From positions 71 through 64,070 of the forward strand of contig CAJIYT010000001.1 in NCBI GenBank assembly GCA_905181715.1: a stretch of 64,000 bases of DNA, in the 5' to 3' direction. Below are positions 1-64,000 of the stretch, one piece after another. The notes under the pieces were generated by a model. It had not been told where the DNA came from. It searched no databases and saw only the letters and a program-made list of their open reading frames with translations. Position 1 is the stretch's first letter. Every line of letters begins with the position of its first letter. Made by a program: the position numbers and the translations under genes. Source of the stretch: an uncultured Candidatus Poseidoniales archaeon. GTDB lineage: Archaea > Thermoplasmatota > Poseidoniia > Poseidoniales > Poseidoniaceae.

Positions 1-866
1 CAACATCGTAACCAGTTATCGCCTTGGTAATCAATAACATCGAGGAATGGTGGCGAGGTGACGACTAAATCGACAGATGCATCGTCAAGAATAGATTTAG
101 CTGCATCGTTACATGAGAGAATTGGGTTTTGCGATAGTGGCTGGCCATCCCAGTCTTTGAGTAATGATTTACTCTTGGCGAGAATACGAGGTAATATGTC
201 TTTTGAGGGAGGTGTCTGTTGGCGTTTGGCATTGATTCTTCTTTGAGATTCAAGAGAAACCGCCTGGTTTGGAGGCATTGAATAAACCGAAAAGAAACCA
301 TTAGAATGTCCGGTCAAACGATTGATTGCGACCATACGTATCCATTTGTCGATCGGTTTTATATCGCCTTGACAGTGTTCTTTCAGAGCGATTATTTGGC
401 GAAGGGTATCGGGGTGAAAGAAGGTCAATAAATCGTCATTAGATTCTTTGTTAGAACTGAGATCTAGTTCTCCAAGACGCTTTTCAATTTGCGATATAGT
501 CGGCGGATTGAAGCGCGGTTCGAGTAAGACTTTACTCAAGGGGTTGATGTCATTTCCGAGAGGTTTTCTCTTGAGCAATGCCGCTTCCAAAATGGTGGTG
601 CCACGCCCCATGAAAGGGTCGTAAACCGAATCACCGATCTTTGACAATCTCTCGATGAAAAAGCGCGGTAATTGTGGCTTATAGCAGGCCCGATAGGAGA
701 TTTCATGCAAACTATGGGCTTTGCGTTGAGCACTGGTCCAAAACTCATTGGTAATCTTCGGAACAGTCCCTGAATCATCCCCTGAAGTCCAGTGAATCTC
801 TTCGAGTAGAGACTCACCCCATCGATTGAAGGCAGCGACTTCAGCAATGAAATCTGTAACCTCCAT
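1..866 (-). CDS. DNA methyltransferase (N4-cytosine/N6-adenine class), 3' end cut by window edge
   Basis: Absent from the ORF track because no stop lies in the window. My reverse translation from ATG (866-864) stays open to base 1 (288 codons): MEVTDFIAEVAAFNRWGESLLEEIHWTSGDDSGTVPKITNEFWTSAQRKAHSLHEISYRACYKPQLPRFFIERLSKIGDSVYDPFMGRGTT...SVDLVVTSPPFLDVIDYQGDNW. AdoMet motif I DPFMGRGTT = 594-620. Catalytic motif IV SPPF = 45-56. Confidence 0.8.
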   Translation of the reverse strand, partial: MEVTDFIAEVAAFNRWGESLLEEIHWTSGDDSGTVPKITNEFWTSAQRKAHSLHEISYRACYKPQLPRFFIERLSKIGDSVYDPFMGRGTTILEAALLKRKPLGNDINPLSKVLLEPRFNPPTISQIEKRLGELDLSSNKESNDDLLTFFHPDTLRQIIALKEHCQGDIKPIDKWIRMVAINRLTGHSNGFFSVYSMPPNQAVSLESQRRINAKRQQTPPSKDILPRILAKSKSLLKDWDGQPLSQNPILSCNDAAKSILDDASVDLVVTSPPFLDVIDYQGDNWLRC

Positions 867-961
867 GAGCAGAGGTCATAGTCGGCGGTACAAGAACTTC
901 GACCCCAATCGTTGCCGCAGGATGATATATCCGAGAGTCATGTACGAAGTTGGTGAGGGAG

Positions 962-1801
962 ATGTTGAAGTCACTTTATTGGCGTTTTGTCCTCTCTGCC
1001 AAGGCTCGTAAATCCAGAGGTTTACGCAAACGCCTTGGCCATAATATCAGGGCGATTATTACCGAATCAGAAAATGGAATCTTTGCGGTCGACCCTGAGG
1101 ATTTGGAGGTTGGTGAAAAGTTACGGAAAGGCGGCTTTGGTCTGGATGAAATCGAGCGGCTCGGTAAATATCTCAATGCTGAATCCAAGGTTTTGATAGT
1201 TGGTTCCCACATCGGATCATTGGCTATTCCTTTGGCGAAGAAATGTGCTAAATTAGTGGCGGTTGAGGCCAATCCCGACACATTTGAACTATTGAAGTTG
1301 AATATTTCTTTGAATGATTGTAACAATATCAAAGCCCACAATATAGCGGCGAGCGATAAGCGAGAGCAACTTAAGTTTCTCAAAAGCAGAGTTAATTCAG
1401 GTGGTAGTAAACGTACGCCGAAGAATCACAATTTCATGTATGATTACGACAAGCCGGAAGAGATTGAGGTCGAGGCTTATTCCTTAGATGAACATCTGGG
1501 GGTTGAATCCTATGATTTGGTCATTATGGATATCGAAGGTTCAGAATATTTTGCTCTCAAAGGAATGGCTGAAACCCTAGTTCAAAGCAAAGTGTTGGTA
1601 GTTGAATTCCTGCCTCACCATCTGCGTGATGTTGCAGGCATTACAGTCGATGAATTCCTCTCAGTAATACCTGATGGATTTGTTAAAATGACCATACCTT
1701 CACAAAAGCGTTCAGTCGATAAAACATCCTTTGAGGCTGAACTAAAGGCAATGTTCGCTGCAGATAAAGGCGATGATGGCTTGATTTTTGAAAAAGTGTG
1801 A
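962..1801 (+). CDS. FkbM-family SAM-dependent methyltransferase
   Basis: Track ORF 950..1801 starts at TTG. ATG 962 follows GGTGAG (952-957). Motifs VGSHIGSLAIPLAK, VAVEANPDTFELLKLNISLN and VIMDIEGSEYFALKG fit the Methyltransf_21/FkbM pattern. Confidence 0.75.
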   Translation: MLKSLYWRFVLSAKARKSRGLRKRLGHNIRAIITESENGIFAVDPEDLEVGEKLRKGGFGLDEIERLGKYLNAESKVLIVGSHIGSLAIPLAKKCAKLVAVEANPDTFELLKLNISLNDCNNIKAHNIAASDKREQLKFLKSRVNSGGSKRTPKNHNFMYDYDKPEEIEVEAYSLDEHLGVESYDLVIMDIEGSEYFALKGMAETLVQSKVLVVEFLPHHLRDVAGITVDEFLSVIPDGFVKMTIPSQKRSVDKTSFEAELKAMFAADKGDDGLIFEKV

Positions 1802-3484
1802 TCAGGATTTTGACCTTTTCCACTCACCAACAGTCATTCCTTCAGCATTAGCCTGCTTGCGTTCTTGTGCTGCTTCCCACGCTGAAACCCCTTGTAATTC
1901 ACTTAGGTAATCGAGATGTCCAGGTCTGGTAACCACCATCACATCGTCTGCGGTAAATTGCGAGGGCGAGGTATAGCCACAGGATTTGGTCAAGGTCATC
2001 ACCTCATGCTGTAATGCTTGGGCGTACATCGCAACTCGCTCGCTTGCGCCTTCGACATCTAGGGCGCGTTGACGCTTTGCATCTTGGGTTGCGATTCCGG
2101 TTGGACAATGGTTAGAATGGCAATCCAGGGCTTGGATACAGCCGAGTGCAAGTAGGAAACCCCGGGCGATATAGACTGCATCAGCACCTAACGACATCGC
2201 CACAACCACATCGATTGGTGTTGCCATTTGTCCGGCGGATAATAATGCAACTCTATCTCTAACTCCATATTCCTTCAAGGCAATATCTACCACTGCAATC
2301 GCTTGTTTCATCGGCAAACCAGCGTGACTTGCTAACACCAATGGTGCTGCACCAGTGCCACCTTCAGAACCGTCGACAGCGATATAATCAGGTCCACGCC
2401 CCGGTTCAGCAGCCATTTTTTCTGCGATCATTTCAATTTCATCGGTATGGCCGACGACCAATTTAATCCCGACCGGTTTGTCACAAATCTTCCGCACCCG
2501 GTCTAAGAAATCAAACAACTCATCAACATTTGAAATTTCGACATGGCGTCGTGGCGACAATAAATCTTGCCCCATCGGGACATTACGTATCGCTGCGATT
2601 TCAGCAGTGATTTTTTCTTTGAGTAACATACCGCCTTTTCCTGGCTTTGCGCCCTGGGCTAGTTTTACTTCTATCATTTTCACATCGGAGTGAGCTGCGA
2701 GTTTTTTCATTAGGTCATCATCCAACGATGAATCATCTTTGCGCACACCGAATTTAGCAGTTCCCATTTGAAAGATTGCTCCTCCTCCTTTCTGATGGTA
2801 AGGCGAGTATCCACCCTCCCCGGTATTGTGGAGAATTCCTGCTTTCTTCGCTCCAATATTTAGGGCTGAAATCGCTCTTGCCGAGAGTGAACCAAAAGAC
2901 ATTGCAGATATGTTCACGAAGTGGTTCATAACCACCGGATTTGTAATCCCCGTATGCTTGCCAATTACCAATTGGTAATCTCCTTCTTCGTTGGTATTCT
3001 TGCCGCTGGCCGACCGATCGGTAAAGGTTGATGGTAATACGTGATATGAGCCCACAGCATCGAAATCGATTTGGCTTCCAAAGCCGATATTGTTGGATTT
3101 ACCAGCTGCGGTTTTGTAAACCCAATTTCTAGTTACGCGATTAAACGGCTTTTCGTCGAGGTCGGCCATAAACCAGTATTGGCGGAATAAGGGCCCCACT
3201 CCGACTGCCATTTTCCGGCCCCAATAGAGCACAGGAAAGGTTCTTTGAATCGGGTTATCCACTTGGGTGATGTCGTTTAAGAAGAGTACTGCGATACCAC
3301 AGCCGATGGCGATTGGCATTATTACTGGAATGCTAAGGGCGGTTTCGATTCCAAATTGTGAAGCGAATAGAGGTAGACCATACCAAGAGGTTATGGCAGT
3401 GCTTGCTAACCAAGCAGCCCACCAAGCCCAGCGCTTTGAATTCGACTTTGCCATGGCTAGGCTATCACTGACCTTGCATTTCAA
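1802..3484 (-). CDS. FMN-binding glutamate synthase-related protein (GltB domain-2 family) with hydrophobic N-terminus
   Basis: Motifs ISAMSFGSLSARAISALNIGAKKAGILHNTGEGG, KLAQGAKPGKGGML and VDGSEGGTGAAP. N-terminal TM-like segments. The start codon overlaps the upstream TrmH stop by 4 nt. Confidence 0.85.
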   Translation of the reverse strand: MKCKVSDSLAMAKSNSKRWAWWAAWLASTAITSWYGLPLFASQFGIETALSIPVIMPIAIGCGIAVLFLNDITQVDNPIQRTFPVLYWGRKMAVGVGPLFRQYWFMADLDEKPFNRVTRNWVYKTAAGKSNNIGFGSQIDFDAVGSYHVLPSTFTDRSASGKNTNEEGDYQLVIGKHTGITNPVVMNHFVNISAMSFGSLSARAISALNIGAKKAGILHNTGEGGYSPYHQKGGGAIFQMGTAKFGVRKDDSSLDDDLMKKLAAHSDVKMIEVKLAQGAKPGKGGMLLKEKITAEIAAIRNVPMGQDLLSPRRHVEISNVDELFDFLDRVRKICDKPVGIKLVVGHTDEIEMIAEKMAAEPGRGPDYIAVDGSEGGTGAAPLVLASHAGLPMKQAIAVVDIALKEYGVRDRVALLSAGQMATPIDVVVAMSLGADAVYIARGFLLALGCIQALDCHSNHCPTGIATQDAKRQRALDVEGASERVAMYAQALQHEVMTLTKSCGYTSPSQFTADDVMVVTRPGHLDYLSELQGVSAWEAAQERKQANAEGMTVGEWKRSKS

Positions 3485-4251
3485 TCATCGCATGATTGTT
3501 GACGCAGAGATTCCAATGCCACTGCCGAAAGAGCGACTTGAAGATTGTACGATGGCACGAACCCCTTCATCGGTAATCTTACCACTTCATCAGCAGCCTC
3601 GAGCATCTCTGTTGAGACTCCATGACGTTCTGCTCCCACAACCATTACCAAATCGCCGGTCAAATCGACATCCCAAGGTGCGACTTTACCACAATCCTCG
3701 ATTACTACGATTTTCAACTCATGTTTTTTGAAGACTGCAAGTGCTTCTTCAGCCGAAGCCCATATCACGGGGATGAAGCGATCAGCGCGCATACTAGCGC
3801 GGGTGGCTGTGCGTCGTAGATCATTGGTTTGGGGTGTGGTAATCACAACCGCATTGGCTCCACTAACTTCAGCGGTGCGCACACAAAACCCGATATTGGT
3901 TGCATATTCGACTTGGTCAAGCAACCAGATGGTTCCTCCACCTGAGCACACCTGATCCAGAGTGGCATTTGGATTCCGACCTATTAAGGCCATAATTTCA
4001 TGTTCACCATCAGCTGACATGCGCCACAAATCGGTAGATGAGCCTATTTCGAAGGGGATTTTTTTTTCCAGACAAAGTGCCTTCACCTCTTCGTCAATCG
4101 CATCGCGATCCATCAATATCAAAGTTGCTTCACCGCTAGCAAGCGCAGCGATTACTTCATCACGCCCTCGCACCTGCACGGAACAACCAACGAGTGCTCC
4201 TTCATGAAGACGCCACCCGAATGGAGCAAAGGTCCGCGAGGACAGACTCAT
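3481..4251 (-). CDS. SpoU/TrmH-family RNA 2'-O-methyltransferase
   Basis: SpoU motifs NIGFCVRTAEVSGANAVV, MVVGAERHGVS and LPMKGFVPSYNLQVALSAVALE. The track start 4299 would overlap rpl15e, so the internal ATG at 4251 (MSLSSRT...) is preferred. Confidence 0.8.
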   Translation of the reverse strand: MSLSSRTFAPFGWRLHEGALVGCSVQVRGRDEVIAALASGEATLILMDRDAIDEEVKALCLEKKIPFEIGSSTDLWRMSADGEHEIMALIGRNPNATLDQVCSGGGTIWLLDQVEYATNIGFCVRTAEVSGANAVVITTPQTNDLRRTATRASMRADRFIPVIWASAEEALAVFKKHELKIVVIEDCGKVAPWDVDLTGDLVMVVGAERHGVSTEMLEAADEVVRLPMKGFVPSYNLQVALSAVALESLRQQSCDD

Positions 4252-4297
4252 AAAGGGATGGCAAGTCGCCGTGATGCTTAAGAAGCAGGTGAACATC

Positions 4298-4888
4298 ATG
4301 GTCCAAGGTCTCTACCAACACGTTCGTAAGACTTGGAACCGCCCAAAGGCTACCCAAGACCACATGGACCGCATGAAGCGTATGTCCCAATGGCGCCGTG
4401 AACCTGTTAACTGCAGAATCGAGCGGCCAACCCGTATCGACGCTGCTCGTAGACTTGGTTACAAGGCTAAGCAAGGCATCGTTATGATCAGAACTCGCGT
4501 CCGCCGTGGTGGTCTCCGTAAGGGTAAGATTCACAAGAAGCGTAAGCCATCTAAGGCTGGTATCAACAAGATTACCATGGCCAAAAATACTCAGCGCATG
4601 GCTGAAGAACGTGTGAACCGTCATTTCCCTAATCTAGAAGTTCTCAATTCTTATTGGGTCGGTCAAGATGGTAAGCACAAGTTCTACGAGATTATAATGC
4701 TCGATCCTCATCACCCAGCAATCAAGTCGGATAAGAATCTCGGCTGGATCGCTGAAACTCAGCATCGGGGTCGCGCCTATCGTGGTAAGACCAGTGCTGG
4801 CAAGCGTGGTCGTGGACTACACAACAAAGGTAAGGGTGCAGAAAAGTTGCGTCCTTCCCTCAAGGCCCGTGGCAATATCGGCAAGTGA
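4298..4888 (+). CDS. rpl15e: 50S ribosomal protein L15e
   Basis: MVQGLYQHVRKTWNRPK...RVRRGGLRKGK...YRGKTSAGKRGRGLHNKGKG. This r-protein is specific to archaea and eukaryotes. Track start 4271 trimmed to the conserved N-terminus. Confidence 0.9.
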   Translation: MVQGLYQHVRKTWNRPKATQDHMDRMKRMSQWRREPVNCRIERPTRIDAARRLGYKAKQGIVMIRTRVRRGGLRKGKIHKKRKPSKAGINKITMAKNTQRMAEERVNRHFPNLEVLNSYWVGQDGKHKFYEIIMLDPHHPAIKSDKNLGWIAETQHRGRAYRGKTSAGKRGRGLHNKGKGAEKLRPSLKARGNIGK

Positions 4889-4894
4889 TTTTTT
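4889..4894 (+). terminator. oligo-T tract immediately after the rpl15e stop
   Basis: TGA (4886-4888) is followed by TTTTTT. Archaeal terminators are typically T-tracts. Confidence 0.3.
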
Positions 4895-5024
4895 CACCGC
4901 CGGCCTCGACTTAATTGCTATAATGGCAGTCGGCAACGTGCCTGTAAGACCTGAGGATTTCCAGTCTTAAGCCGCTGGTCTGATAGGGTGGCACCTTGTC
5001 ACTCATCTCAGTGGGAGTGAGACG

Positions 5025-5285
5025 ATGAGCGACGAAGGCATGAGTCTGACCGCTTTCACCGGGCTAGAGGTATTCCTTCCCAATGGCCGTCGTCTTGGCC
5101 GGGTTCACGATGCAGTCATCGATGCAGGTGAGATGAGTTGCTCACATCTATTCATTCGTGAAACCGATAAGGAATTGGTAGAAGGCGGTGTTCATCTAGC
5201 GGTTCCTTGGCGCTGGGTAAGGGCAATCGACGATATCGTTCTGTTGCGTTGGTTCCCAGAAACTCCAATCCCTCTGGGCAATTGA
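5025..5285 (+). CDS. PRC-barrel domain protein
   Basis: 86 aa. LEVFLPNGRRLGRVHDAVIDAGEM...HLAVPWRWVRAIDDIVLL resembles archaeal PRC-barrel proteins. GGGAGTGA Shine-Dalgarno-like element lies before the ATG. Confidence 0.6.
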   Translation: MSDEGMSLTAFTGLEVFLPNGRRLGRVHDAVIDAGEMSCSHLFIRETDKELVEGGVHLAVPWRWVRAIDDIVLLRWFPETPIPLGN

Positions 5286-5294
5286 GGAATCGAT

Positions 5295-6362
5295 ATGGCA
5301 TTGGAATTACACGTACTTGGCACTTCTTCGGCTAGGCCAGCCCATGGGCGTGAAGTCTCCGGTTCTTTCTTGGTCACACCAGAAGGCAATCTTGCAATAG
5401 ATTGTGGTGAGGGCTTTCAATCGCGTCTGGCCGCTCAACGTGCGGCATTGAAAGGAGAGAAGAAAAAACTCAAAATTTCAAGATTAGGAGCAATATTACT
5501 CAGCCATGGCCATCTTGATCACACGTGGGGAGTACTTCCTTGGCTCAAGTCGATGTCACTAGATGGTAGAACCAAGCCACTGATGATAATCGGTCCTACA
5601 TCCTCTGCAAATATCGCTGCTCTCCTCTCTAGCCAAGTGCCAGAGAAAGATCCTGATATTGATCTGGTTCATCAGTATTCGATATGGAGAAGTCTTGGCG
5701 CCACAAGCAAAGATCTCGGCTATGAGGTCGATTGGATTCTTGGTGATGGTCAGAGATGGTATTCGCTCGATAATGGTTTACTCGATGAACTGCCCCAACC
5801 ACTGGCGAAGGTAACCATCAGTGCTCATAAAACCAGACATAGCGTTCCATCTTTTGCTTGGCGCGTGGCTACTGCTGACCGGCCAGGTGTTTTTGACCGT
5901 AAGAAAGCAGAAAAACTACCCGAACAAATTCGTATGAAGTTATCACAAGGCGAGAATGTAGAATTCGCGGGAGAAGAACTCCTTTCATCTGATTTCAGAG
6001 GGGATGTAAGGCCGGGTATTTCTTTGATTGTCAGCGGTGATACCGCCGAATGTTCAATTGATGCTCAATGTGATTTACTATTCCATGAGGCAACATATCA
6101 TGACGTCCATCAGGAATGGGCTGAGAAGTTTTTGCATTGTACCGCATCTGGTGCAGCTCGAACAGCGGTGAAATGTAGCGCCTCTTATCTTGCTATCACC
6201 CATTACTCGGCGCGTATCGAAGATCACGAAACCTCGCTCTTAGAAGCGAGATCAGTCCATGGCAATGTTATGGCTTGCAATGACGGAGACCGCCTTGAAC
6301 TTACCCCCGAAGGTTTGCTCAATCATCATGTGCGAAACGAGTTAGGCTGGTCTGTCAATTAA
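5295..6362 (+). CDS. rnz: ribonuclease Z-like MBL-fold hydrolase
   Basis: N-terminus LHVLGTSSARPAHGREVSGSFL...IDCGEGFQ and the HxHxDH motif LLSHGHLDHTWG. GAGGA lies 8 nt before the ATG. Confidence 0.75.
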   Translation: MALELHVLGTSSARPAHGREVSGSFLVTPEGNLAIDCGEGFQSRLAAQRAALKGEKKKLKISRLGAILLSHGHLDHTWGVLPWLKSMSLDGRTKPLMIIGPTSSANIAALLSSQVPEKDPDIDLVHQYSIWRSLGATSKDLGYEVDWILGDGQRWYSLDNGLLDELPQPLAKVTISAHKTRHSVPSFAWRVATADRPGVFDRKKAEKLPEQIRMKLSQGENVEFAGEELLSSDFRGDVRPGISLIVSGDTAECSIDAQCDLLFHEATYHDVHQEWAEKFLHCTASGAARTAVKCSASYLAITHYSARIEDHETSLLEARSVHGNVMACNDGDRLELTPEGLLNHHVRNELGWSVN

Positions 6363-6399
6363 GGGCGAGTTTGAAGTGTCTTGTTGCATTGAGTCTACC

Positions 6400-8790
6400 A
6401 TGCGAGGGCGAGCCGTCATCACAGTCTTACTGGGTTTGCTGTTTGTGATGCCGGTTGTATCGGCTGCCAATGGACGGGCTGAGCCCGGCTGTACAGAGAT
6501 GGATATTTCGACGATTTCTTCACAGGAATTAATCAGTAGCGATTTGTGTATCAAATTGGATTTAGGTATCCATTCATCAGGAGCGGTATTAGAGTTTGAC
6601 ATCATCGTGTCAGAAGGCGATTTAGATTTACTACTCTTCGATGAGAATGGCGTCCAAGCCTATGATTTAGGTAACTCATATCGCGACTATTTCATCGATG
6701 ATGCAAGTTTCGAGGGCGCTTTTGGCGAGTACGAGTTTGACTGGCAAGTACCTGTTTCAAGCCAGGCTAAGAATTGGTATATCGTGCTTGATAATCACAA
6801 TCATGATGGTGATGGTGGTCAGGGCGGTCAAGGTTTGATCGATGCTAGAGTGGCCTTTGCCATGGATGTCGCAAATGAATGGCAATGGACTCCTTATCAC
6901 GATGTGGTAAAAGTGAATCCCGGAATACGTGAGACCCTGTTGGGAGAGGGAACATTAATCCTCGATGCTGAGACCGGATTGGACATAAAAGTCGAGCCTA
7001 TCAGTGGTTCAGCCAATGTCTATATCCAAACCGTTGAGCAGAGCAGTGGTGGGCTTTACATCTCTGGAACTCTGATGGAAGAAGTCGATTCTACCAATTC
7101 ATTATCATGGACAGTTCCTGCTAACTTCAATGGGAAATCATTGGTCCTTCAATGCGATAATAGCGCTGGTTCTGAAGAGTTCAGAGCCACTATAACCGTC
7201 AAGGCTTCACCGCCGTTGAATGCTGTAGTAACCGATGATATTGATGAGATGGTGACCATTGATGAGACCTTTACTTTGGACGCAACCTCTTCACCAAATT
7301 TACTGAATCAGATTTCGATTATTCGCTGGGATATGGATGGTGATGGTTCATATGAAGTAGAAGGATGGACAGTTCAACATTCATATAATGAACCCGGAAC
7401 TTACAATGTATCGGTCGAATTAATATCGGCAGTTCAATCTACATCTTATGGTACTCATGTGGTAAAGGTTTCAGATGTAATCGATCCGATTGCCAGAATT
7501 ACTGGGACCGGCACCCAACTACTCGATGGCCGCTGGAAAGTCGAGCCAAATTCAGACATCTATTTTTCATCTGTCACTTCCAGCGATGATGATGAAATCG
7601 CAACTCGCGCTTGGTCTTTGGATGGCACTTCCTACGGCGGAGATGAATCTGTTACTATACAGTGGGCAGAACCTGGCAATCATAATCTAATACTGACCAT
7701 AACCGACAGTTCTGGTAATGCCGGTTCTGATAATGTGACAATATTCGTCGATGATGAGACCAAACCAGTAATCGATGAGCAATCGATAGAATCACTGAAG
7801 TCGGGGTTGGTAGGTGATGCAGTGACTTTTAGTGCATCAGCAATAGATGTCTTCGACGACTCTTCACAACTGGTTTACACTTGGGACGTCTTTCCAACTG
7901 TCGATGCAGATGGCGATGGAGATAAGAGAAATGATGCTGATTTAACTGGTAGAACCGTGAAGTATTCTTTTACTGAAACCGGTCGTCATGATGTGGTCTT
8001 AACAGTAAGTGATCCTTCTGGTAATAGTGATAGTTATTCATTCGAAGTGGTTATTGCTGCTCAGCCAGAATCGAGTTCGGGTTTTGCAATATTTATTGTA
8101 GTTCTATTCATTGCTGCAATAACCGGCGGTTTAGGAGTTATCGGAAATCGTATGATGCAACGCAAACATGCAGTGACTCTTCTTGTTGAGAGAGGCTTTT
8201 CTATTGGCGAGGCAGAAGCAAGAGTCGAAGCAGTCGCTCGCTCCAAGAGTTTGCCAATGCTGGCTAATGCCATGCAATTAGCGGGAATTGGAGAGGGTCA
8301 AGCTATGACAGAAGAACAAATCGCCCTTGCTGCAAAGGCAACTGAAATGGCGGCGATTTATGGTGCAGGGGGGAGCACGATGCAAACAAGTGACCCCAAT
8401 GCAGGATTCAGGCCAGCAATCCAACAGAATTCACAGAGCGCATCGATGATGGCCGGTGAGGCTTTAGCGGGATTGATGGATGAAGAACCCAAGAAGGTCT
8501 CTCAGCAAACAAATCAAGGAATAAACTCAGAAGATGATTTCATCGATCATCTACGAAGTGCACCAGCACCAACTCCGAAATCAGAAACAAATTCATCTGT
8601 TAAAATGAATGTTAGAAGTGGAGGAATATCTCTCCCGAGTTCGAAAAAATCTCCTGTCGAGAAGCCAAGCGGTATCAAAGGATCTTGTAGTGCGTGTTCT
8701 AAGGGTTTCATGATAGATTTACCATCTGGAGTGACTGAAGCATTAGTCGATTGTCCACATTGTGGTGTCGAGGTATTGTTCACACGTTGA
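6400..8790 (+). CDS. secreted PKD-repeat surface protein with a single TM and a cytoplasmic tail ending in a Cys4 zinc ribbon
   Basis: Signal-like MRGRAVITVLLGLLFVMPVVSAANG. PPC-like GDLDLLLFDENG module. Three PKD-like repeats (WDMDGDGSYE..YNEPGTYNVSVEL; WSLDGTSYGG..EPGNHNLILTITDSSGN; WDVFPTVDADGDGD..ETGRHDVVLTVSDPSGN). TM GFAIFIVVLFIAAITGGLGVIG (8078-8145). C-terminal CSAC-x18-CPHC (8686-8763). Track start 6376 is GTG; ATG 6400 is used here. Confidence 0.8.
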   Translation: MRGRAVITVLLGLLFVMPVVSAANGRAEPGCTEMDISTISSQELISSDLCIKLDLGIHSSGAVLEFDIIVSEGDLDLLLFDENGVQAYDLGNSYRDYFIDDASFEGAFGEYEFDWQVPVSSQAKNWYIVLDNHNHDGDGGQGGQGLIDARVAFAMDVANEWQWTPYHDVVKVNPGIRETLLGEGTLILDAETGLDIKVEPISGSANVYIQTVEQSSGGLYISGTLMEEVDSTNSLSWTVPANFNGKSLVLQCDNSAGSEEFRATITVKASPPLNAVVTDDIDEMVTIDETFTLDATSSPNLLNQISIIRWDMDGDGSYEVEGWTVQHSYNEPGTYNVSVELISAVQSTSYGTHVVKVSDVIDPIARITGTGTQLLDGRWKVEPNSDIYFSSVTSSDDDEIATRAWSLDGTSYGGDESVTIQWAEPGNHNLILTITDSSGNAGSDNVTIFVDDETKPVIDEQSIESLKSGLVGDAVTFSASAIDVFDDSSQLVYTWDVFPTVDADGDGDKRNDADLTGRTVKYSFTETGRHDVVLTVSDPSGNSDSYSFEVVIAAQPESSSGFAIFIVVLFIAAITGGLGVIGNRMMQRKHAVTLLVERGFSIGEAEARVEAVARSKSLPMLANAMQLAGIGEGQAMTEEQIALAAKATEMAAIYGAGGSTMQTSDPNAGFRPAIQQNSQSASMMAGEALAGLMDEEPKKVSQQTNQGINSEDDFIDHLRSAPAPTPKSETNSSVKMNVRSGGISLPSSKKSPVEKPSGIKGSCSACSKGFMIDLPSGVTEALVDCPHCGVEVLFTR

Positions 8791-8850
8791 TGCAGTGATA
8801 ATATAATCAATACAGGGATGGGTTCTTGAGTATCAGTGCCGCGAAGCGGC

Positions 8851-11800
8851 ATGATGACAAAGCCAGTAATCCGACTTCTCCATGCCGGCCTGCCTCAGGC
8901 TGTCAAGGGTCAAAGGATGGCTTTGATCATTTTTATGATAATGATTACCCCGGTATTTCAGCCGGTTGGAGCAGACCTCTCAGTAGCTAAAGATGACTTT
9001 GGTATACTCGATGCAATGACCGCTGCACTCGCAAAAAGAAGCGATTCTGGTGAGGACAAATTGGCACAAACTAGTGCCGAGGCAGTGTTGAGTGCAGTTA
9101 CTGCCAAAGGGCGGGTTGTGGCAGATGGAGACGCAATTCTTGCAACTGAAGGTGTGATTGGTAGTATGAGTATGCGGGATACAACCCCTTCTCCAGTCGA
9201 CCACCCGCGGCCATACGAAATGCTGACCAATACCTCAACTCACCCACCTGGTTGGCCGAATAACTTACTCGATACTTTGTTTAGTCCACCTGAGGATTTT
9301 AGTGATCCTTTGGCATTTGGCATCAACTCCTACGCGCTTTATGTAAATTATACCGCACGTGATAATGGTCCACAATATGAAAATTGGACTTATGGTACCT
9401 TTACTGGCGAGATTCTCACCTTCACCGAGTTCTCTCCTTTCATGAATAGAATCGATCTAGATGGCGATGGCGCCGACGACGTTGAAGTTGGCCTCACAGT
9501 TCTCGGGTTAGGTCAATTCGGCGAAGGCTGGGGTTTTGAGCTGAATGGCCTATTACTTGAAAAAATTTGGATAAAACCAACTTTCCAATGGCGTATCGAT
9601 GTACTGAATCCAGAGCAAGCGATGTGGGACGATTTGGGGTCTATGGAAGTCAGTTTGATGAAGGGATTTGCCTATGATCTTTCTTTGACCGAAGTTGGAG
9701 AATCTTATGCGATGGTTCTAGATTCTAGATTCACCCAACCTCCAAATGAATTCGAAGTAAGAGTCGGACTAGACTTGATTGAATTTGGTGTTACCGAAAC
9801 GGTAGAATTGACTATCGGCCAATTATTATCCCTTGCAACATCAGCAGTGGGTATTGGTCAGGGAGTGAACGAATCATCCCTCGAAATACTAAGCGTATCG
9901 GCGCCTTATTCGATTTACATCTCTAACCCTGATTTGGATTCCACAAATACACAGTCGAGATGCGAGGACACTACTGGGTATTATGATCCCGAAATACATC
10001 ATTTGGCGGAATCACGATCTCATCGATGTGCGTTTGGGATAGGTATTGGTTACGTCCATTTTGCTCCCTTGGATGAACAGGTAGATGAGAGAGATATTTT
10101 TGAGATGGGCTATCTCGATATTGGACTCCATCCTGTCGCAGGACAAAATCAATTACCCAATGAAATTGATTTTATTTTACGTAGCGATGGTGAGAATATA
10201 GCCGGAGTAAACTCCTATGATACTATCGAAATCTATAGTGATAAGGATATTGATTTATGGTTCCACTACTTTGAAGATAGGTCTAATTACATTGTGGGAG
10301 GCGAGAAACATGGTAATCTCACAGATTCTCGAGGATGGATTAGAGGTCTACCTGGAGGTGAACTTCACCAAGATGAAATCACTGCTATTTTTACTATGAT
10401 TGGTAATGCACCTACGGATGATAATTTCCCTGGCCAGTTTCCAACTCGACTTTCATTGATAATAGCCATCAAGAACTTTACAGCTGATGATACTCAAAAC
10501 GCTGATGATGATACTTTACCGGTAAACCCGTCAGATACCCGGTGGAATAGTTTGATTTTAATCGCTGGAACTGAACGTATCACCAGTCTTACTTACGAAT
10601 CAGTATTCCAAAGACATGGCTATTCAAGTGATCGTTCTGCAATAAAGGTTGAATTCATCGATATTCCGGAGGTGCTGGTAATCTTTGGAACTTTTGAGAT
10701 ACCCAGTACTACTAGATCACGTGTTGAATTTGGTAATGCTCCGGATCTGTTCAGTCAATTCTTTGATAATATCATCCTAAACCTGGTCGAGATTATTCTC
10801 GATGTTGGGACCATAATCAACGGATTACCCGAAGCCTTAGTCGGAACAGCAGGTAGTTCAGGCGGTGAGATAATCGTTCAGTGCTATAATCAGGTTAAGC
10901 AAACACTGCCCTCTGGTAGCACTAGAATAGAAGTGGAAATTGAAATGATTAATGCAGCGATAGCGAGTTCAGACCAACCGGTGATGCTTACCTCAGATCA
11001 TATTATCTTAGCAGAAAATTTAGATTTGCCACTGGTCCAAGGGAGATATGGGGCTGCAACTCCATTGGTTCCAATTTCTATGAGTATTCGGATGGGTAAT
11101 GTTTCAGGATTCCACTATTCATATGATCAGATAAATGATATTCGGCAAATAGGTCTAACCGGAACCGCAGGTAGTGCACTTGTGATTGGCCATCTTATCC
11201 ACAACACTGGGACCACTGATGGTTTACTCAAGCAATTCGCTTCCATTTCAAACCGTCCGGGTACTCTAAATATCACTCAGAGTGGAGTAATAATTGATTA
11301 TTCATCTAGTAGTTCGATTGATTCAATCACATATAGTGGTGAAGGAGGGGGGCAACAGAACTCCTTACGACTAATCGGCCTTTCCACCGATTTCAGCATA
11401 GAATTAGGCGATATATTGGGCTTTGTATCGAAGGATCCAATCACCGCTATTGAAATACAAATCTCGAATGCAACAACTCCATTGACGATGAATGGCGATC
11501 ACATTCGTTATTGGGTCGACGAGGCTGAGTCTGAGGCTAGTCTAAGTGTTAGAATTTCAGATGTGACAAGGGTCAATCAATTCCCTCCCACTGAACCAGG
11601 TGCAGATGGCCCATTAGGGAATAGCCGTATTGAAATCGAGCGTAGTAATTCACGGCCTCTTTCGATATTAATCGACGATGTCACAATCCGCGAAGATAAA
11701 TTCCGAGGCCTATCTGGGCGTGGATATATTGACCCATTACCAGCAAACATCAGCTTCTCTGTGCCAAGTTCAGGTAAAACAGACCTGTTGAAAGTGCCAG

Positions 11801-13521
11801 ATTTCGGCGAGGATAGTGGGGTGTTAGCGCTTTCGTTTTTCCTTGGCGAAATGATTAGTTTTGGTGGTTCAATAAATGATTTCGCTCATAATATAATGGT
11901 AGACCTTGGTGATATATCTGGCGAGAATAACAATATGACACTGGGATTAGATCTAGTGACAGATGAGGAATTCAATCTAACTTTAGATATGCGAAAAGGA
12001 CGGAATGTACAAACTTCTCCGAAATGGGTTCATGGTCTATCGGGTGAGTTCTATGAAGCAACTGAATTGGAATTCAACCTCAGCCGTATGCCAGCATTTA
12101 CTGAAACCTCTCGTGGTGTTTGGGCTGAAGCCATTTCCGACGGCATCGTAAATGATAGTGAATACGATGATGCAGTAAACGCTCTAACTTGGGGAGGTGT
12201 CAATCAATCGAGACGTTTGGTAAATTTATTGAGCGATGGCTATATTTCCGATAGTGAAATACAGGATCTCGATTTAGATTTACTTTTGACAAATGGTGTA
12301 AATCTAAGCAACCGCCGGGCATGGTGGGCACGTATGTGGATGCCGAATCTTCCAGCGGGAAATATTGTATTGGGTTATGAATTGACTTTTGTTGAGAATG
12401 TTCCAACGTTTGAAATAGATATCGAAATGGATAATTACATGCCTGCTCGACCGATTATCAGCGTATTGATGAATGGTTTGAAACGGTCTGATGTCTCGAT
12501 AATAATCGAAGGACTGAACACTGAATTATCGCGTGATATGTCAGTCAATGCGTTTTATTCTACTGAATCAGACCGAGTAATTCCTCGCTTTTCGATAGAT
12601 TTAAATTATGATATAGGAGAAACTCTTTCGGTAGTCGAGGCTCATCAAATCAATCATTTACGTGGTATTAGATCTGATATTATGATGTTCGGAGCTCCTC
12701 GTTCAGCAACACTTTCAGCGACGATTGGCGATGTATTAATTGCTGATTTATTCGTACCAATTGAATATAGAACAAATAGTAATTCGGCTGAATCGATTTA
12801 TTTGCAACAATTGCGGTTTATAGAAAACCGATGGTGGCCATCAACATTATTCATGCGCGATATTCCAAGCGAAATGCATTTGGCAGCCCTACCTTCATCC
12901 GAATTCAATATCAATCGAGAAAGTACCTTCCAAGGTATGTATACTTTAGATTACACTTCCAATAGTGATCAGATGGATCTATTCCTCGAGACCAAGGGTA
13001 AGGCTCAGAACGTTCAAGGAGGTAATTTGATGATCGCAGAGAACCTTCCTGATCGTTTCGTGATGGAAACCACTGATGATTGGGGTGCACGCATTTCGGC
13101 ATCTGGTAATGGGGTTGAAAGAATTTATCTTAAGCGTACTAATTCGCCAATGCAACCAGGATATTCGATGAATTCTGCTCAGATAATCGGTGAAGATCTG
13201 AAGAGTGTAACTATTCATATACATCGCTATGCTGGTGTCCCTGTAGTAATATTGGATGATATTACCAGCGGTAGAATCGTGGTTACCAGTGATATTAGTG
13301 CCGATATAATGGGCTTTGAAATAGATGGTCGAGGCGTTCTCCTCGATGCACAATTCACGGGTGTAATTCCCACCGCTTCGAGTTTGGGCATCAATGGTGT
13401 GGTTACCGATCTTTCGTTGATTGGCGAATTGACCGGTGGTTCGGTTGAGACTACACACATCATGGTGGGAGAACCGGTTTCAACCCTGATATCTACGATT
13501 ATTGCGACGGTGGTGGGTTAA
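8851..13521 (+). CDS. giant (about 1,556 aa) secreted protein of unknown function
   Basis: A single open frame of 4.67 kb. Signal-like MALIIFMIMITPVFQPVGA. One calcium-type loop RIDLDGDGADDVEVG. The C-terminus ends in an uncharged hydrophobic stretch, VSTLISTIIATVVG. I recognised no catalytic motif. Track start 8836 is GTG; ATGATG lies at 8851. Confidence 0.75.
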   Translation: MMTKPVIRLLHAGLPQAVKGQRMALIIFMIMITPVFQPVGADLSVAKDDFGILDAMTAALAKRSDSGEDKLAQTSAEAVLSAVTAKGRVVADGDAILATEGVIGSMSMRDTTPSPVDHPRPYEMLTNTSTHPPGWPNNLLDTLFSPPEDFSDPLAFGINSYALYVNYTARDNGPQYENWTYGTFTGEILTFTEFSPFMNRIDLDGDGADDVEVGLTVLGLGQFGEGWGFELNGLLLEKIWIKPTFQWRIDVLNPEQAMWDDLGSMEVSLMKGFAYDLSLTEVGESYAMVLDSRFTQPPNEFEVRVGLDLIEFGVTETVELTIGQLLSLATSAVGIGQGVNESSLEILSVSAPYSIYISNPDLDSTNTQSRCEDTTGYYDPEIHHLAESRSHRCAFGIGIGYVHFAPLDEQVDERDIFEMGYLDIGLHPVAGQNQLPNEIDFILRSDGENIAGVNSYDTIEIYSDKDIDLWFHYFEDRSNYIVGGEKHGNLTDSRGWIRGLPGGELHQDEITAIFTMIGNAPTDDNFPGQFPTRLSLIIAIKNFTADDTQNADDDTLPVNPSDTRWNSLILIAGTERITSLTYESVFQRHGYSSDRSAIKVEFIDIPEVLVIFGTFEIPSTTRSRVEFGNAPDLFSQFFDNIILNLVEIILDVGTIINGLPEALVGTAGSSGGEIIVQCYNQVKQTLPSGSTRIEVEIEMINAAIASSDQPVMLTSDHIILAENLDLPLVQGRYGAATPLVPISMSIRMGNVSGFHYSYDQINDIRQIGLTGTAGSALVIGHLIHNTGTTDGLLKQFASISNRPGTLNITQSGVIIDYSSSSSIDSITYSGEGGGQQNSLRLIGLSTDFSIELGDILGFVSKDPITAIEIQISNATTPLTMNGDHIRYWVDEAESEASLSVRISDVTRVNQFPPTEPGADGPLGNSRIEIERSNSRPLSILIDDVTIREDKFRGLSGRGYIDPLPANISFSVPSSGKTDLLKVPDFGEDSGVLALSFFLGEMISFGGSINDFAHNIMVDLGDISGENNNMTLGLDLVTDEEFNLTLDMRKGRNVQTSPKWVHGLSGEFYEATELEFNLSRMPAFTETSRGVWAEAISDGIVNDSEYDDAVNALTWGGVNQSRRLVNLLSDGYISDSEIQDLDLDLLLTNGVNLSNRRAWWARMWMPNLPAGNIVLGYELTFVENVPTFEIDIEMDNYMPARPIISVLMNGLKRSDVSIIIEGLNTELSRDMSVNAFYSTESDRVIPRFSIDLNYDIGETLSVVEAHQINHLRGIRSDIMMFGAPRSATLSATIGDVLIADLFVPIEYRTNSNSAESIYLQQLRFIENRWWPSTLFMRDIPSEMHLAALPSSEFNINRESTFQGMYTLDYTSNSDQMDLFLETKGKAQNVQGGNLMIAENLPDRFVMETTDDWGARISASGNGVERIYLKRTNSPMQPGYSMNSAQIIGEDLKSVTIHIHRYAGVPVVILDDITSGRIVVTSDISADIMGFEIDGRGVLLDAQFTGVIPTASSLGINGVVTDLSLIGELTGGSVETTHIMVGEPVSTLISTIIATVVG

Positions 13522-14045
13522 TGCAAATCCCTCACGATGAACAGATTGCTGTCGAACAAGCAGCTAAGAAATATAGTGAATATGTTCAAGATATAGCTGA
13601 AAGAGTTCATCCGTTACGAGTTGCCCTTTCTGGCTTATTATTACTGGTTCTACTTGGTGGTATTGTCAGTACTTGGTACTGGGTTATTCCACGTGATGAT
13701 GTAAGTGTCGAAACCCTGTATTTGCAGCGCTCAGGGCATGTGGTTCTCAGTGAGGTTCACAATGATGGCAGTAGGACGATTACAGATGTTTCTATAATGG
13801 TGCAATTCATAGATCCTCAAGGGGAGATGGTTGATATGTTTTCCGTTTCGATAGGGAATATCTCAAGCCATTCAAGTGTATCAGGAAACGATATGCAATT
13901 GGTGATGATGGGTGTTTCAATCTGGGATAACCATACAGTTCGAATCGACCTTGATTGGACAGATCATTCGGGCCGGGCGCATTCGAAAACCTGGGTTCAC
14001 CCAGTAGGCGAGTGGGTAGTCGAGAAGTTTGTCGACGAGCCCTAA
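13521..14045 (+). CDS. single-pass membrane protein with a small beta-rich ectodomain
   Basis: The ATG overlaps the giant gene's stop (TAATG, 13519-13523) and is preceded by GGTGGTGGG. TM ALSGLLLLVLLGGIVSTWYWVI. The ectodomain pattern VLSEVHNDGSRTITDVSIMVQFIDPQGEMV looks like a small Ig-like/DUF3426-type sandwich (weak call). Confidence 0.65.
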   Translation: MQIPHDEQIAVEQAAKKYSEYVQDIAERVHPLRVALSGLLLLVLLGGIVSTWYWVIPRDDVSVETLYLQRSGHVVLSEVHNDGSRTITDVSIMVQFIDPQGEMVDMFSVSIGNISSHSSVSGNDMQLVMMGVSIWDNHTVRIDLDWTDHSGRAHSKTWVHPVGEWVVEKFVDEP

Positions 14046-14052
14046 GGGCTCG
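14036..14052 (+). terminator. perfect 7-bp hairpin whose loop is the stop codon of the 174-aa gene
   Basis: CGAGCCC-TAA-GGGCTCG read directly in the sequence, followed by GATTTGT. Confidence 0.3.
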
Positions 14053-14099
14053 GATTTGTAATACTACAGCGGACAAGCCCTAAAGCGGATGTGTAATAG
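14039..14099 (+). repeat. imperfect direct repeat, two copies, in the 62-nt spacer before the protease gene
   Basis: GCCCTAAGGGCTCGGATTTGTAATAC (14039-14064) versus GCCCTAAAGCGGATGTGTAATAG (14077-14099). Each copy contains a TATA-like TGTAATA. Confidence 0.45.
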
Positions 14100-14107
14100 C
14101 GCATGTT

Positions 14108-17100
14108 GTGCGAACAGCCTCACTTCTGCTCACTGTTTTGCTATTGAGCATTTTTTCCTCACTTATTACCCCAGCAAATGAGCCAGAAATTGCTGAAGAT
14201 GATACTCAATGGCAGCGTATTGAATTGAGTGCAGATACGATGAAGGGTTTGGTAGGGACGCTCGAACTCTCACTTACCGGCGAAGAAAGAGCCATTCTTG
14301 CAGATTCAAGATTAGGAATCTATGACCAAGGTGGCTTACTACTAAAACGAGATATCCCTGAAGAGTTATTAATTCCGCGTAGCGATTTATCGTTACTATT
14401 AATCTCAGATCAAGTCCATATGGCGACTGCTAGAACAGCTCTTTCAGAAGTCCAAGGCCTTGTGGTACGAGAATATATCTCGCCATCGGGATTGTTGGTT
14501 CAAGGAACAAATAACGCATTAAAACAAGCAAAATCCACAATCGGAGTCGTCGCAGGTCTACCCGTACCTGTGGCAATGGTAGTCGACGAATCTCTATGGA
14601 CTCATCCTAGCCAACTGCTAAGACTTGAGTCATGGCGAGATGAAGGATTGTTACCAGGTGTGAAATTGGAAGATGAACACGGTAGCACTCTCCATCAGGA
14701 CCTTCATTTGGTTGCAACAGCACATTTGGAGGAGTTAGTTATGGTTGATGATGGACGCTATCGCGGTCTATTCACCGGCGATTTGAACCAATTAAGCACA
14801 CTTGCATCGGAAATCTCTACCGCATGGGTAAGGGCAGAACCGCAATTTTCTATCGACAATAATAAAGCACGCTCCCATATGAAAATTACCGGCTCTGATG
14901 GCATAGATGATCATTTTGCGACCGAACTTGACGGTTCAGGGCAAATAGTGGCAGTTGCTGATTCAGGGTTGGATGAAGATCATGGAGACTTTGGGACTAG
15001 AGTCGTAGGTAATGTCGATGTGATAGGCGATGGATCGAGTGCTGATTTACACAGCGGTCATGGCACCCACGTTGCTTGTACAGTATTGGGGGATGGAACT
15101 AGGGGCACTTACTCAGGAGTCGCCCCGGCAGCCGAATTGTATTTGCAGGCTATGGAAAACGATAACACTGGCAATTTCCAATCTCCTTCATTGAATAATC
15201 TGTTTAATACCGCGTATAATGCTGGTGCGCGTATCCATACAAACTCATGGGGTTCGTCACAGGCTAGTAGTCAAGGGAAATATACTTCAGAATCTGAAGA
15301 TGTGGATGACCGTGCTAATTATTATGATCGCTATTATAATGGCGTCGAAGGCCTGACCATTCTTTTTGCCTCAGGCAATGATGGCCCAGGAGTAGGTACG
15401 GCGAGTTCTCCTGCAACGGCTAAGAATAGTGTAACTGTCGGTAGTCACCTAAATCGCGGCGGCGGTTCTCCAGATACGATTTCGCAGTCTTCAAGCCGAG
15501 GCCCCACCGATGATAACCGCATCAAGCCTGACGTCATTGCTCCTGGGGCTTATGTCCGCTCATGCCTTTCACAAGATGCGACTGATACGTCAGGTGGTAC
15601 AGTCCAAACTGGTGGCTGGTACATCGAGTACTCAGGTACTTCGATGGCTACTCCCAATGCGGCAGGTTCGGCAGCATTGATCCGAGAATATATCTTAGAA
15701 ATTGCACAGAGACCTGCGCCTCAAGGAGCCTTGGTCAAGGCATTACTCGTGCTAGGGGCAAGGGACCTTGGAAATCGTGATATTCCTAATAATGACGAAG
15801 GCTGGGGGCGAATCGATCTACAGAATACTCTTGCGCCATCCGATAGAGGCATTTGGGTTGACGATCGCTCGGTACTTTCAGGAACTGGTAATGTCAAGAC
15901 ATATACCTTCAACGTCACTACTTCTGGTCAGCCGTTCAAAGCCGTTCTTTGTTGGTCGGATGAACGCGGTTCAAGATTCTCAACCAATCAATTAGTGAAT
16001 GATCTGAATTTGGAGATAGAGACTCCCAGCGGTACGCTTTATCGAGGCAACCAGTTTAGTCAAGGGCGTTCAATCGAAGGAGGTACTTTTGATAGCACTA
16101 ACAATCTTGAAGTCGTATTAATCGATTCAGCAGAAAGTGGAATTTGGACAATACGTGCTAAAGATGGCGGGCATAGCGGGCAGAAATCGCAACCATTCGC
16201 TCTTGCGGTTTCAGGAGCTGGAGTAAATGATCTGCGCCCAGATCCCATGGTATTACCAAATTTACAGGTAGGTGTTGCAATTCCTCAGATAGGCGAAGAT
16301 GTCACATTAACGATGGCAATACAGAATTTCGGTAATATTGAAGCTGAGGATGTAGAAGTAGAATTCCTCGTTGAAAACCAGAGTCAAGCGAGTGTAGAAT
16401 ATGATCTTGGCCCAGGTGGCTTACGAAACATTGCATGGAATTGGCAACCGGTAAACTCTGGTGGCAACACTCTTTCGTTTATCGTTGATCCAGATGGGTT
16501 AATCGAAGAAATCTCAGAATCTAATAATCGTCTAGACTGGGTAGTCAACGTCACCACCCCGGGGGTTAAATTAGAATCTCCAGCTCCTATTTTCACTCTT
16601 AGTGATGAGGGAAAAACCACTACTTCTTGGAACGTAACTCTGACCAATACTGCATTATTGGCTACCAATGCCTCGGTTACTGTAACGTCGGTAACTAGGA
16701 TAACAGACGGAGTCTTGATGCCTTGGTACGTTAGTATCGGCGAGGGGAGCTATTCTCTTAGCGGTAGCGGACATGTTGATTTATCTGCGACAATGGTCCA
16801 TCCTGAGCTTCCCACCCCTGGAGTCTATATTGTCAGTATTCTTGGTACAGATGATGATAATTCCATACAATATCCATATGATTTACAGTTCGTAGTACCG
16901 ATACTAGGCGCTGTTCGATTCGAATCTGCTTATACTACAATACCGATAGATCCGCGCACTGGGAGCTCAATTGATTTCATATTCCATAATGATGGGAATG
17001 GTGATGTGGGATATGATCTCTTTTTGCTATCACCCGTGGGCTGGAGTTCTGGGTTTGACGACCTCTCCTCGGAAGGAGGTGCCAGTTCAGGTTCTACTGG

Positions 17101-18637
17101 TTTGATACTTGAAAACTCTATGCGGCAATTATCTATCACCTTCACTCCACCATTGGTGATGTTGAAAGCAGGAGCAGAATATAGTGCTACATTTAGAGCT
17201 ATTACGCAAACTGAAAACCCACAAACATTTGATTTCGAAATCCCTTTGGTGGTTATGGAAATCAAACAAATCGATATTTACATGAGCACTACGATCGGAG
17301 AAATAACCCCCGGGACAGGTTTCAGTCTTCTATTCAGTTTTGAGAATAATGGCAATCTAAATCATAACATAACCCCAACACTTACGCTTCCTTCCGGTTG
17401 GACCCAAATCAGTCAACTAATAACATTCGATTTATATTGGACGCAAAGCCATGAAATTCTCATCAATATCTACGCCGGTGATACGGCTAGATCTGGTCAG
17501 ATAGCATTATTCCTAACTAGTGGTCAAGATTCATGGTCATGGGTTCAAGAGGTTACGATTGAAAAATTGGCTGTTATTGATGTTCAATTCGCTAGATTAG
17601 AAATTGGCGATGAACGTTGGGATTCGGTAATGGGGCCTGGTTCACATCCGACATCAGAGCGAATGACTTTCACTTGGATAATCACAAATGATGCTGACAA
17701 TATCTGGTCGCCAGAAATAGATTTAACCATGGACGACGATCTTATTGGCGAATGCGAACCGATGGATGATGTAAGCAATAGCGACGAAGTTTTGCTCGTT
17801 TGTACAATGATTATTGATAGTGATGCCACCCCAGGCACTGAACCCAAATTTACTGTTTCGATGAGTGATGGTTCGTCTAATCATCAATTCAACATTACTC
17901 TATTCGTGGCATTTGAACGCAGTGTGGAATGGGATGTAGTCGGGCCAAGTCAATTCAATGTCGGCGAATCGACATCTATCGATGTAAGAATAGTCAATAC
18001 GGGTAATACTAGATTGACGCATACTTTACAGTTTGCGGGCCCGAAAGGCTGGCAGATAAGTAGCGATAATGCCGATTTCATCTTCGACCTCGAAGCAGGC
18101 CAATCAGATTCTATTGAATTGTCGGTTCTCGCTTCACAAGCCGGAGAAGGAGAACTCTTGCTATGGTTGAGTAACGCAGACGATGTCGAAGCATCTTCGC
18201 ACTCCCTCCCTATTGCTTCGATGGGGGTGATAAATGATGATTCTTCTTCCGAAAGCGAAACCTCTAACATAATCGGGGTAATTGGTTTACTAGTCATCGC
18301 ATTTTTGGTTGGTTTGGTAATTATACAATTACGCTCTAAGTTCTCCAGTAAAGACCAATCGCAACAACAATATTCCCAAATGTCACTGAATTCCTCCATT
18401 GATGGCCCAGTAAAACCAGCCAATAATGCCCAAGGGCAGCAACTGAAAGAATACCAAGAACAAGCCGAAAAATATGCTCAATATCAAGTTGAACTTGCAG
18501 AATATGAACAGAAGATGCAACAATACGAGGGGCCGGATAATCAAAGTGCCGAAGGCACCGAAGAAACCGCTGAAAACAACGAATCAGGCGCTGATTACGG
18601 GACAGATGAACCTTTGATAGATTCGGATGATTCTTGA
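14108..18637 (+). CDS. membrane-anchored subtilisin-like serine protease (S8) with P-domain-like, CARDB and multiple Ig-like modules
   Basis: Catalytic motifs VAVADSGLD (Asp), HGTHVACTV (His), NSWG (oxyanion Asn) and GTSMATPNAAG (Ser). CARDB-like GEDVTLTMAIQNFGNIEAEDVEVEF...ISESNNRLDWVVNV. TM IIGVIGLLVIAFLVGLVIIQL (about 18270-18332). Q/E-rich acidic cytoplasmic tail of about 100 aa. GTG start as in the track, with a signal-like N-terminus LLLTVLLLSIFSSLITPA. Confidence 0.85.
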   Translation: MRTASLLLTVLLLSIFSSLITPANEPEIAEDDTQWQRIELSADTMKGLVGTLELSLTGEERAILADSRLGIYDQGGLLLKRDIPEELLIPRSDLSLLLISDQVHMATARTALSEVQGLVVREYISPSGLLVQGTNNALKQAKSTIGVVAGLPVPVAMVVDESLWTHPSQLLRLESWRDEGLLPGVKLEDEHGSTLHQDLHLVATAHLEELVMVDDGRYRGLFTGDLNQLSTLASEISTAWVRAEPQFSIDNNKARSHMKITGSDGIDDHFATELDGSGQIVAVADSGLDEDHGDFGTRVVGNVDVIGDGSSADLHSGHGTHVACTVLGDGTRGTYSGVAPAAELYLQAMENDNTGNFQSPSLNNLFNTAYNAGARIHTNSWGSSQASSQGKYTSESEDVDDRANYYDRYYNGVEGLTILFASGNDGPGVGTASSPATAKNSVTVGSHLNRGGGSPDTISQSSSRGPTDDNRIKPDVIAPGAYVRSCLSQDATDTSGGTVQTGGWYIEYSGTSMATPNAAGSAALIREYILEIAQRPAPQGALVKALLVLGARDLGNRDIPNNDEGWGRIDLQNTLAPSDRGIWVDDRSVLSGTGNVKTYTFNVTTSGQPFKAVLCWSDERGSRFSTNQLVNDLNLEIETPSGTLYRGNQFSQGRSIEGGTFDSTNNLEVVLIDSAESGIWTIRAKDGGHSGQKSQPFALAVSGAGVNDLRPDPMVLPNLQVGVAIPQIGEDVTLTMAIQNFGNIEAEDVEVEFLVENQSQASVEYDLGPGGLRNIAWNWQPVNSGGNTLSFIVDPDGLIEEISESNNRLDWVVNVTTPGVKLESPAPIFTLSDEGKTTTSWNVTLTNTALLATNASVTVTSVTRITDGVLMPWYVSIGEGSYSLSGSGHVDLSATMVHPELPTPGVYIVSILGTDDDNSIQYPYDLQFVVPILGAVRFESAYTTIPIDPRTGSSIDFIFHNDGNGDVGYDLFLLSPVGWSSGFDDLSSEGGASSGSTGLILENSMRQLSITFTPPLVMLKAGAEYSATFRAITQTENPQTFDFEIPLVVMEIKQIDIYMSTTIGEITPGTGFSLLFSFENNGNLNHNITPTLTLPSGWTQISQLITFDLYWTQSHEILINIYAGDTARSGQIALFLTSGQDSWSWVQEVTIEKLAVIDVQFARLEIGDERWDSVMGPGSHPTSERMTFTWIITNDADNIWSPEIDLTMDDDLIGECEPMDDVSNSDEVLLVCTMIIDSDATPGTEPKFTVSMSDGSSNHQFNITLFVAFERSVEWDVVGPSQFNVGESTSIDVRIVNTGNTRLTHTLQFAGPKGWQISSDNADFIFDLEAGQSDSIELSVLASQAGEGELLLWLSNADDVEASSHSLPIASMGVINDDSSSESETSNIIGVIGLLVIAFLVGLVIIQLRSKFSSKDQSQQQYSQMSLNSSIDGPVKPANNAQGQQLKEYQEQAEKYAQYQVELAEYEQKMQQYEGPDNQSAEGTEETAENNESGADYGTDEPLIDSDDS

Positions 18638-18682
18638 CAAATAGTGGACAGACTCTTTAGGTACCGATGCGAGGCACATTAC

Positions 18683-21550
18683 ATGGAGACTTGTAGAGAT
18701 AGTAACTCTAAAGGTCAGACCCGGCTGAGTATCTTTCTGATAATGACTCTACTTTTCTCATTAATTCCATACTCTGTCGAGGTCGTAGAGGCTGAAGCAA
18801 CCATTCAACTAACCGTCAGCCCCGGTTCTCAAACCGTCGATCCGGGGGAAGCGGCTGAATATATTGTCCGAGTGTACAATCAGGGCTCTGAAGCGATAAC
18901 TGTACAACTATCTGCTGCTAATGCTGGTGATTGTACTGGTTACACTAGCCAAATTGGCCAGATCACTGGACAGGTAGACTCTGGTGATTTTGGCGAGACG
19001 ACGATGGATGTCACTTTGGCCCAAAACGCAGAAGATTCCTGCGATACTACCGTGACAGCAACTGCAAATGAGCAATCTTCCCCACCACCGCCAGCGACTG
19101 CCGATCAAACCGTAACCACTACTGCGGGTGATGGCTCTGGTAGTGCATTATTCGGCGTTGAAGTCACCGTTTCGAATCCAACGCGTGTATGGGATGGGGC
19201 TTCTGATCAGGTTCTTTGGGATGCTGAGGTAGAAAACACTGGCCAGTCAAGCGCAAATATTTCTTTGTCCGTGGAAGATAGTCAAGGGCCAGGTTGTGGA
19301 AGGGCGGATGACTTGGAAGTTAGCGTTGAACCCGATTCTCTTCAACTCGACAATGATACCAAAGAATGGGTCGAAATAACCGTAGTTGTTCCTGATGGGC
19401 AAGAAGCCGATGATTATTGCTGGGAGATAACAGCAACAGTTCAAAATGGTGGTATTGGAGATGATAACTCTGATACAGAACCATTTTCGCTAGAAGTACC
19501 CGAGATTCATTCTTGCGACTTATCTCTGGATAAAACTACTATTTTCGCTAACCCAGATCAAAGTATTTCGGTGATTGCAACTTTTTCTAATACCGGTAAT
19601 TCCGATTGGAACCTCAAAGTCGATGTAGGAGGTGCAAGAGATTCATGGGCCGACATATCTGGTGCAAGCACCGGTATTTTACCCTATGACGATGGTAGCG
19701 GTACCAAAGATTTCACAATCGTCATCACCCCTGATGATTCGATAGAAGCCAATAGCGAGACAGTTCTTACTATCGAGGGTAAAGATGGAGCTAATTCCAA
19801 ATGTTCAGAAACACTGAGAGTTACTGTTGGTCAATCCTTTGGAGCTGGATTATCATTAGATTCGACATATTTGGCGAATGTGGACCCGGGTTCAAATACT
19901 TCCACTGTAATCAGAGTCACCAATCAAGGCAACGGACCAGATACCTTCCGCATTACAGCTTCTTTGCCACCTGCAGGATGGGCGATTTCTCTCAGTGATT
20001 CTACTGCTTCAATGGATTCACGGCATAACAGTGGTTCTAGCGAGATAGAGATCCAAATTTCATTACCCGAGGATGCACTTGCTACAGATACTGTTACAAT
20101 CACAATAACCGTCATGCCTAATAGCGGTGGGACTGCATATGCGACTCAAGATTTGAGCATTACTGTTGCTGAATTCCATTCGATGGAAGTCTTAGCGGAA
20201 TTGCAAGTCCAAGAGGGACGGATGAATACCTCAGTTAATTTCCCAATCGAGGTGTCTAATACTGGCAATACCGATGATACATTCCGTTTCTCGGTAGTAA
20301 AGCACGAAGCCGCAAGTAAGTGGGATTATTATTTCGAAGACGAGGATGGCAATATTCTCAGCAGCAGCGTCTCCGAACATGTCATAGGGGCAGGTACCAC
20401 TGAAACAATAACTTTCGTCGTTCTAATCGGCGGCAATGTCCATTGGGACCGGGATGTACTTTCGGTACGTGTCACCAATAAGGGAGATTCGGATACATCA
20501 GACCCCGATGGCGATGGAATTTACAATAATCAGGCCGAGTACAATTTCACTGCTTACCTTTCAAATATCAATTACGGCATGGATATAAGAATTGAAGATG
20601 GGGGGTCAGATGGCCGAAATAGCATTGAACAATTACCACCGGGTGGTTCGATTAGTTATGCCGTTTGGGTGCTTAATGTAGGGGATCGGACAGCAAATGT
20701 CATCTTCGACCTTTCCGGCCTTGAAGGAACCGCCACTCGCACACTGTACTATCAAGGTGAGATTGTAACAAATGAACTCGAGGTGCCCAAGGGTTACGGG
20801 ATTTGGAATATCAACGAGAGTAAATTTATGCTCGATGAAACAGGTAGCCCTTACTTTGACTCCGATGAAGATGATTTGCAGGGTTTGATGATCGAGCATG
20901 GGCTTGTATCTGGTCACGAATCTAGACTTTTCGAATTAAAATTAGAGTTGATAATAGCTGTATCAGAAGGTTCAGAGAATGGCAATAGCGGAATACTTGA
21001 GATAGTTGCAGCAGCAGCAAAAAGCTCGAGTAATCGCTCGGGGAGGATACAGTTCACAATCACTGTTCAAACCATCCAATCGCTCGACATAACTCTTGAT
21101 GGCGAATCGAGCCGAATGGTTAATTTTGGTGGCTTAGGTAGCAAATCTACATTTGAGATTACCTTGGAAAACGATGGGAACGTAGATTCAGACATCAGGG
21201 TCTTTACCAGTGAGGGATTGCGTGGTTGGTCGATATCATTGTCTGCAAATTCTGTCTGCGAAAGTCAAGAGACTGGAGATTTGATCTGTAGTGTGGAAGT
21301 CGGGGAGACGGTCACTGTCAGAGCCACGGTTCGGCCGCCATATGATGCATCGGTATCTGATGAGTTCACGTTCACCTTTTCTGCAGAACCTGTAGATACC
21401 GGTTTGGTAGGTAGGCAAAATCTCGAATTAACAGTTGCTGGTGAGTCTGGCGATGACCTTTTCGGAAGTATTTCCAATGGGAGAAGTTTAGCAGCAATTG
21501 GGGCAATAGTCATAGTGGGATTACTATTTCTTCTACGCCGCAAGTCGTGA
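18683..21550 (+). CDS. surface protein with repeated NEW3/COG1470-like Ig-fold modules and a C-terminal TM anchor
   Basis: Signal-like LSIFLIMTLLFSLIPYSVEVVEA. Repeated pattern V.N.GN..DTF..S...P.GW (for example VIRVTNQGNGPDTFRITASLPPAGWAISL; FPIEVSNTGNTDDTFRFS; FEITLENDGNVDSDIRVFTSEGLRGWSISL). The C-terminus is AIGAIVIVGLLFLLRRKS. ATG 18683 is preferred over track start 18644. Confidence 0.8.
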   Translation: METCRDSNSKGQTRLSIFLIMTLLFSLIPYSVEVVEAEATIQLTVSPGSQTVDPGEAAEYIVRVYNQGSEAITVQLSAANAGDCTGYTSQIGQITGQVDSGDFGETTMDVTLAQNAEDSCDTTVTATANEQSSPPPPATADQTVTTTAGDGSGSALFGVEVTVSNPTRVWDGASDQVLWDAEVENTGQSSANISLSVEDSQGPGCGRADDLEVSVEPDSLQLDNDTKEWVEITVVVPDGQEADDYCWEITATVQNGGIGDDNSDTEPFSLEVPEIHSCDLSLDKTTIFANPDQSISVIATFSNTGNSDWNLKVDVGGARDSWADISGASTGILPYDDGSGTKDFTIVITPDDSIEANSETVLTIEGKDGANSKCSETLRVTVGQSFGAGLSLDSTYLANVDPGSNTSTVIRVTNQGNGPDTFRITASLPPAGWAISLSDSTASMDSRHNSGSSEIEIQISLPEDALATDTVTITITVMPNSGGTAYATQDLSITVAEFHSMEVLAELQVQEGRMNTSVNFPIEVSNTGNTDDTFRFSVVKHEAASKWDYYFEDEDGNILSSSVSEHVIGAGTTETITFVVLIGGNVHWDRDVLSVRVTNKGDSDTSDPDGDGIYNNQAEYNFTAYLSNINYGMDIRIEDGGSDGRNSIEQLPPGGSISYAVWVLNVGDRTANVIFDLSGLEGTATRTLYYQGEIVTNELEVPKGYGIWNINESKFMLDETGSPYFDSDEDDLQGLMIEHGLVSGHESRLFELKLELIIAVSEGSENGNSGILEIVAAAAKSSSNRSGRIQFTITVQTIQSLDITLDGESSRMVNFGGLGSKSTFEITLENDGNVDSDIRVFTSEGLRGWSISLSANSVCESQETGDLICSVEVGETVTVRATVRPPYDASVSDEFTFTFSAEPVDTGLVGRQNLELTVAGESGDDLFGSISNGRSLAAIGAIVIVGLLFLLRRKS

Positions 21551-21552
21551 AT

Positions 21553-21568
21553 GACCCCTAAAGGGGTC
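21553..21568 (+). terminator. palindrome GACCCCT-AA-AGGGGTC 3 nt after the stop of the 955-aa surface-protein gene
   Basis: Read directly. It shares the CCCTAA(A)GGG core with the hairpin at 14036-14052. Confidence 0.3.
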
Positions 21569-21637
21569 CACCACTCAAGGACTTACTTCACCTCTTATCT
21601 GCGACAACGCTTATGGGCGGCTGATGGCTGGATGCGA

Positions 21638-21657
21638 ATAGAGCGTGTTCGCTCTAT
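21638..21657 (+). promoter_or_regulatory. 8-bp stem / 4-nt loop hairpin just upstream of the nuoA ribosome-binding site
   Basis: ATAGAGCG-TGTT-CGCTCTAT. It ends 3 nt before GGTGA (21660-21664). Confidence 0.3.
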
Positions 21658-21669
21658 CTGGTGAGTCTG

Positions 21670-22140
21670 ATGAGCGGGGTTGAATCGGTTTCTAGCGCAT
21701 ATCTCGCTGTAGCCCTGATGACTCTTGTCGGAATCATGGTACCGCTCGGTGCCTTTGTCACTACTTGGTTCCTAAGACCTCGTACAGACCCATCCCGGCC
21801 AAACATCACTCGTTCATGGCTATTAGAAGGGTATGAGACTGACCACAGCCTCTATCCGCGCCGTCTCTCGACCTACGAATGTGGCTCGGAGCCAATAGGC
21901 GATGCAATGATTCAATTCCATTTCCAATACTATTGGTATGCAATTATTTTTCTAGTATTCGATGTTGCTTTCATGTTTTTGGCCCTCGCCGGCATCGTTG
22001 TTGACGACTCGACATCCTCTGGTTCAAAAATGAGTCTAGAACAGGCCGAATCAAAATTATTAATCGCTAGTGCATTCTTTGCGATTGTCGTTGCTGGAGT
22101 TTGGCACGTGTTCAGGAAAAGAGGCCGTATTTACATCTGA
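21670..22140 (+). CDS. nuoA: NADH-quinone oxidoreductase subunit A (ND3-like)
   Basis: The track ORF starts at GTG 21661. ATG 21670 lies 5 nt after GGTGA. Conserved loop LSTYECGSEPIGDA and three TM segments. Longer than usual, with an internal and C-terminal extension. Confidence 0.85.
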   Translation: MSGVESVSSAYLAVALMTLVGIMVPLGAFVTTWFLRPRTDPSRPNITRSWLLEGYETDHSLYPRRLSTYECGSEPIGDAMIQFHFQYYWYAIIFLVFDVAFMFLALAGIVVDDSTSSGSKMSLEQAESKLLIASAFFAIVVAGVWHVFRKRGRIYI

Positions 22141-22144
22141 GGTG
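22139..22144 (+). promoter_or_regulatory. Shine-Dalgarno GAGGTG for nuoB
   Basis: 6 nt upstream of ATG 22151. The same GAGGTG(A) element recurs before nuoD, H, I, L and N. Confidence 0.6.
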
Positions 22145-22150
22145 CTATAA

Positions 22151-22744
22151 ATGGGAGAAGAAGGCCAAAATTACACCGCATTCAACAGCCGCTCGCTCGT
22201 CGAGATGGTTGGCAACGTCACAGACGAGGCCCTTAAAGCGACAAAAATAAAGCAATTCCTCAGCGTTTTGGCAGGTCGTTTCTTCAACTGGACCGGGCGT
22301 AAATCTTTGTTCACCCTCCACCTTGGTATCAAATGCTGTGCGATTGAGATGGCAGCATCAGCAACTCCGAGATTTGACGCTGAGAGATTCGGAGTCATCT
22401 TCCGTTCTTCACCGCGACAATCAGATGTATTATTGGTCAATGGGCCCGTCACAAAGAAATTTGCAGATCCAATCGTTAGACTGTGGGAGCAAATGCCAGA
22501 GCCCAAGTATTGCATTGCCATGGGCGAGTGCGCCATATCCGGCGGGCCATATTTCCAATCATACAATATCCTCGAGGGCGTCGATACAGTAATTCCAGTC
22601 GACGTTTACATTCCTGGCTGCCCGCCTCGGCCGGAGGCATTGATAGATGGCTTCGGGAAGTTGCGAGAGAAGATTATCCGTATCGGAGGCGTTCCTTCAC
22701 AAGAGCGCAGCGACGACAAGCCAATCATTATTGGAGATGAGTGA
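22151..22744 (+). CDS. nuoB: NADH-quinone oxidoreductase subunit B (PSST, cluster N2)
   Basis: CCAIEM, SPRQSDVLLVNG, MGECAISGGPY and IPGCPPRPE supply the four Cys ligands. Confidence 0.92.
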   Translation: MGEEGQNYTAFNSRSLVEMVGNVTDEALKATKIKQFLSVLAGRFFNWTGRKSLFTLHLGIKCCAIEMAASATPRFDAERFGVIFRSSPRQSDVLLVNGPVTKKFADPIVRLWEQMPEPKYCIAMGECAISGGPYFQSYNILEGVDTVIPVDVYIPGCPPRPEALIDGFGKLREKIIRIGGVPSQERSDDKPIIIGDE

Positions 22745-22745
22745 T

Positions 22746-23420
22746 ATGGGCATGAAGATTACTTTAGAGCAAAATGCTGAGGCAGCATCGACGCGTGCTG
22801 AGGCGGTCAATTCTCGCTTTAGCGGCACTGGAATCGTCGCAGAAGTGGTCGCTCATAGCGATGGCGTGGAAGGCACCAGGGGTCGCGCTGGCTATTCCTT
22901 CATCCGGATTCAATCACCAAGTCAGCACTGGGTTGCTTTGGCTAAATGGCTGAAATATGACCAAGGTGTAAATTACTGTTCGATGATTACCGGTACTCAT
23001 TTCCCTGACGGAGACGAAGATCATGGCTGGGACGTCGTAACGCATCTGATGACAATACCAGTGCGTAATGTAGAACCAAACACCGCTGAAATCCATGTGG
23101 CAGAGGATCTCAAAGGAGCCGATATCCCAATTGAGTATGAGGTGACAATCACTCTCCCACAAGGGGATTCTCCGACAGTCCCGAGTGTTCAATCGGTTTG
23201 GGTCGGTGCGAATTGGAATGAAAAAGAAACGTGGGATTTGGTAGGGATCAGATTCTCTGACCACAAAGACATGTTCAGGGTCCTAAATCCTCACGACTCT
23301 CCAGTCGACTTCCACCCCCTGCAAAAGCAGCATCGCCTGCGCTATTCTGGATTCAATGAAATGTACGACGACCCCCAAGGTTTCGGGCGTAAACCAACCG
23401 ATGAGGGTCGGGTCAAGTGA
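22746..23420 (+). CDS. nuoC: NADH-quinone oxidoreductase subunit C (30-kDa)
   Basis: Track start 22647 lies inside nuoB. The in-frame ATG 22746 follows the nuoB stop by 1 nt. EKETWDLVGIRFSDHKDMFRVL matches the NuoC signature region. Confidence 0.85.
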   Translation: MGMKITLEQNAEAASTRAEAVNSRFSGTGIVAEVVAHSDGVEGTRGRAGYSFIRIQSPSQHWVALAKWLKYDQGVNYCSMITGTHFPDGDEDHGWDVVTHLMTIPVRNVEPNTAEIHVAEDLKGADIPIEYEVTITLPQGDSPTVPSVQSVWVGANWNEKETWDLVGIRFSDHKDMFRVLNPHDSPVDFHPLQKQHRLRYSGFNEMYDDPQGFGRKPTDEGRVK

Positions 23421-23424
23421 GGTG
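23419..23424 (+). promoter_or_regulatory. Shine-Dalgarno GAGGTG for nuoD
   Basis: Overlaps the nuoC stop, 6 nt before ATG 23431. Confidence 0.6.
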
Positions 23425-23430
23425 TGATGT

Positions 23431-24570
23431 ATGGCACAAATGTGGATTACAATGGGCCCTCAGCACCCAATGACTCACGGTCTATGGACTCTGAGAGTAA
23501 AGGTCGACGGCGAGACCGTAGTCGATGCAAAAGCCGAACTTGGCTACATTCATCGGGGCGTAGAGAAAATCTGCGAATCCCGCGACTTTTTGCAAATCAC
23601 ACCCTATTGCGACCGTCTTTGCTATGTGAGCGCAATGACCTGGGCTAATTCTTACATCTATGCAGCAGAGGACTTACTCGAAGTACAAGTTCCAGAGCGT
23701 GCCGAATATATTCGTCTGATCAGTGCCGAGTGCCAACGTATTGCAAGCCACTTGATGTGGCTTGGCGCATATGGGCCCGATGTCGGTAATCTGACAATCA
23801 TGACTTGGGCTTTGAGGGACCGTGAGATGTTCCTTGATTTATTGCAGGAATTAGGAGGCTCACGTATGCATTACAACTATCCGCGAATAGGGGGTGTAAA
23901 GCGAGATATCCCGATTGGATTCGCTGATCGTCTCAAAGCTAAGGTGGAGATGTTCGAACATCGTATCAAAGAGTATGAGATGCTTCTCGATGAGTCGACC
24001 ATCTTCCTTGTCAGATTACAAGGGGTCGGCTATACCAAAGCCGAAGAAATGGTAGAAGCGGGCGTTACCGGGCCAAATCTACGCGCTGCCGGTGTCAATT
24101 ACGACGTACGCTGGGCTCACCCATATTCGGTTTATGATGAACTAGATTGGGAACCAGCGGTCGAAAAACCAGCATCTATCAAAGGAGCAGACTGCTATGA
24201 TCGTTATCGTGCTCGAATGTTTGAGATGCGCCAGTGCTGTCGCATGATTCTAGAAGCTATCGATAAGATCCCAGGCGGAGCGAATAACCACTATGCCAAT
24301 GACGATGAAATGATAATCGCCAAATCTCCGACAAGAGCTCCTGAGGGAGCAACAGGATTCAGCAATTATGAATGCACTAGAGGATCTTCACAATTCTACA
24401 TCAAGGGCGGCGGCGAAGGAAGAGGAAAGCAACCCTATCGTCTTTCTATCCGCTCACCGATGTTCATCACGATTCCTTATATCGCAGATACGATGATTGG
24501 TTACAAGATAGCAGATATACCTGCTATCATGGGTAGTTTCGACCCCTGTATTGGAGAGACCGATAGGTGA
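23431..24570 (+). CDS. nuoD: NADH-quinone oxidoreductase subunit D (49-kDa)
   Basis: MGPQHPMTHGLWTLRVKVDGE, YCDRLCYVSAM and C-terminal FDPCIGETDR. Confidence 0.92.
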   Translation: MAQMWITMGPQHPMTHGLWTLRVKVDGETVVDAKAELGYIHRGVEKICESRDFLQITPYCDRLCYVSAMTWANSYIYAAEDLLEVQVPERAEYIRLISAECQRIASHLMWLGAYGPDVGNLTIMTWALRDREMFLDLLQELGGSRMHYNYPRIGGVKRDIPIGFADRLKAKVEMFEHRIKEYEMLLDESTIFLVRLQGVGYTKAEEMVEAGVTGPNLRAAGVNYDVRWAHPYSVYDELDWEPAVEKPASIKGADCYDRYRARMFEMRQCCRMILEAIDKIPGGANNHYANDDEMIIAKSPTRAPEGATGFSNYECTRGSSQFYIKGGGEGRGKQPYRLSIRSPMFITIPYIADTMIGYKIADIPAIMGSFDPCIGETDR

Positions 24571-24575
24571 GGTGA
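24569..24575 (+). promoter_or_regulatory. Shine-Dalgarno GAGGTGA for nuoH
   Basis: 4 nt before ATG 24580. Confidence 0.6.
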
Positions 24576-24579
24576 GCAG

Positions 24580-26082
24580 ATGGACGATGTCTTACAGGTT
24601 CGAACTTGGCTCACTACCTTGATTGGCGATGGTCTAGAAAGTGCCACCGCTGAGACCTCCCTCGCACCCCATGCAGGAGACATCACGTTCTTCCTAGTGA
24701 CACTGATCTCCTGCGTGATGTCTTTCGCCCTCATCATGCTCTCGATGTTTATGATTCTCTGGCTAGAGAGGAAAATTCTCGGCCGACTAATGGATAGACG
24801 CGGGGCAATGACCTCTCTGCGTTCTCTGTGGGTTGGAGAGAACGGCGTTACCGCTGGCGAATGGTGGAAAAAAATTCCTTTCGGCCTAGGATTTCCAGTT
24901 GGCGCTTTAGTTGGTTGGTTGAACAAAACCGCAGGTAACCGCGACCCAAAAAATCCAACTGTAGACCGAGTAAACAACCGTTCTTGGTATGGGTTGGCAA
25001 TCTTCCCCGGATTCGTTCAGAATATTGCCGATGGCATGAAATTCATGACCAAGGAACACATGGTACCAAGCCGTGCTGACAAATTGATATTTGAATTAGC
25101 ACCTTTCCTCGTAATATCCTCTACAGTTCTCATATTGGGAATGATACCACTATCAAGTGAGATATATGGCGCAAACCCCGAACTTTCAGTTCTCTTTGCT
25201 TTCGCTATTTTTGGTATTGCTCCTCTCGGTGTGTTCTTCGCCGGCTGGGCTTCCAATAACAAATATACTTTGATCGGGGGAATCCGCTCCGCTGCTCAGC
25301 TGACCGCATATGAGATCCCAATGCTGATAACTATCCTCGCAGTATGTGTATTGGCTGGTTCTTTCAACTTCTTAGAGATAGTTCACTTCCAACATTCATC
25401 TGGTTCTTGGTTCCTATTCTTGATGCCCCTAGGTGCAATTCTCTTCTTGATAGCGATGATAGCTGAGGTTGAACGCATTCCTTTCGATATGCCTGAAGCA
25501 GAGGCTGAATTGGTCGAAGGCTGGTGGACCGAGTATGGCGGAATGCGCTGGGGATTATTATTCGCAGCAGAATACATGCGCACCTATGCTGCTTGTATTC
25601 TCTTCGCTATATTCTTCATGGGTGGATGGCATGCGCCATTCGCTGGACTGATAGGTAGAACTCCATATATCGGTGGAGCGTATCTTCTGATTCCAGGAAT
25701 TGTTTGGACCTTACTCAAGGCTTGGTTGATCTTCTCCTTCGTCTTCGTTTGGGCCCGAGCAGCATTACCTCGTATCAGGACTGACCAGATTCTAGAATTT
25801 GGCTGGCGCATGTTATTGCCGCTCGCCGTGATTCAATTGGTATTAGTTGTCGTCTATCGCTTGTATCTGTTCGATGCAGGTTCGGTTCACGATACCATCG
25901 AAGGCGGTTGGGCTTGGAATCTCTTCGGGATTCCATTCGGACTACCTATTCTGATAACGTTTCTCTCTTGTATGCTCTTTTATTGGTTACTCAATGACGA
26001 AGATCCCGTCGACTCGAAAGAGCGAATGTTCCACGTGCGTACATTAGAACCTGCAGGAAAGCACGTAGCAGGTACAGACTGA
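24580..26082 (+). CDS. nuoH: NADH-quinone oxidoreductase subunit H (ND1), enlarged (500 aa)
   Basis: WLERKILGRLMDRRG ... QNIADGMKFMTKE, EAEAELVEGWWTEYGGMRWGLLFAAEYMRTY and multiple TM segments. Roughly 60 extra residues lie between the ERK and KE motifs. Confidence 0.88.
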   Translation: MDDVLQVRTWLTTLIGDGLESATAETSLAPHAGDITFFLVTLISCVMSFALIMLSMFMILWLERKILGRLMDRRGAMTSLRSLWVGENGVTAGEWWKKIPFGLGFPVGALVGWLNKTAGNRDPKNPTVDRVNNRSWYGLAIFPGFVQNIADGMKFMTKEHMVPSRADKLIFELAPFLVISSTVLILGMIPLSSEIYGANPELSVLFAFAIFGIAPLGVFFAGWASNNKYTLIGGIRSAAQLTAYEIPMLITILAVCVLAGSFNFLEIVHFQHSSGSWFLFLMPLGAILFLIAMIAEVERIPFDMPEAEAELVEGWWTEYGGMRWGLLFAAEYMRTYAACILFAIFFMGGWHAPFAGLIGRTPYIGGAYLLIPGIVWTLLKAWLIFSFVFVWARAALPRIRTDQILEFGWRMLLPLAVIQLVLVVVYRLYLFDAGSVHDTIEGGWAWNLFGIPFGLPILITFLSCMLFYWLLNDEDPVDSKERMFHVRTLEPAGKHVAGTD

Positions 26083-26087
26083 GGTGA
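26081..26087 (+). promoter_or_regulatory. Shine-Dalgarno GAGGTGA for nuoI
   Basis: 4 nt before ATG 26092. Confidence 0.6.
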
Positions 26088-26091
26088 AATT

Positions 26092-27060
26092 ATGCCAGCA
26101 CATCCACGAGCCAAACCAAATTTCAGAAACCTCTTCTGGTATCCATTCAAGATGACTATGATTACTGCATTGCGAACATTCCCGATTATTGGGAAGAGGT
26201 TTTCTTGGGGCTACCACAACAAGCTCCATCCAGAAGTTCTCGATGACGATAGTAAACACCGTGCTAAAGACGGTCGTTGGAATGATGTTTCGAAACACGA
26301 GTATACCGCTGACCGAGAGGGTAGCGACTTGGTGCCGACAATTTGGCGGCCACAAACCATTCTCTATCCCTATGAACGTCTCGAGGACATGGAGCCTTGG
26401 CTCTTTGTCCCAGGTAATTACAATGGGAGAATAGGTGTCATCTGGGAGACCTGCACCGCTTGTAAATTATGTGTCACTGTCTGCCCTAATGATTGTCTGC
26501 ATATGACAACAGAATTGCGAGTAGATGTACTCGATGATGCTAGTGGTGAATGGGAAGGTCTCGGTGCTGAACTAGAGGTTGGACGTCCAGCAGCAGTCGA
26601 GATCACCGGTGCTTCAGTAGCTGGAGACGGCTTTGACTTGGTTACCGCCCACGCAGCGCCGCCAGAACAATGGCGCTTTGGCGAAGTTCTCGATCTCAGT
26701 GGCGACTCAGCTCGTATCCGTTGGAATGATAGCGGTGAAGAGCAGATGGTCGCTACCGAATCCCTAAGGCCTGCTGACGACCAAATCGTCAGTGGCAGAA
26801 TCGATCTTGGACGTTGTATGTTCTGTGGTTTGTGTATGGAAGCGTGTAATTTCACATCTTTCTTTATGACCAATGAATATGACGGCATGTCCGGATTTAG
26901 TCGCGAGGACCTTTGGTTCGACGCTTCTCGAACTAGAGTCCTACCCGGTGTCCATCAAGAAGCAGTCGATGTTGAACTGGCTAAGAGAGCCAATAAGGAG
27001 AGGACAAAGCGTGAGAAGAAGGCTGCCAAGGCAGCCAAAGCCGTGGAGGGTAGTGCATGA
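26092..27060 (+). CDS. nuoI: NADH-quinone oxidoreductase subunit I (2x[4Fe-4S] ferredoxin), enlarged (322 aa)
   Basis: CTACKLCVTVCP (Cys121/124/127/131) and CMFCGLCMEAC (Cys242/245/248/252) are separated by about 110 aa. There is a long N-terminal extension and a Lys/Ala-rich C-terminal tail. Confidence 0.85.
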   Translation: MPAHPRAKPNFRNLFWYPFKMTMITALRTFPIIGKRFSWGYHNKLHPEVLDDDSKHRAKDGRWNDVSKHEYTADREGSDLVPTIWRPQTILYPYERLEDMEPWLFVPGNYNGRIGVIWETCTACKLCVTVCPNDCLHMTTELRVDVLDDASGEWEGLGAELEVGRPAAVEITGASVAGDGFDLVTAHAAPPEQWRFGEVLDLSGDSARIRWNDSGEEQMVATESLRPADDQIVSGRIDLGRCMFCGLCMEACNFTSFFMTNEYDGMSGFSREDLWFDASRTRVLPGVHQEAVDVELAKRANKERTKREKKAAKAAKAVEGSA

Positions 27061-27338
27061 GTTTGGACCTCGCCGCAATCACTGAGATGACAATTTTCTT
27101 TATCCTTGCCACCATCGTAATAGGTGGAGCCCTCGGATTGATTTATGCTCAAAGAGTAGCACATTCGATGATGGCCTTGATATTCTGTTTCATGGCAGTT
27201 GCCGGTATCTTCATTCTGATGAGCGCTGAGTTTGTAGCGGTTATCCAAATCCTAGTCTACCTAGCTAGCGTGATGCTAGTGGTTCTTTTCGGCATCATGT
27301 TGACCAGACGCCAGATTCTAGAGGAGGATTTTGAATGA
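27057..27338 (+). CDS. nuoJ1: NADH-quinone oxidoreductase subunit J, N-terminal part (split gene)
   Basis: ATGA overlap with nuoI. Three TM segments, with SAEFVAVIQILVYLASVMLVVLFGIML matching the conserved NuoJ core. Confidence 0.8.
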   Translation: MSLDLAAITEMTIFFILATIVIGGALGLIYAQRVAHSMMALIFCFMAVAGIFILMSAEFVAVIQILVYLASVMLVVLFGIMLTRRQILEEDFE

Positions 27339-27607
27339 GGTCATTATCTGCATTCACCCGATTCGGGCTTCTAGTCATGGGCTTCGCTCTGATTTCTATC
27401 GTTTCAGCGCCAGATGTTTGGAGTAACGCTTCGGAGGAGGAAGTTACAACTTCACAACTCGCCGATGGGATGTTCGGAGATTGGGGTCTGGCATTATTGG
27501 TCTTAGGGATTTTGATGGCTATGGCTATGATTGGTGCTGCTTATCTTGTACGTGATGAACGTATTGAAAACCTCGAATGGGAATCCAAAGGCGGTGATGG
27601 AGAATGA
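27335..27607 (+). CDS. nuoJ2: NADH-quinone oxidoreductase subunit J, C-terminal part (split gene)
   Basis: ATGA overlap with nuoJ1. Two TM segments, with LALLVLGILMAMAMIGAAYLV matching the NuoJ C-terminal helix. Confidence 0.7.
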   Translation: MRSLSAFTRFGLLVMGFALISIVSAPDVWSNASEEEVTTSQLADGMFGDWGLALLVLGILMAMAMIGAAYLVRDERIENLEWESKGGDGE

Positions 27608-27906
27608 TTGATCCAGCATGGGTTTCTGGCCTTTCGGCTATTCTGTTTATTCTAGGTCTATGGGGCGCTTTTACCCGTAAGAACGCCATCGTTGTTCTGA
27701 TGTGTATCGAGTTGATTCTCAATGCCGTCAATCTCCAATTCGTTGCAGCTGCGGCTCATCACGGGGATGTCACAGGTTGGATTTACACGATTTTTGCAAT
27801 CGCAATCGCCGCTGCTGAAGTAGCGATCGGCCTAGCAATTTTCTTGTCCATGTATGGTCAACATGAGACGATTTCTCTCGACGAGGTAAATTTGCTCAAA
27901 CATTGA
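27604..27906 (+). CDS. nuoK: NADH-quinone oxidoreductase subunit K (ND4L)
   Basis: 100 aa with three TM segments. CIELILNAVNL and AAAEVAIGLAI. ATGA overlap with nuoJ2. Confidence 0.88.
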   Translation: MIDPAWVSGLSAILFILGLWGAFTRKNAIVVLMCIELILNAVNLQFVAAAAHHGDVTGWIYTIFAIAIAAAEVAIGLAIFLSMYGQHETISLDEVNLLKH

Positions 27907-27911
27907 GGTGA
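27905..27911 (+). promoter_or_regulatory. Shine-Dalgarno GAGGTGA for nuoL
   Basis: 7 nt before ATG 27919. Confidence 0.6.
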
Positions 27912-27918
27912 TGATGAT

Positions 27919-30123
27919 ATGGCAGGTTCTGGAATCATTGATTACGCGATGTGGATTGTACTACTCCCCATCCTCGCCTTCCCGGTGATATTATTCCTCG
28001 GGCGTATGTTCAACGGCTTACCCCAATGGCGTGATGGTGCCAAAGAGGGTGGCATAATCTCCTTGATTGTAATGGGGATTTCACTTCTGCTCTCCCTGTT
28101 ATTGATAATGGAGCATCTCAATCATGTAGGTAGTGCTAGTATCTACACCTGGTTCACCAGTTCGTGGTGGGATGGCTCTACTGCAGTCATGGATACCAAA
28201 ATATTCGGTGTCGGCGTATATATCGATCATATCACAGTAATGCTTCTGTTCGTCGCTAGTTTCCTCTGTTTCTTAATCAACGTTTTCAGCATTGGGTACA
28301 TGAATACCGACCCGATCAACAAGGACCGCAATCACCGCTTCTACGCAGAATTCCTCTTGTTTTGTGCTGGAATGCTAGGTATGGTTCTTGCAGACAGTTT
28401 CCTTTGGTTATTCATATTCTGGGAGATAATGGGTCTTTGCTCCTATCTACTGATTGGGTTTTACTATGAGAGGCCAAGTGCTGCATATGCAGCCAAGAAG
28501 GCTTTCCTAACCACTCGTGTAGGGGATGTATTTCTCTTAATTGGTTTGATAATGCTCTGGGATATGTTCGGCAGTCTCGATTTCGCTGTGGTCTTTGATG
28601 CAGCCGCTATTCAAGCTGTAGACGCAGGAAGTCTACAACTAGCATTGGGAATGATGTTCATTGGTGCTGTCGGTAAGTCTGCGCAATTCCCACTCCACGT
28701 CTGGTTGCCCGATGCTATGGAAGGGCCAACACCAGTATCTGCTCTAATCCACGCAGCAACTATGGTCAACGCCGGTCTCTATCTTGTGGCCAGAATGTTC
28801 CCATTCTTCGCTGCAGCACCGCTTGGTTCTATGACGACTCTTGCGATAATAATCGCTATGGTCGGGGGAATAACCGCTTGTATGGCTGCACTCATCGCAT
28901 TCGTTCAAAAGGATATCAAGAAGGTATTAGCATACTCGACAATGAGTCAATTGGCTTACATCTTCACCGGATTAGGAGCAGCTCTTTGGCTGGTTAATAA
29001 CGGGTATGAGACTCTTGCAACCGTCGCCTTCGGCGCCTCATTATTCCATCTCTTCAATCACGCAATGGCCAAAGGAATGTTATTCATGGCTAGCGGTTCT
29101 GTAATTCACGAGATGCACCATGCGCATCATGAAGTCCATGCTCATCATGATGGTGAGGACGGGCATGATGACCACGATGACGATGATGATTTTGACGCTC
29201 AATCGATGGAGAATATGGGCGGACTGGCTAGTAGAATGCCAATCACTGCTACGGCTATGCTCGTCGGTAGTGCTTCGATAATTGGGATTCCTTTGATTGG
29301 TGGTTTCTGGTCCAAGGAAGGAATTATCGCCAATGCTTGGCAAGTAGCACTGAAAGAACCAATTTTCATGATACCCGCTATGTTGATTTTGATATGTGCG
29401 GGAATGACGGGCTTCTATATGTCTCGAATGTGGTTCATGACCTTTGCTGGTGAGCCGAAAACCGAGGTTGCTGCAAAGGTGAAAGAACAGACAGCCTGGA
29501 TACCAATACCATTGGTAGTCTTGACCTTTGTCACCTTGGGTGGTATTATCTTCGCCGGTCTTCATTCAACCAATTGGTTGGGCGATTCTACAGGTGGGCA
29601 CTTCGCCAACTTCTTTGGCGATCACGGTATAGTTGCGGAGTTAGGCCATGCTTTTGCTAATCATGACATATTTTTCTTTATTCTAACATATGTGACTATT
29701 GGACTTTCTTCTATCTTTGGACCGATGTTAGCGATGGCGCTTTATGGCGGTTCTCTCGATGAAGGTCAGAAAGCAAAAGGTTGGATGCAGTGGCTAATCA
29801 ATCTCAATTCACAAGTCAAAACCAATTTCCACTTCGATAATAGCGCTTGGGCAAATAGTAGTTTATCCCGGGCACTCGACAATCGTCTTTACTTCGATGC
29901 ATGGTATGATGCAGCCTGTCTCAAACTAGTTGTTGGGCTTGCCAATATGGCATCTGTTTTCGACCGCAAGGTAATCGATGGTGCTGTCAAGGGCATCGAG
30001 TCCTCAACACAAGCAGCATCGAGTAAAGTGCGTTCGCTGACTACAGGTTCTGCTCGTGATTACATCATGATGGCCGCACTGGGCACTTTGGCAATCTTTA
30101 TCCTCATCTGGGGGGCTGCTTGA
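27919..30123 (+). CDS. nuoL: NADH-quinone oxidoreductase subunit L (ND5)
   Basis: WEIMGLCSYLLIGFYYE and GKSAQFPLHVWLPDAMEGPTPVSALIHAATMV. Contains a His/Asp-rich loop at 29107-29202. Confidence 0.9.
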   Translation: MAGSGIIDYAMWIVLLPILAFPVILFLGRMFNGLPQWRDGAKEGGIISLIVMGISLLLSLLLIMEHLNHVGSASIYTWFTSSWWDGSTAVMDTKIFGVGVYIDHITVMLLFVASFLCFLINVFSIGYMNTDPINKDRNHRFYAEFLLFCAGMLGMVLADSFLWLFIFWEIMGLCSYLLIGFYYERPSAAYAAKKAFLTTRVGDVFLLIGLIMLWDMFGSLDFAVVFDAAAIQAVDAGSLQLALGMMFIGAVGKSAQFPLHVWLPDAMEGPTPVSALIHAATMVNAGLYLVARMFPFFAAAPLGSMTTLAIIIAMVGGITACMAALIAFVQKDIKKVLAYSTMSQLAYIFTGLGAALWLVNNGYETLATVAFGASLFHLFNHAMAKGMLFMASGSVIHEMHHAHHEVHAHHDGEDGHDDHDDDDDFDAQSMENMGGLASRMPITATAMLVGSASIIGIPLIGGFWSKEGIIANAWQVALKEPIFMIPAMLILICAGMTGFYMSRMWFMTFAGEPKTEVAAKVKEQTAWIPIPLVVLTFVTLGGIIFAGLHSTNWLGDSTGGHFANFFGDHGIVAELGHAFANHDIFFFILTYVTIGLSSIFGPMLAMALYGGSLDEGQKAKGWMQWLINLNSQVKTNFHFDNSAWANSSLSRALDNRLYFDAWYDAACLKLVVGLANMASVFDRKVIDGAVKGIESSTQAASSKVRSLTTGSARDYIMMAALGTLAIFILIWGAA

Positions 30124-31851
30124 ATGGGTCAAAATGCACCATTGAAAATCAAAGAGCGTGAGTTTATTCTCGTTGGATTATTCTTGATTTTAACAGCAGC
30201 TATTGCTTCACTATTCCCCAATATCGCTTCACCAAACCCCAATGGTATCATCGATTGGATATCGATTCCTTTGGTAGGATTCCCCATTCTCTCCAGTATC
30301 GTATTGTTGGCATTCGCGAGTCAGGAAAAAGCCAGTCGTAGAACCAAACTCGACTCGCCAGTCCGTCTAGCCTGTCTAGCATTCTCATTGGTACCACTCG
30401 GAATTTCAACCGCTTTATTCTTTGATTGGTTGGCAGTCATTGACTGGACCAATATTGGTTACAATTCCTATGTCATCAAGCACCAATATGTCTGGATTGA
30501 GAGCATTGGAGTCTCTTGGCACGTGGGAATGGACGGACTGTCCTTCCCCATGGTTTGGCTGACTTCAATTCTGGTACCAATCACAATAGTCATGACTTGG
30601 GATGAAAAGAATGGCTCTGCATATCATCCATTACTATTGTTGATGGGCGGTTCTTTGATTGGAGTCTTTGTAGCACTAGATCTATTCATGTTCTATGTGT
30701 TCTGGGAGTTAACCTTGATTCCAATGTTTTTCTTAATCCTCAAATGGGGTGGTGATGAGCGTAGATATGCGGCTCAGAAGTTCTTCATCTACACCTTTAC
30801 TGCTAGTGTGATAATGCTGCTAGGATTGGTAACACTCTACTTCTTACAACCTATTGGAACCGGTGCTCACTATGGTGAATTGACTGGCAGAACTTTCGAT
30901 ATGACTCTATTGATTGATAGTGCACGTAGTGGTAATCTCGATGGTGGAACTTGGTTGGGAATCGATATGCAAAAGGCGATTTTCCTAATGCTAATGCTTG
31001 GTTTCCTAGTAAAGTTACCAGCGGTACCATTCCATACTTGGCTACCCGATGCTCACGTCCAAGCGCCTACAGGTGGTTCGATGCTCTTAGCAGGAGTGAT
31101 GTTGAAAATGGGCGCTTATGGAATGATGCGCCTACCGGTAGCAATGTTCCCTGATGCGCTGATGTATTATCAGGATTTGATAATGATAATCGGTTTGGTG
31201 TCCTTGGTCTGGGGATCAATCGTCTGCTTAGGCCAAACCAATCTCAAGCGTATGGTCGCATATTCCTCAGTATCACACATGGGTATCATCCTACTTGGAA
31301 TCGCCAGTATGCAACCCATCGGCTATGCCGCTGCCTTATTCATGATGTTCGCACACGGATTGATTTCACCAATGCTTTTCGCAGTGTGTGGGGCTTTCAA
31401 ACATCATTATCATTCTATGGAAATCGGTTCGATGCGAGGCATGGCCAAGTGGAGTCCCTTCCTTGCAGTTTACATGATGTTTGGCTGGATGGCGAGTCTT
31501 GGCTTACCACTTCTTGCAGGATTCGTAGCTGAGTTGATGGTATTGCTCGCATATTGGCCAACCTATGGTTGGTGGATATTGTTGCCAGCATTTGTTTTAG
31601 TCATCACCGCAGCATTCTACCTCTGGAGTATTCAGAGAACCATCTTTGAAGGTGGCGATGAAGGGCAACCCCCAGAATCTTTGCATGGCGAGACCCCGCC
31701 AGATATTTCAGGTCACGAAAACGTAGCCATGTTTCTACTAGCATTGCTCATCGTGCTCTTTGGAGTGATGCCCTTCATCGCTCTTGATATGATGAACTCT
31801 TGGAGTAACAATCTATTCGAGATGGTTTTCGCCCAACAAGGAGGTGCTTGA
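30124..31851 (+). CDS. nuoM: NADH-quinone oxidoreductase subunit M (ND4)
   Basis: FVKLPAVPFHTWLPDAHVQAPTGGSMLLAGVMLKMGAYG. The ATG directly abuts the nuoL stop. Confidence 0.9.
   Translation: MGQNAPLKIKEREFILVGLFLILTAAIASLFPNIASPNPNGIIDWISIPLVGFPILSSIVLLAFASQEKASRRTKLDSPVRLACLAFSLVPLGISTALFFDWLAVIDWTNIGYNSYVIKHQYVWIESIGVSWHVGMDGLSFPMVWLTSILVPITIVMTWDEKNGSAYHPLLLLMGGSLIGVFVALDLFMFYVFWELTLIPMFFLILKWGGDERRYAAQKFFIYTFTASVIMLLGLVTLYFLQPIGTGAHYGELTGRTFDMTLLIDSARSGNLDGGTWLGIDMQKAIFLMLMLGFLVKLPAVPFHTWLPDAHVQAPTGGSMLLAGVMLKMGAYGMMRLPVAMFPDALMYYQDLIMIIGLVSLVWGSIVCLGQTNLKRMVAYSSVSHMGIILLGIASMQPIGYAAALFMMFAHGLISPMLFAVCGAFKHHYHSMEIGSMRGMAKWSPFLAVYMMFGWMASLGLPLLAGFVAELMVLLAYWPTYGWWILLPAFVLVITAAFYLWSIQRTIFEGGDEGQPPESLHGETPPDISGHENVAMFLLALLIVLFGVMPFIALDMMNSWSNNLFEMVFAQQGGA
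31839..31846 (+). promoter_or_regulatory. Shine-Dalgarno AGGAGGTG for nuoN
   Basis: 6 nt before ATG 31853. This argues against the track's GTG 31844 start. Confidence 0.6.
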
Positions 31852-31852
31852 A

Positions 31853-33550
31853 ATGGAGATAGTCACCGCTTTTAGCGATGGGTTCATCTCTAGTTTGACC
31901 CCAGAGCTAGTACTTTTTGCTGGTTTACTTCTAGTAATTTTGATTCCCAATCTTGGCAACTCTACTTTCAGAATACCATCGACAGGTATTCGTGTACCTT
32001 GGTTACTCGGAGGTAAGCGCTTCGCTTTGACCTCCGACCCTCGTCTTCCGGGATATCTAACCTGTCTAATTCTAGCAGCATCGTTTATCCTTACCATGCT
32101 TTCACAAGCCTCTGAGGCAAGTGTGACTCTGATTCAGAGCGATAGCGGCATGGATTTACTCAAAGTAGACGGATTTAGCCGTCTATTCGAGATGTTATTC
32201 ATCGGTGCCATTCTCGCTGCTGCACTAGCAAGCCTCGATAGATTACCGACCAATAAGAGTGAGGAAAATGATCTTGACTCGCTTTACAATAATCGCCGAC
32301 AGGTCGACTTCTACATCTTGCTACTAACCACAGCATTGGGAATGTCGATAGTTGCATTAGCACAGGATTTATTCATCCTATTCATCGGTTTAGAATTGGC
32401 TAGCCTTTCGACTTATGTCCTAGTGGCTTTCCAGAAGGAATCCAAAGCTGGCAGTGAGGCAGGAGTGAAGTATTTCATCGTCGGCTCGGTAGCTAGCGCA
32501 GTTGGTCTATACGGTCTTTCCCTGCTCTATCTCTGGGCAGGATCGCTACAATTCGATGAACTAAGTGCTGCATGGAATGCAGGTGCTCCAGCTCTAGCAT
32601 TAGTTGGTCTAGGAATGGTTCTGGTTGGCTTTGGTTTCAAGGTCAGTGCAGTACCATTCCATTTCGCAGCACCAGATGCATATGCAGGTGCTTCTAGCCC
32701 AGTTGCAGGATTACTAGCTACCGCAAGCAAGGCTATGGGAATGCTCGGTCTGATCAGATTACTAGTGGTAATCGCTATTCCTGATGGAGCAGAAGGCAGT
32801 GCGGTATGGTTGGTCACTCTCGCAGTATTATCGGCAATCACTATGACATGGGGTAATATTGCAGCATTAGGTAGCGATAATCCTAAGCGGATGTTAGCCT
32901 ATTCATCAGTCGCTCACGCTGGATATATGTTAGCAGCATTGACTGCAGTAGGTGCTTGGCGCTGGGGTCATGTAGCGGCTCCAGTCGGTTTTGCTGAAGC
33001 TATCCTTGGAGCTATTGCGTTCCACCTAGTGGTATTAGTAGCATTCAAGATGGGTGCATTCCTAGTGCTAGCATTGCTTGAAATGGAAGGCGGTGCCAGC
33101 AGATTATCCAGTCTTGCTGGTTTAGGTAGGAGAGAACCTCTACTAGCCGTTTGTATGTTCATCTTCATGCTATCACTAGCTGGTGTGCCTCCACTGGCAG
33201 GATTCTTGTCGAAGTTCCTCTTGATAGCGGGAATCGTCAAGATGTCGATAGGTGATCTTTCGACAACAGTAGCCCAAGATGGTGCTTTGTCATTGGGTTC
33301 ACTTCATTGGATTTGGTGGTTTGCACTACTGATTTTCATCAACAGTGCAATCTCATTATTCTATTATCTTAGAGTTGTAGTTGTGATGTTCTTTGATGAA
33401 GCAGAAGATGGTAGAAAACAACCTTTGCCAAAGGGTTTCTTCATCCGTGTTACAATTTGGGGTTGTGCAATCGCTACAATCCTCTTTGGTATCGGTGGAG
33501 ATGCCTTGGTCAGACTTTGTTTCGCAGCGGTAGAGAATTTACAATTGTGA
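31853..33550 (+). CDS. nuoN: NADH-quinone oxidoreductase subunit N (ND2)
   Basis: GFKVSAVPFHFAAPDAYAGASSPVAGLL and KRMLAYSSVAHAGYM. Start moved to ATG 31853 (MEIVTAF...). Confidence 0.88.
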   Translation: MEIVTAFSDGFISSLTPELVLFAGLLLVILIPNLGNSTFRIPSTGIRVPWLLGGKRFALTSDPRLPGYLTCLILAASFILTMLSQASEASVTLIQSDSGMDLLKVDGFSRLFEMLFIGAILAAALASLDRLPTNKSEENDLDSLYNNRRQVDFYILLLTTALGMSIVALAQDLFILFIGLELASLSTYVLVAFQKESKAGSEAGVKYFIVGSVASAVGLYGLSLLYLWAGSLQFDELSAAWNAGAPALALVGLGMVLVGFGFKVSAVPFHFAAPDAYAGASSPVAGLLATASKAMGMLGLIRLLVVIAIPDGAEGSAVWLVTLAVLSAITMTWGNIAALGSDNPKRMLAYSSVAHAGYMLAALTAVGAWRWGHVAAPVGFAEAILGAIAFHLVVLVAFKMGAFLVLALLEMEGGASRLSSLAGLGRREPLLAVCMFIFMLSLAGVPPLAGFLSKFLLIAGIVKMSIGDLSTTVAQDGALSLGSLHWIWWFALLIFINSAISLFYYLRVVVVMFFDEAEDGRKQPLPKGFFIRVTIWGCAIATILFGIGGDALVRLCFAAVENLQL

Positions 33551-33609
33551 TACCGAGTCTAGAAAACGACGCCTCTGCCTTCAAGTAGGTAGGGCATCTG
33601 GAGCGCTAT

Positions 33610-34134
33610 ATGGGCCGCAGGCGTGAAGAGAAGGTCGACGAGGAGGAATTAGCTCGTCTGATGTCCAGCGAGGGCGGCGCAAGTAAAATCCGCGTTAAGA
33701 TGCCCAACACCAAGGTCAATGAGATGTTTGCCATCGCTGAAAATATTCTCGGTGGTCGCAGAGTTACTGTACTCTGCGCTGATGGTGAGACTAGAATGGC
33801 TAGAATACCTGGCAAGATGCGTCGCCGTCAATGGGTTCGCGAAGGAGATTTGATCATAGTCTGGCCATGGGACTTCCAAGATGCTAAGGCAGATGTCAAG
33901 CATCGCTATACCAAAACTCAATCCATTTACCTCTCTAGAAAAGGTGCTCTACCAAAAGATGTCGACATCTTCGGCATGAATGCTATGACCGATGATTTCG
34001 ACGACGAAGATGGTCTATTTTCCAACGAATCGGATATTCCTTCACCCAAGTCCGAACCACCAGTGGAAGAAGTAAAGGCTGAGACTGAGGAAGAGGATGA
34101 CGATGATGAGGATCTCGATGCTCTATTCTCTTGA
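33610..34134 (+). CDS. eif1A: translation initiation factor aIF-1A with an extended basic N-tail and a long acidic C-tail
   Basis: S1-like core RVKMPNTKVNEMFAIAENILGGRRVTVLCADGETRMARIPGKMRRRQWVREGDLIIVWPWDFQDAKADVKHRYTKTQ. The protein is 174 aa and carries a tail beyond the S1-like core. The tail ends EEEDDDDEDLDALFS. Confidence 0.9.
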   Translation: MGRRREEKVDEEELARLMSSEGGASKIRVKMPNTKVNEMFAIAENILGGRRVTVLCADGETRMARIPGKMRRRQWVREGDLIIVWPWDFQDAKADVKHRYTKTQSIYLSRKGALPKDVDIFGMNAMTDDFDDEDGLFSNESDIPSPKSEPPVEEVKAETEEEDDDDEDLDALFS

Positions 34135-34155
34135 TAGCCTAAATCCCTCGCATTT

Positions 34156-34162
34156 GAGGTGA
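34156..34162 (+). promoter_or_regulatory. Shine-Dalgarno GAGGTGA for the GTG-initiated rio1
   Basis: 4 nt before GTG 34167. Confidence 0.5.
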
Positions 34163-34166
34163 TTTT

Positions 34167-35063
34167 GTGGACGAGGACGATTTAGATGGTCTTGAAGATT
34201 CAGCCTTTCAAGAGGCGGAGCAGAAGGCTTTCATCAAAGGTTTAGACCAAAAAGATAGTTTTGGTTGGATGAATGAGAAGCGTTATAGCAATATGTTCTC
34301 AAAGATCGAGAAAGGATTGCAAGGCGTTCTTGGTAAAGGGCAATTCGAATGGGTCGACCGTCGTGTCTTCGATCAGGTTTTTGACCGTTTGACCCTAATG
34401 AGCCTATACAAATTGATGACACAGGGCCATTTAGATACGCTTGATTTTCCAATCGCTCGCGGCAAGGAAGCCCACGTATTCCACGGTACTTCTGATAATG
34501 GGCCGGTAGCGGTGAAGATTTTTCATACCTCAAATGCTGTTTTCAAGAACCTTATGAAATATATTGAAGGCGATCAGCGGTTTGGTGGTCTAAGTCGTAG
34601 GCATAGAAAATTGGTCGACATCTGGGTTCGAAAAGAGTATCGCAATCTCTTACGACTTGAAAAATGGGGATTGCGTGTTCCACACCCGATAGCGGTACAC
34701 AAGAATGTACTCGTCATGGAATATATCGGTGATGAGGTTTCACCAGCCCCACGCTTGCGTGATGCGCAAGTAGAAAATCCAGAGGAGGTATTTGATTATC
34801 TCATCCAGTTCACCGCTACCGCCTGGCAAAAAGCAAATTTGGTTCATGCCGACCTTTCTGACTACAATATCCTTTGGCACGAAGGCAAGGCAGTGGTTAT
34901 CGACGTAGGTCAAGGGGTGGTGCAAAGCCATCCAAAGAGCGAGGAGTTTTTGGTTAGAGATGTCAAGCAATTGGTCCGATGGGCTAATCATAATGGAATA
35001 GAAATTGAATTGGCCGATGCTCTTTATGATGTTCTAGAGATGAATCTTGACGAAGAGGAATAG
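34167..35063 (+). CDS. rio1: RIO-type serine/threonine kinase (Rio1)
   Basis: ISRGKEAHVF-like (IARGKEAHVFHG), VAVKIF, LVHADLSDYNILW and VIDVGQGV. GTG start supported by the Shine-Dalgarno element. Confidence 0.88.
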   Translation: MDEDDLDGLEDSAFQEAEQKAFIKGLDQKDSFGWMNEKRYSNMFSKIEKGLQGVLGKGQFEWVDRRVFDQVFDRLTLMSLYKLMTQGHLDTLDFPIARGKEAHVFHGTSDNGPVAVKIFHTSNAVFKNLMKYIEGDQRFGGLSRRHRKLVDIWVRKEYRNLLRLEKWGLRVPHPIAVHKNVLVMEYIGDEVSPAPRLRDAQVENPEEVFDYLIQFTATAWQKANLVHADLSDYNILWHEGKAVVIDVGQGVVQSHPKSEEFLVRDVKQLVRWANHNGIEIELADALYDVLEMNLDEEE

Positions 35064-35202
35064 TAAACCTCATTCTAATGTTACTTACTGAGTCGTAATA
35101 ATCTTACCATCATCGCAGATGTGGTGCAGAGACGGACTACCTTAGCTACACATGTCTGAATTAAGCCGAGTTTGAGCCGACGGTGGCATTGAAGAAGGGT
35201 AG

Positions 35203-35961
35203 GTGCGACGCCCACTCATGCGACAGAGCCTACCTCGGGTTCCTCAGGACCGAATCGCGGTCCTAATCGGTAGCAAGGGTGCTACGCGTCGTAAACTGGA
35301 GGAAGCCTCTGGTTGTATGCGTCTGGTCATTGATTCCGAAAGTGGGGACATCGAGGTATTTTGGCCGGAAGCTGGTAAATTCGATCCGGTTAAAGCGTTA
35401 AAATTACCAGATGTTATCAAAGCGATATCGCGCGGTATGGCACCTGCAAATGCAATTCAGTTACTACAAGATGAATGGTTTTTTGAAATCGTAGACCTCC
35501 GTAATCACGTCGGAAAAAGGTCGAATCAACAACGTCGTATCAGATCACGCTTAATCGGCTCTGAAGGAAAGATTCGTAAATTGATAGAGGATCTCACAGG
35601 TTCACAAATCACCATTTACAATTCAACCATAGTAATCGTCGGTGAGGGCGATGGCCTATCTTTGGCTCGCAAAGCAGTTGAGATGTTATCACAGGGTTCA
35701 GAGCATGGTTCCGTAATCAAGATGCTCGAAAAGGGTCGTAGACGCCATCGTCTTGAAAACCGTAGTATTGATTATATTGAAGTCAAAGAGGATACTTCTG
35801 AAATCAGTGCAGGTTTCCAAGCTTTGGTTCCGGGTCTGAACGCTGTTGTTCGCAGAAATCGTCGCCTTAAATCTCATCAAGTAGATCCTGAAGATGAAGA
35901 GGCTGTGATTGCGGTTATGACTCTAAATTCTGATGAGAGTGTTCAATGGGAAGAGGAGTGA
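35203..35961 (+). CDS. KH-domain RNA-binding protein (Dim2/Pno1-like)
   Basis: Two KH-like modules (RIAVLIGSKGATRRKLEE; RSRLIGSEGKIRKLIEDLTG). Position downstream of aIF1A-Rio1. The start is GTG 35203 or ATG 35218. The 3' end overlaps the convergent gene by 47 nt. Confidence 0.8.
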   Translation: MRRPLMRQSLPRVPQDRIAVLIGSKGATRRKLEEASGCMRLVIDSESGDIEVFWPEAGKFDPVKALKLPDVIKAISRGMAPANAIQLLQDEWFFEIVDLRNHVGKRSNQQRRIRSRLIGSEGKIRKLIEDLTGSQITIYNSTIVIVGEGDGLSLARKAVEMLSQGSEHGSVIKMLEKGRRRHRLENRSIDYIEVKEDTSEISAGFQALVPGLNAVVRRNRRLKSHQVDPEDEEAVIAVMTLNSDESVQWEEE

Positions 35962-37753
35962 CCTTTCTTTTCTTTATCATTAAACCCAAGGCAAATCCCA
36001 CTAGTAATAGAATTGCGATACCTGGGGCAAAGGATGGCACTGCGTTCGAATAACTTAGTGAAGCACCGGTGACAACCAGATAGTGGGCATTGTTGCCCTC
36101 ATCGCGTTCATCAATGATATTAAATGGATCAATAGTCAAACGTAGATCCCACTGTCCTCGATCAGAGACGGTATAATTCCAAGTCATATTCTCCGACATA
36201 TCACTGAGAGATCCCGCAGGGAGTAATTTGCTATCTACCAGAGTCCATTGTACGTCAGCATTACGGTCTGCTGGTGCAGCTTCTAACCAAATAGTTAAGG
36301 CTCCACCATACACTTCATTGCTCTCTATTAGGCTAGATAATTGCACTTTACCAGTATTTTCTCCAGGTTTTACTACTAGTTTATCAAGTGTAGTTTGTGA
36401 TAGATTCCAGGATATATCCTTGCCCGGCAATACTTGGAATGCTGCGGGTATCGTGATGAATTCATTTCCAGCTTCATCAACTAAGGTTGCACGTAATAGT
36501 AGGTATTGTCTGCTTTTAGTCGCCCAACTGGTCAGTCCAACCGTGCCACTTAGTCCAGTTTCAGCAATACTCAACCAGGCCCCTGATATGTCGGGCATGG
36601 TACCTATTCCATTGTAATCAAAACCATATTCGATTTTGCTTTCAACAAAATCTATTCCGGAACCCTCATCATAAGAACTGAAGGAAATATTTGCTACATC
36701 GGTTTTACTTGATGTCAATTCATCTACAGTCCATCCGATCCCTTCTGGTTTTGTGATGTCAACCTTGATGTTGAATTGTATTTCATCGCCTTCGTTGCCA
36801 ACCAAATCAACCGGCTTGAAACCGATGATTGTTTGCCCTTCTACAAGGCTTAGTGTAGTGGATTCAGAGGCGATGATGGTCCAAACTCCACTTTGATTCA
36901 ACTTGACATTAGCGATACCACTACCGCTACCATCGTCAGCAGAAGAAAGAATGTCATCGATGAGAACCTCGCTGGAATCTTGCCAAACCTTTCCATTGCC
37001 GATTGTCGGAGAAGTCATCGTTGGAGGTGTGCGGTCAATTCCCATGAACAGGGTTTGCGATGCAGATAGTCCACTACCATCGTAGACTGTTAATCGAGGA
37101 TTGTATTTCCCCTCTGCGAGGTCGCTAGGACTCCATAGCCAACCGTAATCAAGAGTGCCAGGTCCATCATTGGCTACACTACCTGATCCTGGAACATTTA
37201 CCAGCCCAGCATGGGTTAAATCATCGTCGACAGCAGTCCAAGAAAAACTCAAAGTCCCAGTTTCTTCGATATCAAACCACGCTCTGTCAGAATTTGAAGC
37301 ACCACTACCATGATCTGGACTGAGGACGCTGAAAGAAGTGATTACCGGGATTTGATTAGCGATGGTAAAATTATTCGATATGAACCAATTACTATGGTTA
37401 GAAACATCGGAGTCCCATCCTCTTACTCGTAGGGAGTAACTGCCATTAGCGAATTGTGTACTATCGAGATGCATCAGCCACGGAGTGGAAGTCATATTCT
37501 CAACCTCATTCCAAACAGTAGAGTCAGCAGAGATTTCAACTTGCAAATTAGCAAGGGTTCCACTGCCACTAATCGAGAATGTCAAAGTGTTTAGACCAGT
37601 AAAAACCTCATCAGCATCGGGACCACCGGTAAAAGTAATTGTAAGAGCACTATCTACAGATTGAACGATTGATTTTTCCTCGAGCAAAGACTCTGTTGGC
37701 CATGAAACCATGACCAGAGAAAGTGCCAGAACAATCAACAGCAGCGGCCTCAT
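35915..37753 (-). CDS. secreted Ig-like repeat surface protein with a C-terminal TM anchor
   Basis: Signal MRPLLLIVLALSLVMVSWP. CARDB-like end IIDERDEGNNAHYLVV. TM FAPGIAILLLVGFALGLMIKKRK. Confidence 0.8.
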   Translation of the reverse strand: MRPLLLIVLALSLVMVSWPTESLLEEKSIVQSVDSALTITFTGGPDADEVFTGLNTLTFSISGSGTLANLQVEISADSTVWNEVENMTSTPWLMHLDSTQFANGSYSLRVRGWDSDVSNHSNWFISNNFTIANQIPVITSFSVLSPDHGSGASNSDRAWFDIEETGTLSFSWTAVDDDLTHAGLVNVPGSGSVANDGPGTLDYGWLWSPSDLAEGKYNPRLTVYDGSGLSASQTLFMGIDRTPPTMTSPTIGNGKVWQDSSEVLIDDILSSADDGSGSGIANVKLNQSGVWTIIASESTTLSLVEGQTIIGFKPVDLVGNEGDEIQFNIKVDITKPEGIGWTVDELTSSKTDVANISFSSYDEGSGIDFVESKIEYGFDYNGIGTMPDISGAWLSIAETGLSGTVGLTSWATKSRQYLLLRATLVDEAGNEFITIPAAFQVLPGKDISWNLSQTTLDKLVVKPGENTGKVQLSSLIESNEVYGGALTIWLEAAPADRNADVQWTLVDSKLLPAGSLSDMSENMTWNYTVSDRGQWDLRLTIDPFNIIDERDEGNNAHYLVVTGASLSYSNAVPSFAPGIAILLLVGFALGLMIKKRKVTPLPIEHSHQNLES

Positions 37754-37895
37754 CAGTTACCTTGACGAGGGGGGTCATCCTTCAATGCTCGCATGAGATA
37801 ACATTAGTCGGACGGGGTTGTTTTCTAACAACAACCACCGCCACAAGGTTTCTGATTCGATTGATTCAAGTGCTGTGACCCGTCCATTCCCGACC

Positions 37896-40646
37896 ATGCA
37901 GAGGCAGAGGGCCATCGTCATCGCGTCGATGTTGATGCTTCTAATCGCCTTTCCAATCTTGGTACAAGCGGAGGATAGTGGCGGTGTACAGGCTAGTGCA
38001 TCGACCTTGACCTTTTCTGGCGATGCGGTTGAAGGCGGAACAATTATTTTTTATCTGAGCCTACAAAATACAAACCCCACAGAGGCTTCAGGAGTGACTT
38101 ATTCTCTCTATCGAGAGGAGATTTCCTCGGGTTATAGATTGAAAACAGCAGCTATTGATATCGCTGGAGATACGACGGTAACAGTCAATGCGACATGGTC
38201 TCAATTAACCGCAGGCGAGCATCAAATATGGGTCGAATTCAGTAATGGCAATGTACAGACTTTCTATGAGTCTTTTACCGTTGAAGCTTTACCTGATTTA
38301 AAGGTGGTTTCAACGACGTTTGACCCTGTAACTGGAGCAATGAGTGGTGATACAGTTGGGGTTAGTATCGAGATCCAAAATAGCGGTACAGTTAATGCTG
38401 GAACCAGCACTCTGAGCATTGATTTTGCTGGAACTTCCAGTGACCACATCACTCCTGCGATAGATGGACAATCCACCGGGTGGGTAAATGCCACCCTAGT
38501 AGCTCCAAATGCTGGTACATGGCCGGTAGACATTGAATTGGATATCGATGATATGGTGATAGAGTCTGATGATGAGAATGATTATTCCATTGAATATGTA
38601 ATAACTAAACGCATGGATTTGTTCCATCAAGGCGGTGTTACAGTTACCACTACCGAAGGGGCTCTCGATGGCCCTTGGACATTCTCGGGCATTCTTGGAC
38701 GTACAAATGGCCAAGGTAGCGATGAAGTTAGTATGATAATAGAGATTGCCGACTCAAATAGTCTACAACTACAACCATTCGTAGTAAACATCAGCGGAGG
38801 AGAGAATACTGTCAAGCAATGGTCACATATATTGACGAGAGAACAATTATCTCTCAATCCAGCGATCTACCATTTTGAGGTCATAATCAATCCGTTTTCC
38901 GGGGACTCATATACCCAAGAAAACACCAGTAACGATCGTACCTCATCGACTTTGACGATTTTCCAAATCCCAGATGTAGTAGTGGATACAACGGCAATCC
39001 CATCAACTCCAGCAGTCGCCGGTGGCGATAGTTTGACCTGGACCGTAATGCTGGCTAATAATGGTCAAATCGATGTATCAGGCTATATTACCTATACTTG
39101 GGAAAATCAAACATTTGACAGTCCAGAGATGGTTATTTCTGCTGGAGAAAATGGTAAATCATGGACGATTGAATTAGTTGCAGAACCAGGTGAACATACT
39201 GCGAGATTCACAGCCGATTGGATTGAATCGGAAGGTTCTTGGGATGCTATATCGGGTAATTCCCATGCTGAAAATAATGTTAGTGTACTCTCACAATTAC
39301 GTCTAATTTGGTCAGATCTCACTTTTTCATTGGTTGATGAAAGTGGAGAAAGCGTTAATTTGCCTCTGAATAACGGAGAGAATTACACGGTTTCAATCGA
39401 TTTATCATCATTCGATTCAGGTTCGTTAAATTTCACTTGCGGCGACTCAAGCGGTAAAGTATACGCTGTAATTCCGGTTACGGTTACAGCAAGTAATCAA
39501 TGGGTTACTGTCGGTTGCACTTTCACCGCCGATGCCCCAAATTCCGAATTGATGCTGATTCCATCCGATGGTGGGGTCACTACAACAAAAACTTGGAGCT
39601 GGCCTACTGCGCTTCCACTAGGAACAGAAATAGCAGGAAAAGAAGACTATAGTTTTGCTACTGCGATGATAATTCTCTTCATCGCTTTGGTCTTGATTGC
39701 AATATTGATAGTTGCGTTAATCCTCACCAGAGAGAGCGATGGCGAGGTCGATAGGGATATCTTTGATTATTGTCCTGCCTGTGATGGTGAATTAGAAGGC
39801 GATGAAAACCGTTGTCCATCTTGCCGCTTCAATCTCAAGAAGGCGAGAATGCAATTCCATGATTGTGAGGAATGTGCAGAGTTGGTTCCTGACCTGCTCG
39901 ATAATTGTCCATATTGTGGCGTTGCACAAGACACATCAAAGTACTTTGAAAAGCGTGAGCGCTTGGAAATTAAGCAGACTGTAGACCTACCAGACGAAGA
40001 AGAGTTCGATGAAGAAGCAATCGTTTCCGGAACCGAGAACTTTGAACAAGCGGTGCAGGAATTCGGTTATGATGCCGACGATCTCGAGGGCCATTGGGAT
40101 GAGCAACTCGCAGATGCTGAAACTGAGGTTGAAGCTGCTCAAGACCGTCTCGATATAGAAATAGAACAATCTGAACTCGATGATGAGGAGCGTGAAAAGA
40201 TAGTCGAGACCACTCTCAAGAGTATTGAAGACTCATTCTCAGGCAATGATATCGATGCGATATTGTCTGAAAAAGACGAAGTTGTTTCACATGCTGATGA
40301 TGGTGAAGAATTAAGCGCGAGCGATGCTAAAATACGCGGACGCCTGTTCGAAATAACTGGTGAAAAAGGCGTAATGCCCGGCGATAAGGTGAATATTGGT
40401 GGTGCTTCAGAGTCGGTAATGGTCGGCAATGAGGTGCCGACTGAAGCTTTGGATTTCAGTTTCAATGAAGAGCAGGATAAGCCCTTAGAGGACTCCCCCA
40501 GAAAAGCGCCGCGCCGGCGAAGAAATAAGTCTGAAGATGTAGAGGAAGAAGTCGCTGCTGATGAAAAAGCAGAATGTGGAGTTTGTGGCGCGGATCTAGG
40601 CATTGAAGAATTAGAATGCAAAACCTGCGGTGCTAAATTCGAGTGA
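37896..40646 (+). CDS. CARDB-repeat surface protein with a single TM and a 300-aa acidic cytoplasmic tail carrying three Cys4 zinc ribbons
   Basis: Signal MQRQRAIVIASMLMLLIAFPILVQAED (track start 37818 is TTG). CARDB-like endings (ESDDENDY, QENTSNDR). TM FATAMIILFIALVLIAILIVALILT (about 39654-39728). CPAC-x10-CPSC and CEEC-x10-CPYC (39771-39917), then CGVC-x10-CKTC (40575-40628). Confidence 0.8.
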   Translation: MQRQRAIVIASMLMLLIAFPILVQAEDSGGVQASASTLTFSGDAVEGGTIIFYLSLQNTNPTEASGVTYSLYREEISSGYRLKTAAIDIAGDTTVTVNATWSQLTAGEHQIWVEFSNGNVQTFYESFTVEALPDLKVVSTTFDPVTGAMSGDTVGVSIEIQNSGTVNAGTSTLSIDFAGTSSDHITPAIDGQSTGWVNATLVAPNAGTWPVDIELDIDDMVIESDDENDYSIEYVITKRMDLFHQGGVTVTTTEGALDGPWTFSGILGRTNGQGSDEVSMIIEIADSNSLQLQPFVVNISGGENTVKQWSHILTREQLSLNPAIYHFEVIINPFSGDSYTQENTSNDRTSSTLTIFQIPDVVVDTTAIPSTPAVAGGDSLTWTVMLANNGQIDVSGYITYTWENQTFDSPEMVISAGENGKSWTIELVAEPGEHTARFTADWIESEGSWDAISGNSHAENNVSVLSQLRLIWSDLTFSLVDESGESVNLPLNNGENYTVSIDLSSFDSGSLNFTCGDSSGKVYAVIPVTVTASNQWVTVGCTFTADAPNSELMLIPSDGGVTTTKTWSWPTALPLGTEIAGKEDYSFATAMIILFIALVLIAILIVALILTRESDGEVDRDIFDYCPACDGELEGDENRCPSCRFNLKKARMQFHDCEECAELVPDLLDNCPYCGVAQDTSKYFEKRERLEIKQTVDLPDEEEFDEEAIVSGTENFEQAVQEFGYDADDLEGHWDEQLADAETEVEAAQDRLDIEIEQSELDDEEREKIVETTLKSIEDSFSGNDIDAILSEKDEVVSHADDGEELSASDAKIRGRLFEITGEKGVMPGDKVNIGGASESVMVGNEVPTEALDFSFNEEQDKPLEDSPRKAPRRRRNKSEDVEEEVAADEKAECGVCGADLGIEELECKTCGAKFE

Positions 40647-40799
40647 GTGCCTGTCAGTTCTCATAGGGTTCGTCATCGCCATGCGGCTCGGTCGGTCGTA
40701 AACTTCATTCAGACAGACTGGCGATTTGGCGGCAACCCTTGAATGCTTTGACGCCAAATGGCCGTGCCATTGATATCATAACCCCTGCTGAGCAAGTCG

Positions 40800-41351
40800 A
40801 TGAGGACTAGGTTTGTGATGCCGCTATTGCTGTTATCAGTCCTAATTACACCAATTATCACCGGTTGTATAGGGTTGGTCCCAGCGAGGGAGTTCTTAGA
40901 AGGAATGAGAGATGAACCAAAACCATCCTCAGAAACAGATGAAGTCGTAGTCTCGCATATCTTCACCACTATTTCACCTCAACTCTTCACTCCACCTGCT
41001 GACAACTTCATGGTCGATGAACATGTCACAGAGATCAGTGCTTATCTGTCTGTGCAGAACTTTCTTTCCGAACAAACTGAATTTTTTCCCAATGAGACCA
41101 GATATGTATCGGCAATATTGACTGATTATGCTGGAAACAAAGTTTGGGAGGAAGAGGTTAGTGAAACCAGTACGATACTTGAGACTCAATTACAACCACC
41201 ATTTGCTGAGGGAGAATGGACCTTACAAGTAGAGGCACGTGGATATGGAGAAGAGATTCTTGGTCAGTTTCAAGATACTTTTCACATCGTTATTACAATC
41301 GAGAGATCTTGTACCATCTATCCGCTAGATGAAGGTTGTAGTTACGATTAA
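40800..41351 (+). CDS. putative secreted lipoprotein, unknown function
   Basis: N-terminus MRTRFVMPLLLLSVLITPIITGCIG with a lipobox-like ITGC. No recognisable domain. Confidence 0.55.
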   Translation: MRTRFVMPLLLLSVLITPIITGCIGLVPAREFLEGMRDEPKPSSETDEVVVSHIFTTISPQLFTPPADNFMVDEHVTEISAYLSVQNFLSEQTEFFPNETRYVSAILTDYAGNKVWEEEVSETSTILETQLQPPFAEGEWTLQVEARGYGEEILGQFQDTFHIVITIERSCTIYPLDEGCSYD

Positions 41352-42547
41352 ACATCGAGTAGATTGTCAGGGCAAGCGTGTCTTCGCGAACAACTCTTGC
41401 ACTTCCCTGGACGGTTGTGATTTCTTATCGCCCCGCCTTCTACCATCAGACGTTGAATTTCTTTAATCCCATCTTCCAATATTTCCCGATTATGGTCATC
41501 CCATAGAATTTGATGATTATTATCAGCGCCATAGCTCAGTATTCCAAAAGGAGGAGTCTTCCCTGTTGTCGCTTCTACAAGATGGATGTAGGCCATTATT
41601 TGCATCTTGTGCGAGTAATGAGGCTTGTGCGGCACCTTTCCGGTCTTTTGTTCGACTGGGATGAATTCCCCTTCCATTATGACGATTTGATCTGGTCTAC
41701 CCCGTAAGCCATTATTAGCATCTATCAATAGGCCTTTGTCATTTTCACCATCCGAGTATGCGACCTCGATATTTTCATCTAATCCTGTGTGCGTTCTCGC
41801 TAATTCAGATTCAGTATCAGCCATTAGGACTCTTTGTAATTGCCAAGATGAAATCAATGTCCACAACATTGCTATGGATACGAGTATGAATCCCGCCTGG
41901 GATTTATTTTCTGCTGCTGAAAGTCCAATTGCATTGATGCCGAGAATGATTGCGCCAAGCATAAACCCCGCTTCGACCCGACCTCCTTGGAACCAACCGC
42001 CGCGAAAATTGATTGGTTCGAGAACAGAATCCATCATATTTTCTTGGTATCTTTTCAGTTTTTCTTTGATTACAGTATTTTCATCACTAATTTTTAGCCA
42101 TGAACGCCATGGGAGATAGGTTGCAAGGATGCCAATTATTAACCAAACCAAGGCCAGTAAAGCGAGGTATTTCGCCATATCAACCGGTAATATATTTTGA
42201 TCATCGAGTTTTGTGAAAGCGAAGGCATCGATGATGAAAGCGATGATTACTGCAAACCACCATGACCAGATAACCAGTGCTCGGTTGAGTACTATTTGCT
42301 TGAGTCTATAGCCTTCCATATTGTCATGAATTTCAGCGTGCTTGACCAACCCCGCTTCAATAGCATCCCCTTTGCCCTTGGTTCCAGTACGAGATAGGTG
42401 CCAGGAAAGTGGACAATAGCCATGACGTTCTAGGTCAGAAGCAGAGACATGTAATGCGTGACCATCACTATCACGCCAATAGCCATCATCACTTCTGATT
42501 GCTTTGACTTCGGAACTAGATTTTGTCCCCTGTTCGATAAGTCCCAC
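41348..42547 (-). CDS. Cas4-family PD-(D/E)xK nuclease with a 4Fe-4S Cys signature, interrupted by about 150 aa holding four predicted TM helices
   Basis: GTG start. N-terminal ASDLERHGYCPLSW (Cys45) and GLVKHAEIH. Core GRPD (Asp285), VEQK (Glu299/Lys301) and QIMAY (Gln316/Tyr320). C-terminal CKSC-x5-C (Cys383/386/392). The hydrophobic segments LVIWSWWFAVIIAFIIDAFAF, YLALLALVWLIIGILATYL, GFMLGAIILGINAIGLSAA and GFILVSIAMLWTLISSW map to 41840-42280. Confidence 0.7.
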   Translation of the reverse strand: MGLIEQGTKSSSEVKAIRSDDGYWRDSDGHALHVSASDLERHGYCPLSWHLSRTGTKGKGDAIEAGLVKHAEIHDNMEGYRLKQIVLNRALVIWSWWFAVIIAFIIDAFAFTKLDDQNILPVDMAKYLALLALVWLIIGILATYLPWRSWLKISDENTVIKEKLKRYQENMMDSVLEPINFRGGWFQGGRVEAGFMLGAIILGINAIGLSAAENKSQAGFILVSIAMLWTLISSWQLQRVLMADTESELARTHTGLDENIEVAYSDGENDKGLLIDANNGLRGRPDQIVIMEGEFIPVEQKTGKVPHKPHYSHKMQIMAYIHLVEATTGKTPPFGILSYGADNNHQILWDDHNREILEDGIKEIQRLMVEGGAIRNHNRPGKCKSCSRRHACPDNLLDV

Positions 42548-42587
42548 CCATGTTTAGCAGATGGGGGTCCCGAGATGAACCTTTCCT

Positions 42588-42593
42588 CTATAT
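42588..42593 (-). promoter_or_regulatory. TATA-like ATATAG about 42 nt upstream of the Cas4-like GTG
   Basis: The minus-strand sequence reads GCGATATAGAGG. The distance to the start codon is comparable to the TTTAATAG elements listed below. Confidence 0.3.
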
Positions 42594-42647
42594 CGCATGC
42601 AGCATCACATTTGGGATTCTTTGTAATCATTGATGATTGCGAAGCGA

Positions 42648-42655
42648 TTTAATAG
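42648..42655 (+). promoter_or_regulatory. TATA-like TTTAATAG upstream of rps2
   Basis: 43 nt before ATG 42691, with GAGGA 8-12 nt before the ATG. The same TTTAATAG occurs 40 nt before the ABC ATPase start. Confidence 0.4.
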
Positions 42656-42690
42656 ACGGGACTTGTGGCCGCAGCGCTGAGGATTGAAAT

Positions 42691-43299
42691 ATGACCGAGT
42701 CTAGCGAATTGCTGATCGATCTTGAAACTTATGAGACCCATGCCGTACATATCGGTACTCAACAGAAGAGTGCTGATATGAGCACCTTCATTCAAGAAGT
42801 TCGTTCTGATGGATTATACCTTCTTGATCTAAATATTACCGATTCTAGAATCCGTACTATTGCTAGTTTCATCAACCGTTACAATGTTGCAAATGTTATG
42901 GTTGTATCCGCAAGGCAATACGGACAACGCCCTGCACGCAAATTCTCTGAAGCAGTTGGCGCTAAGTCTGCTGTAGGACGCTTTATTCCTGGCAGTTTGA
43001 CCAACCCGGCTCTTCGCTCATATATTGAGCCAGATATCCTCATGGTTACCGACCCCGCTGCTGATCAACAAGCATTGAGTGAAGCAGTAGATTCTGGTAT
43101 CCCAATAATCGCTATTTGTGATGCAAATAACAATCTTCGCAATGTCGATTTGGTATTACCTGCAAATAACAAGGGTCGCCGTTCACTTGCCCTTATATTC
43201 TGGCTACTTTCAAGAGAAGTTCTCAAACTTCGCGGTGAAACCACCGATGAGGCTTGGGCTGAGGCTAACGATCTCGAAGATTGGGAATCAACTTTCTGA
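42691..43299 (+). CDS. rps2: 30S ribosomal protein uS2 (archaeal type)
   Basis: HIGTQQKSADMSTFI, DGLYLLDLNITDSRIR, PDILMVTDPAADQQALSEA and IPIIAICDANN. Confidence 0.9.
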   Translation: MTESSELLIDLETYETHAVHIGTQQKSADMSTFIQEVRSDGLYLLDLNITDSRIRTIASFINRYNVANVMVVSARQYGQRPARKFSEAVGAKSAVGRFIPGSLTNPALRSYIEPDILMVTDPAADQQALSEAVDSGIPIIAICDANNNLRNVDLVLPANNKGRRSLALIFWLLSREVLKLRGETTDEAWAEANDLEDWESTF

Positions 43300-44307
43300 G
43301 CATCCCTGTTCCAAGTAATTGGTGACAGAAGCAGCAAAGTCTTCTGGTTCAGTGTGCGTATGCATCATCATTCGGACTTTTTTTGCTCCGGGTAACCCCT
43401 TGGTGAAGGCCACAGCATGACGCATCATCCACTTAGGTCTCAACCCGGTGGTTGAATTTGCGATCTCGATATAACGATTCCAACACCATTTACGAGTTTG
43501 AAATATTCTTGTGGTTTCATCACTTGCAAACCAATTGTCATCAGCCCAGGGTAATTCTTCCTGTTGCATCCAGCCAAGACCAACTTTTATTTCAGCAAAG
43601 ACCGAAGGTCTACCGATCGCTCCCCGCCCAATCATCAAACCAGATGCATGAGTCGCTTCAAGACAATCTCGGGCAGATTTAGTATCGAAGACATCCCCAT
43701 TTGCAATAACTGGGACTTCAACAGATGAGACTACATTTGCAATACTATCCCAGTCAGCGATACCCGAATATCTCTGTTTTAGAGTTCGACCATGGACACA
43801 TAACCTCTGGACACCAATTCCTTCGAGGCGAGTCGAAATATCAAGGACAGTGTCTGGACCAGCACCTGTACCCAATCGCATTTTGGCACTGACCGGAGAA
43901 TTAACTTCAGAGATTATCGATTCGGTCATCGCCACCAAATCATCTGCAGTCCCCATCAAGGCAGCACCTGCACAGATCTTGGTTACCTTTGGAGCAGGAC
44001 AACCGAAATTCAAATCGATGATATCTGCAGTTTCATCTAGCATCTTTGCTGCTATGACCATTTCATCTGGATTACCACCAAAAATCTGTGGAATAAATGG
44101 CCTTTCATCGACATGGCTTTCCAATCTAGCCCAAGAGTTCGCAACTTCCCTAGAGAGGGCACTAGAGGAAGTGAATTCGGTTATAGTGACATCTGCCCCG
44201 CATTCGCGAGCTAAGAGACGATATGGTAATTCAGAAACACCAGACATTGGAGCGAGAAAGAGTGACCTTTCTTCACCGTCCCATTCTCCTTTTGCTTTAT
44301 CGATCAC
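43288..44307 (-). CDS. dus: tRNA-dihydrouridine synthase
   Basis: FLAPMSGVSELPYRLLARECGADVTITEF, IIDLNFGCPAPKVTK and LCVHGRT. Confidence 0.88.
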   Translation of the reverse strand: MIDKAKGEWDGEERSLFLAPMSGVSELPYRLLARECGADVTITEFTSSSALSREVANSWARLESHVDERPFIPQIFGGNPDEMVIAAKMLDETADIIDLNFGCPAPKVTKICAGAALMGTADDLVAMTESIISEVNSPVSAKMRLGTGAGPDTVLDISTRLEGIGVQRLCVHGRTLKQRYSGIADWDSIANVVSSVEVPVIANGDVFDTKSARDCLEATHASGLMIGRGAIGRPSVFAEIKVGLGWMQQEELPWADDNWFASDETTRIFQTRKWCWNRYIEIANSTTGLRPKWMMRHAVAFTKGLPGAKKVRMMMHTHTEPEDFAASVTNYLEQGCSES

Positions 44308-45392
44308 GAGAGACTCTCCTCAAGTAGCGCCCCTACCCTCTTCATTCGGCGAGTAATACGGTCGAGGTTGTCTAGTGCCTTCTGTTGTAGTGACTGGGGT
44401 GATTCAGCGGCAAGCCGGTAACCCAAAGCCAATCTCCCACCCAAAAGGTTTAGCAAGAGCATTTGTTTCTGTGAATCTATATCTTTGAGGCGGGCAGATA
44501 CTTTCTCAGGAGTTAATTTGGATTTAGCGAGGTCTTTGAGGATAATTAGTGGAACATCCAAGCGCTCAAAACCACCTTTCAATAACAACCAATCCTCACC
44601 GCGGCGAGAGTATTGAGTTGTCATTGCAGACCATAACGCAGTCGCCAATCTATCTGTACGCGGCACTCTCTCGACCAGCCCAGTGCTGCGAAAGCGTTCC
44701 AGTATCCGGCCCACTCTCGGTTTTGCATCCTTTACCGCTGCTGCTGCTTCATCAATAGAAATCGGTGGACCTGTACTCAGAAGTAATTTGAAAAGTTCGA
44801 TACTTGTCGAACCGGATAGAACTTCTTTTCCCGGTCGTTCTCCTAAGAGTCCTAAATCGTTCATCAATTGCCCTAGAATAGTCCTCTCTTCGGCAAGGGG
44901 GTGCCATTCCTTGATTTGTATGCGAATCCCACCATAATCATCAGCTGGTAATTCTACTGCCATCCTACAGTCGCTACGGCTCCATAACTCTGCAAGTTCT
45001 TCCATACGTTGAAGTAATGACATTCGAGCTATGCTTGCAAACATTTCGAGGGAACGAGAAATCGAACCCCCTTTCAGATGATATTTCCTCCAGCCATTCC
45101 CCGAAGTGTAGGATACAAGCCCTGCTTCGACCAGGCGTGACATATGGTGGTGAATCGCTGCTGGAGTAAGGGCTAATTCTTCAGATAGCATGTGATTGTC
45201 CCATGCTTTTTCTGGGCTGGTAAGAAGGTGATCAGCCAAGATTCTATGGATTGGTTCAGCCAATCCCAAATCAGCGGACGCCTCTCCTTTTCTTCTCAGA
45301 AGGGTGAACGAGTCTACCAACCAGGCGATTAGAGAATCAGTATCTCTCTCGCTCACCGGCAGTGGAATCTCACTGAGCCGAACTTCGAACAT
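44304..45392 (-). CDS. double winged-helix (ArsR-like) transcriptional regulator
   Basis: LSEELALTPAAIHHHMSRLVEAGLVSY plus a second wHTH-like region ISIDEAAAAVKDAKPRVGRILERFRSTGLVERV. The stop overlaps the dus ATG by 4 nt. Confidence 0.65.
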   Translation of the reverse strand: MFEVRLSEIPLPVSERDTDSLIAWLVDSFTLLRRKGEASADLGLAEPIHRILADHLLTSPEKAWDNHMLSEELALTPAAIHHHMSRLVEAGLVSYTSGNGWRKYHLKGGSISRSLEMFASIARMSLLQRMEELAELWSRSDCRMAVELPADDYGGIRIQIKEWHPLAEERTILGQLMNDLGLLGERPGKEVLSGSTSIELFKLLLSTGPPISIDEAAAAVKDAKPRVGRILERFRSTGLVERVPRTDRLATALWSAMTTQYSRRGEDWLLLKGGFERLDVPLIILKDLAKSKLTPEKVSARLKDIDSQKQMLLLNLLGGRLALGYRLAAESPQSLQQKALDNLDRITRRMKRVGALLEESLS

Positions 45393-45465
45393 GAAGATGG
45401 TTATTGGTCAGAAGTCTATCAAGGTGGTGCAACTAATCATTGCTAGAACAGCAAAAAGATGGTGT

Positions 45466-46125
45466 TCAATCGCGGCCATCATTCCATTCGTAGTCAATAG
45501 GACGGGTGGAATTAATGTTTTTGGCCTCTATTAGATATGGTGAAATCTCCAAGCGGTCTTCTCTGATAATACCGCGGCGTCTGAGAACTTTTAGCGCGCT
45601 GTGTACGGTAGCGCGACTCCTGCCAATCCTTCTTGCGAGTGCGGCCTGTGAGCGCGGAATTCCGTTCTCTTGCAAGTCATCGATTATCATGCGTTGAACC
45701 ATCGATAGGCCGATAGGCATGCGCCTAGCTGCCTCTTCTAGGTCGACGAATTGCCCTCGTAAATCGACGATCTGTGCCTGACCTCCGGCAAAATAACAGG
45801 TCCTGCCATTAACTTCAGCTATGGATATTGATCTATGACTTTGTAAGACATCGAGGTGATGGCGTAAGGTTCCGTTTGCGGCCCCCATGGTCGCCTGTAA
45901 TTCTCGATAACAAAGTCCAGGTTTTGCTTCAAGAGTTCGTAAGACTCGAAACCGGAATGGATGCTCAGTTGCAATTACTTTGCTTTTCATTCCTGCTTTT
46001 GATAGACCCATCATGCCAATAGTGGAAACCAAACCACCGGCTAGGCCAACAAATCCACCGGCAGCACCAGCGATGCCAGCACTGATCCAAGGTCGCTGCC
46101 GCGCCCATTGAGCAATCAAAGCCAT
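45466..46125 (-). CDS. membrane-anchored double wHTH regulator
   Basis: N-terminal Gly-zipper hydrophobic segment ISAGIAGAAGGFVGLAGGLVSTIGMMGL. Then RVLRTLEAKPGLCYRELQATMGAANGTLRHHLDVLQ and IPRSQAALARRIGRSRATVHSALKVLRRRGII. Confidence 0.6.
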   Translation of the reverse strand: MALIAQWARQRPWISAGIAGAAGGFVGLAGGLVSTIGMMGLSKAGMKSKVIATEHPFRFRVLRTLEAKPGLCYRELQATMGAANGTLRHHLDVLQSHRSISIAEVNGRTCYFAGGQAQIVDLRGQFVDLEEAARRMPIGLSMVQRMIIDDLQENGIPRSQAALARRIGRSRATVHSALKVLRRRGIIREDRLEISPYLIEAKNINSTRPIDYEWNDGRD

Positions 46126-46171
46126 GAGACTCTCTGAGGTTACTCACATGTCAATGCATCGGCCAGCAGAT

Positions 46172-46633
46172 TCACTTTGTGCGTACTGAACCGTGATGAA
46201 TTTTGAGATGTGCGACCAGTGGTGATAACAACCTGCCACACAGATTGCCGTGTGGACTCAAATGATATACTACTTTGACCGGTGGTCCTTCATCGACTTG
46301 ACGAATCATCATACCTTCCTCGACTAAATAGCGTAATTTATCTGATAATGTACGGCTTGAGATTCCAGTAAGTAGAGATTTCAGCTGATTGAAACGCCTT
46401 GGTCCTGCTATGTACAGAGTTGCTAAAATCTCAGTTGTCCATCTGCTTCCGAATATACGAAGTGCCTCTACTGCGGCTTTAACTTCCCAATCAGTATCCC
46501 AAGGACCCTTGTTCGAGTATTGCTCAAGTATTCCTCTGATCTGCCCACCATTGGAAATAGTGTTTTGGATATGAGTTTCTAAATCAGTGAAATCAGCCTC
46601 TGGTAAGACCATTGGGGGATCTGGCATAGTCAC
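46172..46633 (-). CDS. HxlR-family transcriptional regulator
   Basis: FGSRWTTEILATLYIAGPRRFNQLKSLLTGISSRTLSDKLRYLVEEGMMIRQV...VVYHLSPHG. Confidence 0.8.
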   Translation of the reverse strand: MTMPDPPMVLPEADFTDLETHIQNTISNGGQIRGILEQYSNKGPWDTDWEVKAAVEALRIFGSRWTTEILATLYIAGPRRFNQLKSLLTGISSRTLSDKLRYLVEEGMMIRQVDEGPPVKVVYHLSPHGNLCGRLLSPLVAHLKIHHGSVRTK

Positions 46634-46678
46634 CTCAAGGGGTATTGAACATAAAACTTGGTGTAACGAGTAAATCGC

Positions 46679-47137
46679 TCAGAACCCGCCAGATGCACCG
46701 GCGCCAACAATCATCAAAACGATGATACCAATGAATGCCAGAGTGAAACCGATTACTATCCATGAAATAATCTGAGCAGCTTTAGCAGTCCCTGCATCGG
46801 GATGACCGGGGGTTTGATTGGTAATAGCCAATGCACCATTTGCCATAATCAAAGACGGTATTGCTAGACAGATACCGAATGTGAAGATAGAAACGATTGA
46901 AATAATCATAGCTGCCATTGCTGAGGTCTGTGGATATCCTCCCCCCATCACTATTCCACCTGGCATCTGCTGCATCATAACCGGCTGACCAACCATCTGT
47001 GGTTGAGTGAACTGCGTTACTTGTGGTTGGGCCTGAACCTGTGGTTGGCCATATGGTTGATGATGTGGTTGTGCGACCGAGCCCATTACAGCCGGTTGCG
47101 GAGGTGTGGGGTTGTTGTTAGGTGGTTGCATGGGCAA
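46679..47137 (-). CDS. Pro/Gln-rich small membrane protein (DUF4190-like, two TM)
   Basis: The first 70 aa or so are P/Q-rich (PPQPAVMGSVAQPHHQPYGQPQVQAQPQVTQFTQPQ). Two hydrophobic helices follow. Confidence 0.6.
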   Translation of the reverse strand: MPMQPPNNNPTPPQPAVMGSVAQPHHQPYGQPQVQAQPQVTQFTQPQMVGQPVMMQQMPGGIVMGGGYPQTSAMAAMIISIVSIFTFGICLAIPSLIMANGALAITNQTPGHPDAGTAKAAQIISWIVIGFTLAFIGIIVLMIVGAGASGGF

Positions 47138-47168
47138 TCCTAGTGTTGATTCAACTTGAATCTACCGT

Positions 47169-49253
47169 TCAAGAGTTGCTATATGTTGGTTTACGCCCTT
47201 CGATTAAGGCACTGAGTCCTTCGAGAGCATCAGCGGTTGCAAAGATAGTATCAAGTCCATCCAATTCCTTTTCCAGACCTTGCTCGAGTGTTGTATTAGC
47301 GGAGAAATCAATCAATGAACTTGCCATTCGCAATGCGATCGGTGCAGTGCGCGAAAGCGATTTCAGTTGGCGCGATATATTTCGGTCCTCGGGATCGAAA
47401 CCCCCGGGACAATTTCCGCTCAGCAGAGTTTCGAGATTAGCATCTGAATAGAATGTTTCAGCGAAGTCTCCAACTCTTGAGTTATCAACTGCAGGTTTTC
47501 CTGGGTATTTATTCACAGGTTTTCCCGCTTTAGCAATGGTAGTTATTGTAGAATCTACCTCTGAAGATTCAACTAAATGAGAGACCAATCCTAAATCGCT
47601 TGCAGTTCTAGCATCCATGAAATTACCAGCAAGGACAGCCCACCTAGCAGCAGGTATGCCACAAATCCGGGCTGGTCTTTGGGTTCCACCAAGGCCAGGG
47701 AAGATGCCGATACTGGTTTCGGGGAATCTGAATTGGGTTTTTTTGGTACCGATGCGGTAATCACACGAGAGTGCCAATTCCAATCCCCCTCCTAGTGCAA
47801 GGCCTGTGGTCAATGCGATAGTGGTCTTGGTGCTATTTTCAAGACTGTTGAGGAGATCATGACCATCAGCGGTAAATCTTTCAATCGCTGGAATATCGTC
47901 TGCACGTATTTTATCGACAAAGAACTTGACATCAGCGCCGGCAACAAAAGCCTTGCCCGCACCATCGAGAACTATGGTGCTAACAGCATCGTTAGCATTG
48001 ATTTCATCAACTACGATTTGTAATTGTGCAACCACACTTTCGTTAAGTGCATTCATTGCTTCAGGGCGATTTATGGTAATGGTGGCAATATCATTTTCAA
48101 TCACATAATCGATCCACTCGAATGCGAATTTCTCATCTCGGTTCAGAACGTTTGGTAAATCGAAGCCGGCGATATTGCAATAGGAAGATGCCATCCTTTT
48201 AGCCTCACTAATACCAATTCTATTCATTAATTCGAAGGGGCCTTTAGCCCAACGTAGACCTACCTTTGCTCCTCTGTCAACATCTTCTATCGAACAGATG
48301 TCTTCGTCGACTATTTGTCCAGCAACTGCAAAAACTTGTCCTAGTAATCGCTCACTGATAATTGTCGCAACCTCTGGTGAGCATTCCTCGTCACCATCGA
48401 TTTGCCACATCTCCTTAGCATCTATTAGTGCTCTGAGGCTCGTTGCGCCAGAAAAGCGTGGCGTTTGTAATTGCTCTGCTAGATAATCGGTTGAATGTAA
48501 GGCGATAGGCGGTCCGGTGAGGTTCATCAAGGCGAAAGGACCCATGCCTATTCGGAATGCCTTACAGGCGACCGCATCGATTTGAGCGGTGCTTGCTAAT
48601 CCTTCATCGAGTAGCAGGCAAGCTTCGTTGAGCCAAGGTACGAAAAAGCGATTGACAACGAATCCGGGTCTGTCAGCACAGACTATGACGACCTTACCTA
48701 GAGCCTTGCAATATTGTACGGTGCGCTCAATGGTCTCGGGGCTTGTATCCTGGCCGGGGATGACTTCTATCAGGCGGTTTTTTGCTGGATGAAAGAAGAA
48801 GTGTAAACCGACGAAACGGTCTGGCCTTCCACATGCTTTTGATAGATCGTTTACCGAGAGTGACGAGGTATTAGATGCGAGAATCGTTTTCTCATCACAG
48901 GCTTCATCAAGAATTTTGAATACTGCGGTTTTAATATCGAAATCCTCGAAAACGGCTTCGATTACCATGTCGGTATCAGCAGCGGTATTCTCCACTCCGA
49001 TTACGCCTTTGATGCGTCCTTTGATATCGGCGACCTGTTGTTCAGAAAAGATCCTGCGAGCGATGGCTTCATCGAGGAAATCTGCGATAATCCCTTGACC
49101 TCGCTCGACCCACTGCTCTTCTCGATCGACCATCTGTACGTCGAATTCTTCCTGAGCGGTCTTCTGAGCGATTCCCGAGCCCATATTGCCAGCGCCGATA
49201 ATCGCCACACTTTGAATAGGTTGCATGACGTTGGCGACAAAGGGCTCCATCAT
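47169..49253 (-). CDS. 3-hydroxyacyl-CoA dehydrogenase / enoyl-CoA hydratase fusion (dehydrogenase N-terminal)
   Basis: VAIIGAGNMGSGIAQ (Rossmann fold) at the N-terminus. Crotonase signature ALGGGLELALSCDYRIG in the C-terminal half. Confidence 0.88.
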   Translation of the reverse strand: MMEPFVANVMQPIQSVAIIGAGNMGSGIAQKTAQEEFDVQMVDREEQWVERGQGIIADFLDEAIARRIFSEQQVADIKGRIKGVIGVENTAADTDMVIEAVFEDFDIKTAVFKILDEACDEKTILASNTSSLSVNDLSKACGRPDRFVGLHFFFHPAKNRLIEVIPGQDTSPETIERTVQYCKALGKVVIVCADRPGFVVNRFFVPWLNEACLLLDEGLASTAQIDAVACKAFRIGMGPFALMNLTGPPIALHSTDYLAEQLQTPRFSGATSLRALIDAKEMWQIDGDEECSPEVATIISERLLGQVFAVAGQIVDEDICSIEDVDRGAKVGLRWAKGPFELMNRIGISEAKRMASSYCNIAGFDLPNVLNRDEKFAFEWIDYVIENDIATITINRPEAMNALNESVVAQLQIVVDEINANDAVSTIVLDGAGKAFVAGADVKFFVDKIRADDIPAIERFTADGHDLLNSLENSTKTTIALTTGLALGGGLELALSCDYRIGTKKTQFRFPETSIGIFPGLGGTQRPARICGIPAARWAVLAGNFMDARTASDLGLVSHLVESSEVDSTITTIAKAGKPVNKYPGKPAVDNSRVGDFAETFYSDANLETLLSGNCPGGFDPEDRNISRQLKSLSRTAPIALRMASSLIDFSANTTLEQGLEKELDGLDTIFATADALEGLSALIEGRKPTYSNS

Positions 49254-49269
49254 GAACTCAGCGGCTGAA

Positions 49270-50499
49270 TTAAGTCAACATCCCACTAATGATATCGGCC
49301 AATCTTTTGCTTTGGCCTGCGACTGTCAAATCCATTTCCACAATATGTTTTCGTCCTTCGACAGTCCATTTTTCTTTTTCCTCATCGGCTTGGGCAATAG
49401 CAGCGTGCCAATCACCATCTCTGGGTACTAAGCGTCCGGTTTTACCATCGATTACGGTTTCTGTGAAGCCCCCTTCATCAGCGACGATAACAGGGCATCC
49501 CATGGCATATGATTCAGGCACAGTCATGCCAAAAGGTTCGTTGCGAGCATGGCTCACCATGGCTTTAGCATGGCGCATCAAGGTGCACAGTTCCTCCTGA
49601 GAAACCCTTGGCAAGGCATGGAGAGTGACATCGCAGGATTTAGCGTGATCATGTACCATCTGGTCGACTCCACCGCCTAGTTGGACCAGGGCGAGATCCA
49701 AGCCCTTGAGACTTGAAATCGTATCCCAAATCCCCTTTGCCCACATCGAACGTCCGATATTGATGACATATTCTCCTTTGTCAAGACCATAGAGTTTAGA
49801 TACAGCCGGCCAATCTTCCTTCTCACTGGCCTTTTCAGGCCAAATCTCTGGATTTAGGCTAGGGTATAGCACTCCAGCATCAATCCCATAAACCTCTTTG
49901 ATTCGGGCAGCAGTATGCTTTGAGTTACCGCTAATTCTACCTCGTGTTGATGCTTTTAGCAGCAACTTCTGATCTATTCTTCGTTGTTTAGCTAACAATA
50001 TTCCAGTGAGAGTAAGATTTTGTTTTGCCATTCCATCGACGCGATAGTGCAAATCTGTGCTGTACAGTCCTCGATCGGGCTCGAGCATGTGAGTATGAAC
50101 TGGCAAATCTGCTGGTAGATACTCGATAACTTCCATCGACCCTACTCCGCTGGTAATATTGACTGCATCGACATTAGCGATGATAGTCGCAAGACTCGGG
50201 CCCTGTTCGGTTAACTGTAACATGGAATACCAGGTTCTGCTAGCTTTTCGGCTCGACTTAGCCCGCATTTCAGCCCATACTCCTGAAGAATAAGACCAGG
50301 CTTTTACCGGTGTGAACAATTGTATTCCAAGTTCGTCTAAGCGCTGTCTAGTTTCCTCATTTGCAAATAGAGTGGCGACGGTTATATCGAAGTGTTCTTG
50401 CCATCCAGCAAGGTTGTTGAGAAGATCTCTTTCCCCTCCACCATAGTGCTCAAAACTACCTTTGGTCACCAACAGACGGATACGTTTCGGCTCGCCCAT
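49270..50499 (-). CDS. glycosyltransferase family 4 (GT-B)
   Basis: NEPFGMTVPESYAMGCPVIVADEGGFTETV (E-x7-E region). Confidence 0.8.
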   Translation of the reverse strand: MGEPKRIRLLVTKGSFEHYGGGERDLLNNLAGWQEHFDITVATLFANEETRQRLDELGIQLFTPVKAWSYSSGVWAEMRAKSSRKASRTWYSMLQLTEQGPSLATIIANVDAVNITSGVGSMEVIEYLPADLPVHTHMLEPDRGLYSTDLHYRVDGMAKQNLTLTGILLAKQRRIDQKLLLKASTRGRISGNSKHTAARIKEVYGIDAGVLYPSLNPEIWPEKASEKEDWPAVSKLYGLDKGEYVINIGRSMWAKGIWDTISSLKGLDLALVQLGGGVDQMVHDHAKSCDVTLHALPRVSQEELCTLMRHAKAMVSHARNEPFGMTVPESYAMGCPVIVADEGGFTETVIDGKTGRLVPRDGDWHAAIAQADEEKEKWTVEGRKHIVEMDLTVAGQSKRLADIISGMLT

Positions 50500-50511
50500 G
50501 AACCTTGAGAG

Positions 50512-51462
50512 TCACTGTTCTCTATAATATTCAGCAGTGTAAGTTAGTCCTTCACGCAGAGATATTTGGCATGGACCGGTAATCGCCCATGTTTTGGTCA
50601 TGTCCGGTTGACGGCGTAGCGGATCGTTACTACGCTTTGGTAAATGAATTGGAGCAAACTCCCTACCAACCACTTTGTGGACTTCTTTTGCTAGATGTAA
50701 CATTGTGATTTCCTCATCATTACCGATATTGAATACCCCGACCCCTTCCTCACTTGTAACTAAAGTTAGGACCATGCGGACGTGATCATCGACATGACAG
50801 AATGCGCGGGTGTGTAAACCATCACCGATAATCGTAAAATCTTCTTCGAACAATGCTCTTTTGACGAATTCAGGGACTACCTGGCCGAATTTCGAGGCAT
50901 CCATTCTACCACCATAGGCATTGAAAATACGCAGGAGAGTCCATTCGATATCATATTGTTCAGCGAACATTCTAACATAAAAATCACCAATCGATTTTGC
51001 AGCGGCATAAGAGTCACGGATACTGTGTATGTCCAAGCGCGTGATATCTGTTTCAGCACTTGGGATGTTGTCCGGATATTCACCATATACTTCAGATGAG
51101 GAAGCATAAGCGATTCGTTTTGGCTTGTGTTCACAGGCTTCGATAGCCTTTAGCAAATTTATAGTAGCCATGACATTTGTATCTAGAACTTCAAAAGGCC
51201 TATCATAGAAATATTCTGTTCCGTTAATCGCACCATAATGAAGAATGATATCTGGTTTGAAAGTTTGAATGGAAGCACTTAGAGCAGCGATATCTCCACA
51301 GAGGTCCAGTTGTTCAAAAGTAAACTTTTCAGATTTAGGCATATGCTGGGATCGGCCACGGAAGAGATTGTCAATACCGTGAACAGTCCATCCTTTTGCC
51401 AATGCTCCATCGCATAGATGAGAACCCAAAAAACCTGCAACTCCAGTGATATATACTCGCAT
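50512..51462 (-). CDS. NAD-dependent nucleotide-sugar epimerase/dehydratase
   Basis: MRVYITGVAGFLGSHL and YAAAKSIGD (YxxxK). The track start 51522 overlaps the upstream gene, so ATG 51462 is used. Confidence 0.85.
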   Translation of the reverse strand: MRVYITGVAGFLGSHLCDGALAKGWTVHGIDNLFRGRSQHMPKSEKFTFEQLDLCGDIAALSASIQTFKPDIILHYGAINGTEYFYDRPFEVLDTNVMATINLLKAIEACEHKPKRIAYASSSEVYGEYPDNIPSAETDITRLDIHSIRDSYAAAKSIGDFYVRMFAEQYDIEWTLLRIFNAYGGRMDASKFGQVVPEFVKRALFEEDFTIIGDGLHTRAFCHVDDHVRMVLTLVTSEEGVGVFNIGNDEEITMLHLAKEVHKVVGREFAPIHLPKRSNDPLRRQPDMTKTWAITGPCQISLREGLTYTAEYYREQ

Positions 51463-51467
51463 TTCAA

Positions 51468-52763
51468 TCAACTCCCAAGACCTATTCTCTCCATACCAGA
51501 CACATTTCGGTATGAATTCCACAGATCGATAATTAATCCCTTTCCGACGAGATCAGCGCCTGAGTCCTTCCAAACCGAATGACGTACTGCCATGATTACA
51601 GTGTCATATTCCGCATCATTTAGCATCACAGCCAAATCAGTTCCAGATACTGAAACCCTATTGGCTACATTTGGCCATAATTGAGTATATGCGTTTCTTC
51701 CGAGTTCGGGGTCACAGACTGAAACCTCGTGGCCAACATCTAGTAATGCTTCGATTAGAGGTTCACTGAATGACATTCTGAAGTCGTCGACATCCTCCTT
51801 GAACGAAAGTCCAGCGACGAGGATTCGATTACCTTTGACACGACTGGCCGTCCATGGTACAAGGGCTTGTGATGAGCGTAGAGCAGTTAGCCACACAGAT
51901 GGTAACTCTCTCTTCGGCTCGACATTTTGGAAAGCATATTCAAAGATCAATGGATCTTTGCCAAGGCAATAACCGCTAACCGGTCCCGGTAGAGCAACTG
52001 AATTACGGTCGTAATCCTGGTTTGCAGCATTGATGACCTCTATGATATCAACGCCATTTGCGCTGGCTGCAACCGCAGCGTCATTTGCGAAAGCAAATCT
52101 CGTATGGCGCCAAGCATTGTCGATTAACTTCACGAATTCAGCAGAATCCGAATTACTCATTTCTATCAAACCGCCACCGATATGTGAAAACAATTCTTTA
52201 GCTTCAGTCAGTGCTTCAGCATTGACAGGTCCGATTATTTTAGGCAGACTACGTTCTTCGCTAATCGCCATCCCTTCGACCAAACGTTCAGGGATGAATG
52301 CGAGGTTGAAGTCCTTACCAATTACCAAATCTGTTGTTTCCTCAATGTGGTCTGCAATCAGAGATGTGGTGCCTACAGGTAAAGTCGTGCGTAGAATCAA
52401 AGTTCGTCCTTTGAGACCATCCCGTTGCATTAAGCCATTGATTACCGAGTAGATAATACTGAGATCTGCTGGTTCCGGCCATGGTAGTACGTGGACGCCG
52501 ATGGTAACTACAATCCATCGAACATTAGCGAAATCTGCGGTTGTTGCATCATCCCATGTCATTGGCAAGAAATTTTTGCCCGCATGTTTCTCAATCAATT
52601 CACTAAGACCAGGCTCTTCAAATGGAGCCTTCCTATCTTTGAGAGAAGCAATGGAGATGTCCGAGGCGTCAACTCCTCTGACGACAAGGCCACTATCAGC
52701 AGTTACCAGGGCAACCGGTAAGCCGATTCTACCCAGACCGATGACGAGAACCTCATCCTGCAT
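51468..52763 (-). CDS. nucleotide-sugar (UDP-glucose/GDP-mannose family) dehydrogenase
   Basis: VIGLGRIGLPVALV and the catalytic-Cys region GPVSGYCLGKDP. Confidence 0.85.
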   Translation of the reverse strand: MQDEVLVIGLGRIGLPVALVTADSGLVVRGVDASDISIASLKDRKAPFEEPGLSELIEKHAGKNFLPMTWDDATTADFANVRWIVVTIGVHVLPWPEPADLSIIYSVINGLMQRDGLKGRTLILRTTLPVGTTSLIADHIEETTDLVIGKDFNLAFIPERLVEGMAISEERSLPKIIGPVNAEALTEAKELFSHIGGGLIEMSNSDSAEFVKLIDNAWRHTRFAFANDAAVAASANGVDIIEVINAANQDYDRNSVALPGPVSGYCLGKDPLIFEYAFQNVEPKRELPSVWLTALRSSQALVPWTASRVKGNRILVAGLSFKEDVDDFRMSFSEPLIEALLDVGHEVSVCDPELGRNAYTQLWPNVANRVSVSGTDLAVMLNDAEYDTVIMAVRHSVWKDSGADLVGKGLIIDLWNSYRNVSGMERIGLGS

Positions 52764-52894
52764 ATAGCGCGCTCTCTAGATTCACACTTGAACGTTATTG
52801 CATGGTGATGGTTTAGGCCCATTTCCTTGTAAAAGTCAATCGATGTTCTCAATGAGCCGACCTGCTTATCTTCAGGTCTGCTTTCAACTGTAAC

Positions 52895-54007
52895 ATGCGC
52901 AGAGTTTTGGTCGCTAGAGGAGGGGCTCTGTCCCCCTTTTCTGGACTTGGAGGTAGCCATGCGCGCTTTGTCAACCTTCTCTCGTCAGGAGATTTCGAAG
53001 ATTATTCACTTACGGATATTCTAGAATATCCCGAGGCCGGTAATTCTTTGACAAGAGCATACCGGAGATGGAGTTCACATCCCAAGAGAGTGGCAAAGGC
53101 TGCGCGTAAAGGTCATGCTCAAATTCTCCACATAACCGATCAGGAACAGGCTCACTTGGTGCCCAAGAACTGCCCCATCCCTGTAGTGGTTTTTGTTCAT
53201 GACATGTTTCACCTCGTTCCAACAATCGTTGATTCAGGCAAAGAAATGGTCGAAGTTGGTGACCACAATCCTTCACGTTTGCGAAAATACGATATGAGGA
53301 AATTGCGAAAAGGCCTCTCTCGAGCAAATCTCTTCATTTGCAATAGCCCCAGTACTGCTGAAATCATCGAAGAGATATTCCCTAATATACCAGCGATTTC
53401 AGTGCCTTATTGTATAGACCTCGACCTTTATGATCCACATAAAAATCTACGTCCGAAACCAGATTGGATTTCGGAAGACAAAATGAATCTCCTAATTGTT
53501 GGCAGCGAAGAACCGCGTAAGCGTCTTGACTTTGCCATCGAAGCAGTTGCGCTTCTTCCAGATGAAATCCGCTCGCAAGTAGTCATCCACAAGATAGGTG
53601 CTGAATCATCACCAACCTCTCGAAAGCAGTTGGAAGATCTAGCAGCTGTTTGTGAGGTCGAATTGAATTGGCTTGGCCGGATGGAACAAGAAGCGCTCTA
53701 TGCTGCCTATCAACACACAGACGGCTTGTTATTCCCCTCATGCGCCGAAGGTTTTGGCCTACCAGCAGTAGAAGCTCTAGCAGCGGGTACATGGTCGTTC
53801 ATCGCAGACTTCCCTGCGCATAACATGCATCTGCCCGAAGGTCTCTGCCTACCGAAATATGACCGCCAAGCATGGGCTGATGCAATTGAGAAAAAGTTTC
53901 ACGAGAGTAGAGAAATCAATGAGGAATCACTGGAATTAGCTCAGAGATATTCCAATGAATCCTTCACTGCTAGTCTGTCTAAGGCATGGAATAGCCTTTT
54001 TGATTAG
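52895..54007 (+). CDS. glycosyltransferase family 1/4
   Basis: LLFPSCAEGFGLPAVEALAAGT. Confidence 0.8.
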   Translation: MRRVLVARGGALSPFSGLGGSHARFVNLLSSGDFEDYSLTDILEYPEAGNSLTRAYRRWSSHPKRVAKAARKGHAQILHITDQEQAHLVPKNCPIPVVVFVHDMFHLVPTIVDSGKEMVEVGDHNPSRLRKYDMRKLRKGLSRANLFICNSPSTAEIIEEIFPNIPAISVPYCIDLDLYDPHKNLRPKPDWISEDKMNLLIVGSEEPRKRLDFAIEAVALLPDEIRSQVVIHKIGAESSPTSRKQLEDLAAVCEVELNWLGRMEQEALYAAYQHTDGLLFPSCAEGFGLPAVEALAAGTWSFIADFPAHNMHLPEGLCLPKYDRQAWADAIEKKFHESREINEESLELAQRYSNESFTASLSKAWNSLFD

Positions 54008-54008
54008 A

Positions 54009-55016
54009 TCAAGCGATTTTGAGATGCTTGACCGAGGGTGCGATTCCCAAGTCCTCTGGGAAGGCGATTTCGGCTTCTGGTATGGGGATTGGAATCATTT
54101 CATTACCGATTAGAGCAACACGCGAAGGCCGACTGTCCGAGAGAACCCTGCGATTGGTTAGAGGAGCTAGAGTATTTGAAAAGTCGAGAATATTTTCGTG
54201 ACTTGGCATATTCTCCATCGATAGGTTCTCACGACTATGGCCGACAAAGACGTAGCCCTTTGCCTCTATCCAATCAGGATCGGCGCGGTTGTCGAGCGCA
54301 GCGAATTCACGGATGTTTTGCTCTGACATATTCTTGCCTTTTATCAAAGTGTGACGGCAGACAATTCTGGTATCTAGTGAAGGAAGGAGATCAATTGTTT
54401 GTTCAAATCTATCCCAGGCCGCACTATTCCACTTAGGTTTACAGATGTCATCGAAGACCTGCTTATTTGGAGCATCGACACTAACGTAGAGTTGAGTTGG
54501 CAAAGTATCGAGTTCAGCGAGGACCTTGGGAAAAGTCCCGTTGGTAACTAGCATGGTTGTCATACCATGTTTGTGGCACAATTCCATATATTCTGAAAGA
54601 CGTGTGTAAAGGGTTGGTTCGCCATTCAGAGAAATCGCTACGTGTTTTGGATTCTGAGCATCAAGCCATTTATCGCGAGGTACAGCATCATTACCGCCGA
54701 ATCCACTGAGGAGCCTACGCTGGGCTCGCACCGATTCATAGAGCATTTCAAGCGGGTCTTGGTCTGTTAACTCGAGCGAATCCATATGTGGTTCTCGCCA
54801 ACAATATGTGCAGGCTAGGTTACATTGATCAACCACTGGCGACATCTGCATGCAATTATGACTAGCGATACCGTAGAATTGCCCCTTGTAGCATTGGCGA
54901 TCACGTAGAAGTGACTCCTTTGTCCAATGGCAGGTTTTTACCCCACCATGCTCGCCGACCAAATGGTAACGTTGTTTCTGTAATTTAGCCTTCAAGAGAA
55001 GATCCATTGCTATCAC
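54009..55016 (-). CDS. taw1: radical-SAM 4-demethylwyosine synthase (TYW1/Taw1)
   Basis: HGGVKTCHWTKESL, SPVVDQCNLACTYCWR (CxxxCxxC) and AISLNGEPTLY. Confidence 0.85.
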   Translation of the reverse strand: MIAMDLLLKAKLQKQRYHLVGEHGGVKTCHWTKESLLRDRQCYKGQFYGIASHNCMQMSPVVDQCNLACTYCWREPHMDSLELTDQDPLEMLYESVRAQRRLLSGFGGNDAVPRDKWLDAQNPKHVAISLNGEPTLYTRLSEYMELCHKHGMTTMLVTNGTFPKVLAELDTLPTQLYVSVDAPNKQVFDDICKPKWNSAAWDRFEQTIDLLPSLDTRIVCRHTLIKGKNMSEQNIREFAALDNRADPDWIEAKGYVFVGHSRENLSMENMPSHENILDFSNTLAPLTNRRVLSDSRPSRVALIGNEMIPIPIPEAEIAFPEDLGIAPSVKHLKIA

Positions 55017-55102
55017 TCCTTGAGCCGTTCCCGTCTTTTGCAGAGCGGTAGCGGGGCGGCTCGGAACATGCTCCCCTGTTGGTTTTACACTTTGAATCCC
55101 AA

Positions 55103-55140
55103 AGGTGTCTAGAAAAACACCTGATGTATGAAAAACACCT
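55103..55140 (+). repeat. direct repeat GAAAAACACCT x2 plus an inverted AGGTGT arm
   Basis: AGGTGT (55103-55108) pairs with ACACCT (55117-55122). GAAAAACACCT occurs at 55112-55122 and 55130-55140. Confidence 0.5.
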
Positions 55141-55164
55141 AACTGTTGGCCCCCATACCGGTTG

Positions 55165-55173
55165 TTAATATAG
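55165..55173 (+). promoter_or_regulatory. TATA-like TTAATATAG upstream of the 55-aa sORF
   Basis: 42 nt before ATG 55207. It is bracketed by the GC-only inverted repeat GCCCCC (55149-55154) / GGGGGC (55173-55178). Confidence 0.35.
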
Positions 55174-55206
55174 GGGGCGCTTTACAATTTACACCAGGGA
55201 ACTAAC

Positions 55207-55374
55207 ATGGATAACGAACTTGAAACATGGACTGAAAAAATAATGGACGAACAACAATATCGCAACGGTATATTTACAGATTTAAAATCTCGAATCGCTC
55301 GTTTTGGTAGTAATCTCCGTAGTGGATTTACTAGTAAAAGAACAAGCCATACGGCTTTAACAAAAGGTGAATGA
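55207..55374 (+). CDS. hypothetical small protein (55 aa)
   Basis: Below the track cut-off. Manual translation gives MDNELETWTEKIMDEQQYRNGIFTDLKSRIARFGSNLRSGFTSKRTSHTALTKGE. The upstream geometry (TATA-like element about 42 nt away, AGGGA about 10 nt away) resembles that of rps2 and the ABC ATPase. Confidence 0.35.
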   Translation: MDNELETWTEKIMDEQQYRNGIFTDLKSRIARFGSNLRSGFTSKRTSHTALTKGE

Positions 55375-55516
55375 TTTGAGCGAAGGGACTCTGCATACAG
55401 CCGACACCTTTCTACCCGTTTGGGCTCGATTTTTCCATCGCCTCTTTTGGGGCAGCCGTGTGGTCTCTGAATAGTTTCTCAGTCAGCATTTAGGCTGACA
55501 TGGATTGAAACTATGG

Positions 55517-55524
55517 TTTAATAG
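55517..55524 (+). promoter_or_regulatory. TATA-like TTTAATAG upstream of the ABC ATPase gene
   Basis: 40 nt before ATG 55557, with GAGGG 7-11 nt before the ATG. Confidence 0.4.
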
Positions 55525-55556
55525 GTGATTCATTAGCACCGGCATGAGGGTACTAA

Positions 55557-56279
55557 ATGGCGCTATTGGAAGTAAGTGATTTGAAGCGCTCTTTTGGCAG
55601 CGGCGATAACCGTCTTGATGTGCTAAAAGGAGTGGACATGTCCATCGAAAGCGGCGAACTAGTCGCATTGATGGGTCCATCTGGATCTGGTAAATCGACT
55701 CTTCTCAATATTATAGGTGGATTGTTACCTGCTGATAGTGGAGTTATAGAACTCGATGGGATGACATATGGACGTAAAGGTCCAGCACAAGTAGTTGATA
55801 TCCGCCGTGAGAAAATCGGATGGATATTTCAGGACTTTCATTTGATTGCACACCTTTCAGCGCTTGATAATGTAGCTCTTGCTCTTGAAATTGCTGGAGT
55901 CACAAGTGCTGAGGCTGAGAAAGCTGCAACATCTGCTCTCGAAAGAGTCGGTTTGTCAGATCGTATTCACCATATACCAGATCAACTGAGTGGGGGTCAG
56001 CAACAGAGGGTTGCAATTGCCAGAGCAATCGCTGGAAGTCGGCCGGTCTTACTCGCCGACGAACCAACGGGCAATCTCGATATTCAGAGTGGTAAAGATG
56101 TTCTAGAATTATTTAGAGAATTATGTCATGATGAGATTAATCCTATATCCATTCTACTAGTTACTCACGATCCAGAACTTGCCAGTAAGGCCGACCGAAT
56201 GCTCTTGCTCAATGATGGTAAGACTGCGGCTAGCAATATCCGCGATGCCTGGGGACTTGATGGAGGGGAAGAGGAATGA
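55557..56279 (+). CDS. ABC transporter ATP-binding protein (MacB/LolD-like)
   Basis: Walker A GPSGSGKST, signature LSGGQQQRVAIARA and Walker B LLADEPTGNLD. Confidence 0.9.
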   Translation: MALLEVSDLKRSFGSGDNRLDVLKGVDMSIESGELVALMGPSGSGKSTLLNIIGGLLPADSGVIELDGMTYGRKGPAQVVDIRREKIGWIFQDFHLIAHLSALDNVALALEIAGVTSAEAEKAATSALERVGLSDRIHHIPDQLSGGQQQRVAIARAIAGSRPVLLADEPTGNLDIQSGKDVLELFRELCHDEINPISILLVTHDPELASKADRMLLLNDGKTAASNIRDAWGLDGGEEE

Positions 56280-59200
56280 GTATCAAGCGTCGTATCCGTG
56301 ACTTCCCAGATAACATGCGTCTTGCTGCAATCAGCTCATGGCGCGGTAGAGAACGTGGATTAGCAGTCTTTGCTGGAGTATTCCTCGCCAGTCTAGTAAT
56401 TACTACGGTATTGTCTTATGGCGTTGGTTTATCTCAGATTTTCTTCCAGGAATCCTTGGAACAAGAGCCCTTTGATGCAAAAATAGAATTTTCTTCTGCA
56501 CCTGCATACAATACTACTGGTTGGTCTAATGACACTTCAGTGATGTCAGGTGTTTGTGATGAATTAGTCGAATGGAAGGAAATAATGGATTGTACGATTG
56601 TCTTTGGTCGGCAAGGAATTCATGGTGGTGGCTTTTTCAATCGGGATTTCGTCGTTGCTCAGCCACTGGTAATGGAGTCAATTACTGCACCTAATCCGTT
56701 ATGGGCTAATATTTCATTCACTTATCCAGAACTAGCAGACAGCGGTCCTCCAATTTCCAATATGAGAGGTATACGTCTTCTTGGCCCAGAAGCATTCGAT
56801 GGAGAAATCAGTGAACGTCTCGGAGTTCAGATTATCAGCGGCATGGGTGAATGGCCAACTCCTGAGGTGATGGAGGAGAAGAGAGGAGTGATTATACCAT
56901 CTAATGTTGCCAGTGAGGCTAAAGCAGAAGTTGGCGATAATTTAGCTGAATTAACTTTCAAGTATACTGTGGATAAAAAGTTAGCAGTTGAAGGGGGATT
57001 CGATGATGATGAATGTGACGGAGACGTAAATTTCGCTGATAATGGTTACATCTATTGCAAGATTCCTATTACTCTTCAAAATCTAACAATCGTTGGAATT
57101 TACGAGCCATGGGATTTGGGTAATCCTACACTTTCCCCTAATCCAATATTTACTATTTATTCAGTTATGGATGTCGAAGATCAAGTGAAATTGATCGATG
57201 CTGATCATATCTATCTCGGTATCACATTAGATCGCACACAGATGCCTACCACTTCGACTGCAGAAGCCGAAGAATGGTTACAGGACCTTGGTGTGCGTAT
57301 TAGTGATAGCACATTCGCCGGTGGAGAAATCGAGTTGTACTACTTCGATATAGTAGGGGGTACAATTATTTTCCTCAATATCTTCCTTGGTTTGATACAG
57401 ACTTTTGATTACATAATCATGATTCCAATTGTAGTTTTATCATTATCTGTTTTGATTTATGGATTGATTTTATCTTTGGAGCAAAGACGTCGTGAAATAA
57501 GTATTCATCGCGTTATAGGAGCCGATTCTAAAGGTTTGCAAGGTATGGTTTTACTGGAATTATCAGTGATGGCCTCAGTTGCTTGGCTTGTAGGATATTT
57601 ACTCGCTTTAGCAGCTGTGCCGCTAGTACTATCCAGTGTTGGATTCATGGCTTTCAAACCCGGAGATATCTCTGTTAACCCAGCATTAGGCGTCGTAGCA
57701 ACTATGGCAACGGCATTCGCAACAGTTGGCTTGGCACTTCTTTTCGGCCGTTCTCGTGCTAGAGACTTTATTGAATTGGAAATAGAAGAAGGAGTACGCA
57801 AAGTCATCGAAGTCAATAAGCCGAAAAGGTGGTTACATTGGTCACTATTCCTCATCGGTCTATTGGGTATGATTGATACTTGGTTAGAAATGAATGGTAG
57901 TGAAGATGGTATTATCTCTAATTTCTTTATTGAAGGCCTAATCAACATATTCGGTCCGTTCATGCTTTGGATTGGTGGAGCACTATTGCTTGCTAGAATC
58001 GGAGCCGCTGGGCCAAAAATCATGCAATTGATATTCGGCAGAACCGCTCTACTCAAGGATGTAAAGCGCGGTCTTCAAGGGTCTGGGTCAACAGAATCAG
58101 TCAATCGGCTAGCAATCATCATGCTTCTCACTCTCTCAATAGTAACCCTTGCAGCAGTGCAGGGATACACCGGGACTTTGGTCGATGAGAGAACAGCGAG
58201 TGCAACGGTCGGATCTGATTTACAGATTACTTTCGAAGAGCCGGTTAACTCGTCTACAGCCTTGTCTATCGTTGAACAAGTCTATGGTTCTGAGGCAACT
58301 TTATTGGCGACAAATATACCATCTCTCACTTTGAGATCTCTGGATAATGGCGATACTTATCAGGCGTGGGTATTGCTTGAAAATGGCGAGGATATCCTTG
58401 ATTGGCCCGAGCAAGCAGTACCTGGAAGTTCGGTCGATACAGCCCTTGAATCATATCAAGATTTGACATTTAGTGCTGGCGAGGATGCAGCATACGCTCT
58501 CAAACTATGGGGTTCAGGGCGCCGCGGTGGAAGTTCAGACTCTGGCGATGAATTACTTGCAGCAGATGATGATCGCTCTGAGGAATTAACCTTGATTTGG
58601 GACGAGATAGAATTCGAAACCAGTACGGATGGAGACGGTGAGGCTCCAAATCTCACCGAGCAACTCGCAGGCTACAAGAGCCTTACTAAAATCGACATGA
58701 GTGGATTAAACCTTTCAGGGCAGAATTTATCAAATCGTGATTTGGGATTGGCAGACTTCACCTCTACCAACCTCACGGGAGCCAATCTCTCGGGGTCTAA
58801 TCTCTCAGAATCATTATTGGTTGGAACTTCATTGAGAGGAGCTAATCTCTCTGGTGCTAATCTTGGGAATGCTATAATTGTCGTAGACGGGGAATCATTC
58901 GGTGACACTGACCTATCGAACGCAAGCCTTACCGGGGCATTCGGGTTCTTTGATTTCAGCAACGCCGCTAGGATTGACGGTGCAACTTGTCCAGATGGCG
59001 ATTCATCGTCAATCTCTTCATGTGTATCCACAAGTATGCCTCCGCCATTGGCATTACCACTACTGAGTGCAGATGTCTCGATTAAAATAACTAATACTGA
59101 GCACAGTATAGATCTGCGCTATATCGGAACACATGAATTCATTCCTGGGGTTTCATCTGTTACTATGTCAAACTCTTTGATAATCGGCGAAAGTTCGTGG

Positions 59201-59830
59201 AGACAATTAATCGGTGAAGATAATTATGTCAATTACACTACAAATGTTTGGATACTCAAAATCGATTCAGTTGAAGGAGAAGAACTTCAGGCTTTGAGAG
59301 CGAATGTCGAAGCAGATTGGCGAGTATCAAGTGCTATGGATTGGTCGACTGAACACGAAAAGGTAGAACGGGATAGCGGTCTGATATTCGGTACTCCTGG
59401 CCTTCTTTCTCTACAATTCGTAGTTGCTAGTCTCGCCGCAGTCGCATCTTCTTTCGTTTTCCTATCCCTGGTGCTTAATCAGAGGAAAAAAGAATTGGCA
59501 ATCCTGCAGGCGATTGGAGCAAGTCCTAGTCAAATAATCAGGCTGGTTTTGTTTGAGATTTTGTCAATCGTAATGGTTTCGATGGCACTTGGTGTTCTGC
59601 TTGGCATGGGCTTGGCTTTAGCATTCAACGGTTTCTTCGGAGTATTCGGTTTCATCTTCCAAATATTCGGTAGTTCAACCGCCACGCCTATCGATAGAGA
59701 TCTGGTTTGGCCATGGTTCGAATTGGGTCTTGTTTCACTCTCGGTATTCATCGCTGTGGTGATGGCATTGTTATTCACCACGAGAAAGGCATTGCGTTCA
59801 GATTTAGCCAGTGTGCTCAAGGGGGAGTGA
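56276..59830 (+). CDS. FtsX/MacB-type ABC permease, single chain with two FtsX modules and two large ectodomains (1,184 aa)
   Basis: ATGA overlap with the ATPase. TM1 LAVFAGVFLASLVITTVLSY. First FtsX block around LEQRRREISIHRVIGADSKGL. Second block around LNQRKKELAILQAIGASPSQII. The C-terminus ends RKALRSDLASVLKGE. Confidence 0.85.
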   Translation: MSIKRRIRDFPDNMRLAAISSWRGRERGLAVFAGVFLASLVITTVLSYGVGLSQIFFQESLEQEPFDAKIEFSSAPAYNTTGWSNDTSVMSGVCDELVEWKEIMDCTIVFGRQGIHGGGFFNRDFVVAQPLVMESITAPNPLWANISFTYPELADSGPPISNMRGIRLLGPEAFDGEISERLGVQIISGMGEWPTPEVMEEKRGVIIPSNVASEAKAEVGDNLAELTFKYTVDKKLAVEGGFDDDECDGDVNFADNGYIYCKIPITLQNLTIVGIYEPWDLGNPTLSPNPIFTIYSVMDVEDQVKLIDADHIYLGITLDRTQMPTTSTAEAEEWLQDLGVRISDSTFAGGEIELYYFDIVGGTIIFLNIFLGLIQTFDYIIMIPIVVLSLSVLIYGLILSLEQRRREISIHRVIGADSKGLQGMVLLELSVMASVAWLVGYLLALAAVPLVLSSVGFMAFKPGDISVNPALGVVATMATAFATVGLALLFGRSRARDFIELEIEEGVRKVIEVNKPKRWLHWSLFLIGLLGMIDTWLEMNGSEDGIISNFFIEGLINIFGPFMLWIGGALLLARIGAAGPKIMQLIFGRTALLKDVKRGLQGSGSTESVNRLAIIMLLTLSIVTLAAVQGYTGTLVDERTASATVGSDLQITFEEPVNSSTALSIVEQVYGSEATLLATNIPSLTLRSLDNGDTYQAWVLLENGEDILDWPEQAVPGSSVDTALESYQDLTFSAGEDAAYALKLWGSGRRGGSSDSGDELLAADDDRSEELTLIWDEIEFETSTDGDGEAPNLTEQLAGYKSLTKIDMSGLNLSGQNLSNRDLGLADFTSTNLTGANLSGSNLSESLLVGTSLRGANLSGANLGNAIIVVDGESFGDTDLSNASLTGAFGFFDFSNAARIDGATCPDGDSSSISSCVSTSMPPPLALPLLSADVSIKITNTEHSIDLRYIGTHEFIPGVSSVTMSNSLIIGESSWRQLIGEDNYVNYTTNVWILKIDSVEGEELQALRANVEADWRVSSAMDWSTEHEKVERDSGLIFGTPGLLSLQFVVASLAAVASSFVFLSLVLNQRKKELAILQAIGASPSQIIRLVLFEILSIVMVSMALGVLLGMGLALAFNGFFGVFGFIFQIFGSSTATPIDRDLVWPWFELGLVSLSVFIAVVMALLFTTRKALRSDLASVLKGE
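58697..58990 (+). other. pentapeptide-repeat segment inside the second ectodomain of the permease
   Basis: MSGLNLSGQNLSNRDLGLADFTSTNLTGANLSGSNLSESLLVGTSLRGANLSGANLGNA...DLSNASLTGAFGFFDFSNAARIDGA. This follows the A(D/N)LxX periodicity and carries many N-x-S/T sequons. Confidence 0.75.
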
Positions 59831-59832
59831 AT

Positions 59833-60906
59833 ATGGACGATAAAGAGATAATTGCCAAGGCTGACAGCCACGATGGCAATGCAATAAATCTTCAACAGGA
59901 TAGCCCTGTTCAAGATGATGCGGTAATAGACGACAACGAGGTAATTCTTGAAGCGGACAGCCTATACCACGTCTATGAATCTAAAGCTGAAGACGGTAAT
60001 GTTGTCGCTTTACGTGGTCTTCACGTCAAGGTCTTGGCCGGCGAAGCAGTAGCGGTTGTCGGACCATCTGGCAGCGGTAAATCTACCCTGCTAAAGTGCC
60101 TCGGCGGATTGATGAAACCGAGCGCAGGTTCGGTTTCTCTTGCCAACAAGAATATGACTAGACTTTCAGGAAAGGAATTGGTAAAACTCAGACAGAAAAC
60201 GGTCTCATTTATCTTCCAAGAAGGTAACCTCTTGCCAGATCTTTCAGCGCGTGACAATGTCGCTCAACCCTTACGCCACCAAGGTGTTAGGGCAAAGGTC
60301 GCTCACAAGAAAGCGATGGACATCCTAGAGCGTTTAGGAATGGGTCACAGAGCGATGGCAAGACCATCTATGCTCAGTGGAGGCGAGCAGCAAAGAGTCG
60401 CTATCGCCAGAGCTCTCATCACCGAACCGCGTCTTATCCTTGCCGATGAGCCGACCGGAGCATTGGACCCGGTTACCAGTAGAGAAGTACTCAAATTATT
60501 CAAAGATCTACACGATAATGACGGAGTTTCATTCTTGATAGTAACCCACTCTAAGGAGGTTTCAATGTTTGCTGATAGATCACTCGAATTGCGTGATGGT
60601 AGGTTCGTCGCTGAACATGGCAGAGATGTTAATGTGAAAGACCTCAGTGCAGGTAGAGAATTAATCGTCGATGACTTTGGTACGATTACCCTTCCTCCTG
60701 ATTTGTTGACCAGAATGGGTGGTCCTGGCAGATACACAGTTGGTGAGGTATCAAGTGGTAATCTGCAATTGGTTGGCGATGTGGTTTCGGAGACGGGAGA
60801 AATGGTATTGGCCGCTAACTGTCCTGCCTGCAAACACGATTACCATGCTGACGACTCGCAACAATGCCCAGTCTGTGGTGCAAGCAGACCGATGGTCGAA
60901 AAGTGA
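59833..60906 (+). CDS. second ABC ATP-binding protein with N- and C-terminal extensions (AbrB-like segment plus Cys4 zinc ribbon)
   Basis: ATG 59833 follows GGGGGAGTGA; track start 59707 lies inside the permease gene. GPSGSGKSTL, LSGGEQQRVAIARAL and ILADEPTGALD. The C-terminal 110 aa or so contain GTITLPPDLLTRMGGPGRYTV and CPAC-x11-CPVC (60820-60876). Confidence 0.85.
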   Translation: MDDKEIIAKADSHDGNAINLQQDSPVQDDAVIDDNEVILEADSLYHVYESKAEDGNVVALRGLHVKVLAGEAVAVVGPSGSGKSTLLKCLGGLMKPSAGSVSLANKNMTRLSGKELVKLRQKTVSFIFQEGNLLPDLSARDNVAQPLRHQGVRAKVAHKKAMDILERLGMGHRAMARPSMLSGGEQQRVAIARALITEPRLILADEPTGALDPVTSREVLKLFKDLHDNDGVSFLIVTHSKEVSMFADRSLELRDGRFVAEHGRDVNVKDLSAGRELIVDDFGTITLPPDLLTRMGGPGRYTVGEVSSGNLQLVGDVVSETGEMVLAANCPACKHDYHADDSQQCPVCGASRPMVEK

Positions 60907-61269
60907 TCAAGCGGTTTTGACGCCATCTGGCCACAGAACTAGTATTAGCGTCTTACCGCGTGTCCTTGGAGTATGAGTTGTATCTGGGTTCATCCAGACG
61001 ATAGAGCCAGTAGGATAAGTGCCATCTTCGTCCCATACCTCGCCTTCCAAGACTAGGTAAGCCTCGCCGCCAGGATGTGTATGTGGCATGAAGGCATCTA
61101 CTTCTACCTCTGAATTAGCTTCGTATAGAACCAATGAGGTTTTGTCTTCGCGTGCAAGTTTACCAAGGCGAACTCCAGTGCCAAAATCCTTCCATTTGAC
61201 ATTGGCCTCTAGCCACTCTCTGTCGAAATCAAAGTTCATCCATTCGGACATATTGTGGGTGAAGGGCAT
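60907..61269 (-). CDS. cupin-domain protein
   Basis: HTHPGGEAYLVLEGEVWDEDGTYPTGSIVWMNPDTTHTP fits the cupin metal-site pattern (H.H...E ... H). Confidence 0.6.
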   Translation of the reverse strand: MPFTHNMSEWMNFDFDREWLEANVKWKDFGTGVRLGKLAREDKTSLVLYEANSEVEVDAFMPHTHPGGEAYLVLEGEVWDEDGTYPTGSIVWMNPDTTHTPRTRGKTLILVLWPDGVKTA

Positions 61270-61318
61270 GGTCTTGGCATCAAGCGCTCATTGATGACTT
61301 ATTCGGCCTCAATTTGAA

Positions 61319-62149
61319 ATGGCGAAGCATGTTCGCTGGTACGTGGTCGAACCTCTCAGTCTACCCAGTTTCCCGCCAATCAATGCATGGGACGCGTATA
61401 TCCTCTTCCTTTTGGTACCTATGCTGATGAGGCTGATTTTACTTAGCAGGCCATTTATCAGAGTCACTAAACAATTGGCACCACATGGAGGATGGTTCTT
61501 CAAACGCCTGAAGGAATTGCCGATAAGAGGAATGGGACTGCTCGCCTTTAACGAGGTTTTAGCATTCTTTTTACCGATGCTTTTGGTTTTGGTATTACGT
61601 TTGGTATCAGACCCACTCGGCTGGCAGACTTGGGATGAGACACCGGTTTTGGGATTGGTTTTGATAATCCTCGCTGGATTGCTATGGGTTGGCTTAGATC
61701 TTCTCAGAATAGCGCGGATAAGGCGCATGCTTTCGGCAATCGAGAAGCAGAATATCGAACGATTGCGCAAAGCAGCCGATGCTGGCTTAGGTGCACGTGG
61801 TTGGCTACGTCGCTTTGCCCGCAAGGATAAGGTGGAAGAGGAAGACGAGGACAGTTCGGTTTCTCGTGTAGCAAAAGGAGCATTGGCTACATGGGGGTTA
61901 AGGGTACTCAAAGCAAGAAAATTCACCCCAGCAGGACTAGTTTCTGCAGTGGCCACTGGTGCAGCAATCGAGGTTGCTCGTATGGGTGCTGACAAGGTTT
62001 CAGATATGATTGATGATAAAATGCAACATGAATTTGAGAAGATCGCTGAGACCAATTCAACAACTCTCCTCTTTTTGTTTATGCGTGATTTAGCCATGGG
62101 TATTATTCCGATACTCATTCTGTGGAGCACCCCCCTTATCACTGGATAG
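61319..62149 (+). CDS. membrane protein of unknown function
   Basis: Plausible TM helices (AYILFLLVPMLMRLILL, LLAFNEVLAFFLPMLLVLVL, VLGLVLIILAGLLWVGLDLL, LLFLFMRDLAMGIIPILILW) flank a charged central region. It is co-oriented with the downstream gpmA. A mirror ORF on the minus strand was judged a shadow ORF. Confidence 0.6.
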   Translation: MAKHVRWYVVEPLSLPSFPPINAWDAYILFLLVPMLMRLILLSRPFIRVTKQLAPHGGWFFKRLKELPIRGMGLLAFNEVLAFFLPMLLVLVLRLVSDPLGWQTWDETPVLGLVLIILAGLLWVGLDLLRIARIRRMLSAIEKQNIERLRKAADAGLGARGWLRRFARKDKVEEEDEDSSVSRVAKGALATWGLRVLKARKFTPAGLVSAVATGAAIEVARMGADKVSDMIDDKMQHEFEKIAETNSTTLLFLFMRDLAMGIIPILILWSTPLITG

Positions 62150-62341
62150 ATTGATGAAAAGTTGAAGAAGCGTTTCGGAGTCTATCTTGAGAGAAGCAAA
62201 ATGCACACGACTCTACTATATGCATGGCCAGTATTTCCTGCACTTTGGGTATTCATTATTTTCAATATTAGTTAGAACTTAAAGATTGAACTCGATGAAA
62301 AAGGTTCATTGATGCTCGGCAAGTCGGGGCACCTGAAGGGC

Positions 62342-63013
62342 ATGCCGTTACTCATATTGATGCGCCACGGTCAATCACTGTGGAATGCTGCAAATCTCTT
62401 CACTGGTTGGGTCGATGTTCCCCTCACTGACAAGGGGATAGAAGAAGCGATTCAAGGTGGTAAGGGCATCGCTCACCTACCGATAGACGAGGTTCACACC
62501 TCTACTCTGATTAGAGCACAGATGACGGCGATGCTGGCCCTCTCGCAGCATGAAGAGGGCAAGAATCCAGTGATTTATCACAATAATGATGGTAGCGAAA
62601 GAGGAGATTGGAATCAGCCGAGAGGAGAGGTAGAATCAATCCTTCCAGTTCATGTCGCATGGCAATTAAACGAGAGGATGTATGGCGACCTTCAAGGTTT
62701 GAACCATCAGGTGATACGCGATAAATATGGCGATGAGCAAGTTCACATCTGGCGGCGGTCATTCGACATCTCACCTCCTGGTGGTGAATCTTTGCAGATG
62801 ACGGCAGCTCGTACAATTCCTTATCTTGATAAAGCGATAATACCCTCGTTAAATGAAGGTAAGAACATCTTTGTTTCCGCCCATGGCAATAGTCTTCGTA
62901 GCATTATCATGAGTATTGAGGATTTATCGCGCGAAGAAATTCTGAAACTTGAGGTTCCAACAGGTATTCCTCTCATCTATGAGTACGATAATGGTACATT
63001 TGTTCGCAAATGA
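62342..63013 (+). CDS. gpmA: 2,3-bisphosphoglycerate-dependent phosphoglycerate mutase
   Basis: LILMRHGQSLWNAANLFTGWVDVPLT, RRSFDISPPGGESL and SAHGNSLRSII. Alternative starts are TTG 62309 and ATG 62312. Confidence 0.88.
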   Translation: MPLLILMRHGQSLWNAANLFTGWVDVPLTDKGIEEAIQGGKGIAHLPIDEVHTSTLIRAQMTAMLALSQHEEGKNPVIYHNNDGSERGDWNQPRGEVESILPVHVAWQLNERMYGDLQGLNHQVIRDKYGDEQVHIWRRSFDISPPGGESLQMTAARTIPYLDKAIIPSLNEGKNIFVSAHGNSLRSIIMSIEDLSREEILKLEVPTGIPLIYEYDNGTFVRK

Positions 63014-63043
63014 ATTGATGCACTCCAACCGATTCGGACTGCT

Positions 63044-64000
63044 ATGCCCGAATGGTTGTATGACGGATACCCGGGGCGGGTACTCGTAGTCGATCTTTCT
63101 GCTGGCACCTGTGAATCCAGAGATGTCGACCATCAGGTTTTGATTGAATCGATTGGTGGAAAAGGACTAGCAACACGCTTACTAGTCGATTGGGATACTA
63201 CCGAAGAAGCATCATTTGACTTAGTTCATCCAGTTCATGGAGGTAGTGATGTTGCCCGTCATCCATCGACACCATTACTATTGATGACAGGGCCTTATCA
63301 GTCTTCAAAAGTAGGCTCTACAGGAAGGGCAGTAGTCTGTACCAGATCACCTCTTACCGACATTTTTCTCGACACCTATATCGGTGGTAACCTTGGCCAT
63401 GATTTACGTTTAGCAGGGTGGGAAGGGATTTTCATTCATGGCCGTAGTGATTCGCTCGTACGGCTTGAGGTCGATGACCTCAAAGCAACTCTGCATCCTG
63501 CTGGGGAATTATCTGGCCTGAGCACCTGGGAGACAGAGCAGAAATTACAAGGGTTGGGCGAATGTCTTTCCATCGGTCCTGCTGGAGAGAATCAAGTTCG
63601 GATAGCTTCGCCCATTACCGCCGGACGCAGAGCAGCTGGTCGCGGTGGTAGCGGTGCCCAATTCGGTTTTAAGAATCTCAAGGCGATCACAGTCAAGTGT
63701 TCCGGTGAAGCACGGTATGCTTCTGAACCCAATCTGATGTCTGCGGTGAAGAAACAGCGTGTTGAGATGGGAGTGAGGCGAAAGAATGGTGATCCATTCT
63801 ATTCCTTTGGCACTTCTCGTGGTCCTCTTTATGCTTCTGCGACCTCAAGGATGCCTACGGCAAATTACACCTCGACGACTGGCGCCCTAACCAAAATGGG
63901 AACTAAGGAGATATCCGGCCAATTGGACACTCGGAAACTGAGTGGAGAGCATTGGCATGAATCCCTCCCCAACGCCAAGCAATCAGCTTGTTGTGCTCCC
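63044..64000 (+). CDS. aor: aldehyde:ferredoxin oxidoreductase (tungstopterin AOR family), 3' end cut by window edge
   Basis: Not in the track because no stop lies in the window. Manual translation gives 319 open codons: MPEWLYDGYPGRVLVVDLSAGTCE...IGGKGLATRLL...LLLMTGPYQSSKVGSTGRAVVCTRSPLT...GRGGSGAQFGFKNLKAITV...GTSRGPLYASATSRMPTANY. Confidence 0.85.
   Translation, partial: MPEWLYDGYPGRVLVVDLSAGTCESRDVDHQVLIESIGGKGLATRLLVDWDTTEEASFDLVHPVHGGSDVARHPSTPLLLMTGPYQSSKVGSTGRAVVCTRSPLTDIFLDTYIGGNLGHDLRLAGWEGIFIHGRSDSLVRLEVDDLKATLHPAGELSGLSTWETEQKLQGLGECLSIGPAGENQVRIASPITAGRRAAGRGGSGAQFGFKNLKAITVKCSGEARYASEPNLMSAVKKQRVEMGVRRKNGDPFYSFGTSRGPLYASATSRMPTANYTSTTGALTKMGTKEISGQLDTRKLSGEHWHESLPNAKQSACCAP

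Follow-up and report, generated by a model that had tools for sequence, protein, structure and literature searches.

The SlaA/SlaB system of the Sulfolobales consists of an outer protein, which is giant (about 1,400 aa), beta-rich and secreted, and of a smaller membrane-anchored holder, encoded beside it and co-transcribed; both are glycoproteins. Very long beta-meanders with a small dedicated partner are also found in LptD-LptE, in TamB/AsmA-like systems and in the bridge-like lipid-transfer proteins. Small Ig-like proteins of the CARDB, FxLYD and DUF2393 types combine an N-terminal transmembrane (TM) segment with one beta-sandwich that carries an N-x-G-[ST] motif. Lastly, PEP-CTERM/archaeosortase signals comprise a motif, a full TM helix and a basic cluster, at the extreme C-terminus. 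A pair of adjacent genes of a Marine Group II (MGII) archaeon recalls each of these systems in part. MGII archaea, which belong to the most abundant microbes in surface ocean waters, have to our knowledge never been cultured, and we know of no earlier description of their cell envelope.

The window, i.e. the whole stretch of 64,000 nucleotides analysed, harbours a gene for a protein of 1,556 residues, hereafter called the giant, and directly after it the gene of a small protein, hereafter called the partner, with the following features:

8815-8825, + strand: conserved leader/upstream element GGGATGGGTTC, about 25-45 nt before the start codon of the giant
8851-13521, + strand: gene of the giant, 1,556 aa (ORF calls), single copy in the genome
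8851-8973, + strand: probable Sec signal peptide, residues 1-41, with a basic n-region, the h-region ALIIFMIMITPVF and a cleavage-type site, PVGA/D
9346-12081, + strand: five invariant N-x-S/T sequons (N166, N489, N542, N873 and N1076; coordinates from N166 to S1078), from the alignment
9448-9492, + strand: DxDGDGxDD calcium-type loop, residues 200-214, with the sequence RIDLDGDGADDVEVG
10618-13518, + strand: C-terminal two thirds of the giant, residues 590-1556, predicted to form two long beta-meander blocks; the best recognisable part outside Poseidoniales
13456-13518, + strand: conserved C-terminal tail, residues 1536-1556, from an alignment of 17 phylum-wide sequences
13509-13523, + strand: junction, with the Shine-Dalgarno (SD)-like GGTGGTGGG (13509-13517), the TAA stop and the ATG of the partner gene, with one base in common
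13521-14045, + strand: gene of the partner, 174 aa, with one TM segment (residues 34-56), a predicted cytoplasmic N-terminus and a CARDB-like ectodomain
14037-14051, + strand: perfect hairpin GAGCCC-TAA-GGGCTC around the stop codon of the partner gene, followed by ATTTGT, read from the sequence

ORF calls agree with an earlier note on this DNA as to both genes, the second of which codes for a single-pass membrane protein. An alternative GTG start at 8836 would lengthen the giant to 1,561 aa (8836-13521, + strand). The giant is acidic, beta-rich, large and predicted to be secreted. The signal-like segment that the note had seen at its N-terminus corresponds to hydrophobic residues 22-43. In the family alignment the signal-peptide consensus PVxA-D is kept, and the peptide is probably cleaved. 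The calcium-type loop, also in the note, has the conserved Asp/Gly ligand pattern of calcium-binding DxDxDG loops. The MGIIa alignments (A1 and/or A2) show no variation at D202, D204, D206 and D210, and the loop is also found in the consensus of distant Thermoplasmatota homologues (EIDVDGD...), with an invariant D and R. Going by its sequence, it is of the calcium type and phylum-wide. All five sequons are present in 64/64 MGIIa sequences, and of the 17 phylum-wide sequences 13 retain N542 and 12 retain N873. The phylum-invariant residues of the giant are P, G and W together with the D and R of the calcium loop, a structural rather than a catalytic pattern.

The same note had called the giant an orphan. 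This proved wrong, as homologues occur in 200 of the 201 genomes of the order Poseidoniales, as a single copy, including 61/61 high-quality genomes. More than 129 homologue clusters were collected at 43-87% identity, with proteins of 1,545-1,593 aa, as well as 209 species-level matches; cluster look-ups returned 'hypothetical protein' as the sole name. Recognisable full-length relatives of 1,280-1,850 aa are found in MGIIb, MGIII and many other Thermoplasmatota. Other families of the phylum contain ORFs of 1,240-1,850 aa that match residues about 1180-1556, and a profile of the C-terminal two thirds matches 435 proteins. A word-indexed profile search from distant homologues returned only seven matches, with uninformative names. 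Because the ORF is colinear from end to end with homologues of near-equal length in about 200 genomes, an assembly chimera, which the note had envisaged, is excluded.

In each of the 79 MGIIa loci whose DNA extends far enough, and in the 12 distant loci that were fetched (12/12), the gene of the giant is directly followed by that of the partner, while the other neighbours of the pair differ outside MGII. The association of the two genes, for which the note had only this locus, thus recurs in MGIIb, MGIII and other Thermoplasmatota, including many from sediments. Many small-genome families of the phylum are devoid of the pair. Judged from the sequences, the pair is an ancient unit common to the phylum Thermoplasmatota.

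High-GC giant repeat proteins (e.g. P0195, 3,329 aa; P0199, 1,876 aa) share with the giant a beta-hairpin module with the motif ...[DN][LI]P..[LIV].[LIV]...Y.AS..[IV], which in the giant lies in the middle and C-terminal blocks of the meander. They were detected by profile search with E values of 1e-23 to 1e-63 and 5-15 matched stretches per protein. Unlike in the giant, the module forms a clear tandem repeat in these proteins, which also have other ends. Four such relatives had no Pfam or NCBIfam match, and no small partner follows the gene of the one inspected for it.

The junction reads GGT TAA TG, with the TAA at 13519-13521 and the ATG at 13521-13523, i.e. the one-base overlap that the note had described, with GGTGGTGGG just upstream. 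The partner gene starts between -4 and +10 nt from the stop codon of the giant in 78/79 MGIIa loci, and in 74 of the 79 that start is preceded, at a distance of 3-16 nt, by an SD-like GGTGA. This GGTGA is mostly built from the last Gly codon of the giant and a TGA stop. In MGIIb, MGIII and other Thermoplasmatota, the genes of the pair overlap or are separated by a few nt, with a gap of 48 nt in one locus. Natural giant-partner fusions were considered as well, but the long 'open frames' of some genomes turned out to be two same-frame genes parted by one TGA. As the junction is conserved and the SD site is embedded in the end of the giant, the coupled co-production of the two proteins, suggested by the note from one locus, is strongly supported by these sequence comparisons. 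The conserved stop-codon/SD junction would represent a clean natural case for termination-reinitiation coupling in archaea.

The partner fits its first description as a small protein with one TM segment and a beta-rich ectodomain. Its invariant residues P57-R58, N81 and G83 are located at the membrane boundary and in the sandwich core, and its best conserved part is the end of the TM segment with the juxtamembrane P-R motif. The ectodomain carries an invariant N-x-G-[ST] motif. Searched against Pfam and NCBIfam, the partner had no match above cut-off. FxLYD_dom scored 17.4 bits, for a cut-off of 23, and CARDB and DUF2393 matched 3/19 (best E 2e-4) and 5/19 members, respectively, all below the curated cut-offs. 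DUF7490 also gave sub-threshold matches in several members. The partner shares the architecture of the CARDB, FxLYD and DUF2393 types, but its P-R juxtamembrane motif and its obligate pairing with a giant are proper to its family.

The C-terminal tail of the giant follows the pattern H-h-h-x-P-x-P, then an [ST]-rich small-xxx-small stripe with Gly as the last residue. The second x, in P-x-P, is mostly E or D (here G-E-P), and H1536 and P1542 are invariant in MGIIa. The AlphaFold2 (AF2) model shows the tail as a short helix, with low confidence. The uncharged hydrophobic end pointed out in the note, VSTLISTIIATVVG, is indeed not followed by basic residues, in contrast with the neighbouring 968-aa protein, which ends with a TM segment and RRKS. 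Since only 11-14 residues remain after the PxP, the tail is too short for an ordinary membrane span, and this possibility was discarded.

Searches with the giant and six distant homologues against Pfam and NCBIfam yielded nothing over cut-off, and queries of the PDB sequences, both with the protein itself and with two profiles, gave nothing below E 0.08. The AF2 models of residues 1-1200 (pTM 0.70) and 1001-1556 (pLDDT 78, pTM 0.76) show a continuous, almost all-beta, up-and-down antiparallel meander with a few long helices, and the long hydrophobic helix 634-667 is modelled within the sheets. These pTM values are high for a multi-domain chain, which suggests one rigid architecture. Foldseek searches with both models against the PDB, and with one of them against viral structures, returned only spurious long-meander matches with TM-scores of at most 0.15. 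The weak PDB matches (TM-score 0.04-0.15, rmsd 20-40 Å) include LptD, TamA, SusC, TonB-dependent transporters, SprA, ApoB100 and LPD-3. Thus, the statement of the note that the giant has no nameable family holds after profile searches, structure prediction and Foldseek, none of which revealed a known family or a PDB counterpart. Comparing 150-residue windows of the family alignment with hhalign gave one weak pair, 493-548 vs 1160-1215 (probability 53%), and internal repeats are too degenerate to define. Based on these searches and on the models, the pair belongs to no described family, and the predicted fold of the giant is without a solved counterpart.

Our tentative reading, held with a little less than even confidence, is that the pair represents a glycosylated giant surface protein tethered by its co-translated partner, with a structural or scaffolding role and at ordinary levels. 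We infer the export and glycosylation of the giant, the contact between its tail and the partner, and its role. The giant would be exported by the Sec pathway, with probable removal of the signal peptide. Once outside, it would fold into a single rigid and continuous body, nearly all of it beta, with a few long helices packed on the sheets. The calcium-type loop would stabilise this body, which would carry N-glycans at the five invariant sites. In its last ~20 residues, an H-x3-P-x-P hinge would lead into a short, amphipathic helix on which Ser, Thr, Ala and Gly form a stripe. On completing this tail, the ribosome would reinitiate on the small gene, at the overlapping start or a few bases on, helped by the SD site written in the last codons of the giant. 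The partner would insert with its N-terminus inside, leaving its CARDB-like beta-sandwich on the membrane surface. The tail would then pack on the outer end of the TM helix of the partner and on its juxtamembrane P-R region, which would keep the giant on the cell in 1:1 stoichiometry. Such a complex would be neither a bulk S-layer lattice nor an enzyme. A partner that serves as receptor, anchor or chaperone of the giant, as the note had proposed, is plausible from the sequences. An inspection by eye of 17 sequences revealed no covariation of the Arg of the partner with the acidic residue in the PxP hinge. Alternatively, the giant may be released, processed or anchored by itself.

An arrangement like that of SlaA/SlaB in Poseidoniales and related Thermoplasmatota, with the giant as main S-layer protein, forming the outer canopy, and the partner as its membrane stalk, appears rather improbable. 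It would account for a universal, single-copy, large, secreted, beta-rich and acidic protein with a calcium loop and sequons, and for the adjoining, co-expressed small membrane protein. As in SlaA/SlaB, the genes of the large outer protein and of its membrane-anchored partner are adjacent and presumably co-expressed. In addition, we know of no other obvious S-layer gene in Poseidoniales, and the small-genome families of the phylum that lack the pair could be wall-less lineages. Nevertheless, S-layer proteins usually diverge fast, whereas no other protein of the surface cluster is conserved as well as the giant (64% identity vs 40-52% for its neighbours in L001), and the neighbouring 968-aa Ig-repeat protein with its C-terminal TM segment looks more like a conventional euryarchaeal S-layer protein. 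No homology to SlaA/SlaB was detected in Pfam, NCBIfam, PDB sequences or the top 50 Foldseek matches, and neither SlaA nor any solved S-layer protein is among the top 50 PDB matches of either model. The partner is also much smaller than SlaB (150-230 vs about 400-475 aa) and anchored by an N-terminal rather than a C-terminal TM segment, and the giant, from a different phylum, has its own conserved C-terminal tail. The expression proxies are ordinary, not very high as for SlaA/SlaB. A codon-usage index computed for one genome, which ranks L15e, EF-1alpha, EF-2, aIF-1A and TBP at the top, places the giant and the partner at the 19th and 16th percentiles, respectively. In the MGIIb MAG SIMO Bin 19-2, the coverage values of supplementary file 4 of PMC9723583 give 0.13 and 0.10 in two samples for the transcripts of the syntenic 1,456-aa gene 397, compared with 1.2-6.8 and 0.33-2.1 for the ribosomal protein genes listed and 0.22-0.26 and 0.06-0.29 for NuoB or tRNA synthetases. 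In these data the orthologue is thus 10-50 times below the ribosomal protein genes and near housekeeping enzymes. Codon bias and this one orthologue indicate that the giant is expressed at an ordinary level, not among the most highly expressed genes like S-layer proteins, which argues against a main S-layer protein.

We consider it quite unlikely that the giant is a conduit, in the form of a beta-groove or beta-barrel across the envelope, through which hydrophobic molecules, peptides or building blocks of the envelope would pass, with the partner as plug or dock, like LptD-LptE, TamB-TamA or bridge-like lipid-transfer proteins. Moderate expression suits a machine better than a wall, and the very long up-and-down antiparallel meander with its high pTM, the long hydrophobic helix modelled inside the sheets and the LptD/TamA/SusC/ApoB100 flavour of all the weak Foldseek matches are in line with such a conduit, but with TM-scores and rmsd values as given above these matches are not real. 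The AsmA, TamB and LptD families gave no Pfam or NCBIfam match and no significant superposition, we know of no second membrane in these archaea, and the N-terminal hydrophobic segment resembles a cleavable signal peptide, not an anchor. Unlike the LptD- and TamB-like systems, the giant is archaeal and predicted to be secreted and glycosylated. A partner dedicated to the assembly or maturation of the giant, as a holdase, a folding platform or a helper in glycosylation rather than a permanent anchor, with the giant released or attached otherwise, is a reading to which we give low credence. Strict coupling and co-occurrence suit a chaperone as much as an anchor, and the partner offers just one small Ig-like domain for contact; however, the translationally coupled junction suits equal rather than catalytic amounts, and the conserved tail needs a binding site, with the best conserved segment of the partner located at the membrane surface. 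Least of all do we expect the tail to be a PEP-CTERM-like sorting signal, cut by an enzyme and replaced by a lipid or another covalent anchor. It does share with PEP-CTERM/archaeosortase signals a P-x-P (often PEP, and P-E-P in the giant), Ser/Thr residues and, as the very end of the protein, a short hydrophobic stretch. Nevertheless, that stretch has 11-14 residues and no Arg/Lys cluster after it, so that of the three parts only the motif is present, and each genome has a single tail-bearing protein. The exosortase/archaeosortase family PF09721 was found over cut-off in 0/61 Poseidoniales genomes, with M. jannaschii as a positive control, and an archaeosortase acting on the tail was therefore rejected.

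Each MGII archaeon devotes about 0.3% of its 2-Mb genome to the pair, whose identity would bear on how MGII cells meet particles, viruses and grazers. A tethered giant would represent a new, large beta architecture and might reveal a new tethering mode for surface proteins. A broader proposal, which we regard as unlikely, is that the pair forms the core of an unrecognised, phylum-wide envelope structure of Thermoplasmatota, with a rigid all-beta body of a new fold, a new mode of membrane anchoring by a short C-terminal helix docked on a co-translated single-pass partner, and maybe a function as envelope-spanning conduit or spacer. If true, the envelope of the ocean's most abundant planktonic Euryarchaeota would be built on principles unseen in cultured archaea.

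Variants of the upstream element (GGGATGGKTTC, GGCGAATGCTTCTCAAAGGAGG) are found at the same place in nearly all of the 63 MGIIa loci inspected. A regulon was ruled out, since the exact sequence occurs once in the window and four times in the whole genome. At the other end, the hairpin around the stop codon of the partner gene is a possible end of the transcription unit.

The giant, a protein of 1,556 residues, and its 174-aa single-pass membrane partner form an undescribed, phylum-wide module, probably of the cell surface, which lies outside every known family. The features on which the following analyses rest are listed by position in the window, or by residue number for the loop.

8851-13521 (alternative start 8836), + strand: ORF of the giant
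13509-13517, + strand: GGTGGTGGG, ahead of the junction
13519-13523, + strand: junction GGT TAA TG, in which the TAA (13519-13521) and the ATG (13521-13523) have one base in common
13521-14045, + strand: ORF of the small protein
Residues 200-214 of the giant: RIDLDGDGADDVEVG, the calcium-type loop

Both ORFs, the junction, the calcium loop and the two termini are present in the sequence as the earlier note described them. A basic stretch opens the giant and a hydrophobic segment (residues 22-43) comes next; at the C-terminus stands VSTLISTIIATVVG, after which there are no basic residues. The small protein has a single hydrophobic segment (residues 34-56), the remainder being beta-rich. Neither protein has a match in Pfam, nor does the giant in NCBIfam. 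The stop codon of the small gene forms the loop of a perfect hairpin, GAGCCC-TAA-GGGCTC (14037-14051), followed by ATTTGT, which is possibly a terminator or processing site closing the pair.

The giant had been called an orphan, wrongly. A search of a large protein collection retrieved at least 129 clusters of homologues at 43-87% identity, nearly all of 1,545-1,593 residues, all labelled hypothetical and coming from Poseidoniaceae or Poseidoniales MAGs. Scanning one genome per species yielded 209 relatives. The gene is single-copy in the window's own genome; of 201 genomes sampled from the order, 200 have it, as do all 61 of high quality. Giants of MGIIb, the second family of the order beside Poseidoniaceae (MGIIa), show 33-36% identity. 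In the phylum as a whole, a match was obtained in 120 of the 301 genomes sampled. Beyond the order, the matches are mainly to residues ~1180-1556 and fall within open frames of 1,240-1,850 aa; once these distant genes were fetched and aligned, the likeness spanned most of their length. The window's organism is therefore a Marine Group IIa archaeon (Poseidoniaceae), and the family is of the same age as much of the Thermoplasmatota. An assembly chimera, a possibility raised in the earlier note, is ruled out because the giant is colinear with ~200 homologues of equal length.

Gene order is identical in all 80 MGIIa loci, as far as each contig extends, and both MGIIb loci examined harbour the same cluster. 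In the window (5295-22744), it comprises genes for an MBL-fold protein, a PKD protein, the giant, the small protein, a 1,509-aa subtilase and a 968-aa protein, followed by nuoA and nuoB. The subtilases of the cluster (~1,500 aa) are membrane-tethered, and the 968-aa neighbour is a choice-of-anchor-T Ig-repeat protein. MGIII, a further Thermoplasmatota group, and eight additional Thermoplasmatota loci have unrelated flanking genes, yet here too the gene right after the giant encodes a single-pass protein of the small-protein family, 148-192 aa long in most. Co-occurrence of the two genes is thus kept from MGIIa and MGIIb to these distant loci, and only the pair persists outside the order as a conserved unit.

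The proposal that the two proteins are co-produced is strongly supported by the junctions of 79 MGIIa loci, for which the start codon nearest to the giant's stop was taken. In 78 of them, the small gene starts at -4 to +10 nt relative to this stop, with ATG in all but a few, the commonest junctions being a 4-nt gap (31 loci) and an ATGA overlap (-4, 19 loci). An SD-like GGTGA, usually formed by the giant's final Gly codon and TGA stop (...GGG TGA...), is present 3-16 nt upstream of the start in 74 loci. The archaeal anti-16S pairing sequence, GGAGGTGA, has GGTGA as its core. At the distant loci, the genes overlap by 1-7 nt or are separated by 1-48 nt.

At about ten MGIIa loci (L038, L039, L043, L044, L046, L049, L050, L065, L066 and L068), the two genes are in the same frame, split by one TGA and 3-9 nt, and in one genome, G003 (locus L100, 1555-7017), the small gene likewise lies in the giant's frame past a single TGA. 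Read-through of the TGA at these loci would yield a fused giant-partner protein. This arrangement is absent from the window and most MGIIa loci; since it is no general rule, read-through is not proposed as the coupling mechanism.

Upstream of the giant, a conserved element of ~11-25 nt is found 25-45 nt 5' of the start (8815-8825 in the window), at the same position in nearly all MGIIa loci (L002-L080). Its sequence is GGGATGGKTTC, or GGCGAATGCTTCTCAAAGGAGG in other genera, and it holds a conserved ATG, which in the window opens a mini-ORF of three codons (ATG GGT TCT TGA) that shares the giant's frame. With only four copies in the whole genome, no regulon was found for this element.

Two AlphaFold2 models of the giant, each built from a 64-sequence alignment, cover residues 1-1200 (pLDDT 72.7, pTM 0.70) and 1001-1556 (pLDDT 78, pTM 0.76). 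The predicted elements are as follows.

Residues 22-35: N-terminal helix
Residues 51-144: helical region
After residue 144: ~85 beta strands in up-and-down order
Residues 634-667: long helix amid the strands
Residues 999-1020: long helix amid the strands
Residues 1085-1147: helical insert

For a chain of this length, the pTM values suggest one rigid body rather than beads on a string. Foldseek searches of the PDB with both models gave no real match, with TM-scores of 0.04-0.15 and rmsd of 20-40 Å; the spurious entries were SusC, LptD, TonB-dependent transporters, SprA, teneurin, TamA, ApoB100 and LPD-3. A viral library gave no real match either, and sequence and profile searches of the PDB returned nothing. 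The predicted fold is thus without a solved counterpart.

The calcium-type loop is invariant in MGIIa and retained by distant homologues. The residues invariant across the phylum are Pro, Gly and Trp, with the Asp and Arg of this loop, a pattern that looks structural, not catalytic. Five N-x-S/T sequons (N166, N489, N542, N873 and N1076) occur in 64/64 MGIIa giants, and two of them are retained by 12-13 of 17 phylum-wide giants, as would fit an extracellular N-glycoprotein.

The family of the small protein shares a TM helix, an [VIA][IL]-P-R-[TDAV]-[ED] motif where the outer side of the membrane ends, next T-V-Y-H, and N-x-G-[ST] as the signature of a beta-sandwich. Among 19 diverse members, P57, R58, N81 and G83 vary hardly or not at all. 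Based on this signature and on sub-threshold matches of several members to CARDB, DUF2393, DUF7490 and FxLYD, the ectodomain most likely adopts a CARDB-like Ig fold. That the small protein anchors the giant, as had been suggested, is plausible, and specific candidate contact elements can be proposed. The tail of the giant (its last ~20 residues) consists of H-h-h-x-P-[E/D/A/L]-P and 11-14 further residues, usually with a Gly at the end, in which Ser, Thr, Ala or Gly recur at every fourth position. It is similar to a PEP-CTERM signal, except that a full span and a basic cluster are missing, and the exosortase/archaeosortase family is absent from 61/61 genomes of the order. The tail could form a short amphipathic helix suited to tight helix-helix packing. 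It would most likely pack against the small protein's TM helix at the outer end, where MGIIa members have G/A-x3-S/T, with the invariant P-R just outside.

SlaA/SlaB-like two-component surface systems are closest in kind to the pair, whose architecture invites the analogy and hence the reading of the giant as an S-layer protein. Expression proxies point the other way. In a codon-usage index derived from 21 ribosomal protein genes of the window's genome, L15e, EF-1alpha, EF-2, aIF-1A, TBP and an RNA polymerase subunit come top, whereas the giant is at the 19th percentile among 1,195 ORFs, its small partner at the 16th and the subtilase at the 14th. Codon usage among the most ribosomal-like in the genome is seen in a gene outside the window (contig C43, 32368-33489), whose product is a MoxR-type AAA ATPase bearing a (PAAPM)n repeat at its N-terminus.

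For SIMO Bin 19-2, a MAG of MGIIb, a published table of values per gene (PMC9723583, supplementary file 4) includes a syntenic block of nuoC-B-A, an 895-aa protein, a subtilase, the 192-aa gene 396, the 1,456-aa gene 397 and a PKD protein. For the genes considered from this table, only two of seven samples show normalised transcript coverage. In samples 1 and 2, respectively, the giant (gene 397) has values of 0.13 and 0.10, below the listed ribosomal protein genes L15e (1.24 and 0.33), S27e (1.73 and 0.40) and L44e (6.79 and 2.07); those of NuoB are 0.26 and 0.06, and those of Tyr-tRNA synthetase 0.22 and 0.29 (PMC9723583). Within its gene cluster, no protein is better conserved than the giant, a further point against the S-layer reading. 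As the two proxies, both indirect and from one genome and one orthologue, oppose a bulk wall protein, we consider an S-layer role unlikely.

An exhaustive search with a profile of giant residues 590-1556 matched 435 proteins, of which ~60-70 cluster representatives are full-length members of the giant family or fragments. The remainder includes high-GC proteins of 1,000-3,300 aa matched in 5-15 separate stretches (P0195, P0199, P0200, P0205, P0241 and P0262 from this search; also locus L103, 3884-9514). Their building block is a tandemly repeated module, of motif [DN][LI]P..[LIV].[LIV]...Y.AS..[IV]. Because the profile matches such tandem-module proteins, the meander blocks of the giant seem to stem from an extracellular beta-hairpin module that is widespread and undescribed; repeats inside the giant itself are too degenerate for reliable detection. 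The high-GC proteins have no Pfam family, and no small partner was found beside one of them in the one context examined. They represent an undescribed, probably bacterial, family of giant repeat proteins, some of which harbour a Cys-rich C-terminal domain.

What the first reader, a model, noticed from the sequence alone, without database searches (positions are those of the whole stretch)
39729..40646. 300-aa acidic cytoplasmic tail with three identically spaced CxxC-x10-CxxC zinc ribbons on a CARDB surface protein
After the single TM (about 39654-39728) the protein continues for about 300 residues on the predicted cytoplasmic side. The tail carries CPAC-x10-CPSC and CEEC-x10-CPYC (39771-39917). 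Next comes a highly acidic, E/D-rich region, then a terminal CGVC-x10-CKTC (40575-40628). The same x10 spacing three times suggests duplicated rubredoxin-like knuckles. A large ectodomain wired to cytoplasmic zinc ribbons looks like a transmembrane signalling or anchoring device, not a passive adhesin.
Basis: partly seen in the sequence, partly recalled or inferred. Interest (0 to 1): 0.6.

Follow-up and report, generated by a model that had tools for sequence, protein, structure and literature searches.

The report
Archaeal surface protein with zinc-ribbon tail
A cell-surface protein found in every Marine Group II archaeal genome I could inspect has a long, acidic tail inside the cell with three zinc-binding knuckles, and this tail is better conserved than the exterior, so it most likely docks the surface protein to an unknown internal partner.

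Summary
The gene (true start ATG 37896, 916 aa) encodes, in order:
- a signal peptide;
- five beta-sandwich (CARDB-type) ectodomains;
- one TM helix (39654-39728);
- a 305-aa tail with net charge -57.

The tail carries CPAC-x10-CPSC, CEEC-x10-CPYC and a terminal CGVC-x10-CKTC.

The family is the positional orthologue across Poseidoniales. 222 species genomes hold a relative. Synteny (eIF1A-Rio-KH-612-aa surface protein-this gene-183-aa lipoprotein-like gene-membrane Cas4-uS2) is kept in all 80 loci inspected. All 12 tail Cys and the x10 spacing are kept in 77 of 80.

The tail is 59-65% identical between families; the ectodomain is 36-42%. AlphaFold gives three confident zinc ribbons and one long helix in an otherwise disordered acidic tether that carries conserved motif islands.

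The most conserved element is not a ribbon. It is the island SASDA-x2-R-x6-TGExGVxPG. Divergent members lose the terminal ribbon, or replace the double ribbon with a cupredoxin-like domain, but keep this island. The x10 spacing is simply canonical for this zinc-ribbon family.

Best reading: a type I envelope protein whose tail is a docking platform for an unknown cytoplasmic partner. It is uncharacterised. I class it as a new variant of known zinc-ribbon membrane tethers (ZitP, GltJ, CdpC).

The parts
37896..37970 (+). Signal peptide MQRQRAIVIASMLMLLIAFPILVQA. This is the true start of the gene; the TTG at 37818 is an ORF-caller extension.
   Evidence: Almost all homologues start here, with a basic n-region, a hydrophobic core and an A-x-A-like end before EDSGG. 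Hydropathy peak at residues 30-50.
37971..39653 (+). Ectodomain: five consecutive beta-sandwich (CARDB/Ig/MG-like) domains plus a short stalk.
   Evidence: Pfam CARDB E 6.9e-9. AlphaFold full-length model has pLDDT about 90 and is all-beta over residues 30-575. Foldseek finds only generic strings of beta-sandwich domains. Identity to other families is 36-42%.
39654..39728 (+). Single transmembrane helix.
   Evidence: Kyte-Doolittle mean up to 3.7. Modelled as a helix. K/R bias is 0.26 before and 2.63 after the helix.
39729..39770 (+). Conserved juxtamembrane segment RESDGEVDRDIFDY.
   Evidence: R, V, R, D, I and Y are invariant in 54 tails. The same EEVE..F.F/Y lead-in precedes the double ribbon of an unrelated soluble protein (hhalign probability 97.6%).
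39771..39917 (+). Double zinc ribbon: CPAC-x10-CPSC, a 13-residue FNLKKARxQFHD linker, then CEEC-x10-CPYC.
   Evidence: Searches give coordinates. Pfam DZR PF12773 scores 26.9 bits here and passes in orthologues. All 8 Cys are invariant. pLDDT 80-84.
39918..40040 (+). First part of the acidic tether: a conserved GxxQDxSKYFExRER stretch just after the second ribbon, then a low-confidence acidic linker.
   Evidence: Q704, S707, Y709, F710 and R713 are invariant in the 20-sequence alignment. pLDDT falls below 50 at tail residues 84-94. The 115-residue stretch from here through the helical segment has net charge -37.
40041..40223 (+). Acidic helical segment with conserved FGYDxDDLEGHWDE and a long amphipathic helix of about 32 residues.
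   Evidence: AlphaFold helix at tail residues 116-147, pLDDT about 90. W760, D761, A767, E768, V771, E772 and R777 are invariant.
40311..40463 (+). Conserved island LSASDAxIRxxLFEITGExGVMPGDxV...GNExP...DFSF inside the disordered tether. This is the most widely conserved element of the whole tail.
   Evidence: A834, S835, D836, A837, R840, T847, G848, E849, G851, P854, G855 and V858 are invariant even in members without the ribbons. It was the pattern used to find 222 genomes.
40500..40529 (+). Basic patch RKAPRRRRNK.
   Evidence: R899 and R900 are invariant in Poseidoniales. Members that lack the third ribbon end in this patch. With the ribbon it resembles bL32 only weakly (E 0.04).
40569..40646 (+). 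C-terminal zinc ribbon AECGVCGADLGIEELECKTCGAKFE plus the stop codon.
   Evidence: Four Cys, G921, G924, G938 and F941 are invariant. pLDDT 86. Foldseek superposes it on RanBP2/NZF/ArnA-type ribbons at about 1 A, but the E-values are not significant.
35915..37753 (-). Divergently transcribed 612-aa Ig-like surface protein with a C-terminal TM and a tail of only 19 aa. It is a conserved neighbour.
   Evidence: Pfam Big_13 and CARDB. Present next to the gene in 78 of 80 loci. Tail length.
40800..41351 (+). 183-aa lipoprotein-like exported protein; conserved downstream neighbour.
   Evidence: Lipobox-like LLSVLITPIITGC. Present in 79 of 80 loci. Highest contig depth of the three genes in metatranscriptomes.

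Best explanation
The gene encodes a type I (signal peptide, single-pass) envelope protein specific to Marine Group II archaea (Poseidoniales).

**Outside the cell:** a rod of five beta-sandwich domains.

**Inside the cell:** a 305-aa tail that acts as a docking platform. Its parts, in order:
- a membrane-proximal double Cys4 zinc ribbon;
- a roughly 200-aa acidic, mostly disordered tether with a conserved amphipathic helix and an invariant linear-motif island (SASDA..R......TGExGVxPG);
- a basic patch;
- a terminal Cys4 zinc ribbon.

**Proposed mechanism:** the ribbons and the island bind one or more conserved cytoplasmic proteins. This physically couples the surface protein, which is probably part of a complex with the two conserved exported neighbours, to an intracellular structure. 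Bitopic or membrane-bound zinc-ribbon tethers such as ZitP, GltJ and CdpC work this way.

**Shown here:** anatomy, topology indicators, zinc-site conservation, stronger constraint on the tail than on the ectodomain, order-wide orthology, and transcription.

**Inferred:** that the tail binds protein partners, and that its role is anchoring or positioning, not enzymatic signalling. The identity of the partner is not known.
For: - The tail is 59-65% identical against 36-42% for the ectodomain in the same protein pairs.
- All 12 Cys and the 10/13/10 + 10 spacing are kept in 77 of 80 orthologous loci.
- 222 species-representative genomes hold a relative, and the best 80 are all Poseidoniales or marine Euryarchaeota MAGs.
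- Synteny is kept in all 80 loci and in a divergent clade.
- AlphaFold gives confident small zinc ribbons plus a helix in an otherwise low-confidence acidic chain, with no globular or enzymatic domain.
- No Pfam or NCBIfam output domain was found.
- The individual ribbons superpose on protein-binding RanBP2/NZF/ArnA ribbons (weak).
- A second, unrelated surface protein in the same window (6376-8790) has the same plan, with a conserved tail and a terminal ribbon.
- Topology: signal peptide, single TM and K/R bias.
- The gene is transcribed in seawater metatranscriptomes.
- Precedents for zinc ribbons as cytoplasmic docking modules of membrane proteins: CdpC (bioRxiv 10.64898/2026.07.16.738847), GltJ (PMC11135422) and ZitP (PMC5182065, PMC5182063).
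Against: - No partner is identified, and no cytoplasmic protein gene is linked in the conserved neighbourhood.
- Both kinds of ribbon can be lost or replaced in divergent members, so zinc ribbons as such are not strictly required.
- No dedicated topology predictor was available.
- Zinc binding is inferred from sequence only.
- Contig depth in RNA runs is modest, similar to eIF1A and below uS2. This gives no support for a major coat protein.
- Foldseek and PDB sequence hits for the tail are not significant.
Confidence: 0.5

Rival explanations
1. Outside-in signalling receptor. Ligand or contact at the ectodomain changes what the tail binds, for example by sequestering or releasing a transcription or translation factor as anti-sigma factors do, or by releasing the tail through intramembrane proteolysis.
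For: - A large ectodomain is wired to a conserved cytoplasmic module.
- Zinc-ribbon-TM-sensor architectures are common, e.g. P0168.
- The GltJ zinc ribbon acts as a conformational switch (PMC11135422).
- The basic patch plus terminal ribbon could bind nucleic acid or a factor.
Against: - There is no kinase, cyclase, HTH or other output domain.
- No regulator gene is adjacent in any of the 80 loci; the wHTH genes lie beyond dus.
- The TM helix has no Gly or Pro helix-breakers of the kind typical of site-2-protease substrates (direct reading).
- The gene is single-copy and order-wide, with housekeeping-like synteny. It is not expanded or variable as sensors usually are.
Confidence: 0.2
2. Self-association device. 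The tail ribbons and the amphipathic helix oligomerise copies of the protein, or join it to other ribbon-tailed surface proteins, under the membrane. This would order a surface lattice without any separate cytoplasmic partner.
For: - There is a conserved amphipathic helix of about 32 residues at high pLDDT.
- A second ribbon-tailed surface protein occurs in the same genome.
- The basic patch sits opposite a very acidic tether, which could give intermolecular or intramolecular electrostatic pairing.
Against: - The two tails share no sequence similarity and have different ribbon spacing, x10 against x18.
- Net charge -57 disfavours tail-tail packing.
- RNA depth does not suggest a dominant lattice protein (a poor measure).
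Confidence: 0.12
3. Nucleic-acid or ribosome tether. The basic patch plus C-terminal ribbon, which looks like a ribosomal protein, binds rRNA, ribosomes or DNA and holds them at the membrane.
For: - The profile of 54 tails hits bL32 and eL43 zinc ribbons, including their basic lead-in (E 0.04-5).
- The gene sits among translation genes (eIF1A, Rio, KH/Pno1-like, uS2) in every locus.
Against: - The E-values are not significant.
- The tail as a whole has net charge -57.
- The basic patch is weak or absent in the cupredoxin clade.
- Synteny with translation genes may simply reflect a slowly rearranging region.
Confidence: 0.05
4. The tail is extracellular (inverted or misread topology) and the Cys clusters form disulfides or bind metal outside the cell.
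For: One clade carries a cupredoxin-like domain, a fold that is usually extracytoplasmic, in the place of the double ribbon.
Against: - There is a signal peptide plus exactly one TM.
- K/R bias is 0.26 before the TM and 2.63 after it.
- Cys4 zinc ribbons are typical of the reducing cytoplasm.
- The cupredoxin-like domains lack a conserved copper-ligand set. P0159 has no His or Met after the Cys (direct reading).
Confidence: 0.03

Closest known systems
Pfam DZR (PF12773) / zinc_ribbon_2-type (PF13240) membrane proteins of bacteria and archaea
   Same: The ribbons have the same CxxC-x10-CxxC units. A tandem pair sits next to a TM helix, with an ectodomain on the other side of the membrane. Orthologues pass the DZR gathering threshold.
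   Different: - Usual members, such as P0168 here, are type II: ribbons at the N-terminus, then the TM, then the ectodomain.
- This family is type I. The ribbons come after the TM, followed by a roughly 200-aa tether, a family-specific island and a third terminal ribbon.
- The function of the generic family is unknown.
CdpC (HVO_0399) of Haloferax volcanii, membrane anchor of FtsZ1 (bioRxiv 10.64898/2026.07.16.738847)
   Same: - The layout matches almost position for position.
- Zinc ribbon at the membrane: CdpC 1-60, here tail 1-78.
- Long acidic disordered linker: CdpC 243 aa, here about 200 aa.
- Conserved island inside the linker: CdpC 207-253, here tail 194-248.
- C-terminal C4 zinc ribbon: CdpC 304-346, here tail 282-305.
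- The paper reports remote multi-ribbon relatives in all Thermoplasmatota classes.
   Different: - CdpC is peripheral. It has an amphipathic helix and a C3H ribbon, with no TM and no ectodomain.
- Here there is a real TM, a C4+C4 double ribbon and a 560-aa ectodomain.
- Sequence homology could not be tested, because the CdpC sequence was not obtainable with the tools.
- FtsZ binding is untested.
GltJ of Myxococcus xanthus (PMC11135422) and ZitP of Caulobacter crescentus (PMC5182065, PMC5182063)
   Same: Both are bitopic membrane proteins. Their cytoplasmic zinc-ribbon or zinc-finger domains, together with linker motifs, recruit cytoplasmic partners (MglA/MglB/AglZ for GltJ, PopZ for ZitP). Their extracytoplasmic part belongs to a surface machine (gliding adhesion complex, pilus).
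   Different: - They are bacterial, with the ribbon at the N-terminus and a single ribbon each, plus other partner domains (GYF, DUF3426).
- No sequence relationship was detected.
ZipA of E. coli; classical cadherins (established knowledge, functional analogy only)
   Same: Both have a single TM, a long flexible cytoplasmic linker and a terminal partner-binding module. In cadherins the disordered cytoplasmic tail is also better conserved than the Ig-like ectodomain.
   Different: There are no zinc ribbons, the folds and lineages differ, and ZipA has almost no exterior domain.

Membership tests
Pfam CARDB (PF07705) | Profile score above the gathering threshold (22.7 bits). | tested here: met
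   36.3 bits, E 6.9e-9, residues 159-255. Orthologues score 32-63 bits.
Pfam DZR, double zinc ribbon (PF12773) | Profile score above the gathering threshold (27.3 bits), covering two CxxC-x10-CxxC units. | tested here: inconclusive
   The window protein scores 26.9 bits (tail alone) or 21.3 bits (whole protein), just below the cut-off. Orthologues P0130, P0134 and P0140 score 36.2, 31.9 and 31.6 bits. PF12773 is precomputed for most homologues. The full model length 1-45 is matched.
Cys4 zinc ribbon (structural class) | Two CxxC knuckles on beta-hairpins that coordinate one Zn. | tested here: met
   Sequence motifs. AlphaFold short strands with pLDDT 80-86. About 1 A superposition on solved ribbons. 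Actual zinc binding is not testable here.
CdpC family (FtsZ1 membrane anchor) | N-terminal amphipathic helix plus a C3H zinc ribbon for peripheral membrane binding. | tested here: not met
   The protein has a true TM helix and a C4+C4 double ribbon instead.
CdpC family (FtsZ1 membrane anchor) | Long disordered linker with a conserved internal island, then a C-terminal C4 zinc ribbon. | tested here: met
   Low pLDDT at tail residues 84-94, 161-164, 193-196, 224-235 and 242-277. Island at tail 194-248. Terminal ribbon with pLDDT 86.
CdpC family (FtsZ1 membrane anchor) | Detectable sequence or profile homology to HvCdpC, and direct binding of FtsZ1 by the C-terminal ribbon. | not testable with these tools
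There was no multimer prediction and no bench work.
Archaeal S-layer / major coat protein | Very high abundance and lattice formation. | tested here: inconclusive
   Metatranscriptome contig depth is 2-4, like eIF1A, against 8-14 for uS2 and 7-13 for the neighbouring 183-aa gene. Contig depth is a poor measure, and lattice formation is not testable.
Cupredoxin (PF13473), for the variant clade only | Profile score above the threshold (27 bits) and a complete type-1 copper ligand set (His, Cys, His, Met). | tested here: inconclusive
   P0159 scores 31.9 bits (passes) and P0148 scores 22.5 bits (below). The ligands after the Cys are not conserved between the two. The window protein itself has no such domain.

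The most novel reading that the evidence does not exclude
The tail is a transmembrane counterpart of the haloarchaeal FtsZ1 anchor CdpC, or functionally of ZipA or GltJ. On this reading the terminal Cys4 ribbon, on its roughly 200-aa acidic tether, binds FtsZ or another cytoskeletal or GTPase partner. The invariant SASDA/TGExGVxPG island would recruit a second factor. In these probably wall-less, uncultured marine archaea, one polypeptide would then couple the outer surface coat directly to the division or positioning machinery.
Probability: 0.12. Interest if true: 0.8.

Novelty: new variant of a known kind. Interest (0 to 1): 0.5.

Why it matters
Marine Group II archaea are among the most abundant planktonic archaea and have never been cultured. 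Their envelope and cell biology are known only from genomes.

- This protein is an order-wide positional orthologue. The part under the strongest constraint is a cytoplasmic tail that has no homologue outside the lineage.
- It gives a concrete, clonable handle for finding what lies under the membrane of these cells: a 305-aa soluble tail, three zinc sites and one invariant motif.
- It also lets one test whether archaea use zinc-ribbon tails generally to wire surface proteins to internal structures. At least one further unrelated surface protein in the same window has the same plan.
- If the partner were FtsZ, it would extend the newly described CdpC mechanism beyond haloarchaea, in a transmembrane form.

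Tried and rejected
- **Foldseek of the tail model against PDB:** no hit with E <= 0.001. Only about 25-residue ribbon superpositions were found.
- **PDB sequence search with the 54-tail profile:** the best hit was bL32 at E 0.04. I kept it only as a weak rival.
- **NCBIfam:** nothing above threshold.
- **Foldseek of the full-length model:** only generic strings of beta-sandwich domains (mastigoneme, complement MG domains) at rmsd above 20 A. This gives no functional lead.
- **Search for stand-alone homologues of the tail among 1.84 billion representatives:** 77 hits. The short ones proved to be fragments or frame-shifted calls of the same gene.
- **N-glycosylation sequon count as a topology marker:** not informative. 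The query has 8 sequons in the ectodomain against 7.1 expected from composition, and 1 in the tail against 0.7 expected.
- **Recent triplication of one knuckle:** rejected. x10 is the family-wide spacing.
- **Copper protein outside the cell, for the cupredoxin clade:** rejected as unsupported, because the ligand set is incomplete.
- **HvCdpC sequence for a profile comparison:** could not be obtained. The genome search and the fetch from genomes were shut, so FtsZ, SepF and small GTPases of this genome could not be examined.
- **Taxon names for the divergent members:** cluster look-up gave only 'Euryarchaeota/Methanobacteriota archaeon'.
Full report
**1. Observation.**
The ORF 37818..40646 (+) is real. 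Almost all homologues in the two alignments start at the Met encoded at 37896, which gives a 916-aa protein. It opens with a typical signal peptide, MQRQRAIVIASMLMLLIAFPILVQA, followed by EDSGG.

Hydropathy shows only two hydrophobic segments: the signal peptide, and one TM helix at residues 613-637 of the 942-aa reading, which is nt 39654-39728.
- CPAC-x10-CPSC, 39771-39824;
- CEEC-x10-CPYC, 39864-39917;
- CGVC-x10-CKTC, 40575-40628.

The tail has 90 acidic and 33 basic residues, net -57. Shuffling the tail gave one such motif in only 10 of 20,000 trials and never three. Pfam finds CARDB (E 6.9e-9). It also finds the double-zinc-ribbon model DZR over its full length at 26.9 bits, just under the 27.3-bit cut-off, and orthologues pass that cut-off.

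**2. What family it is.**
A search restricted to the tail found 842 proteins of about 900-960 aa with the same architecture. The few that carry names are called Poseidoniales or Poseidoniaceae 'CARDB domain-containing' or hypothetical proteins.

An exhaustive HMMER search of 1.84 billion cluster representatives with the tail alone returned only 77 hits. Every strong one has the same ectodomain-TM-tail plan. The short ones are fragments or frame-shifted gene calls, and the weakest are generic multi-ribbon proteins. The tail therefore has no stand-alone or foreign homologue.

In one genome per GTDB species, 222 genomes encode a relative. The 80 best are all Marine Group II MAGs of both families, Poseidoniaceae and Thalassarchaeaceae. 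The window is closest (82-84%) to a Thalassarchaeaceae MAG.

The neighbourhood is kept in all 80 loci wherever the contig reaches far enough. Its order is eIF1A, Rio kinase, KH protein, a divergent 612-aa Ig-like surface protein, this gene, a 183-aa lipoprotein-like gene, a membrane Cas4-like nuclease, uS2 and dus. The gene is therefore the order-wide positional orthologue. It forms a conserved trio with two other exported proteins.

**3. Conservation pattern.**
All 12 tail cysteines are invariant in a 20-sequence and a 54-sequence alignment. The spacing 10/13/10 plus a terminal 10 is identical in 77 of 80 loci; the other 3 lack the third motif, and at least one of them (L062) has a truncated match.

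Against members of other families, the ectodomain is 36-42% identical and the tail 59-65%. Column identity by segment is:

| Segment | Column identity |
|---|---|
| Juxtamembrane + double ribbon | 0.86 |
| Island at 831-885 | 0.82 |
| Terminal ribbon | 0.80 |
| Ectodomain | 0.62 |
| Spacer before the basic patch | 0.48 |

**4. Divergent members are informative.**
- Six representatives (P0132, P0133, P0135, P0136, P0138, P0141) keep the double ribbon and the island but end in the basic patch, with no third ribbon.
- A clade of about 35 clusters (P0148, P0159, P0197-P0229) has a cupredoxin-like domain exactly where the double ribbon should be. PF13473 scores 31.9 bits in P0159. These members keep the island and the terminal ribbon. 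They occupy the same syntenic slot.
- The copper ligands of this domain are not conserved, so I read it as a structural beta-sandwich. I do not take it as evidence that the tail is outside.
- Across all 21 aligned sequences, the invariant tail residues are A834, S835, D836, A837, R840, T847, G848, E849, G851, P854, G855, V858, G870 and F880, plus a few in the acidic helix. The non-Cys island is thus the most indispensable element. The membrane-proximal module is exchangeable.

**5. Structure.**
AlphaFold on the 54-tail alignment gave mean pLDDT 64.5 and pTM 0.23, so there is no global fold. By segment:
- double ribbon, pLDDT 80-84;
- a 32-residue helix at tail 116-147, pLDDT about 90;
- a short helix at the start of the island, pLDDT about 67;
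- terminal ribbon, pLDDT 86;
- everything else is low-confidence.

The full-length model shows five beta-sandwich domains over residues 30-575 at pLDDT about 90, a TM helix at 586-612, and the same tail.

Foldseek finds nothing significant for the tail. The single ribbons superpose at about 1 A on RanBP2-type, NZF and ArnA ribbons, which are protein-binding knuckles, but E exceeds 1. The ectodomain matches only generic chains of Ig/MG domains. A PDB sequence search with the tail profile gives only bL32 and eL43 ribbons with their basic lead-in, at E 0.04 or worse.

**6. Topology.**
No dedicated predictor was available. These indicators all agree on a cytoplasmic tail:
- a cleavable-looking signal peptide in all 47 orthologues listed;
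- one TM helix;
- mean K+R in the 15 residues before the TM of 0.26, against 2.63 after it, over 46 sequences;
- 2 Cys in the ectodomain against 12 Cys in four-Cys sites in the tail.

Sequon counts were uninformative.

**7. Expression.**
Contigs at least 99% identical from four seawater or aquatic metatranscriptomes cover pieces of the gene, including the tail: 39757-39971, 39668-39991 and 40479-40730. Their word depth is 2-4. That is similar to eIF1A and below uS2 (8-14) and the 183-aa neighbour (7-13). The gene is transcribed. The data do not show the dominance expected of a major coat protein, but contig depth is a poor measure.

**8. How it most likely works.**
The tail has no enzymatic or DNA-binding output domain. 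It is mostly disordered and carries small, strongly conserved binding-type elements. It is under stronger constraint than the exterior. This is the signature of a docking platform for conserved cytoplasmic partners.

Documented precedents exist for zinc ribbons doing this on membrane proteins:
- ZitP binds PopZ (PMC5182065, PMC5182063).
- In GltJ, a cytosolic zinc ribbon and linker motifs bind MglA, MglB and AglZ in a trans-envelope adhesion machine (PMC11135422).
- The haloarchaeal CdpC has a membrane-bound ribbon, a 243-aa disordered linker with a conserved island at 207-253, and a C-terminal C4 ribbon that binds FtsZ1 (bioRxiv 10.64898/2026.07.16.738847).

The present tail matches the CdpC layout almost position for position: ribbon(s) 1-78, island 194-248, terminal ribbon 282-305. 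It has a real TM helix and a large ectodomain in place of an amphipathic helix.

I could not test homology or binding, so this remains an analogy. I commit to 'anchoring/docking tether' at about 0.5 and to the FtsZ-type partner at about 0.12. The rivals are a signalling receptor, a self-association device, a ribosome or nucleic-acid tether, and an extracellular tail. They are weighed in their own sections.

**9. Recurrence of the plan.**
In the same window, the 804-aa PKD-repeat surface protein (6376-8790) also has one TM, a tail of about 214 aa and a terminal CSAC-x18-CPHC ribbon. Its homologues keep the ribbon cysteines almost throughout (two invariant, two in at least 90% of the ten aligned sequences) and several tail motifs: RKHAxxLLxERGFS, DPNAGFRP and SGGISLP.

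The two tails are unrelated in sequence. Ectodomain-TM-long tail-terminal ribbon is therefore a repeated design in this lineage. Earlier notes of this scan describe the same design in other MGII and Thermoplasmata genomes. I treat those notes as leads only.

**10. Novelty.**
Full-text searches found nothing on this protein. Database names are 'hypothetical' or 'CARDB domain-containing protein'. The parts (CARDB, DZR-type ribbons) are known, and so is the principle of a zinc-ribbon membrane tether.

What is new:
- the type I orientation;
- the 300-aa tail with its family-specific island;
- the exchangeability of the proximal module;
- the order-wide orthology in an abundant uncultured archaeal group.

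I class it as a new variant of a known kind, with interest 0.5.

Noticed in passing
window 6376-8790 (+): The 804-aa PKD-repeat surface protein has a signal peptide, one TM, a cytoplasmic tail of about 214 aa and a terminal zinc ribbon CSAC-x18-CPHC (8686-8763). In homologues down to 32% identity the ribbon Cys are kept almost throughout (two invariant, two in at least 90% of the ten aligned sequences), as are the motifs RKHAxxLLxERGFS, DPNAGFRP and SGGISLP. It has the same design as the finding but an unrelated sequence.
   Followed up: partly
proteins P0148, P0159, P0197-P0229; locus L081 7001-9841: A clade of positional orthologues with the same synteny has a cupredoxin-like domain (PF13473) directly after the TM, in place of the double zinc ribbon. 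The copper-ligand set is incomplete. These members keep the island and the terminal ribbon.
   Followed up: partly
proteins P0132, P0133, P0135, P0136, P0138, P0141: These divergent family members lack the C-terminal zinc ribbon and end in the basic RRRxxRRRK patch. Their taxon is not resolved beyond marine 'Euryarchaeota archaeon'.
   Followed up: partly
window 59707-60906 (+): An ABC-type ATPase ends in a C-terminal zinc ribbon CPAC-x11-CPVC (60820-60876).
   Followed up: no
window 37818-37895: The 26-codon TTG-started N-terminal extension of the ORF is not shared by most homologues. The real start is ATG 37896, which leaves a divergent intergenic spacer of about 142 nt to the 612-aa gene.
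   Followed up: yes
window 40800-41351 (+): The 183-aa lipoprotein-like neighbour has no Pfam or NCBIfam match and is conserved in 79 of 80 loci. It shows the highest metatranscriptome contig depth of the surface trio (7-13 against 2-4).
   Followed up: partly
loci L038 and L046: Contigs that carry this archaeal locus are filed in MAGs labelled Salipiger bermudensis and Rhodobiaceae bacterium. These are probably binning contaminations of bacterial MAGs with MGII contigs.
   Followed up: no
loci L077 and L080: One MAG (RS440) carries the locus on two contigs, with the same downstream synteny as far as the shorter contig reaches. This looks like two strains in one bin, not a paralogue.
   Followed up: no
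window 18260-18634 (+): The cytoplasmic tail of the mega-subtilase in this genome (about 99 aa after its TM) is Q/E-rich and contains no Cys. Earlier scan notes report zinc-binding tails on the subtilase in other MGII genomes.
   Followed up: partly
protein P0191 (213 aa, metagenomic): This soluble protein begins with the same acidic lead-in plus double ribbon (SDEEVEGEVFEFGCPEC...; hhalign probability 97.6% to tail residues 3-66), followed by an acidic and helical region. The proximal module therefore also exists as the head of a cytoplasmic protein.
   Followed up: partly

Follow-up and report, generated by a model that had tools for sequence, protein, structure and literature searches.

Introduction

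The Cas4 nucleases familiar from CRISPR adaptation are small and soluble. Cas4 homologues are also encoded outside CRISPR-cas loci, and for these solo-Cas4 proteins, which are inherited mainly vertically, a part in repair or defence was suggested by Hudaiberdiev et al. (2017, PMC5704561). The text of that survey does not contain the word 'transmembrane', and 'membrane' occurs in it once, in the name of an unrelated gene. The nearest experimentally studied euryarchaeal relative of the protein described here is the Solo-Cas4 of Methanosarcina mazei (MM_RS04560), a Mn2+/Mg2+-dependent DNase with a [4Fe-4S] cluster, forming an oligomer of ~318 kDa that is most likely a decamer (Rentz et al. 2025, PMC12501428).

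The gene analysed in this work lies in a stretch of 64,000 nucleotides (the window) from an uncultured Candidatus Poseidoniales archaeon (assembly GCA_905181715.1, contig CAJIYT010000001.1). Poseidoniales, also called Marine Group II, are among the most abundant planktonic archaea. The data indicate that the gene represents a whole solo-Cas4 lineage of predicted integral membrane proteins, in which the transmembrane (TM) segments are placed inside the catalytic domain.

Results

Cas4 Motifs of the 399-Residue Protein

In the ORF list of the 64-kb window, a 399-aa ORF with a GTG start was located at 41348-42547 on the minus strand. Near-identical 399-aa proteins were present in public data (P0001, 99%). 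A sequence-only reading of this DNA had reported all Cas4/DUF83 hallmarks in the canonical order, and each motif that it quoted was found: YCPLSW (residues 44-49), G66xxxH70, GRPD (283-286), VEQK (298-301), QIMAY (316-320) and CKSCSRRHAC (383-392). The order of the key residues was Cys45, His70, GRPD286, E299xK301, Q316xxxY320 and C383x2C386x5C392, and the cysteines at positions 45, 383, 386 and 392 are the only ones in the protein. The features of the locus are listed below.

41348..42547, minus strand: whole gene, predicted membrane-inserted Cas4-family nuclease of 399 aa, stop codon at 41348-41350 (ORF; Pfam, NCBIfam and PADLOC Cas4 matches)
42296..42460, minus strand: N-terminal nuclease segment, residues 30-84, with SASDLERHGYC45PLSW (putative first Fe-S ligand) and G66xxxH70 (metal-site His) (invariance; alignment to 4r5q/8d3l)
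42212..42286, minus strand: predicted TM helix 1, residues ~88-112 (Kyte-Doolittle maximum 2.18; AF2 helix 61-113)
42110..42181, minus strand: predicted TM helix 2, residues ~123-146 (Kyte-Doolittle maximum 2.37; AF2 helix 121-144)
41978..42109, minus strand: predicted cytoplasmic loop between the hairpins, residues 147-190 (K/R-rich; partly disordered, pLDDT <50 at 168-187)
41915..41977, minus strand: predicted TM helix 3, residues ~191-211 (Kyte-Doolittle maximum 1.86; AF2 helix 189-211)
41828..41896, minus strand: predicted TM helix 4, residues ~218-240 (Kyte-Doolittle maximum 1.61; AF2 helix 215-254)
41351..41815, minus strand: C-terminal nuclease core, residues 245-399 (Pfam match 265-393; beta strands 261-348; Foldseek)
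41645..41692, minus strand: catalytic motifs II and III, GRPD286...E299-Q-K301 (conservation; Cas4 structure alignment)
41588..41602, minus strand: QxxxY motif, Q316-I-M-A-Y320 (conserved in 103/108 and 108/108)
41372..41401, minus strand: putative C-terminal Fe-S ligands C383-x2-C386-x5-C392 (invariance in 108 sequences)
42548..42690, no strand: divergent intergenic region of 143 bp shared with rps2, presumed promoter (gene coordinates and sequence)

The Pfam family Cas_Cas4 (PF01930/COG1468, DUF83) matched the protein above the gathering threshold (39.5 bits against a cut-off of 22.7, E 7.7e-10), and so did PDDEXK_1 (PF12705; 38.7 bits against 22). Both matches were confined to residues ~265-393, and that of Cas_Cas4 covered profile positions 47-158 of 160. 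The conservation of the motifs was evaluated in an alignment of 108 sequences, with homologues 26-98% identical to the window protein, 105 of which were matched by Cas_Cas4. All the quoted motifs were kept in this set; C45, G66, H70, D286, K301, Y320, C383, C386 and C392 were invariant, position 299 was E or D in every sequence and Q316 was retained in 103 of them. The C-terminal Cys triad was embedded in a conserved block, RNHxRxGKCxxCSRRxxC. As judged from these sequences, the motif signal is far above chance.

Fold and the Split Nuclease Domain

The structure prediction with AF2 from a 13-sequence alignment gave a pLDDT of 52.5 and was unusable, and the model based on the 108-sequence alignment was used (pLDDT 83.5, pTM 0.76). 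In this model the pLDDT was 92-97 over residues 21-60 and mostly 88-98 in the C-terminal core. Foldseek comparison of the model with the PDB revealed a RecB-like fold resembling that of solved Cas4 proteins, as the PD-(D/E)xK assignment of the earlier reading had anticipated. The best matches were Cas4 structures 8d3l_J/I and 7mi5, followed by AdnAB, Dna2 and MGME1 (prob 1.00). For 8d3l_J, the E-value was 1.5e-4, with prob 1.00 and a TM-score to the target of 0.52 over 158 aligned columns; for 7mi5_A, the rmsd was 2.1 over 119 columns. Cas4-like nucleases of viruses were matched as well, over 385-393 aligned columns.

The protein departs from the compact, contiguous soluble Cas4 domain of ~160-220 residues: its His70 helix is separated from the core by ~160 residues that include four hydrophobic helices. 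The family profile placed the N-terminal segment on residues 54-108 of 4r5q and 12-61 of 8d3l_I, and the Cys and the His fell at matching positions. The D...ExK stretch aligned to Cas4 4r5q, 4ic1 and 8d3l, and the C-terminal CxxCx5C to its counterpart in Cas4 4r5q and 8d3l. When residues 85-244 were excised in silico, a single-stretch match to the Cas4 part of NF049935 (profile 3-189) was restored, and in relatives with two TM helices PDDEXK_1 spanned the whole protein (profile 2-247). On sequence grounds, the N-terminal piece is a genuine N-terminal element of the Cas4 domain, and the proposal that a Cas4 domain had been split in two was borne out. The four cysteines (45 together with 383/386/392) are predicted to form one Fe-S cluster.

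The score with the CRISPR-Cas4 equivalog model TIGR00372 was 57.6 bits, compared with a trusted cut-off of 65, and reached 60.1 after the insertion was excised. As this is below the cut-off, details of the activity of CRISPR Cas4 are not simply transferable to this protein.

Predicted Membrane Insertion and Its Topology

The assignment of TM helices was based on hydropathy, the positive-inside rule and AF2 helices. Four segments (residues 84-116, 119-149, 191-213 and 216-237) stood above Kyte-Doolittle values of 1.5-2.4 over 19 residues, and they correspond to nt ~41828-42286, in agreement with the insertion placed earlier at 41840-42280. The second hairpin (TM3-4) was found to be homologous to the first one (TM1-2) by hhalign (94.9%, E 4.3e-8). 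In the AF2 model, the His70 helix continues into TM1 (helix 61-113) and TM4 continues into the nuclease core (helix 215-254).

Over the 108 sequences, the outer loops were short (5-10 residues) and K/R-poor (mean of 0.5-0.6 K/R), and the flanking and central loops were K/R-rich, the inter-hairpin loop containing eight K/R in the window protein and 4.5 on average in the family. Such a distribution, with short K/R-poor loops on one side and K/R-rich ones on the other, points to an N-in/C-in topology, in which both halves of the nuclease would be cytoplasmic.

In the wider family the TM helices are mainly apolar, and the polar D107, E192 and Q236 were conserved in ~27-44% of sequences (29-47/108). 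L128 and W135 in TM2 were kept in at least 86% of the 108 sequences, and A226, W229, S234 and L237 were the conserved positions of TM4. The TM region gave weak matches only, to integral-membrane Pfam families (MFS, EccD, DUF5883 and others) and to de novo designed TM hairpins. DUF2101, which had matched one relative first, was rejected as a source of the insertion, being matched by only 2 of 108 members; since the region weakly resembles many unrelated membrane families, the similarity to DUF2101 was considered compositional. The hydropathy, the positive-inside pattern, the weak membrane-family matches and the even TM numbers support the view, put forward already in the sequence-only reading, that the insertion is membrane-like rather than a soluble core.

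Size and Distribution of the Family

The protein had been presented as a singular oddity; it proved to belong to a large conserved family, whose variants carry 2, 4 or ~8 TM helices. Among 59 full-length clusters at 50% identity, 2 TM helices were counted in 16, 4 in 30 and 8 in 7, and four further long forms, counted as 7 or 9, were taken as ~8. As read from these sequences, the number of inserted helices is even in all variants. Named members came from Thermoplasmatota (Poseidoniales, Methanomassiliicoccales, Thermoplasmata) and some methanogens. Methanofollis formosanus and Methermicoccus shengliensis are cultured carriers. The neighbour-joining tree of the core domain took in only two soluble sequences, too few to judge the monophyly of the TM forms.

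In the source databases the relatives were named 'Dna2/Cas4 domain-containing protein', 'CRISPR-associated protein Cas4', 'PD-(D/E)XK nuclease family protein' or 'hypothetical protein', and some were labelled 'CRISPR-associated exonuclease Cas4'. The label 'CRISPR-associated Cas4' is likely to mislead the interpretation of genomes. No full-length model for the TM-inserted architecture was present in Pfam or NCBIfam. A description of a TM-inserted Cas4 was not found in the open-access literature searched, which is no proof of its absence.

No viral copies with the family-specific motifs were found in IMG/VR. A viral or mobile origin was rejected, as this motif search of IMG/VR gave no relatives and the synteny was core-like. 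The gene is a single-copy, vertically inherited member of a large non-CRISPR family.

Genomic Context

The divergent neighbour at 42691-43299 on the plus strand was confirmed as the rpS2 gene (Pfam Ribosomal_S2). The other neighbour (40800-41351, plus strand), earlier labelled a lipoprotein gene, encodes a small protein with a lipobox-like N-terminus and no family match, and is a putative lipoprotein gene only. The surroundings were conserved in 80 Poseidoniales loci: the small neighbour gene occurred in all 80, rpS2 in 78 and a gene for a CARDB protein in 77, and the order-wide synteny takes in rpS2, Dus and a surface-protein gene.

The context differed by order but was of a housekeeping kind in the other orders as well, the neighbours being rpS2/Dus, TPD/GlmS, rpL15e, NTPase/Trm1, RNase HI or XPB-Bax1. 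In Methanofollis, the RNase HI gene overlaps the gene of the 2-TM relative by 4 nt, and in Methermicoccus the relative is closely followed downstream by the genes for XPB, Bax1 (DUF790) and the small subunit of PolD. Such repair-type neighbours were seen in two lineages only and could be due to chance. No conserved operon partner was found across orders, so the context says little about the pathway.

The window contained 37 ORFs of at least 150 aa on the coding strand. The absence of CRISPR-Cas context noted previously was upheld in the window and in related loci. No direct repeat families (TRF and direct-repeat scans) and no Rfam matches were detected in the 64 kb, and no cas genes were found among the 31 window ORFs scanned, a set that left out 12 ORFs at 22.1-35.1 kb. 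The 18-mer array scan of 93 related loci (1.27 Mb) revealed no CRISPR-like array; its sole flag, at locus L088, was a coding sequence of pentapeptide repeats. On the basis of the negative window and 93-locus scans, a hidden CRISPR context was rejected. At ten loci from nine other lineages, no cas or defence genes were present among the called genes.

In PADLOC-DB v2, residues ~245-393 gave only generic Cas4, Cas4-Cas1 and DruK nuclease-domain matches, and the Csa3 matches of neighbouring regulators covered HTH parts only. Assignment to a known anti-phage defence system of PADLOC-DB v2 was rejected, no system-specific model with its partner genes having been found.

Discussion

Comparison with Characterised Nucleases

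The best structural and sequence matches of the window protein are Cas4 proteins of CRISPR adaptation (8d3l, 7mi4/7mi5, 4ic1, 4r5q), with which it has in common D...ExK, QxxxY, the N-terminal Cys, CxxCx5C and the metal-site His. Unlike them, it is predicted to be membrane-embedded, and no Cas1, Cas2 or CRISPR was seen with it. The distance from His70 to Asp286 is 215 residues, whereas in SSO0001 the corresponding interval, His62-Asp99, takes 36 residues (SSO0001 numbers from PMC12501428).

The family resembles the solo-Cas4 proteins of Hudaiberdiev et al. (PMC5704561) in the DUF83 domain, the four Cys, PD-(D/E)xK, the position away from cas genes, the vertical inheritance at the order level and the frequent occurrence in archaea. 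Being encoded outside any characterised context and inherited mainly vertically, it belongs to solo-Cas4 in their sense, but its domain is interrupted by 2, 4 or ~8 TM helices.

The nuclease domains of AddB, AdnAB, RecB, Dna2 and MGME1 have a fold in common with the window protein, and in AddB, AdnAB and Dna2 an Fe-S 'staple' is formed by N- and C-terminal Cys. The window protein differs in that it has no fused helicase and is predicted to be a stand-alone membrane protein; no helicase was found in it or adjoining it in the window, and XPB was nearby in Methermicoccus only. EndA of Streptococcus pneumoniae and NucA of Bacillus subtilis are competence nucleases that are tethered to the membrane and have DNA at the boundary of the cell as their substrate. 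Their folds are unrelated to that of Cas4, and they are anchored once, at the N-terminus, with the catalytic domain outside the cytoplasm, in contrast to the window protein, the catalytic domain of which is predicted to be cytoplasmic and split by membrane segments.

Possible Function

The explanation slightly favoured here is that the protein is a catalytically competent, integral-membrane solo-Cas4, which is independent of CRISPR and serves the maintenance of chromosomal DNA at the inner membrane face rather than immunity. The conservation of the motifs suggests that it is probably active as a nuclease. Two inserted hairpins would separate the His70 helix from the first strand of the core, which carries Asp286, and the halves of the nuclease would reassemble on the cytoplasmic side as one Cas4 fold, with Cys45 joining Cys383/386/392. 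With ~18 helical residues between His70 and the beginning of TM1, the active site would sit a few turns of helix away from the inner face of the membrane. As in characterised Cas4 enzymes, DNA would be cut in a Mn2+/Mg2+-dependent manner, most likely at single-stranded ends or overhangs, and the tether would limit the enzyme to DNA reaching the membrane, where it may take part in end processing, repair or clearance. A maintenance role is suggested by the single-copy, vertically inherited gene in a housekeeping context and by the methanogen relatives next to RNase HI, XPB-Bax1 and PolD. Should the protein be active at the membrane, it would point to a process so far unstudied, in which DNA is repaired, cleared, taken up or excluded at the inner membrane surface of archaea.

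The number of hairpins is left unexplained by anchoring, for which a single TM helix would be enough. That the hairpins are conserved, and have been multiplied to give 2, 4 or ~8 helices, suggests that the membrane part is more than a tether. An unlikely extension would be an Fe-S nuclease that is membrane-gated, with the state of the membrane coupled to it through the His70-TM1 and TM4-core helices, or that forms a pore-coupled ring. If true, a core gene of abundant ocean archaea would encode a means, not recognised so far, of dealing with DNA at the boundary of the archaeal cell. The same conservation beyond the need of anchoring is consistent with a nuclease of defence, tethered where foreign linear DNA enters, which would degrade its ends and might be switched on when the helices relay a membrane perturbation to His70. 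The active site is rigidly joined to TM1 and TM4 in the AF2 model, Cas4-family enzymes act on DNA ends, and a role in defence or repair was proposed for solo-Cas4 (PMC5704561). A defence role is nevertheless rather doubtful, as the gene resides in conserved core synteny and not in variable defence islands, its single-copy vertical inheritance is unlike that of most defence genes, no defence or restriction-modification neighbours were seen among the called genes in nine other lineages, and PADLOC recognised the generic Cas4 domain only. Growth of the hairpin number in blocks could also reflect a conduit for DNA, in which the TM hairpins of a ring oligomer would line a pore above a nuclease ring, and DNA would be processed as it is taken up or exported, in transformation, nutrition or DNA exchange. 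Such an assembly agrees with the toroidal decamer formed by Cas4 SSO0001 and with the ~318 kDa form of the M. mazei protein (PMC12501428), and also with the Trp and small residues conserved in TM2 and TM4. The helices are largely apolar, however, with D107, E192 and Q236 conserved in less than half of the 108 sequences, the short external loops carry no DNA-binding ectodomain, and no pilus, competence or ATPase partner genes were nearby in any lineage examined, which makes a conduit quite improbable.

AF2 gave long helices only and did not model the membrane, so the insertion could be imagined as a helical bundle or oligomerisation core of a cytosolic Cas4; with four segments of 21-25 residues at Kyte-Doolittle values of 1.6-2.4, a charge pattern obeying the positive-inside rule over 108 sequences, weak matches to integral-membrane families and designed TM hairpins, and helix numbers that are even, this is very improbable. 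There is barely any likelihood that the protein is an adaptation Cas4 distant from its cas locus, trimming prespacers in trans for Cas1-Cas2. Database labels and the closest solved structures speak for it, but neither an array (window and 93 loci) nor a cas gene (31 scanned ORFs, ten inspected loci) was found, TIGR00372 scored below its cut-off with and without the insertion, and a membrane tether would be ill-suited to a chromosomal Cas4-Cas1-Cas2 complex. Cas4 has reportedly been recruited for non-catalytic roles (PMC4625639), and the M. mazei Solo-Cas4 lacks the RecB motif (PMC12501428), so an inactivated structural derivative, comparable to the TTV1 nucleocapsid protein and acting only as a membrane- or DNA-binding scaffold, was also considered. 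It is extremely unlikely, as even at 26% identity, the lowest in the set of 108 sequences, the catalytic and cluster residues are invariant or replaced conservatively.

Relation to the Methanosarcina mazei Solo-Cas4

The RecB motif of the M. mazei Solo-Cas4 is degenerate, its D, E and K being replaced by S156, I169 and R171, whereas the window protein keeps all three. The M. mazei protein was purified as a soluble one, and PMC12501428 mentions no membrane segment. The peptides encoded by its mutagenesis primers (LKGSPSKIVCFEGANVPSIIRPG; FGFVEYVSFGII) were colinear with LRGRPDQIVIMEGEFIPVEQKTG and FGILSYG of the window protein. A kinship of the M. mazei protein with the 2-TM relatives may be taken as a lead only; the spacing from the N-terminal Cys to motif II is 134 residues in the former and 127-138 in the latter.

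Motifs and family scores of the Cas4-TM protein

The sequence-only reading had placed a Cas4-family nuclease gene (here Cas4-TM), with all Cas4 hallmarks in canonical order, at 41348–42547 on the minus strand. The same coordinates were recovered, and every motif it had quoted was found in the encoded protein.

Cas4-TM gene and the motifs of its product
41348–42547, minus strand: Cas4-TM gene, GTG start, 399 aa
N-terminal motifs: YC45PLSW, G66xxxH70
Core motifs: GRPD286, VE299QK301, Q316IMAY320
C-terminal motif: C383KSC386SRRHAC392

The protein contains four cysteines, at positions 45, 383, 386 and 392, and no others. It scored 39.5 bits with Pfam Cas_Cas4 (cutoff 22.7) and 38.7 bits with PDDEXK_1, both matches being confined to residues ~265–393, which correspond to profile positions 47–158 of 160. 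The score with TIGR00372, the NCBIfam cas4 equivalog, was 57.6 bits, below the cutoff of 65. A PDB sequence search returned the Cas4 protein Pcal_0546 (4r5q), with D...ExK and CxxCx5C aligned.

The inserted membrane module

The N-terminal element is separated from the core by four hydrophobic segments (~88–112, 123–146, 191–211 and 218–240; Kyte-Doolittle means of 1.6–2.4 over 19 residues), at nucleotides 41828–42286. Helices were modelled by AlphaFold2 at residues 61–113, 121–144, 189–211 and 215–254; in this model the His70-bearing helix runs on into TM1, and TM4 runs on into the core. Three homologue searches were pooled into an alignment of 108 non-redundant relatives, all full-length (26–98% identity to the window protein). 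In it the loops averaged 7.6 residues for TM1-TM2 and 5.4 for TM3-TM4, with 0.5–0.6 K/R, against 2.7–4.5 K/R in the pre-TM1, central and post-TM4 segments. This distribution agrees with the positive-inside rule and fits a predicted N-in/C-in topology with a cytoplasmic nuclease. An Fe-S enzyme requires a cytoplasmic location.

The inserted region gave weak matches only, to a mix of Pfam families of integral-membrane proteins and to transmembrane hairpin proteins designed de novo, and its database similarity appears to be compositional, of membrane type. The four-helix membrane insertion proposed earlier is thus supported by hydropathy, by the positive-inside loops and by the membrane-type matches. 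The two hairpins, TM1-2 and TM3-4, scored as homologues (hhalign 94.9%, E 4.3e-8), in a kind of TM-TM comparison whose scores can be inflated. Conserved, duplicated hairpins are more than a simple anchor would need.

Two halves of one Cas4 domain

In alignments made with the family profile, the N-terminal segment corresponded to residues 54–108 of the Cas4 structure 4r5q and 12–61 of 8d3l_I, with the Cys and His in register, and the C-terminal part aligned to the rest; the N-terminal alignments were weak taken alone, yet colinear. In shorter relatives with just two inserted helices, PDDEXK_1 covers the whole protein (profile 2–247). When residues 85–244 were deleted in silico from the window protein and the models were rescored, the Cas4 part of NF049935 became one continuous match (profile 3–189), its score rising from 29.8 to 35.8 bits, and TIGR00372 reached 60.1 bits, which remained below the cutoff of 65.

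AlphaFold2 supplied with the 108-sequence alignment gave a model with pLDDT 83.5 and pTM 0.76 (pLDDT 92–97 at residues 21–60 and mostly 88–98 at 271–390), used in preference to a discarded run with a 13-sequence alignment (pLDDT 52.5). In a Foldseek search of the PDB, Cas4 8d3l_J ranked first (E 1.5e-4, prob 1.00, TM-score to target 0.52); Cas4 7mi5_A matched with an rmsd of 2.1 Å over 119 columns, and AdnAB, Dna2 and MGME1 followed the Cas4 structures. The search of viral models returned Cas4-like and PD-(D/E)XK nucleases, several alignments of 385–393 columns running from the N-terminal piece through to the C-terminus. The proposed PD-(D/E)xK/Cas4 fold was therefore borne out by both model and profile searches, and from homology and model confidence we infer that the four cysteines converge on one site.

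Breadth of the family and helix number

Relatives of the window protein number more than 1,100 in a set of 5.8 billion clustered proteins; the nearest show 99% identity and the same length of 399 aa. An exhaustive HMMER search covering 1.84 billion cluster representatives yielded 1,086 matches, and the architecture was counted in the best 150 of these, 59 of which were full-length, each having the N-terminal Cys, GRPD and the C-terminal CxxCx5C. Helices were counted by a crude hydropathy tally from the N-terminal Cys to GRPD.

Inserted helices per cluster (59 full-length clusters among the best 150 matches)
2 helices: 16
4 helices: 30
8 helices: 7
7 or 9 helices: 4 (read as about 8, the count being crude)
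1 helix: one
Soluble: one

With an even number of helices, the two halves of the domain would stay on one side of the membrane. The variant with 2, 4 or ~8 helices is distributed over Thermoplasmatota and some methanogens: named members belong to Candidatus Poseidoniaceae, Thalassarchaeaceae, Poseidoniales, Poseidoniia, Methanomassiliicoccales, "Thermoplasmata archaeon" and Thermoplasmatales ex4484_6, and 2-TM forms occur in two methanogens in culture, Methermicoccus shengliensis (WP_052353351.1) and Methanofollis formosanus (WP_220682637.1). The homologue in one Thalassarchaeaceae MAG is 87% identical to the window gene, which makes Marine Group IIb the likeliest source of the window. In the source databases, family members carry labels that are unspecific or misleading, namely "Dna2/Cas4 domain-containing protein", "CRISPR-associated protein Cas4", "PD-(D/E)XK nuclease family protein" or "hypothetical protein".

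Genomic context in Poseidoniales

The 64-kb window contained no direct-repeat families and no Rfam matches, and one trivial tandem repeat. No cas gene was found among the 31 of 37 coding-strand ORFs of at least 150 aa that were scanned against Pfam or PADLOC (12 ORFs at 22.1–35.1 kb lay outside the scan), in agreement with the lack of CRISPR-Cas context noted earlier. The scanned ORFs code for proteins of housekeeping and of the cell surface: glutamate synthase, NADH-dehydrogenase chain 3, rpS2, Dus and fatty-acid oxidation enzymes, as well as glycosyltransferases, ABC transporters and giant PKD/CARDB/subtilase proteins. Across 80 species-representative Poseidoniales genomes, the small downstream gene was kept in all 80, the divergent rpS2, already recognized as a neighbour, in 78, the CARDB protein in 77 and Dus in 70. 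The locus in Poseidoniales is a case of core-genome synteny and not a defence island.

Neighbours of the Cas4-TM gene and other features of the window
40800–41351, plus strand: small protein of 183 aa, its N-terminus lipobox-like (…ITGCIG), with no Pfam or PADLOC match; tail-to-tail with the Cas4-TM gene, the two stop codons overlapping in TTAA at 41348–41351
37818–40646, plus strand: protein of 942 aa, with a CARDB ectodomain at its N-terminus, a single TM helix and a tail in the cytoplasm that bears a long acidic stretch as well as double zinc ribbons
44304–46633, minus strand: three tandem winged-HTH regulators, IclR/ArsR/MarR/HxlR-like
6376–21550, plus strand: cluster of giant secreted or surface proteins: a PKD protein (804 aa), one of 1561 aa with zero Pfam matches (8836–13521), a subtilase S8 and CARDB protein (1509 aa) and an Ig-like protein (968 aa)
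56276–59830, plus strand: 1184-aa FtsX-type permease with pentapeptide repeats, between two ABC ATPase genes
61309–62142, minus strand, and 61319–62149, plus strand: nearly coextensive ORFs of ~277 aa each, the minus-strand one having no Pfam match

The PADLOC Csa3 and CasR matches of the regulators at 44304–46633 were confined to the HTH parts and are no evidence for CRISPR signalling.

Genomic context in other lineages

The 93 related loci (1.27 Mb) comprised 80 from Poseidoniales, compared only against the window's own neighbours, and others, with gene content inspected at ten loci of nine other lineages. No CRISPR-like array was present in the 93 loci; one flagged region, a repeat with a 30-nt period (locus L088, 10817–11049), turned out to encode pentapeptide repeats, close to an integrase gene. 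No cas gene was seen at the ten inspected loci, and no viral relatives of Cas4-TM were found in IMG/VR viral contigs.

The neighbours in other lineages differ from those in Poseidoniales and are again housekeeping genes. They include NTPase, Trm1, RpoL and TruD for a Poseidoniia 2-TM form, TPD and GlmS/GlmU in Methanomassiliicoccales, and thiamine and purine genes elsewhere. The gene of ribosomal protein L15e adjoins 8-TM relatives in two separate Thermoplasmata lineages (L089, 5386–7791; L090, 5001–7126), resembling the position of rpS2 beside the window gene. In two methanogens the neighbours belong to DNA metabolism. An RNase HI gene shares 4 nt with the start of the 2-TM relative on two independent contigs (L083, 7576–8825, Methanofollis formosanus; L084, 112–1361, a Logan contig), an arrangement that looks like a two-gene operon tied to RNA-DNA hybrid processing. 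In Methermicoccus shengliensis (L085, 4144–10944), the 2-TM relative lies ~0.9 kb upstream of the XPB helicase gene on the same strand, followed by the Bax1 (DUF790) nuclease and then the PolD small subunit. In Methanomassiliicoccales the gene of a TPD-motif protein (PF14811) precedes the 4-TM relative by ~50–70 bp on the same strand (L081, 5165–5950; L082, 5781–5927), and is possibly its operon partner, in this order only.

Relation to solo-Cas4 and proposed role

Solo-Cas4 was described by Hudaiberdiev et al. as a vertically evolving Cas4 homologue outside cas loci, with repair or defence proposed as its role (PMC5704561). The window gene falls within this definition, and it failed the tests for a CRISPR-associated Cas4, namely the equivalog cutoff and cas adjacency. 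What distinguishes the family from those in the survey, and is new, is a module of membrane hairpins, present once, twice or about four times within the nuclease domain: "transmembrane" is absent from the survey, and the one occurrence of "membrane" belongs to the name of an unrelated gene, in the legend of a figure (PMC5704561). No description of a TM-inserted Cas4 was found in the open-access full-text literature searched. The feature is a real, conserved and widespread membrane-embedded solo-Cas4 variant, apparently undescribed, and evidence from sequence, profiles and model lends good support to the predicted molecular nature of the protein.

In the 108-sequence alignment, C45, G66, H70, D286, K301, Y320, C383, C386 and C392 were invariant, position 299 was E or D in all 108 and Q316 was kept in 103. 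Since catalytic and cluster residues are all maintained, the conservation argues for an active nuclease and against a Cas4 derivative exapted as a scaffold. Most likely, Cas4-TM would be a metal-dependent Fe-S nuclease anchored constitutively in the membrane. The active site would lie near the inner membrane face, and the enzyme would act on DNA ends arriving at the membrane. Its core-gene behaviour and occasional repair or replication neighbours make a DNA-maintenance role preferable to immunity; this is the favoured reading, and also the point where the argument is weakest. A role as gatekeeper or in defence is an unlikely alternative given the core-genome synteny of the locus, which is not a defence island, and a nuclease coupled to a channel seems more improbable still.

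Comparison with the M. mazei Solo-Cas4

The Solo-Cas4 of M. mazei (MM_RS04560) carries a [4Fe-4S] cluster, assembles into an oligomer of ~318 kDa, most likely a decamer, and is a Mn2+/Mg2+-dependent DNase; the paper makes no mention of a membrane segment (PMC12501428). Peptides decoded from its published mutagenesis primers (PMC12501428) lined up colinearly with the window protein at motifs II-III and at the FG..Y strand; where the window protein has D, E and K, they have S156, I169 and R171. These peptides, together with motif spacing, offer a lead, rather than a finding, that this protein may be kin to the 2-TM relatives: the distance from the N-terminal Cys to motif II is 134 in the M. mazei Solo-Cas4 and 127–138 in the 2-TM relatives, in comparison with 68 in Cas4 SSO0001.
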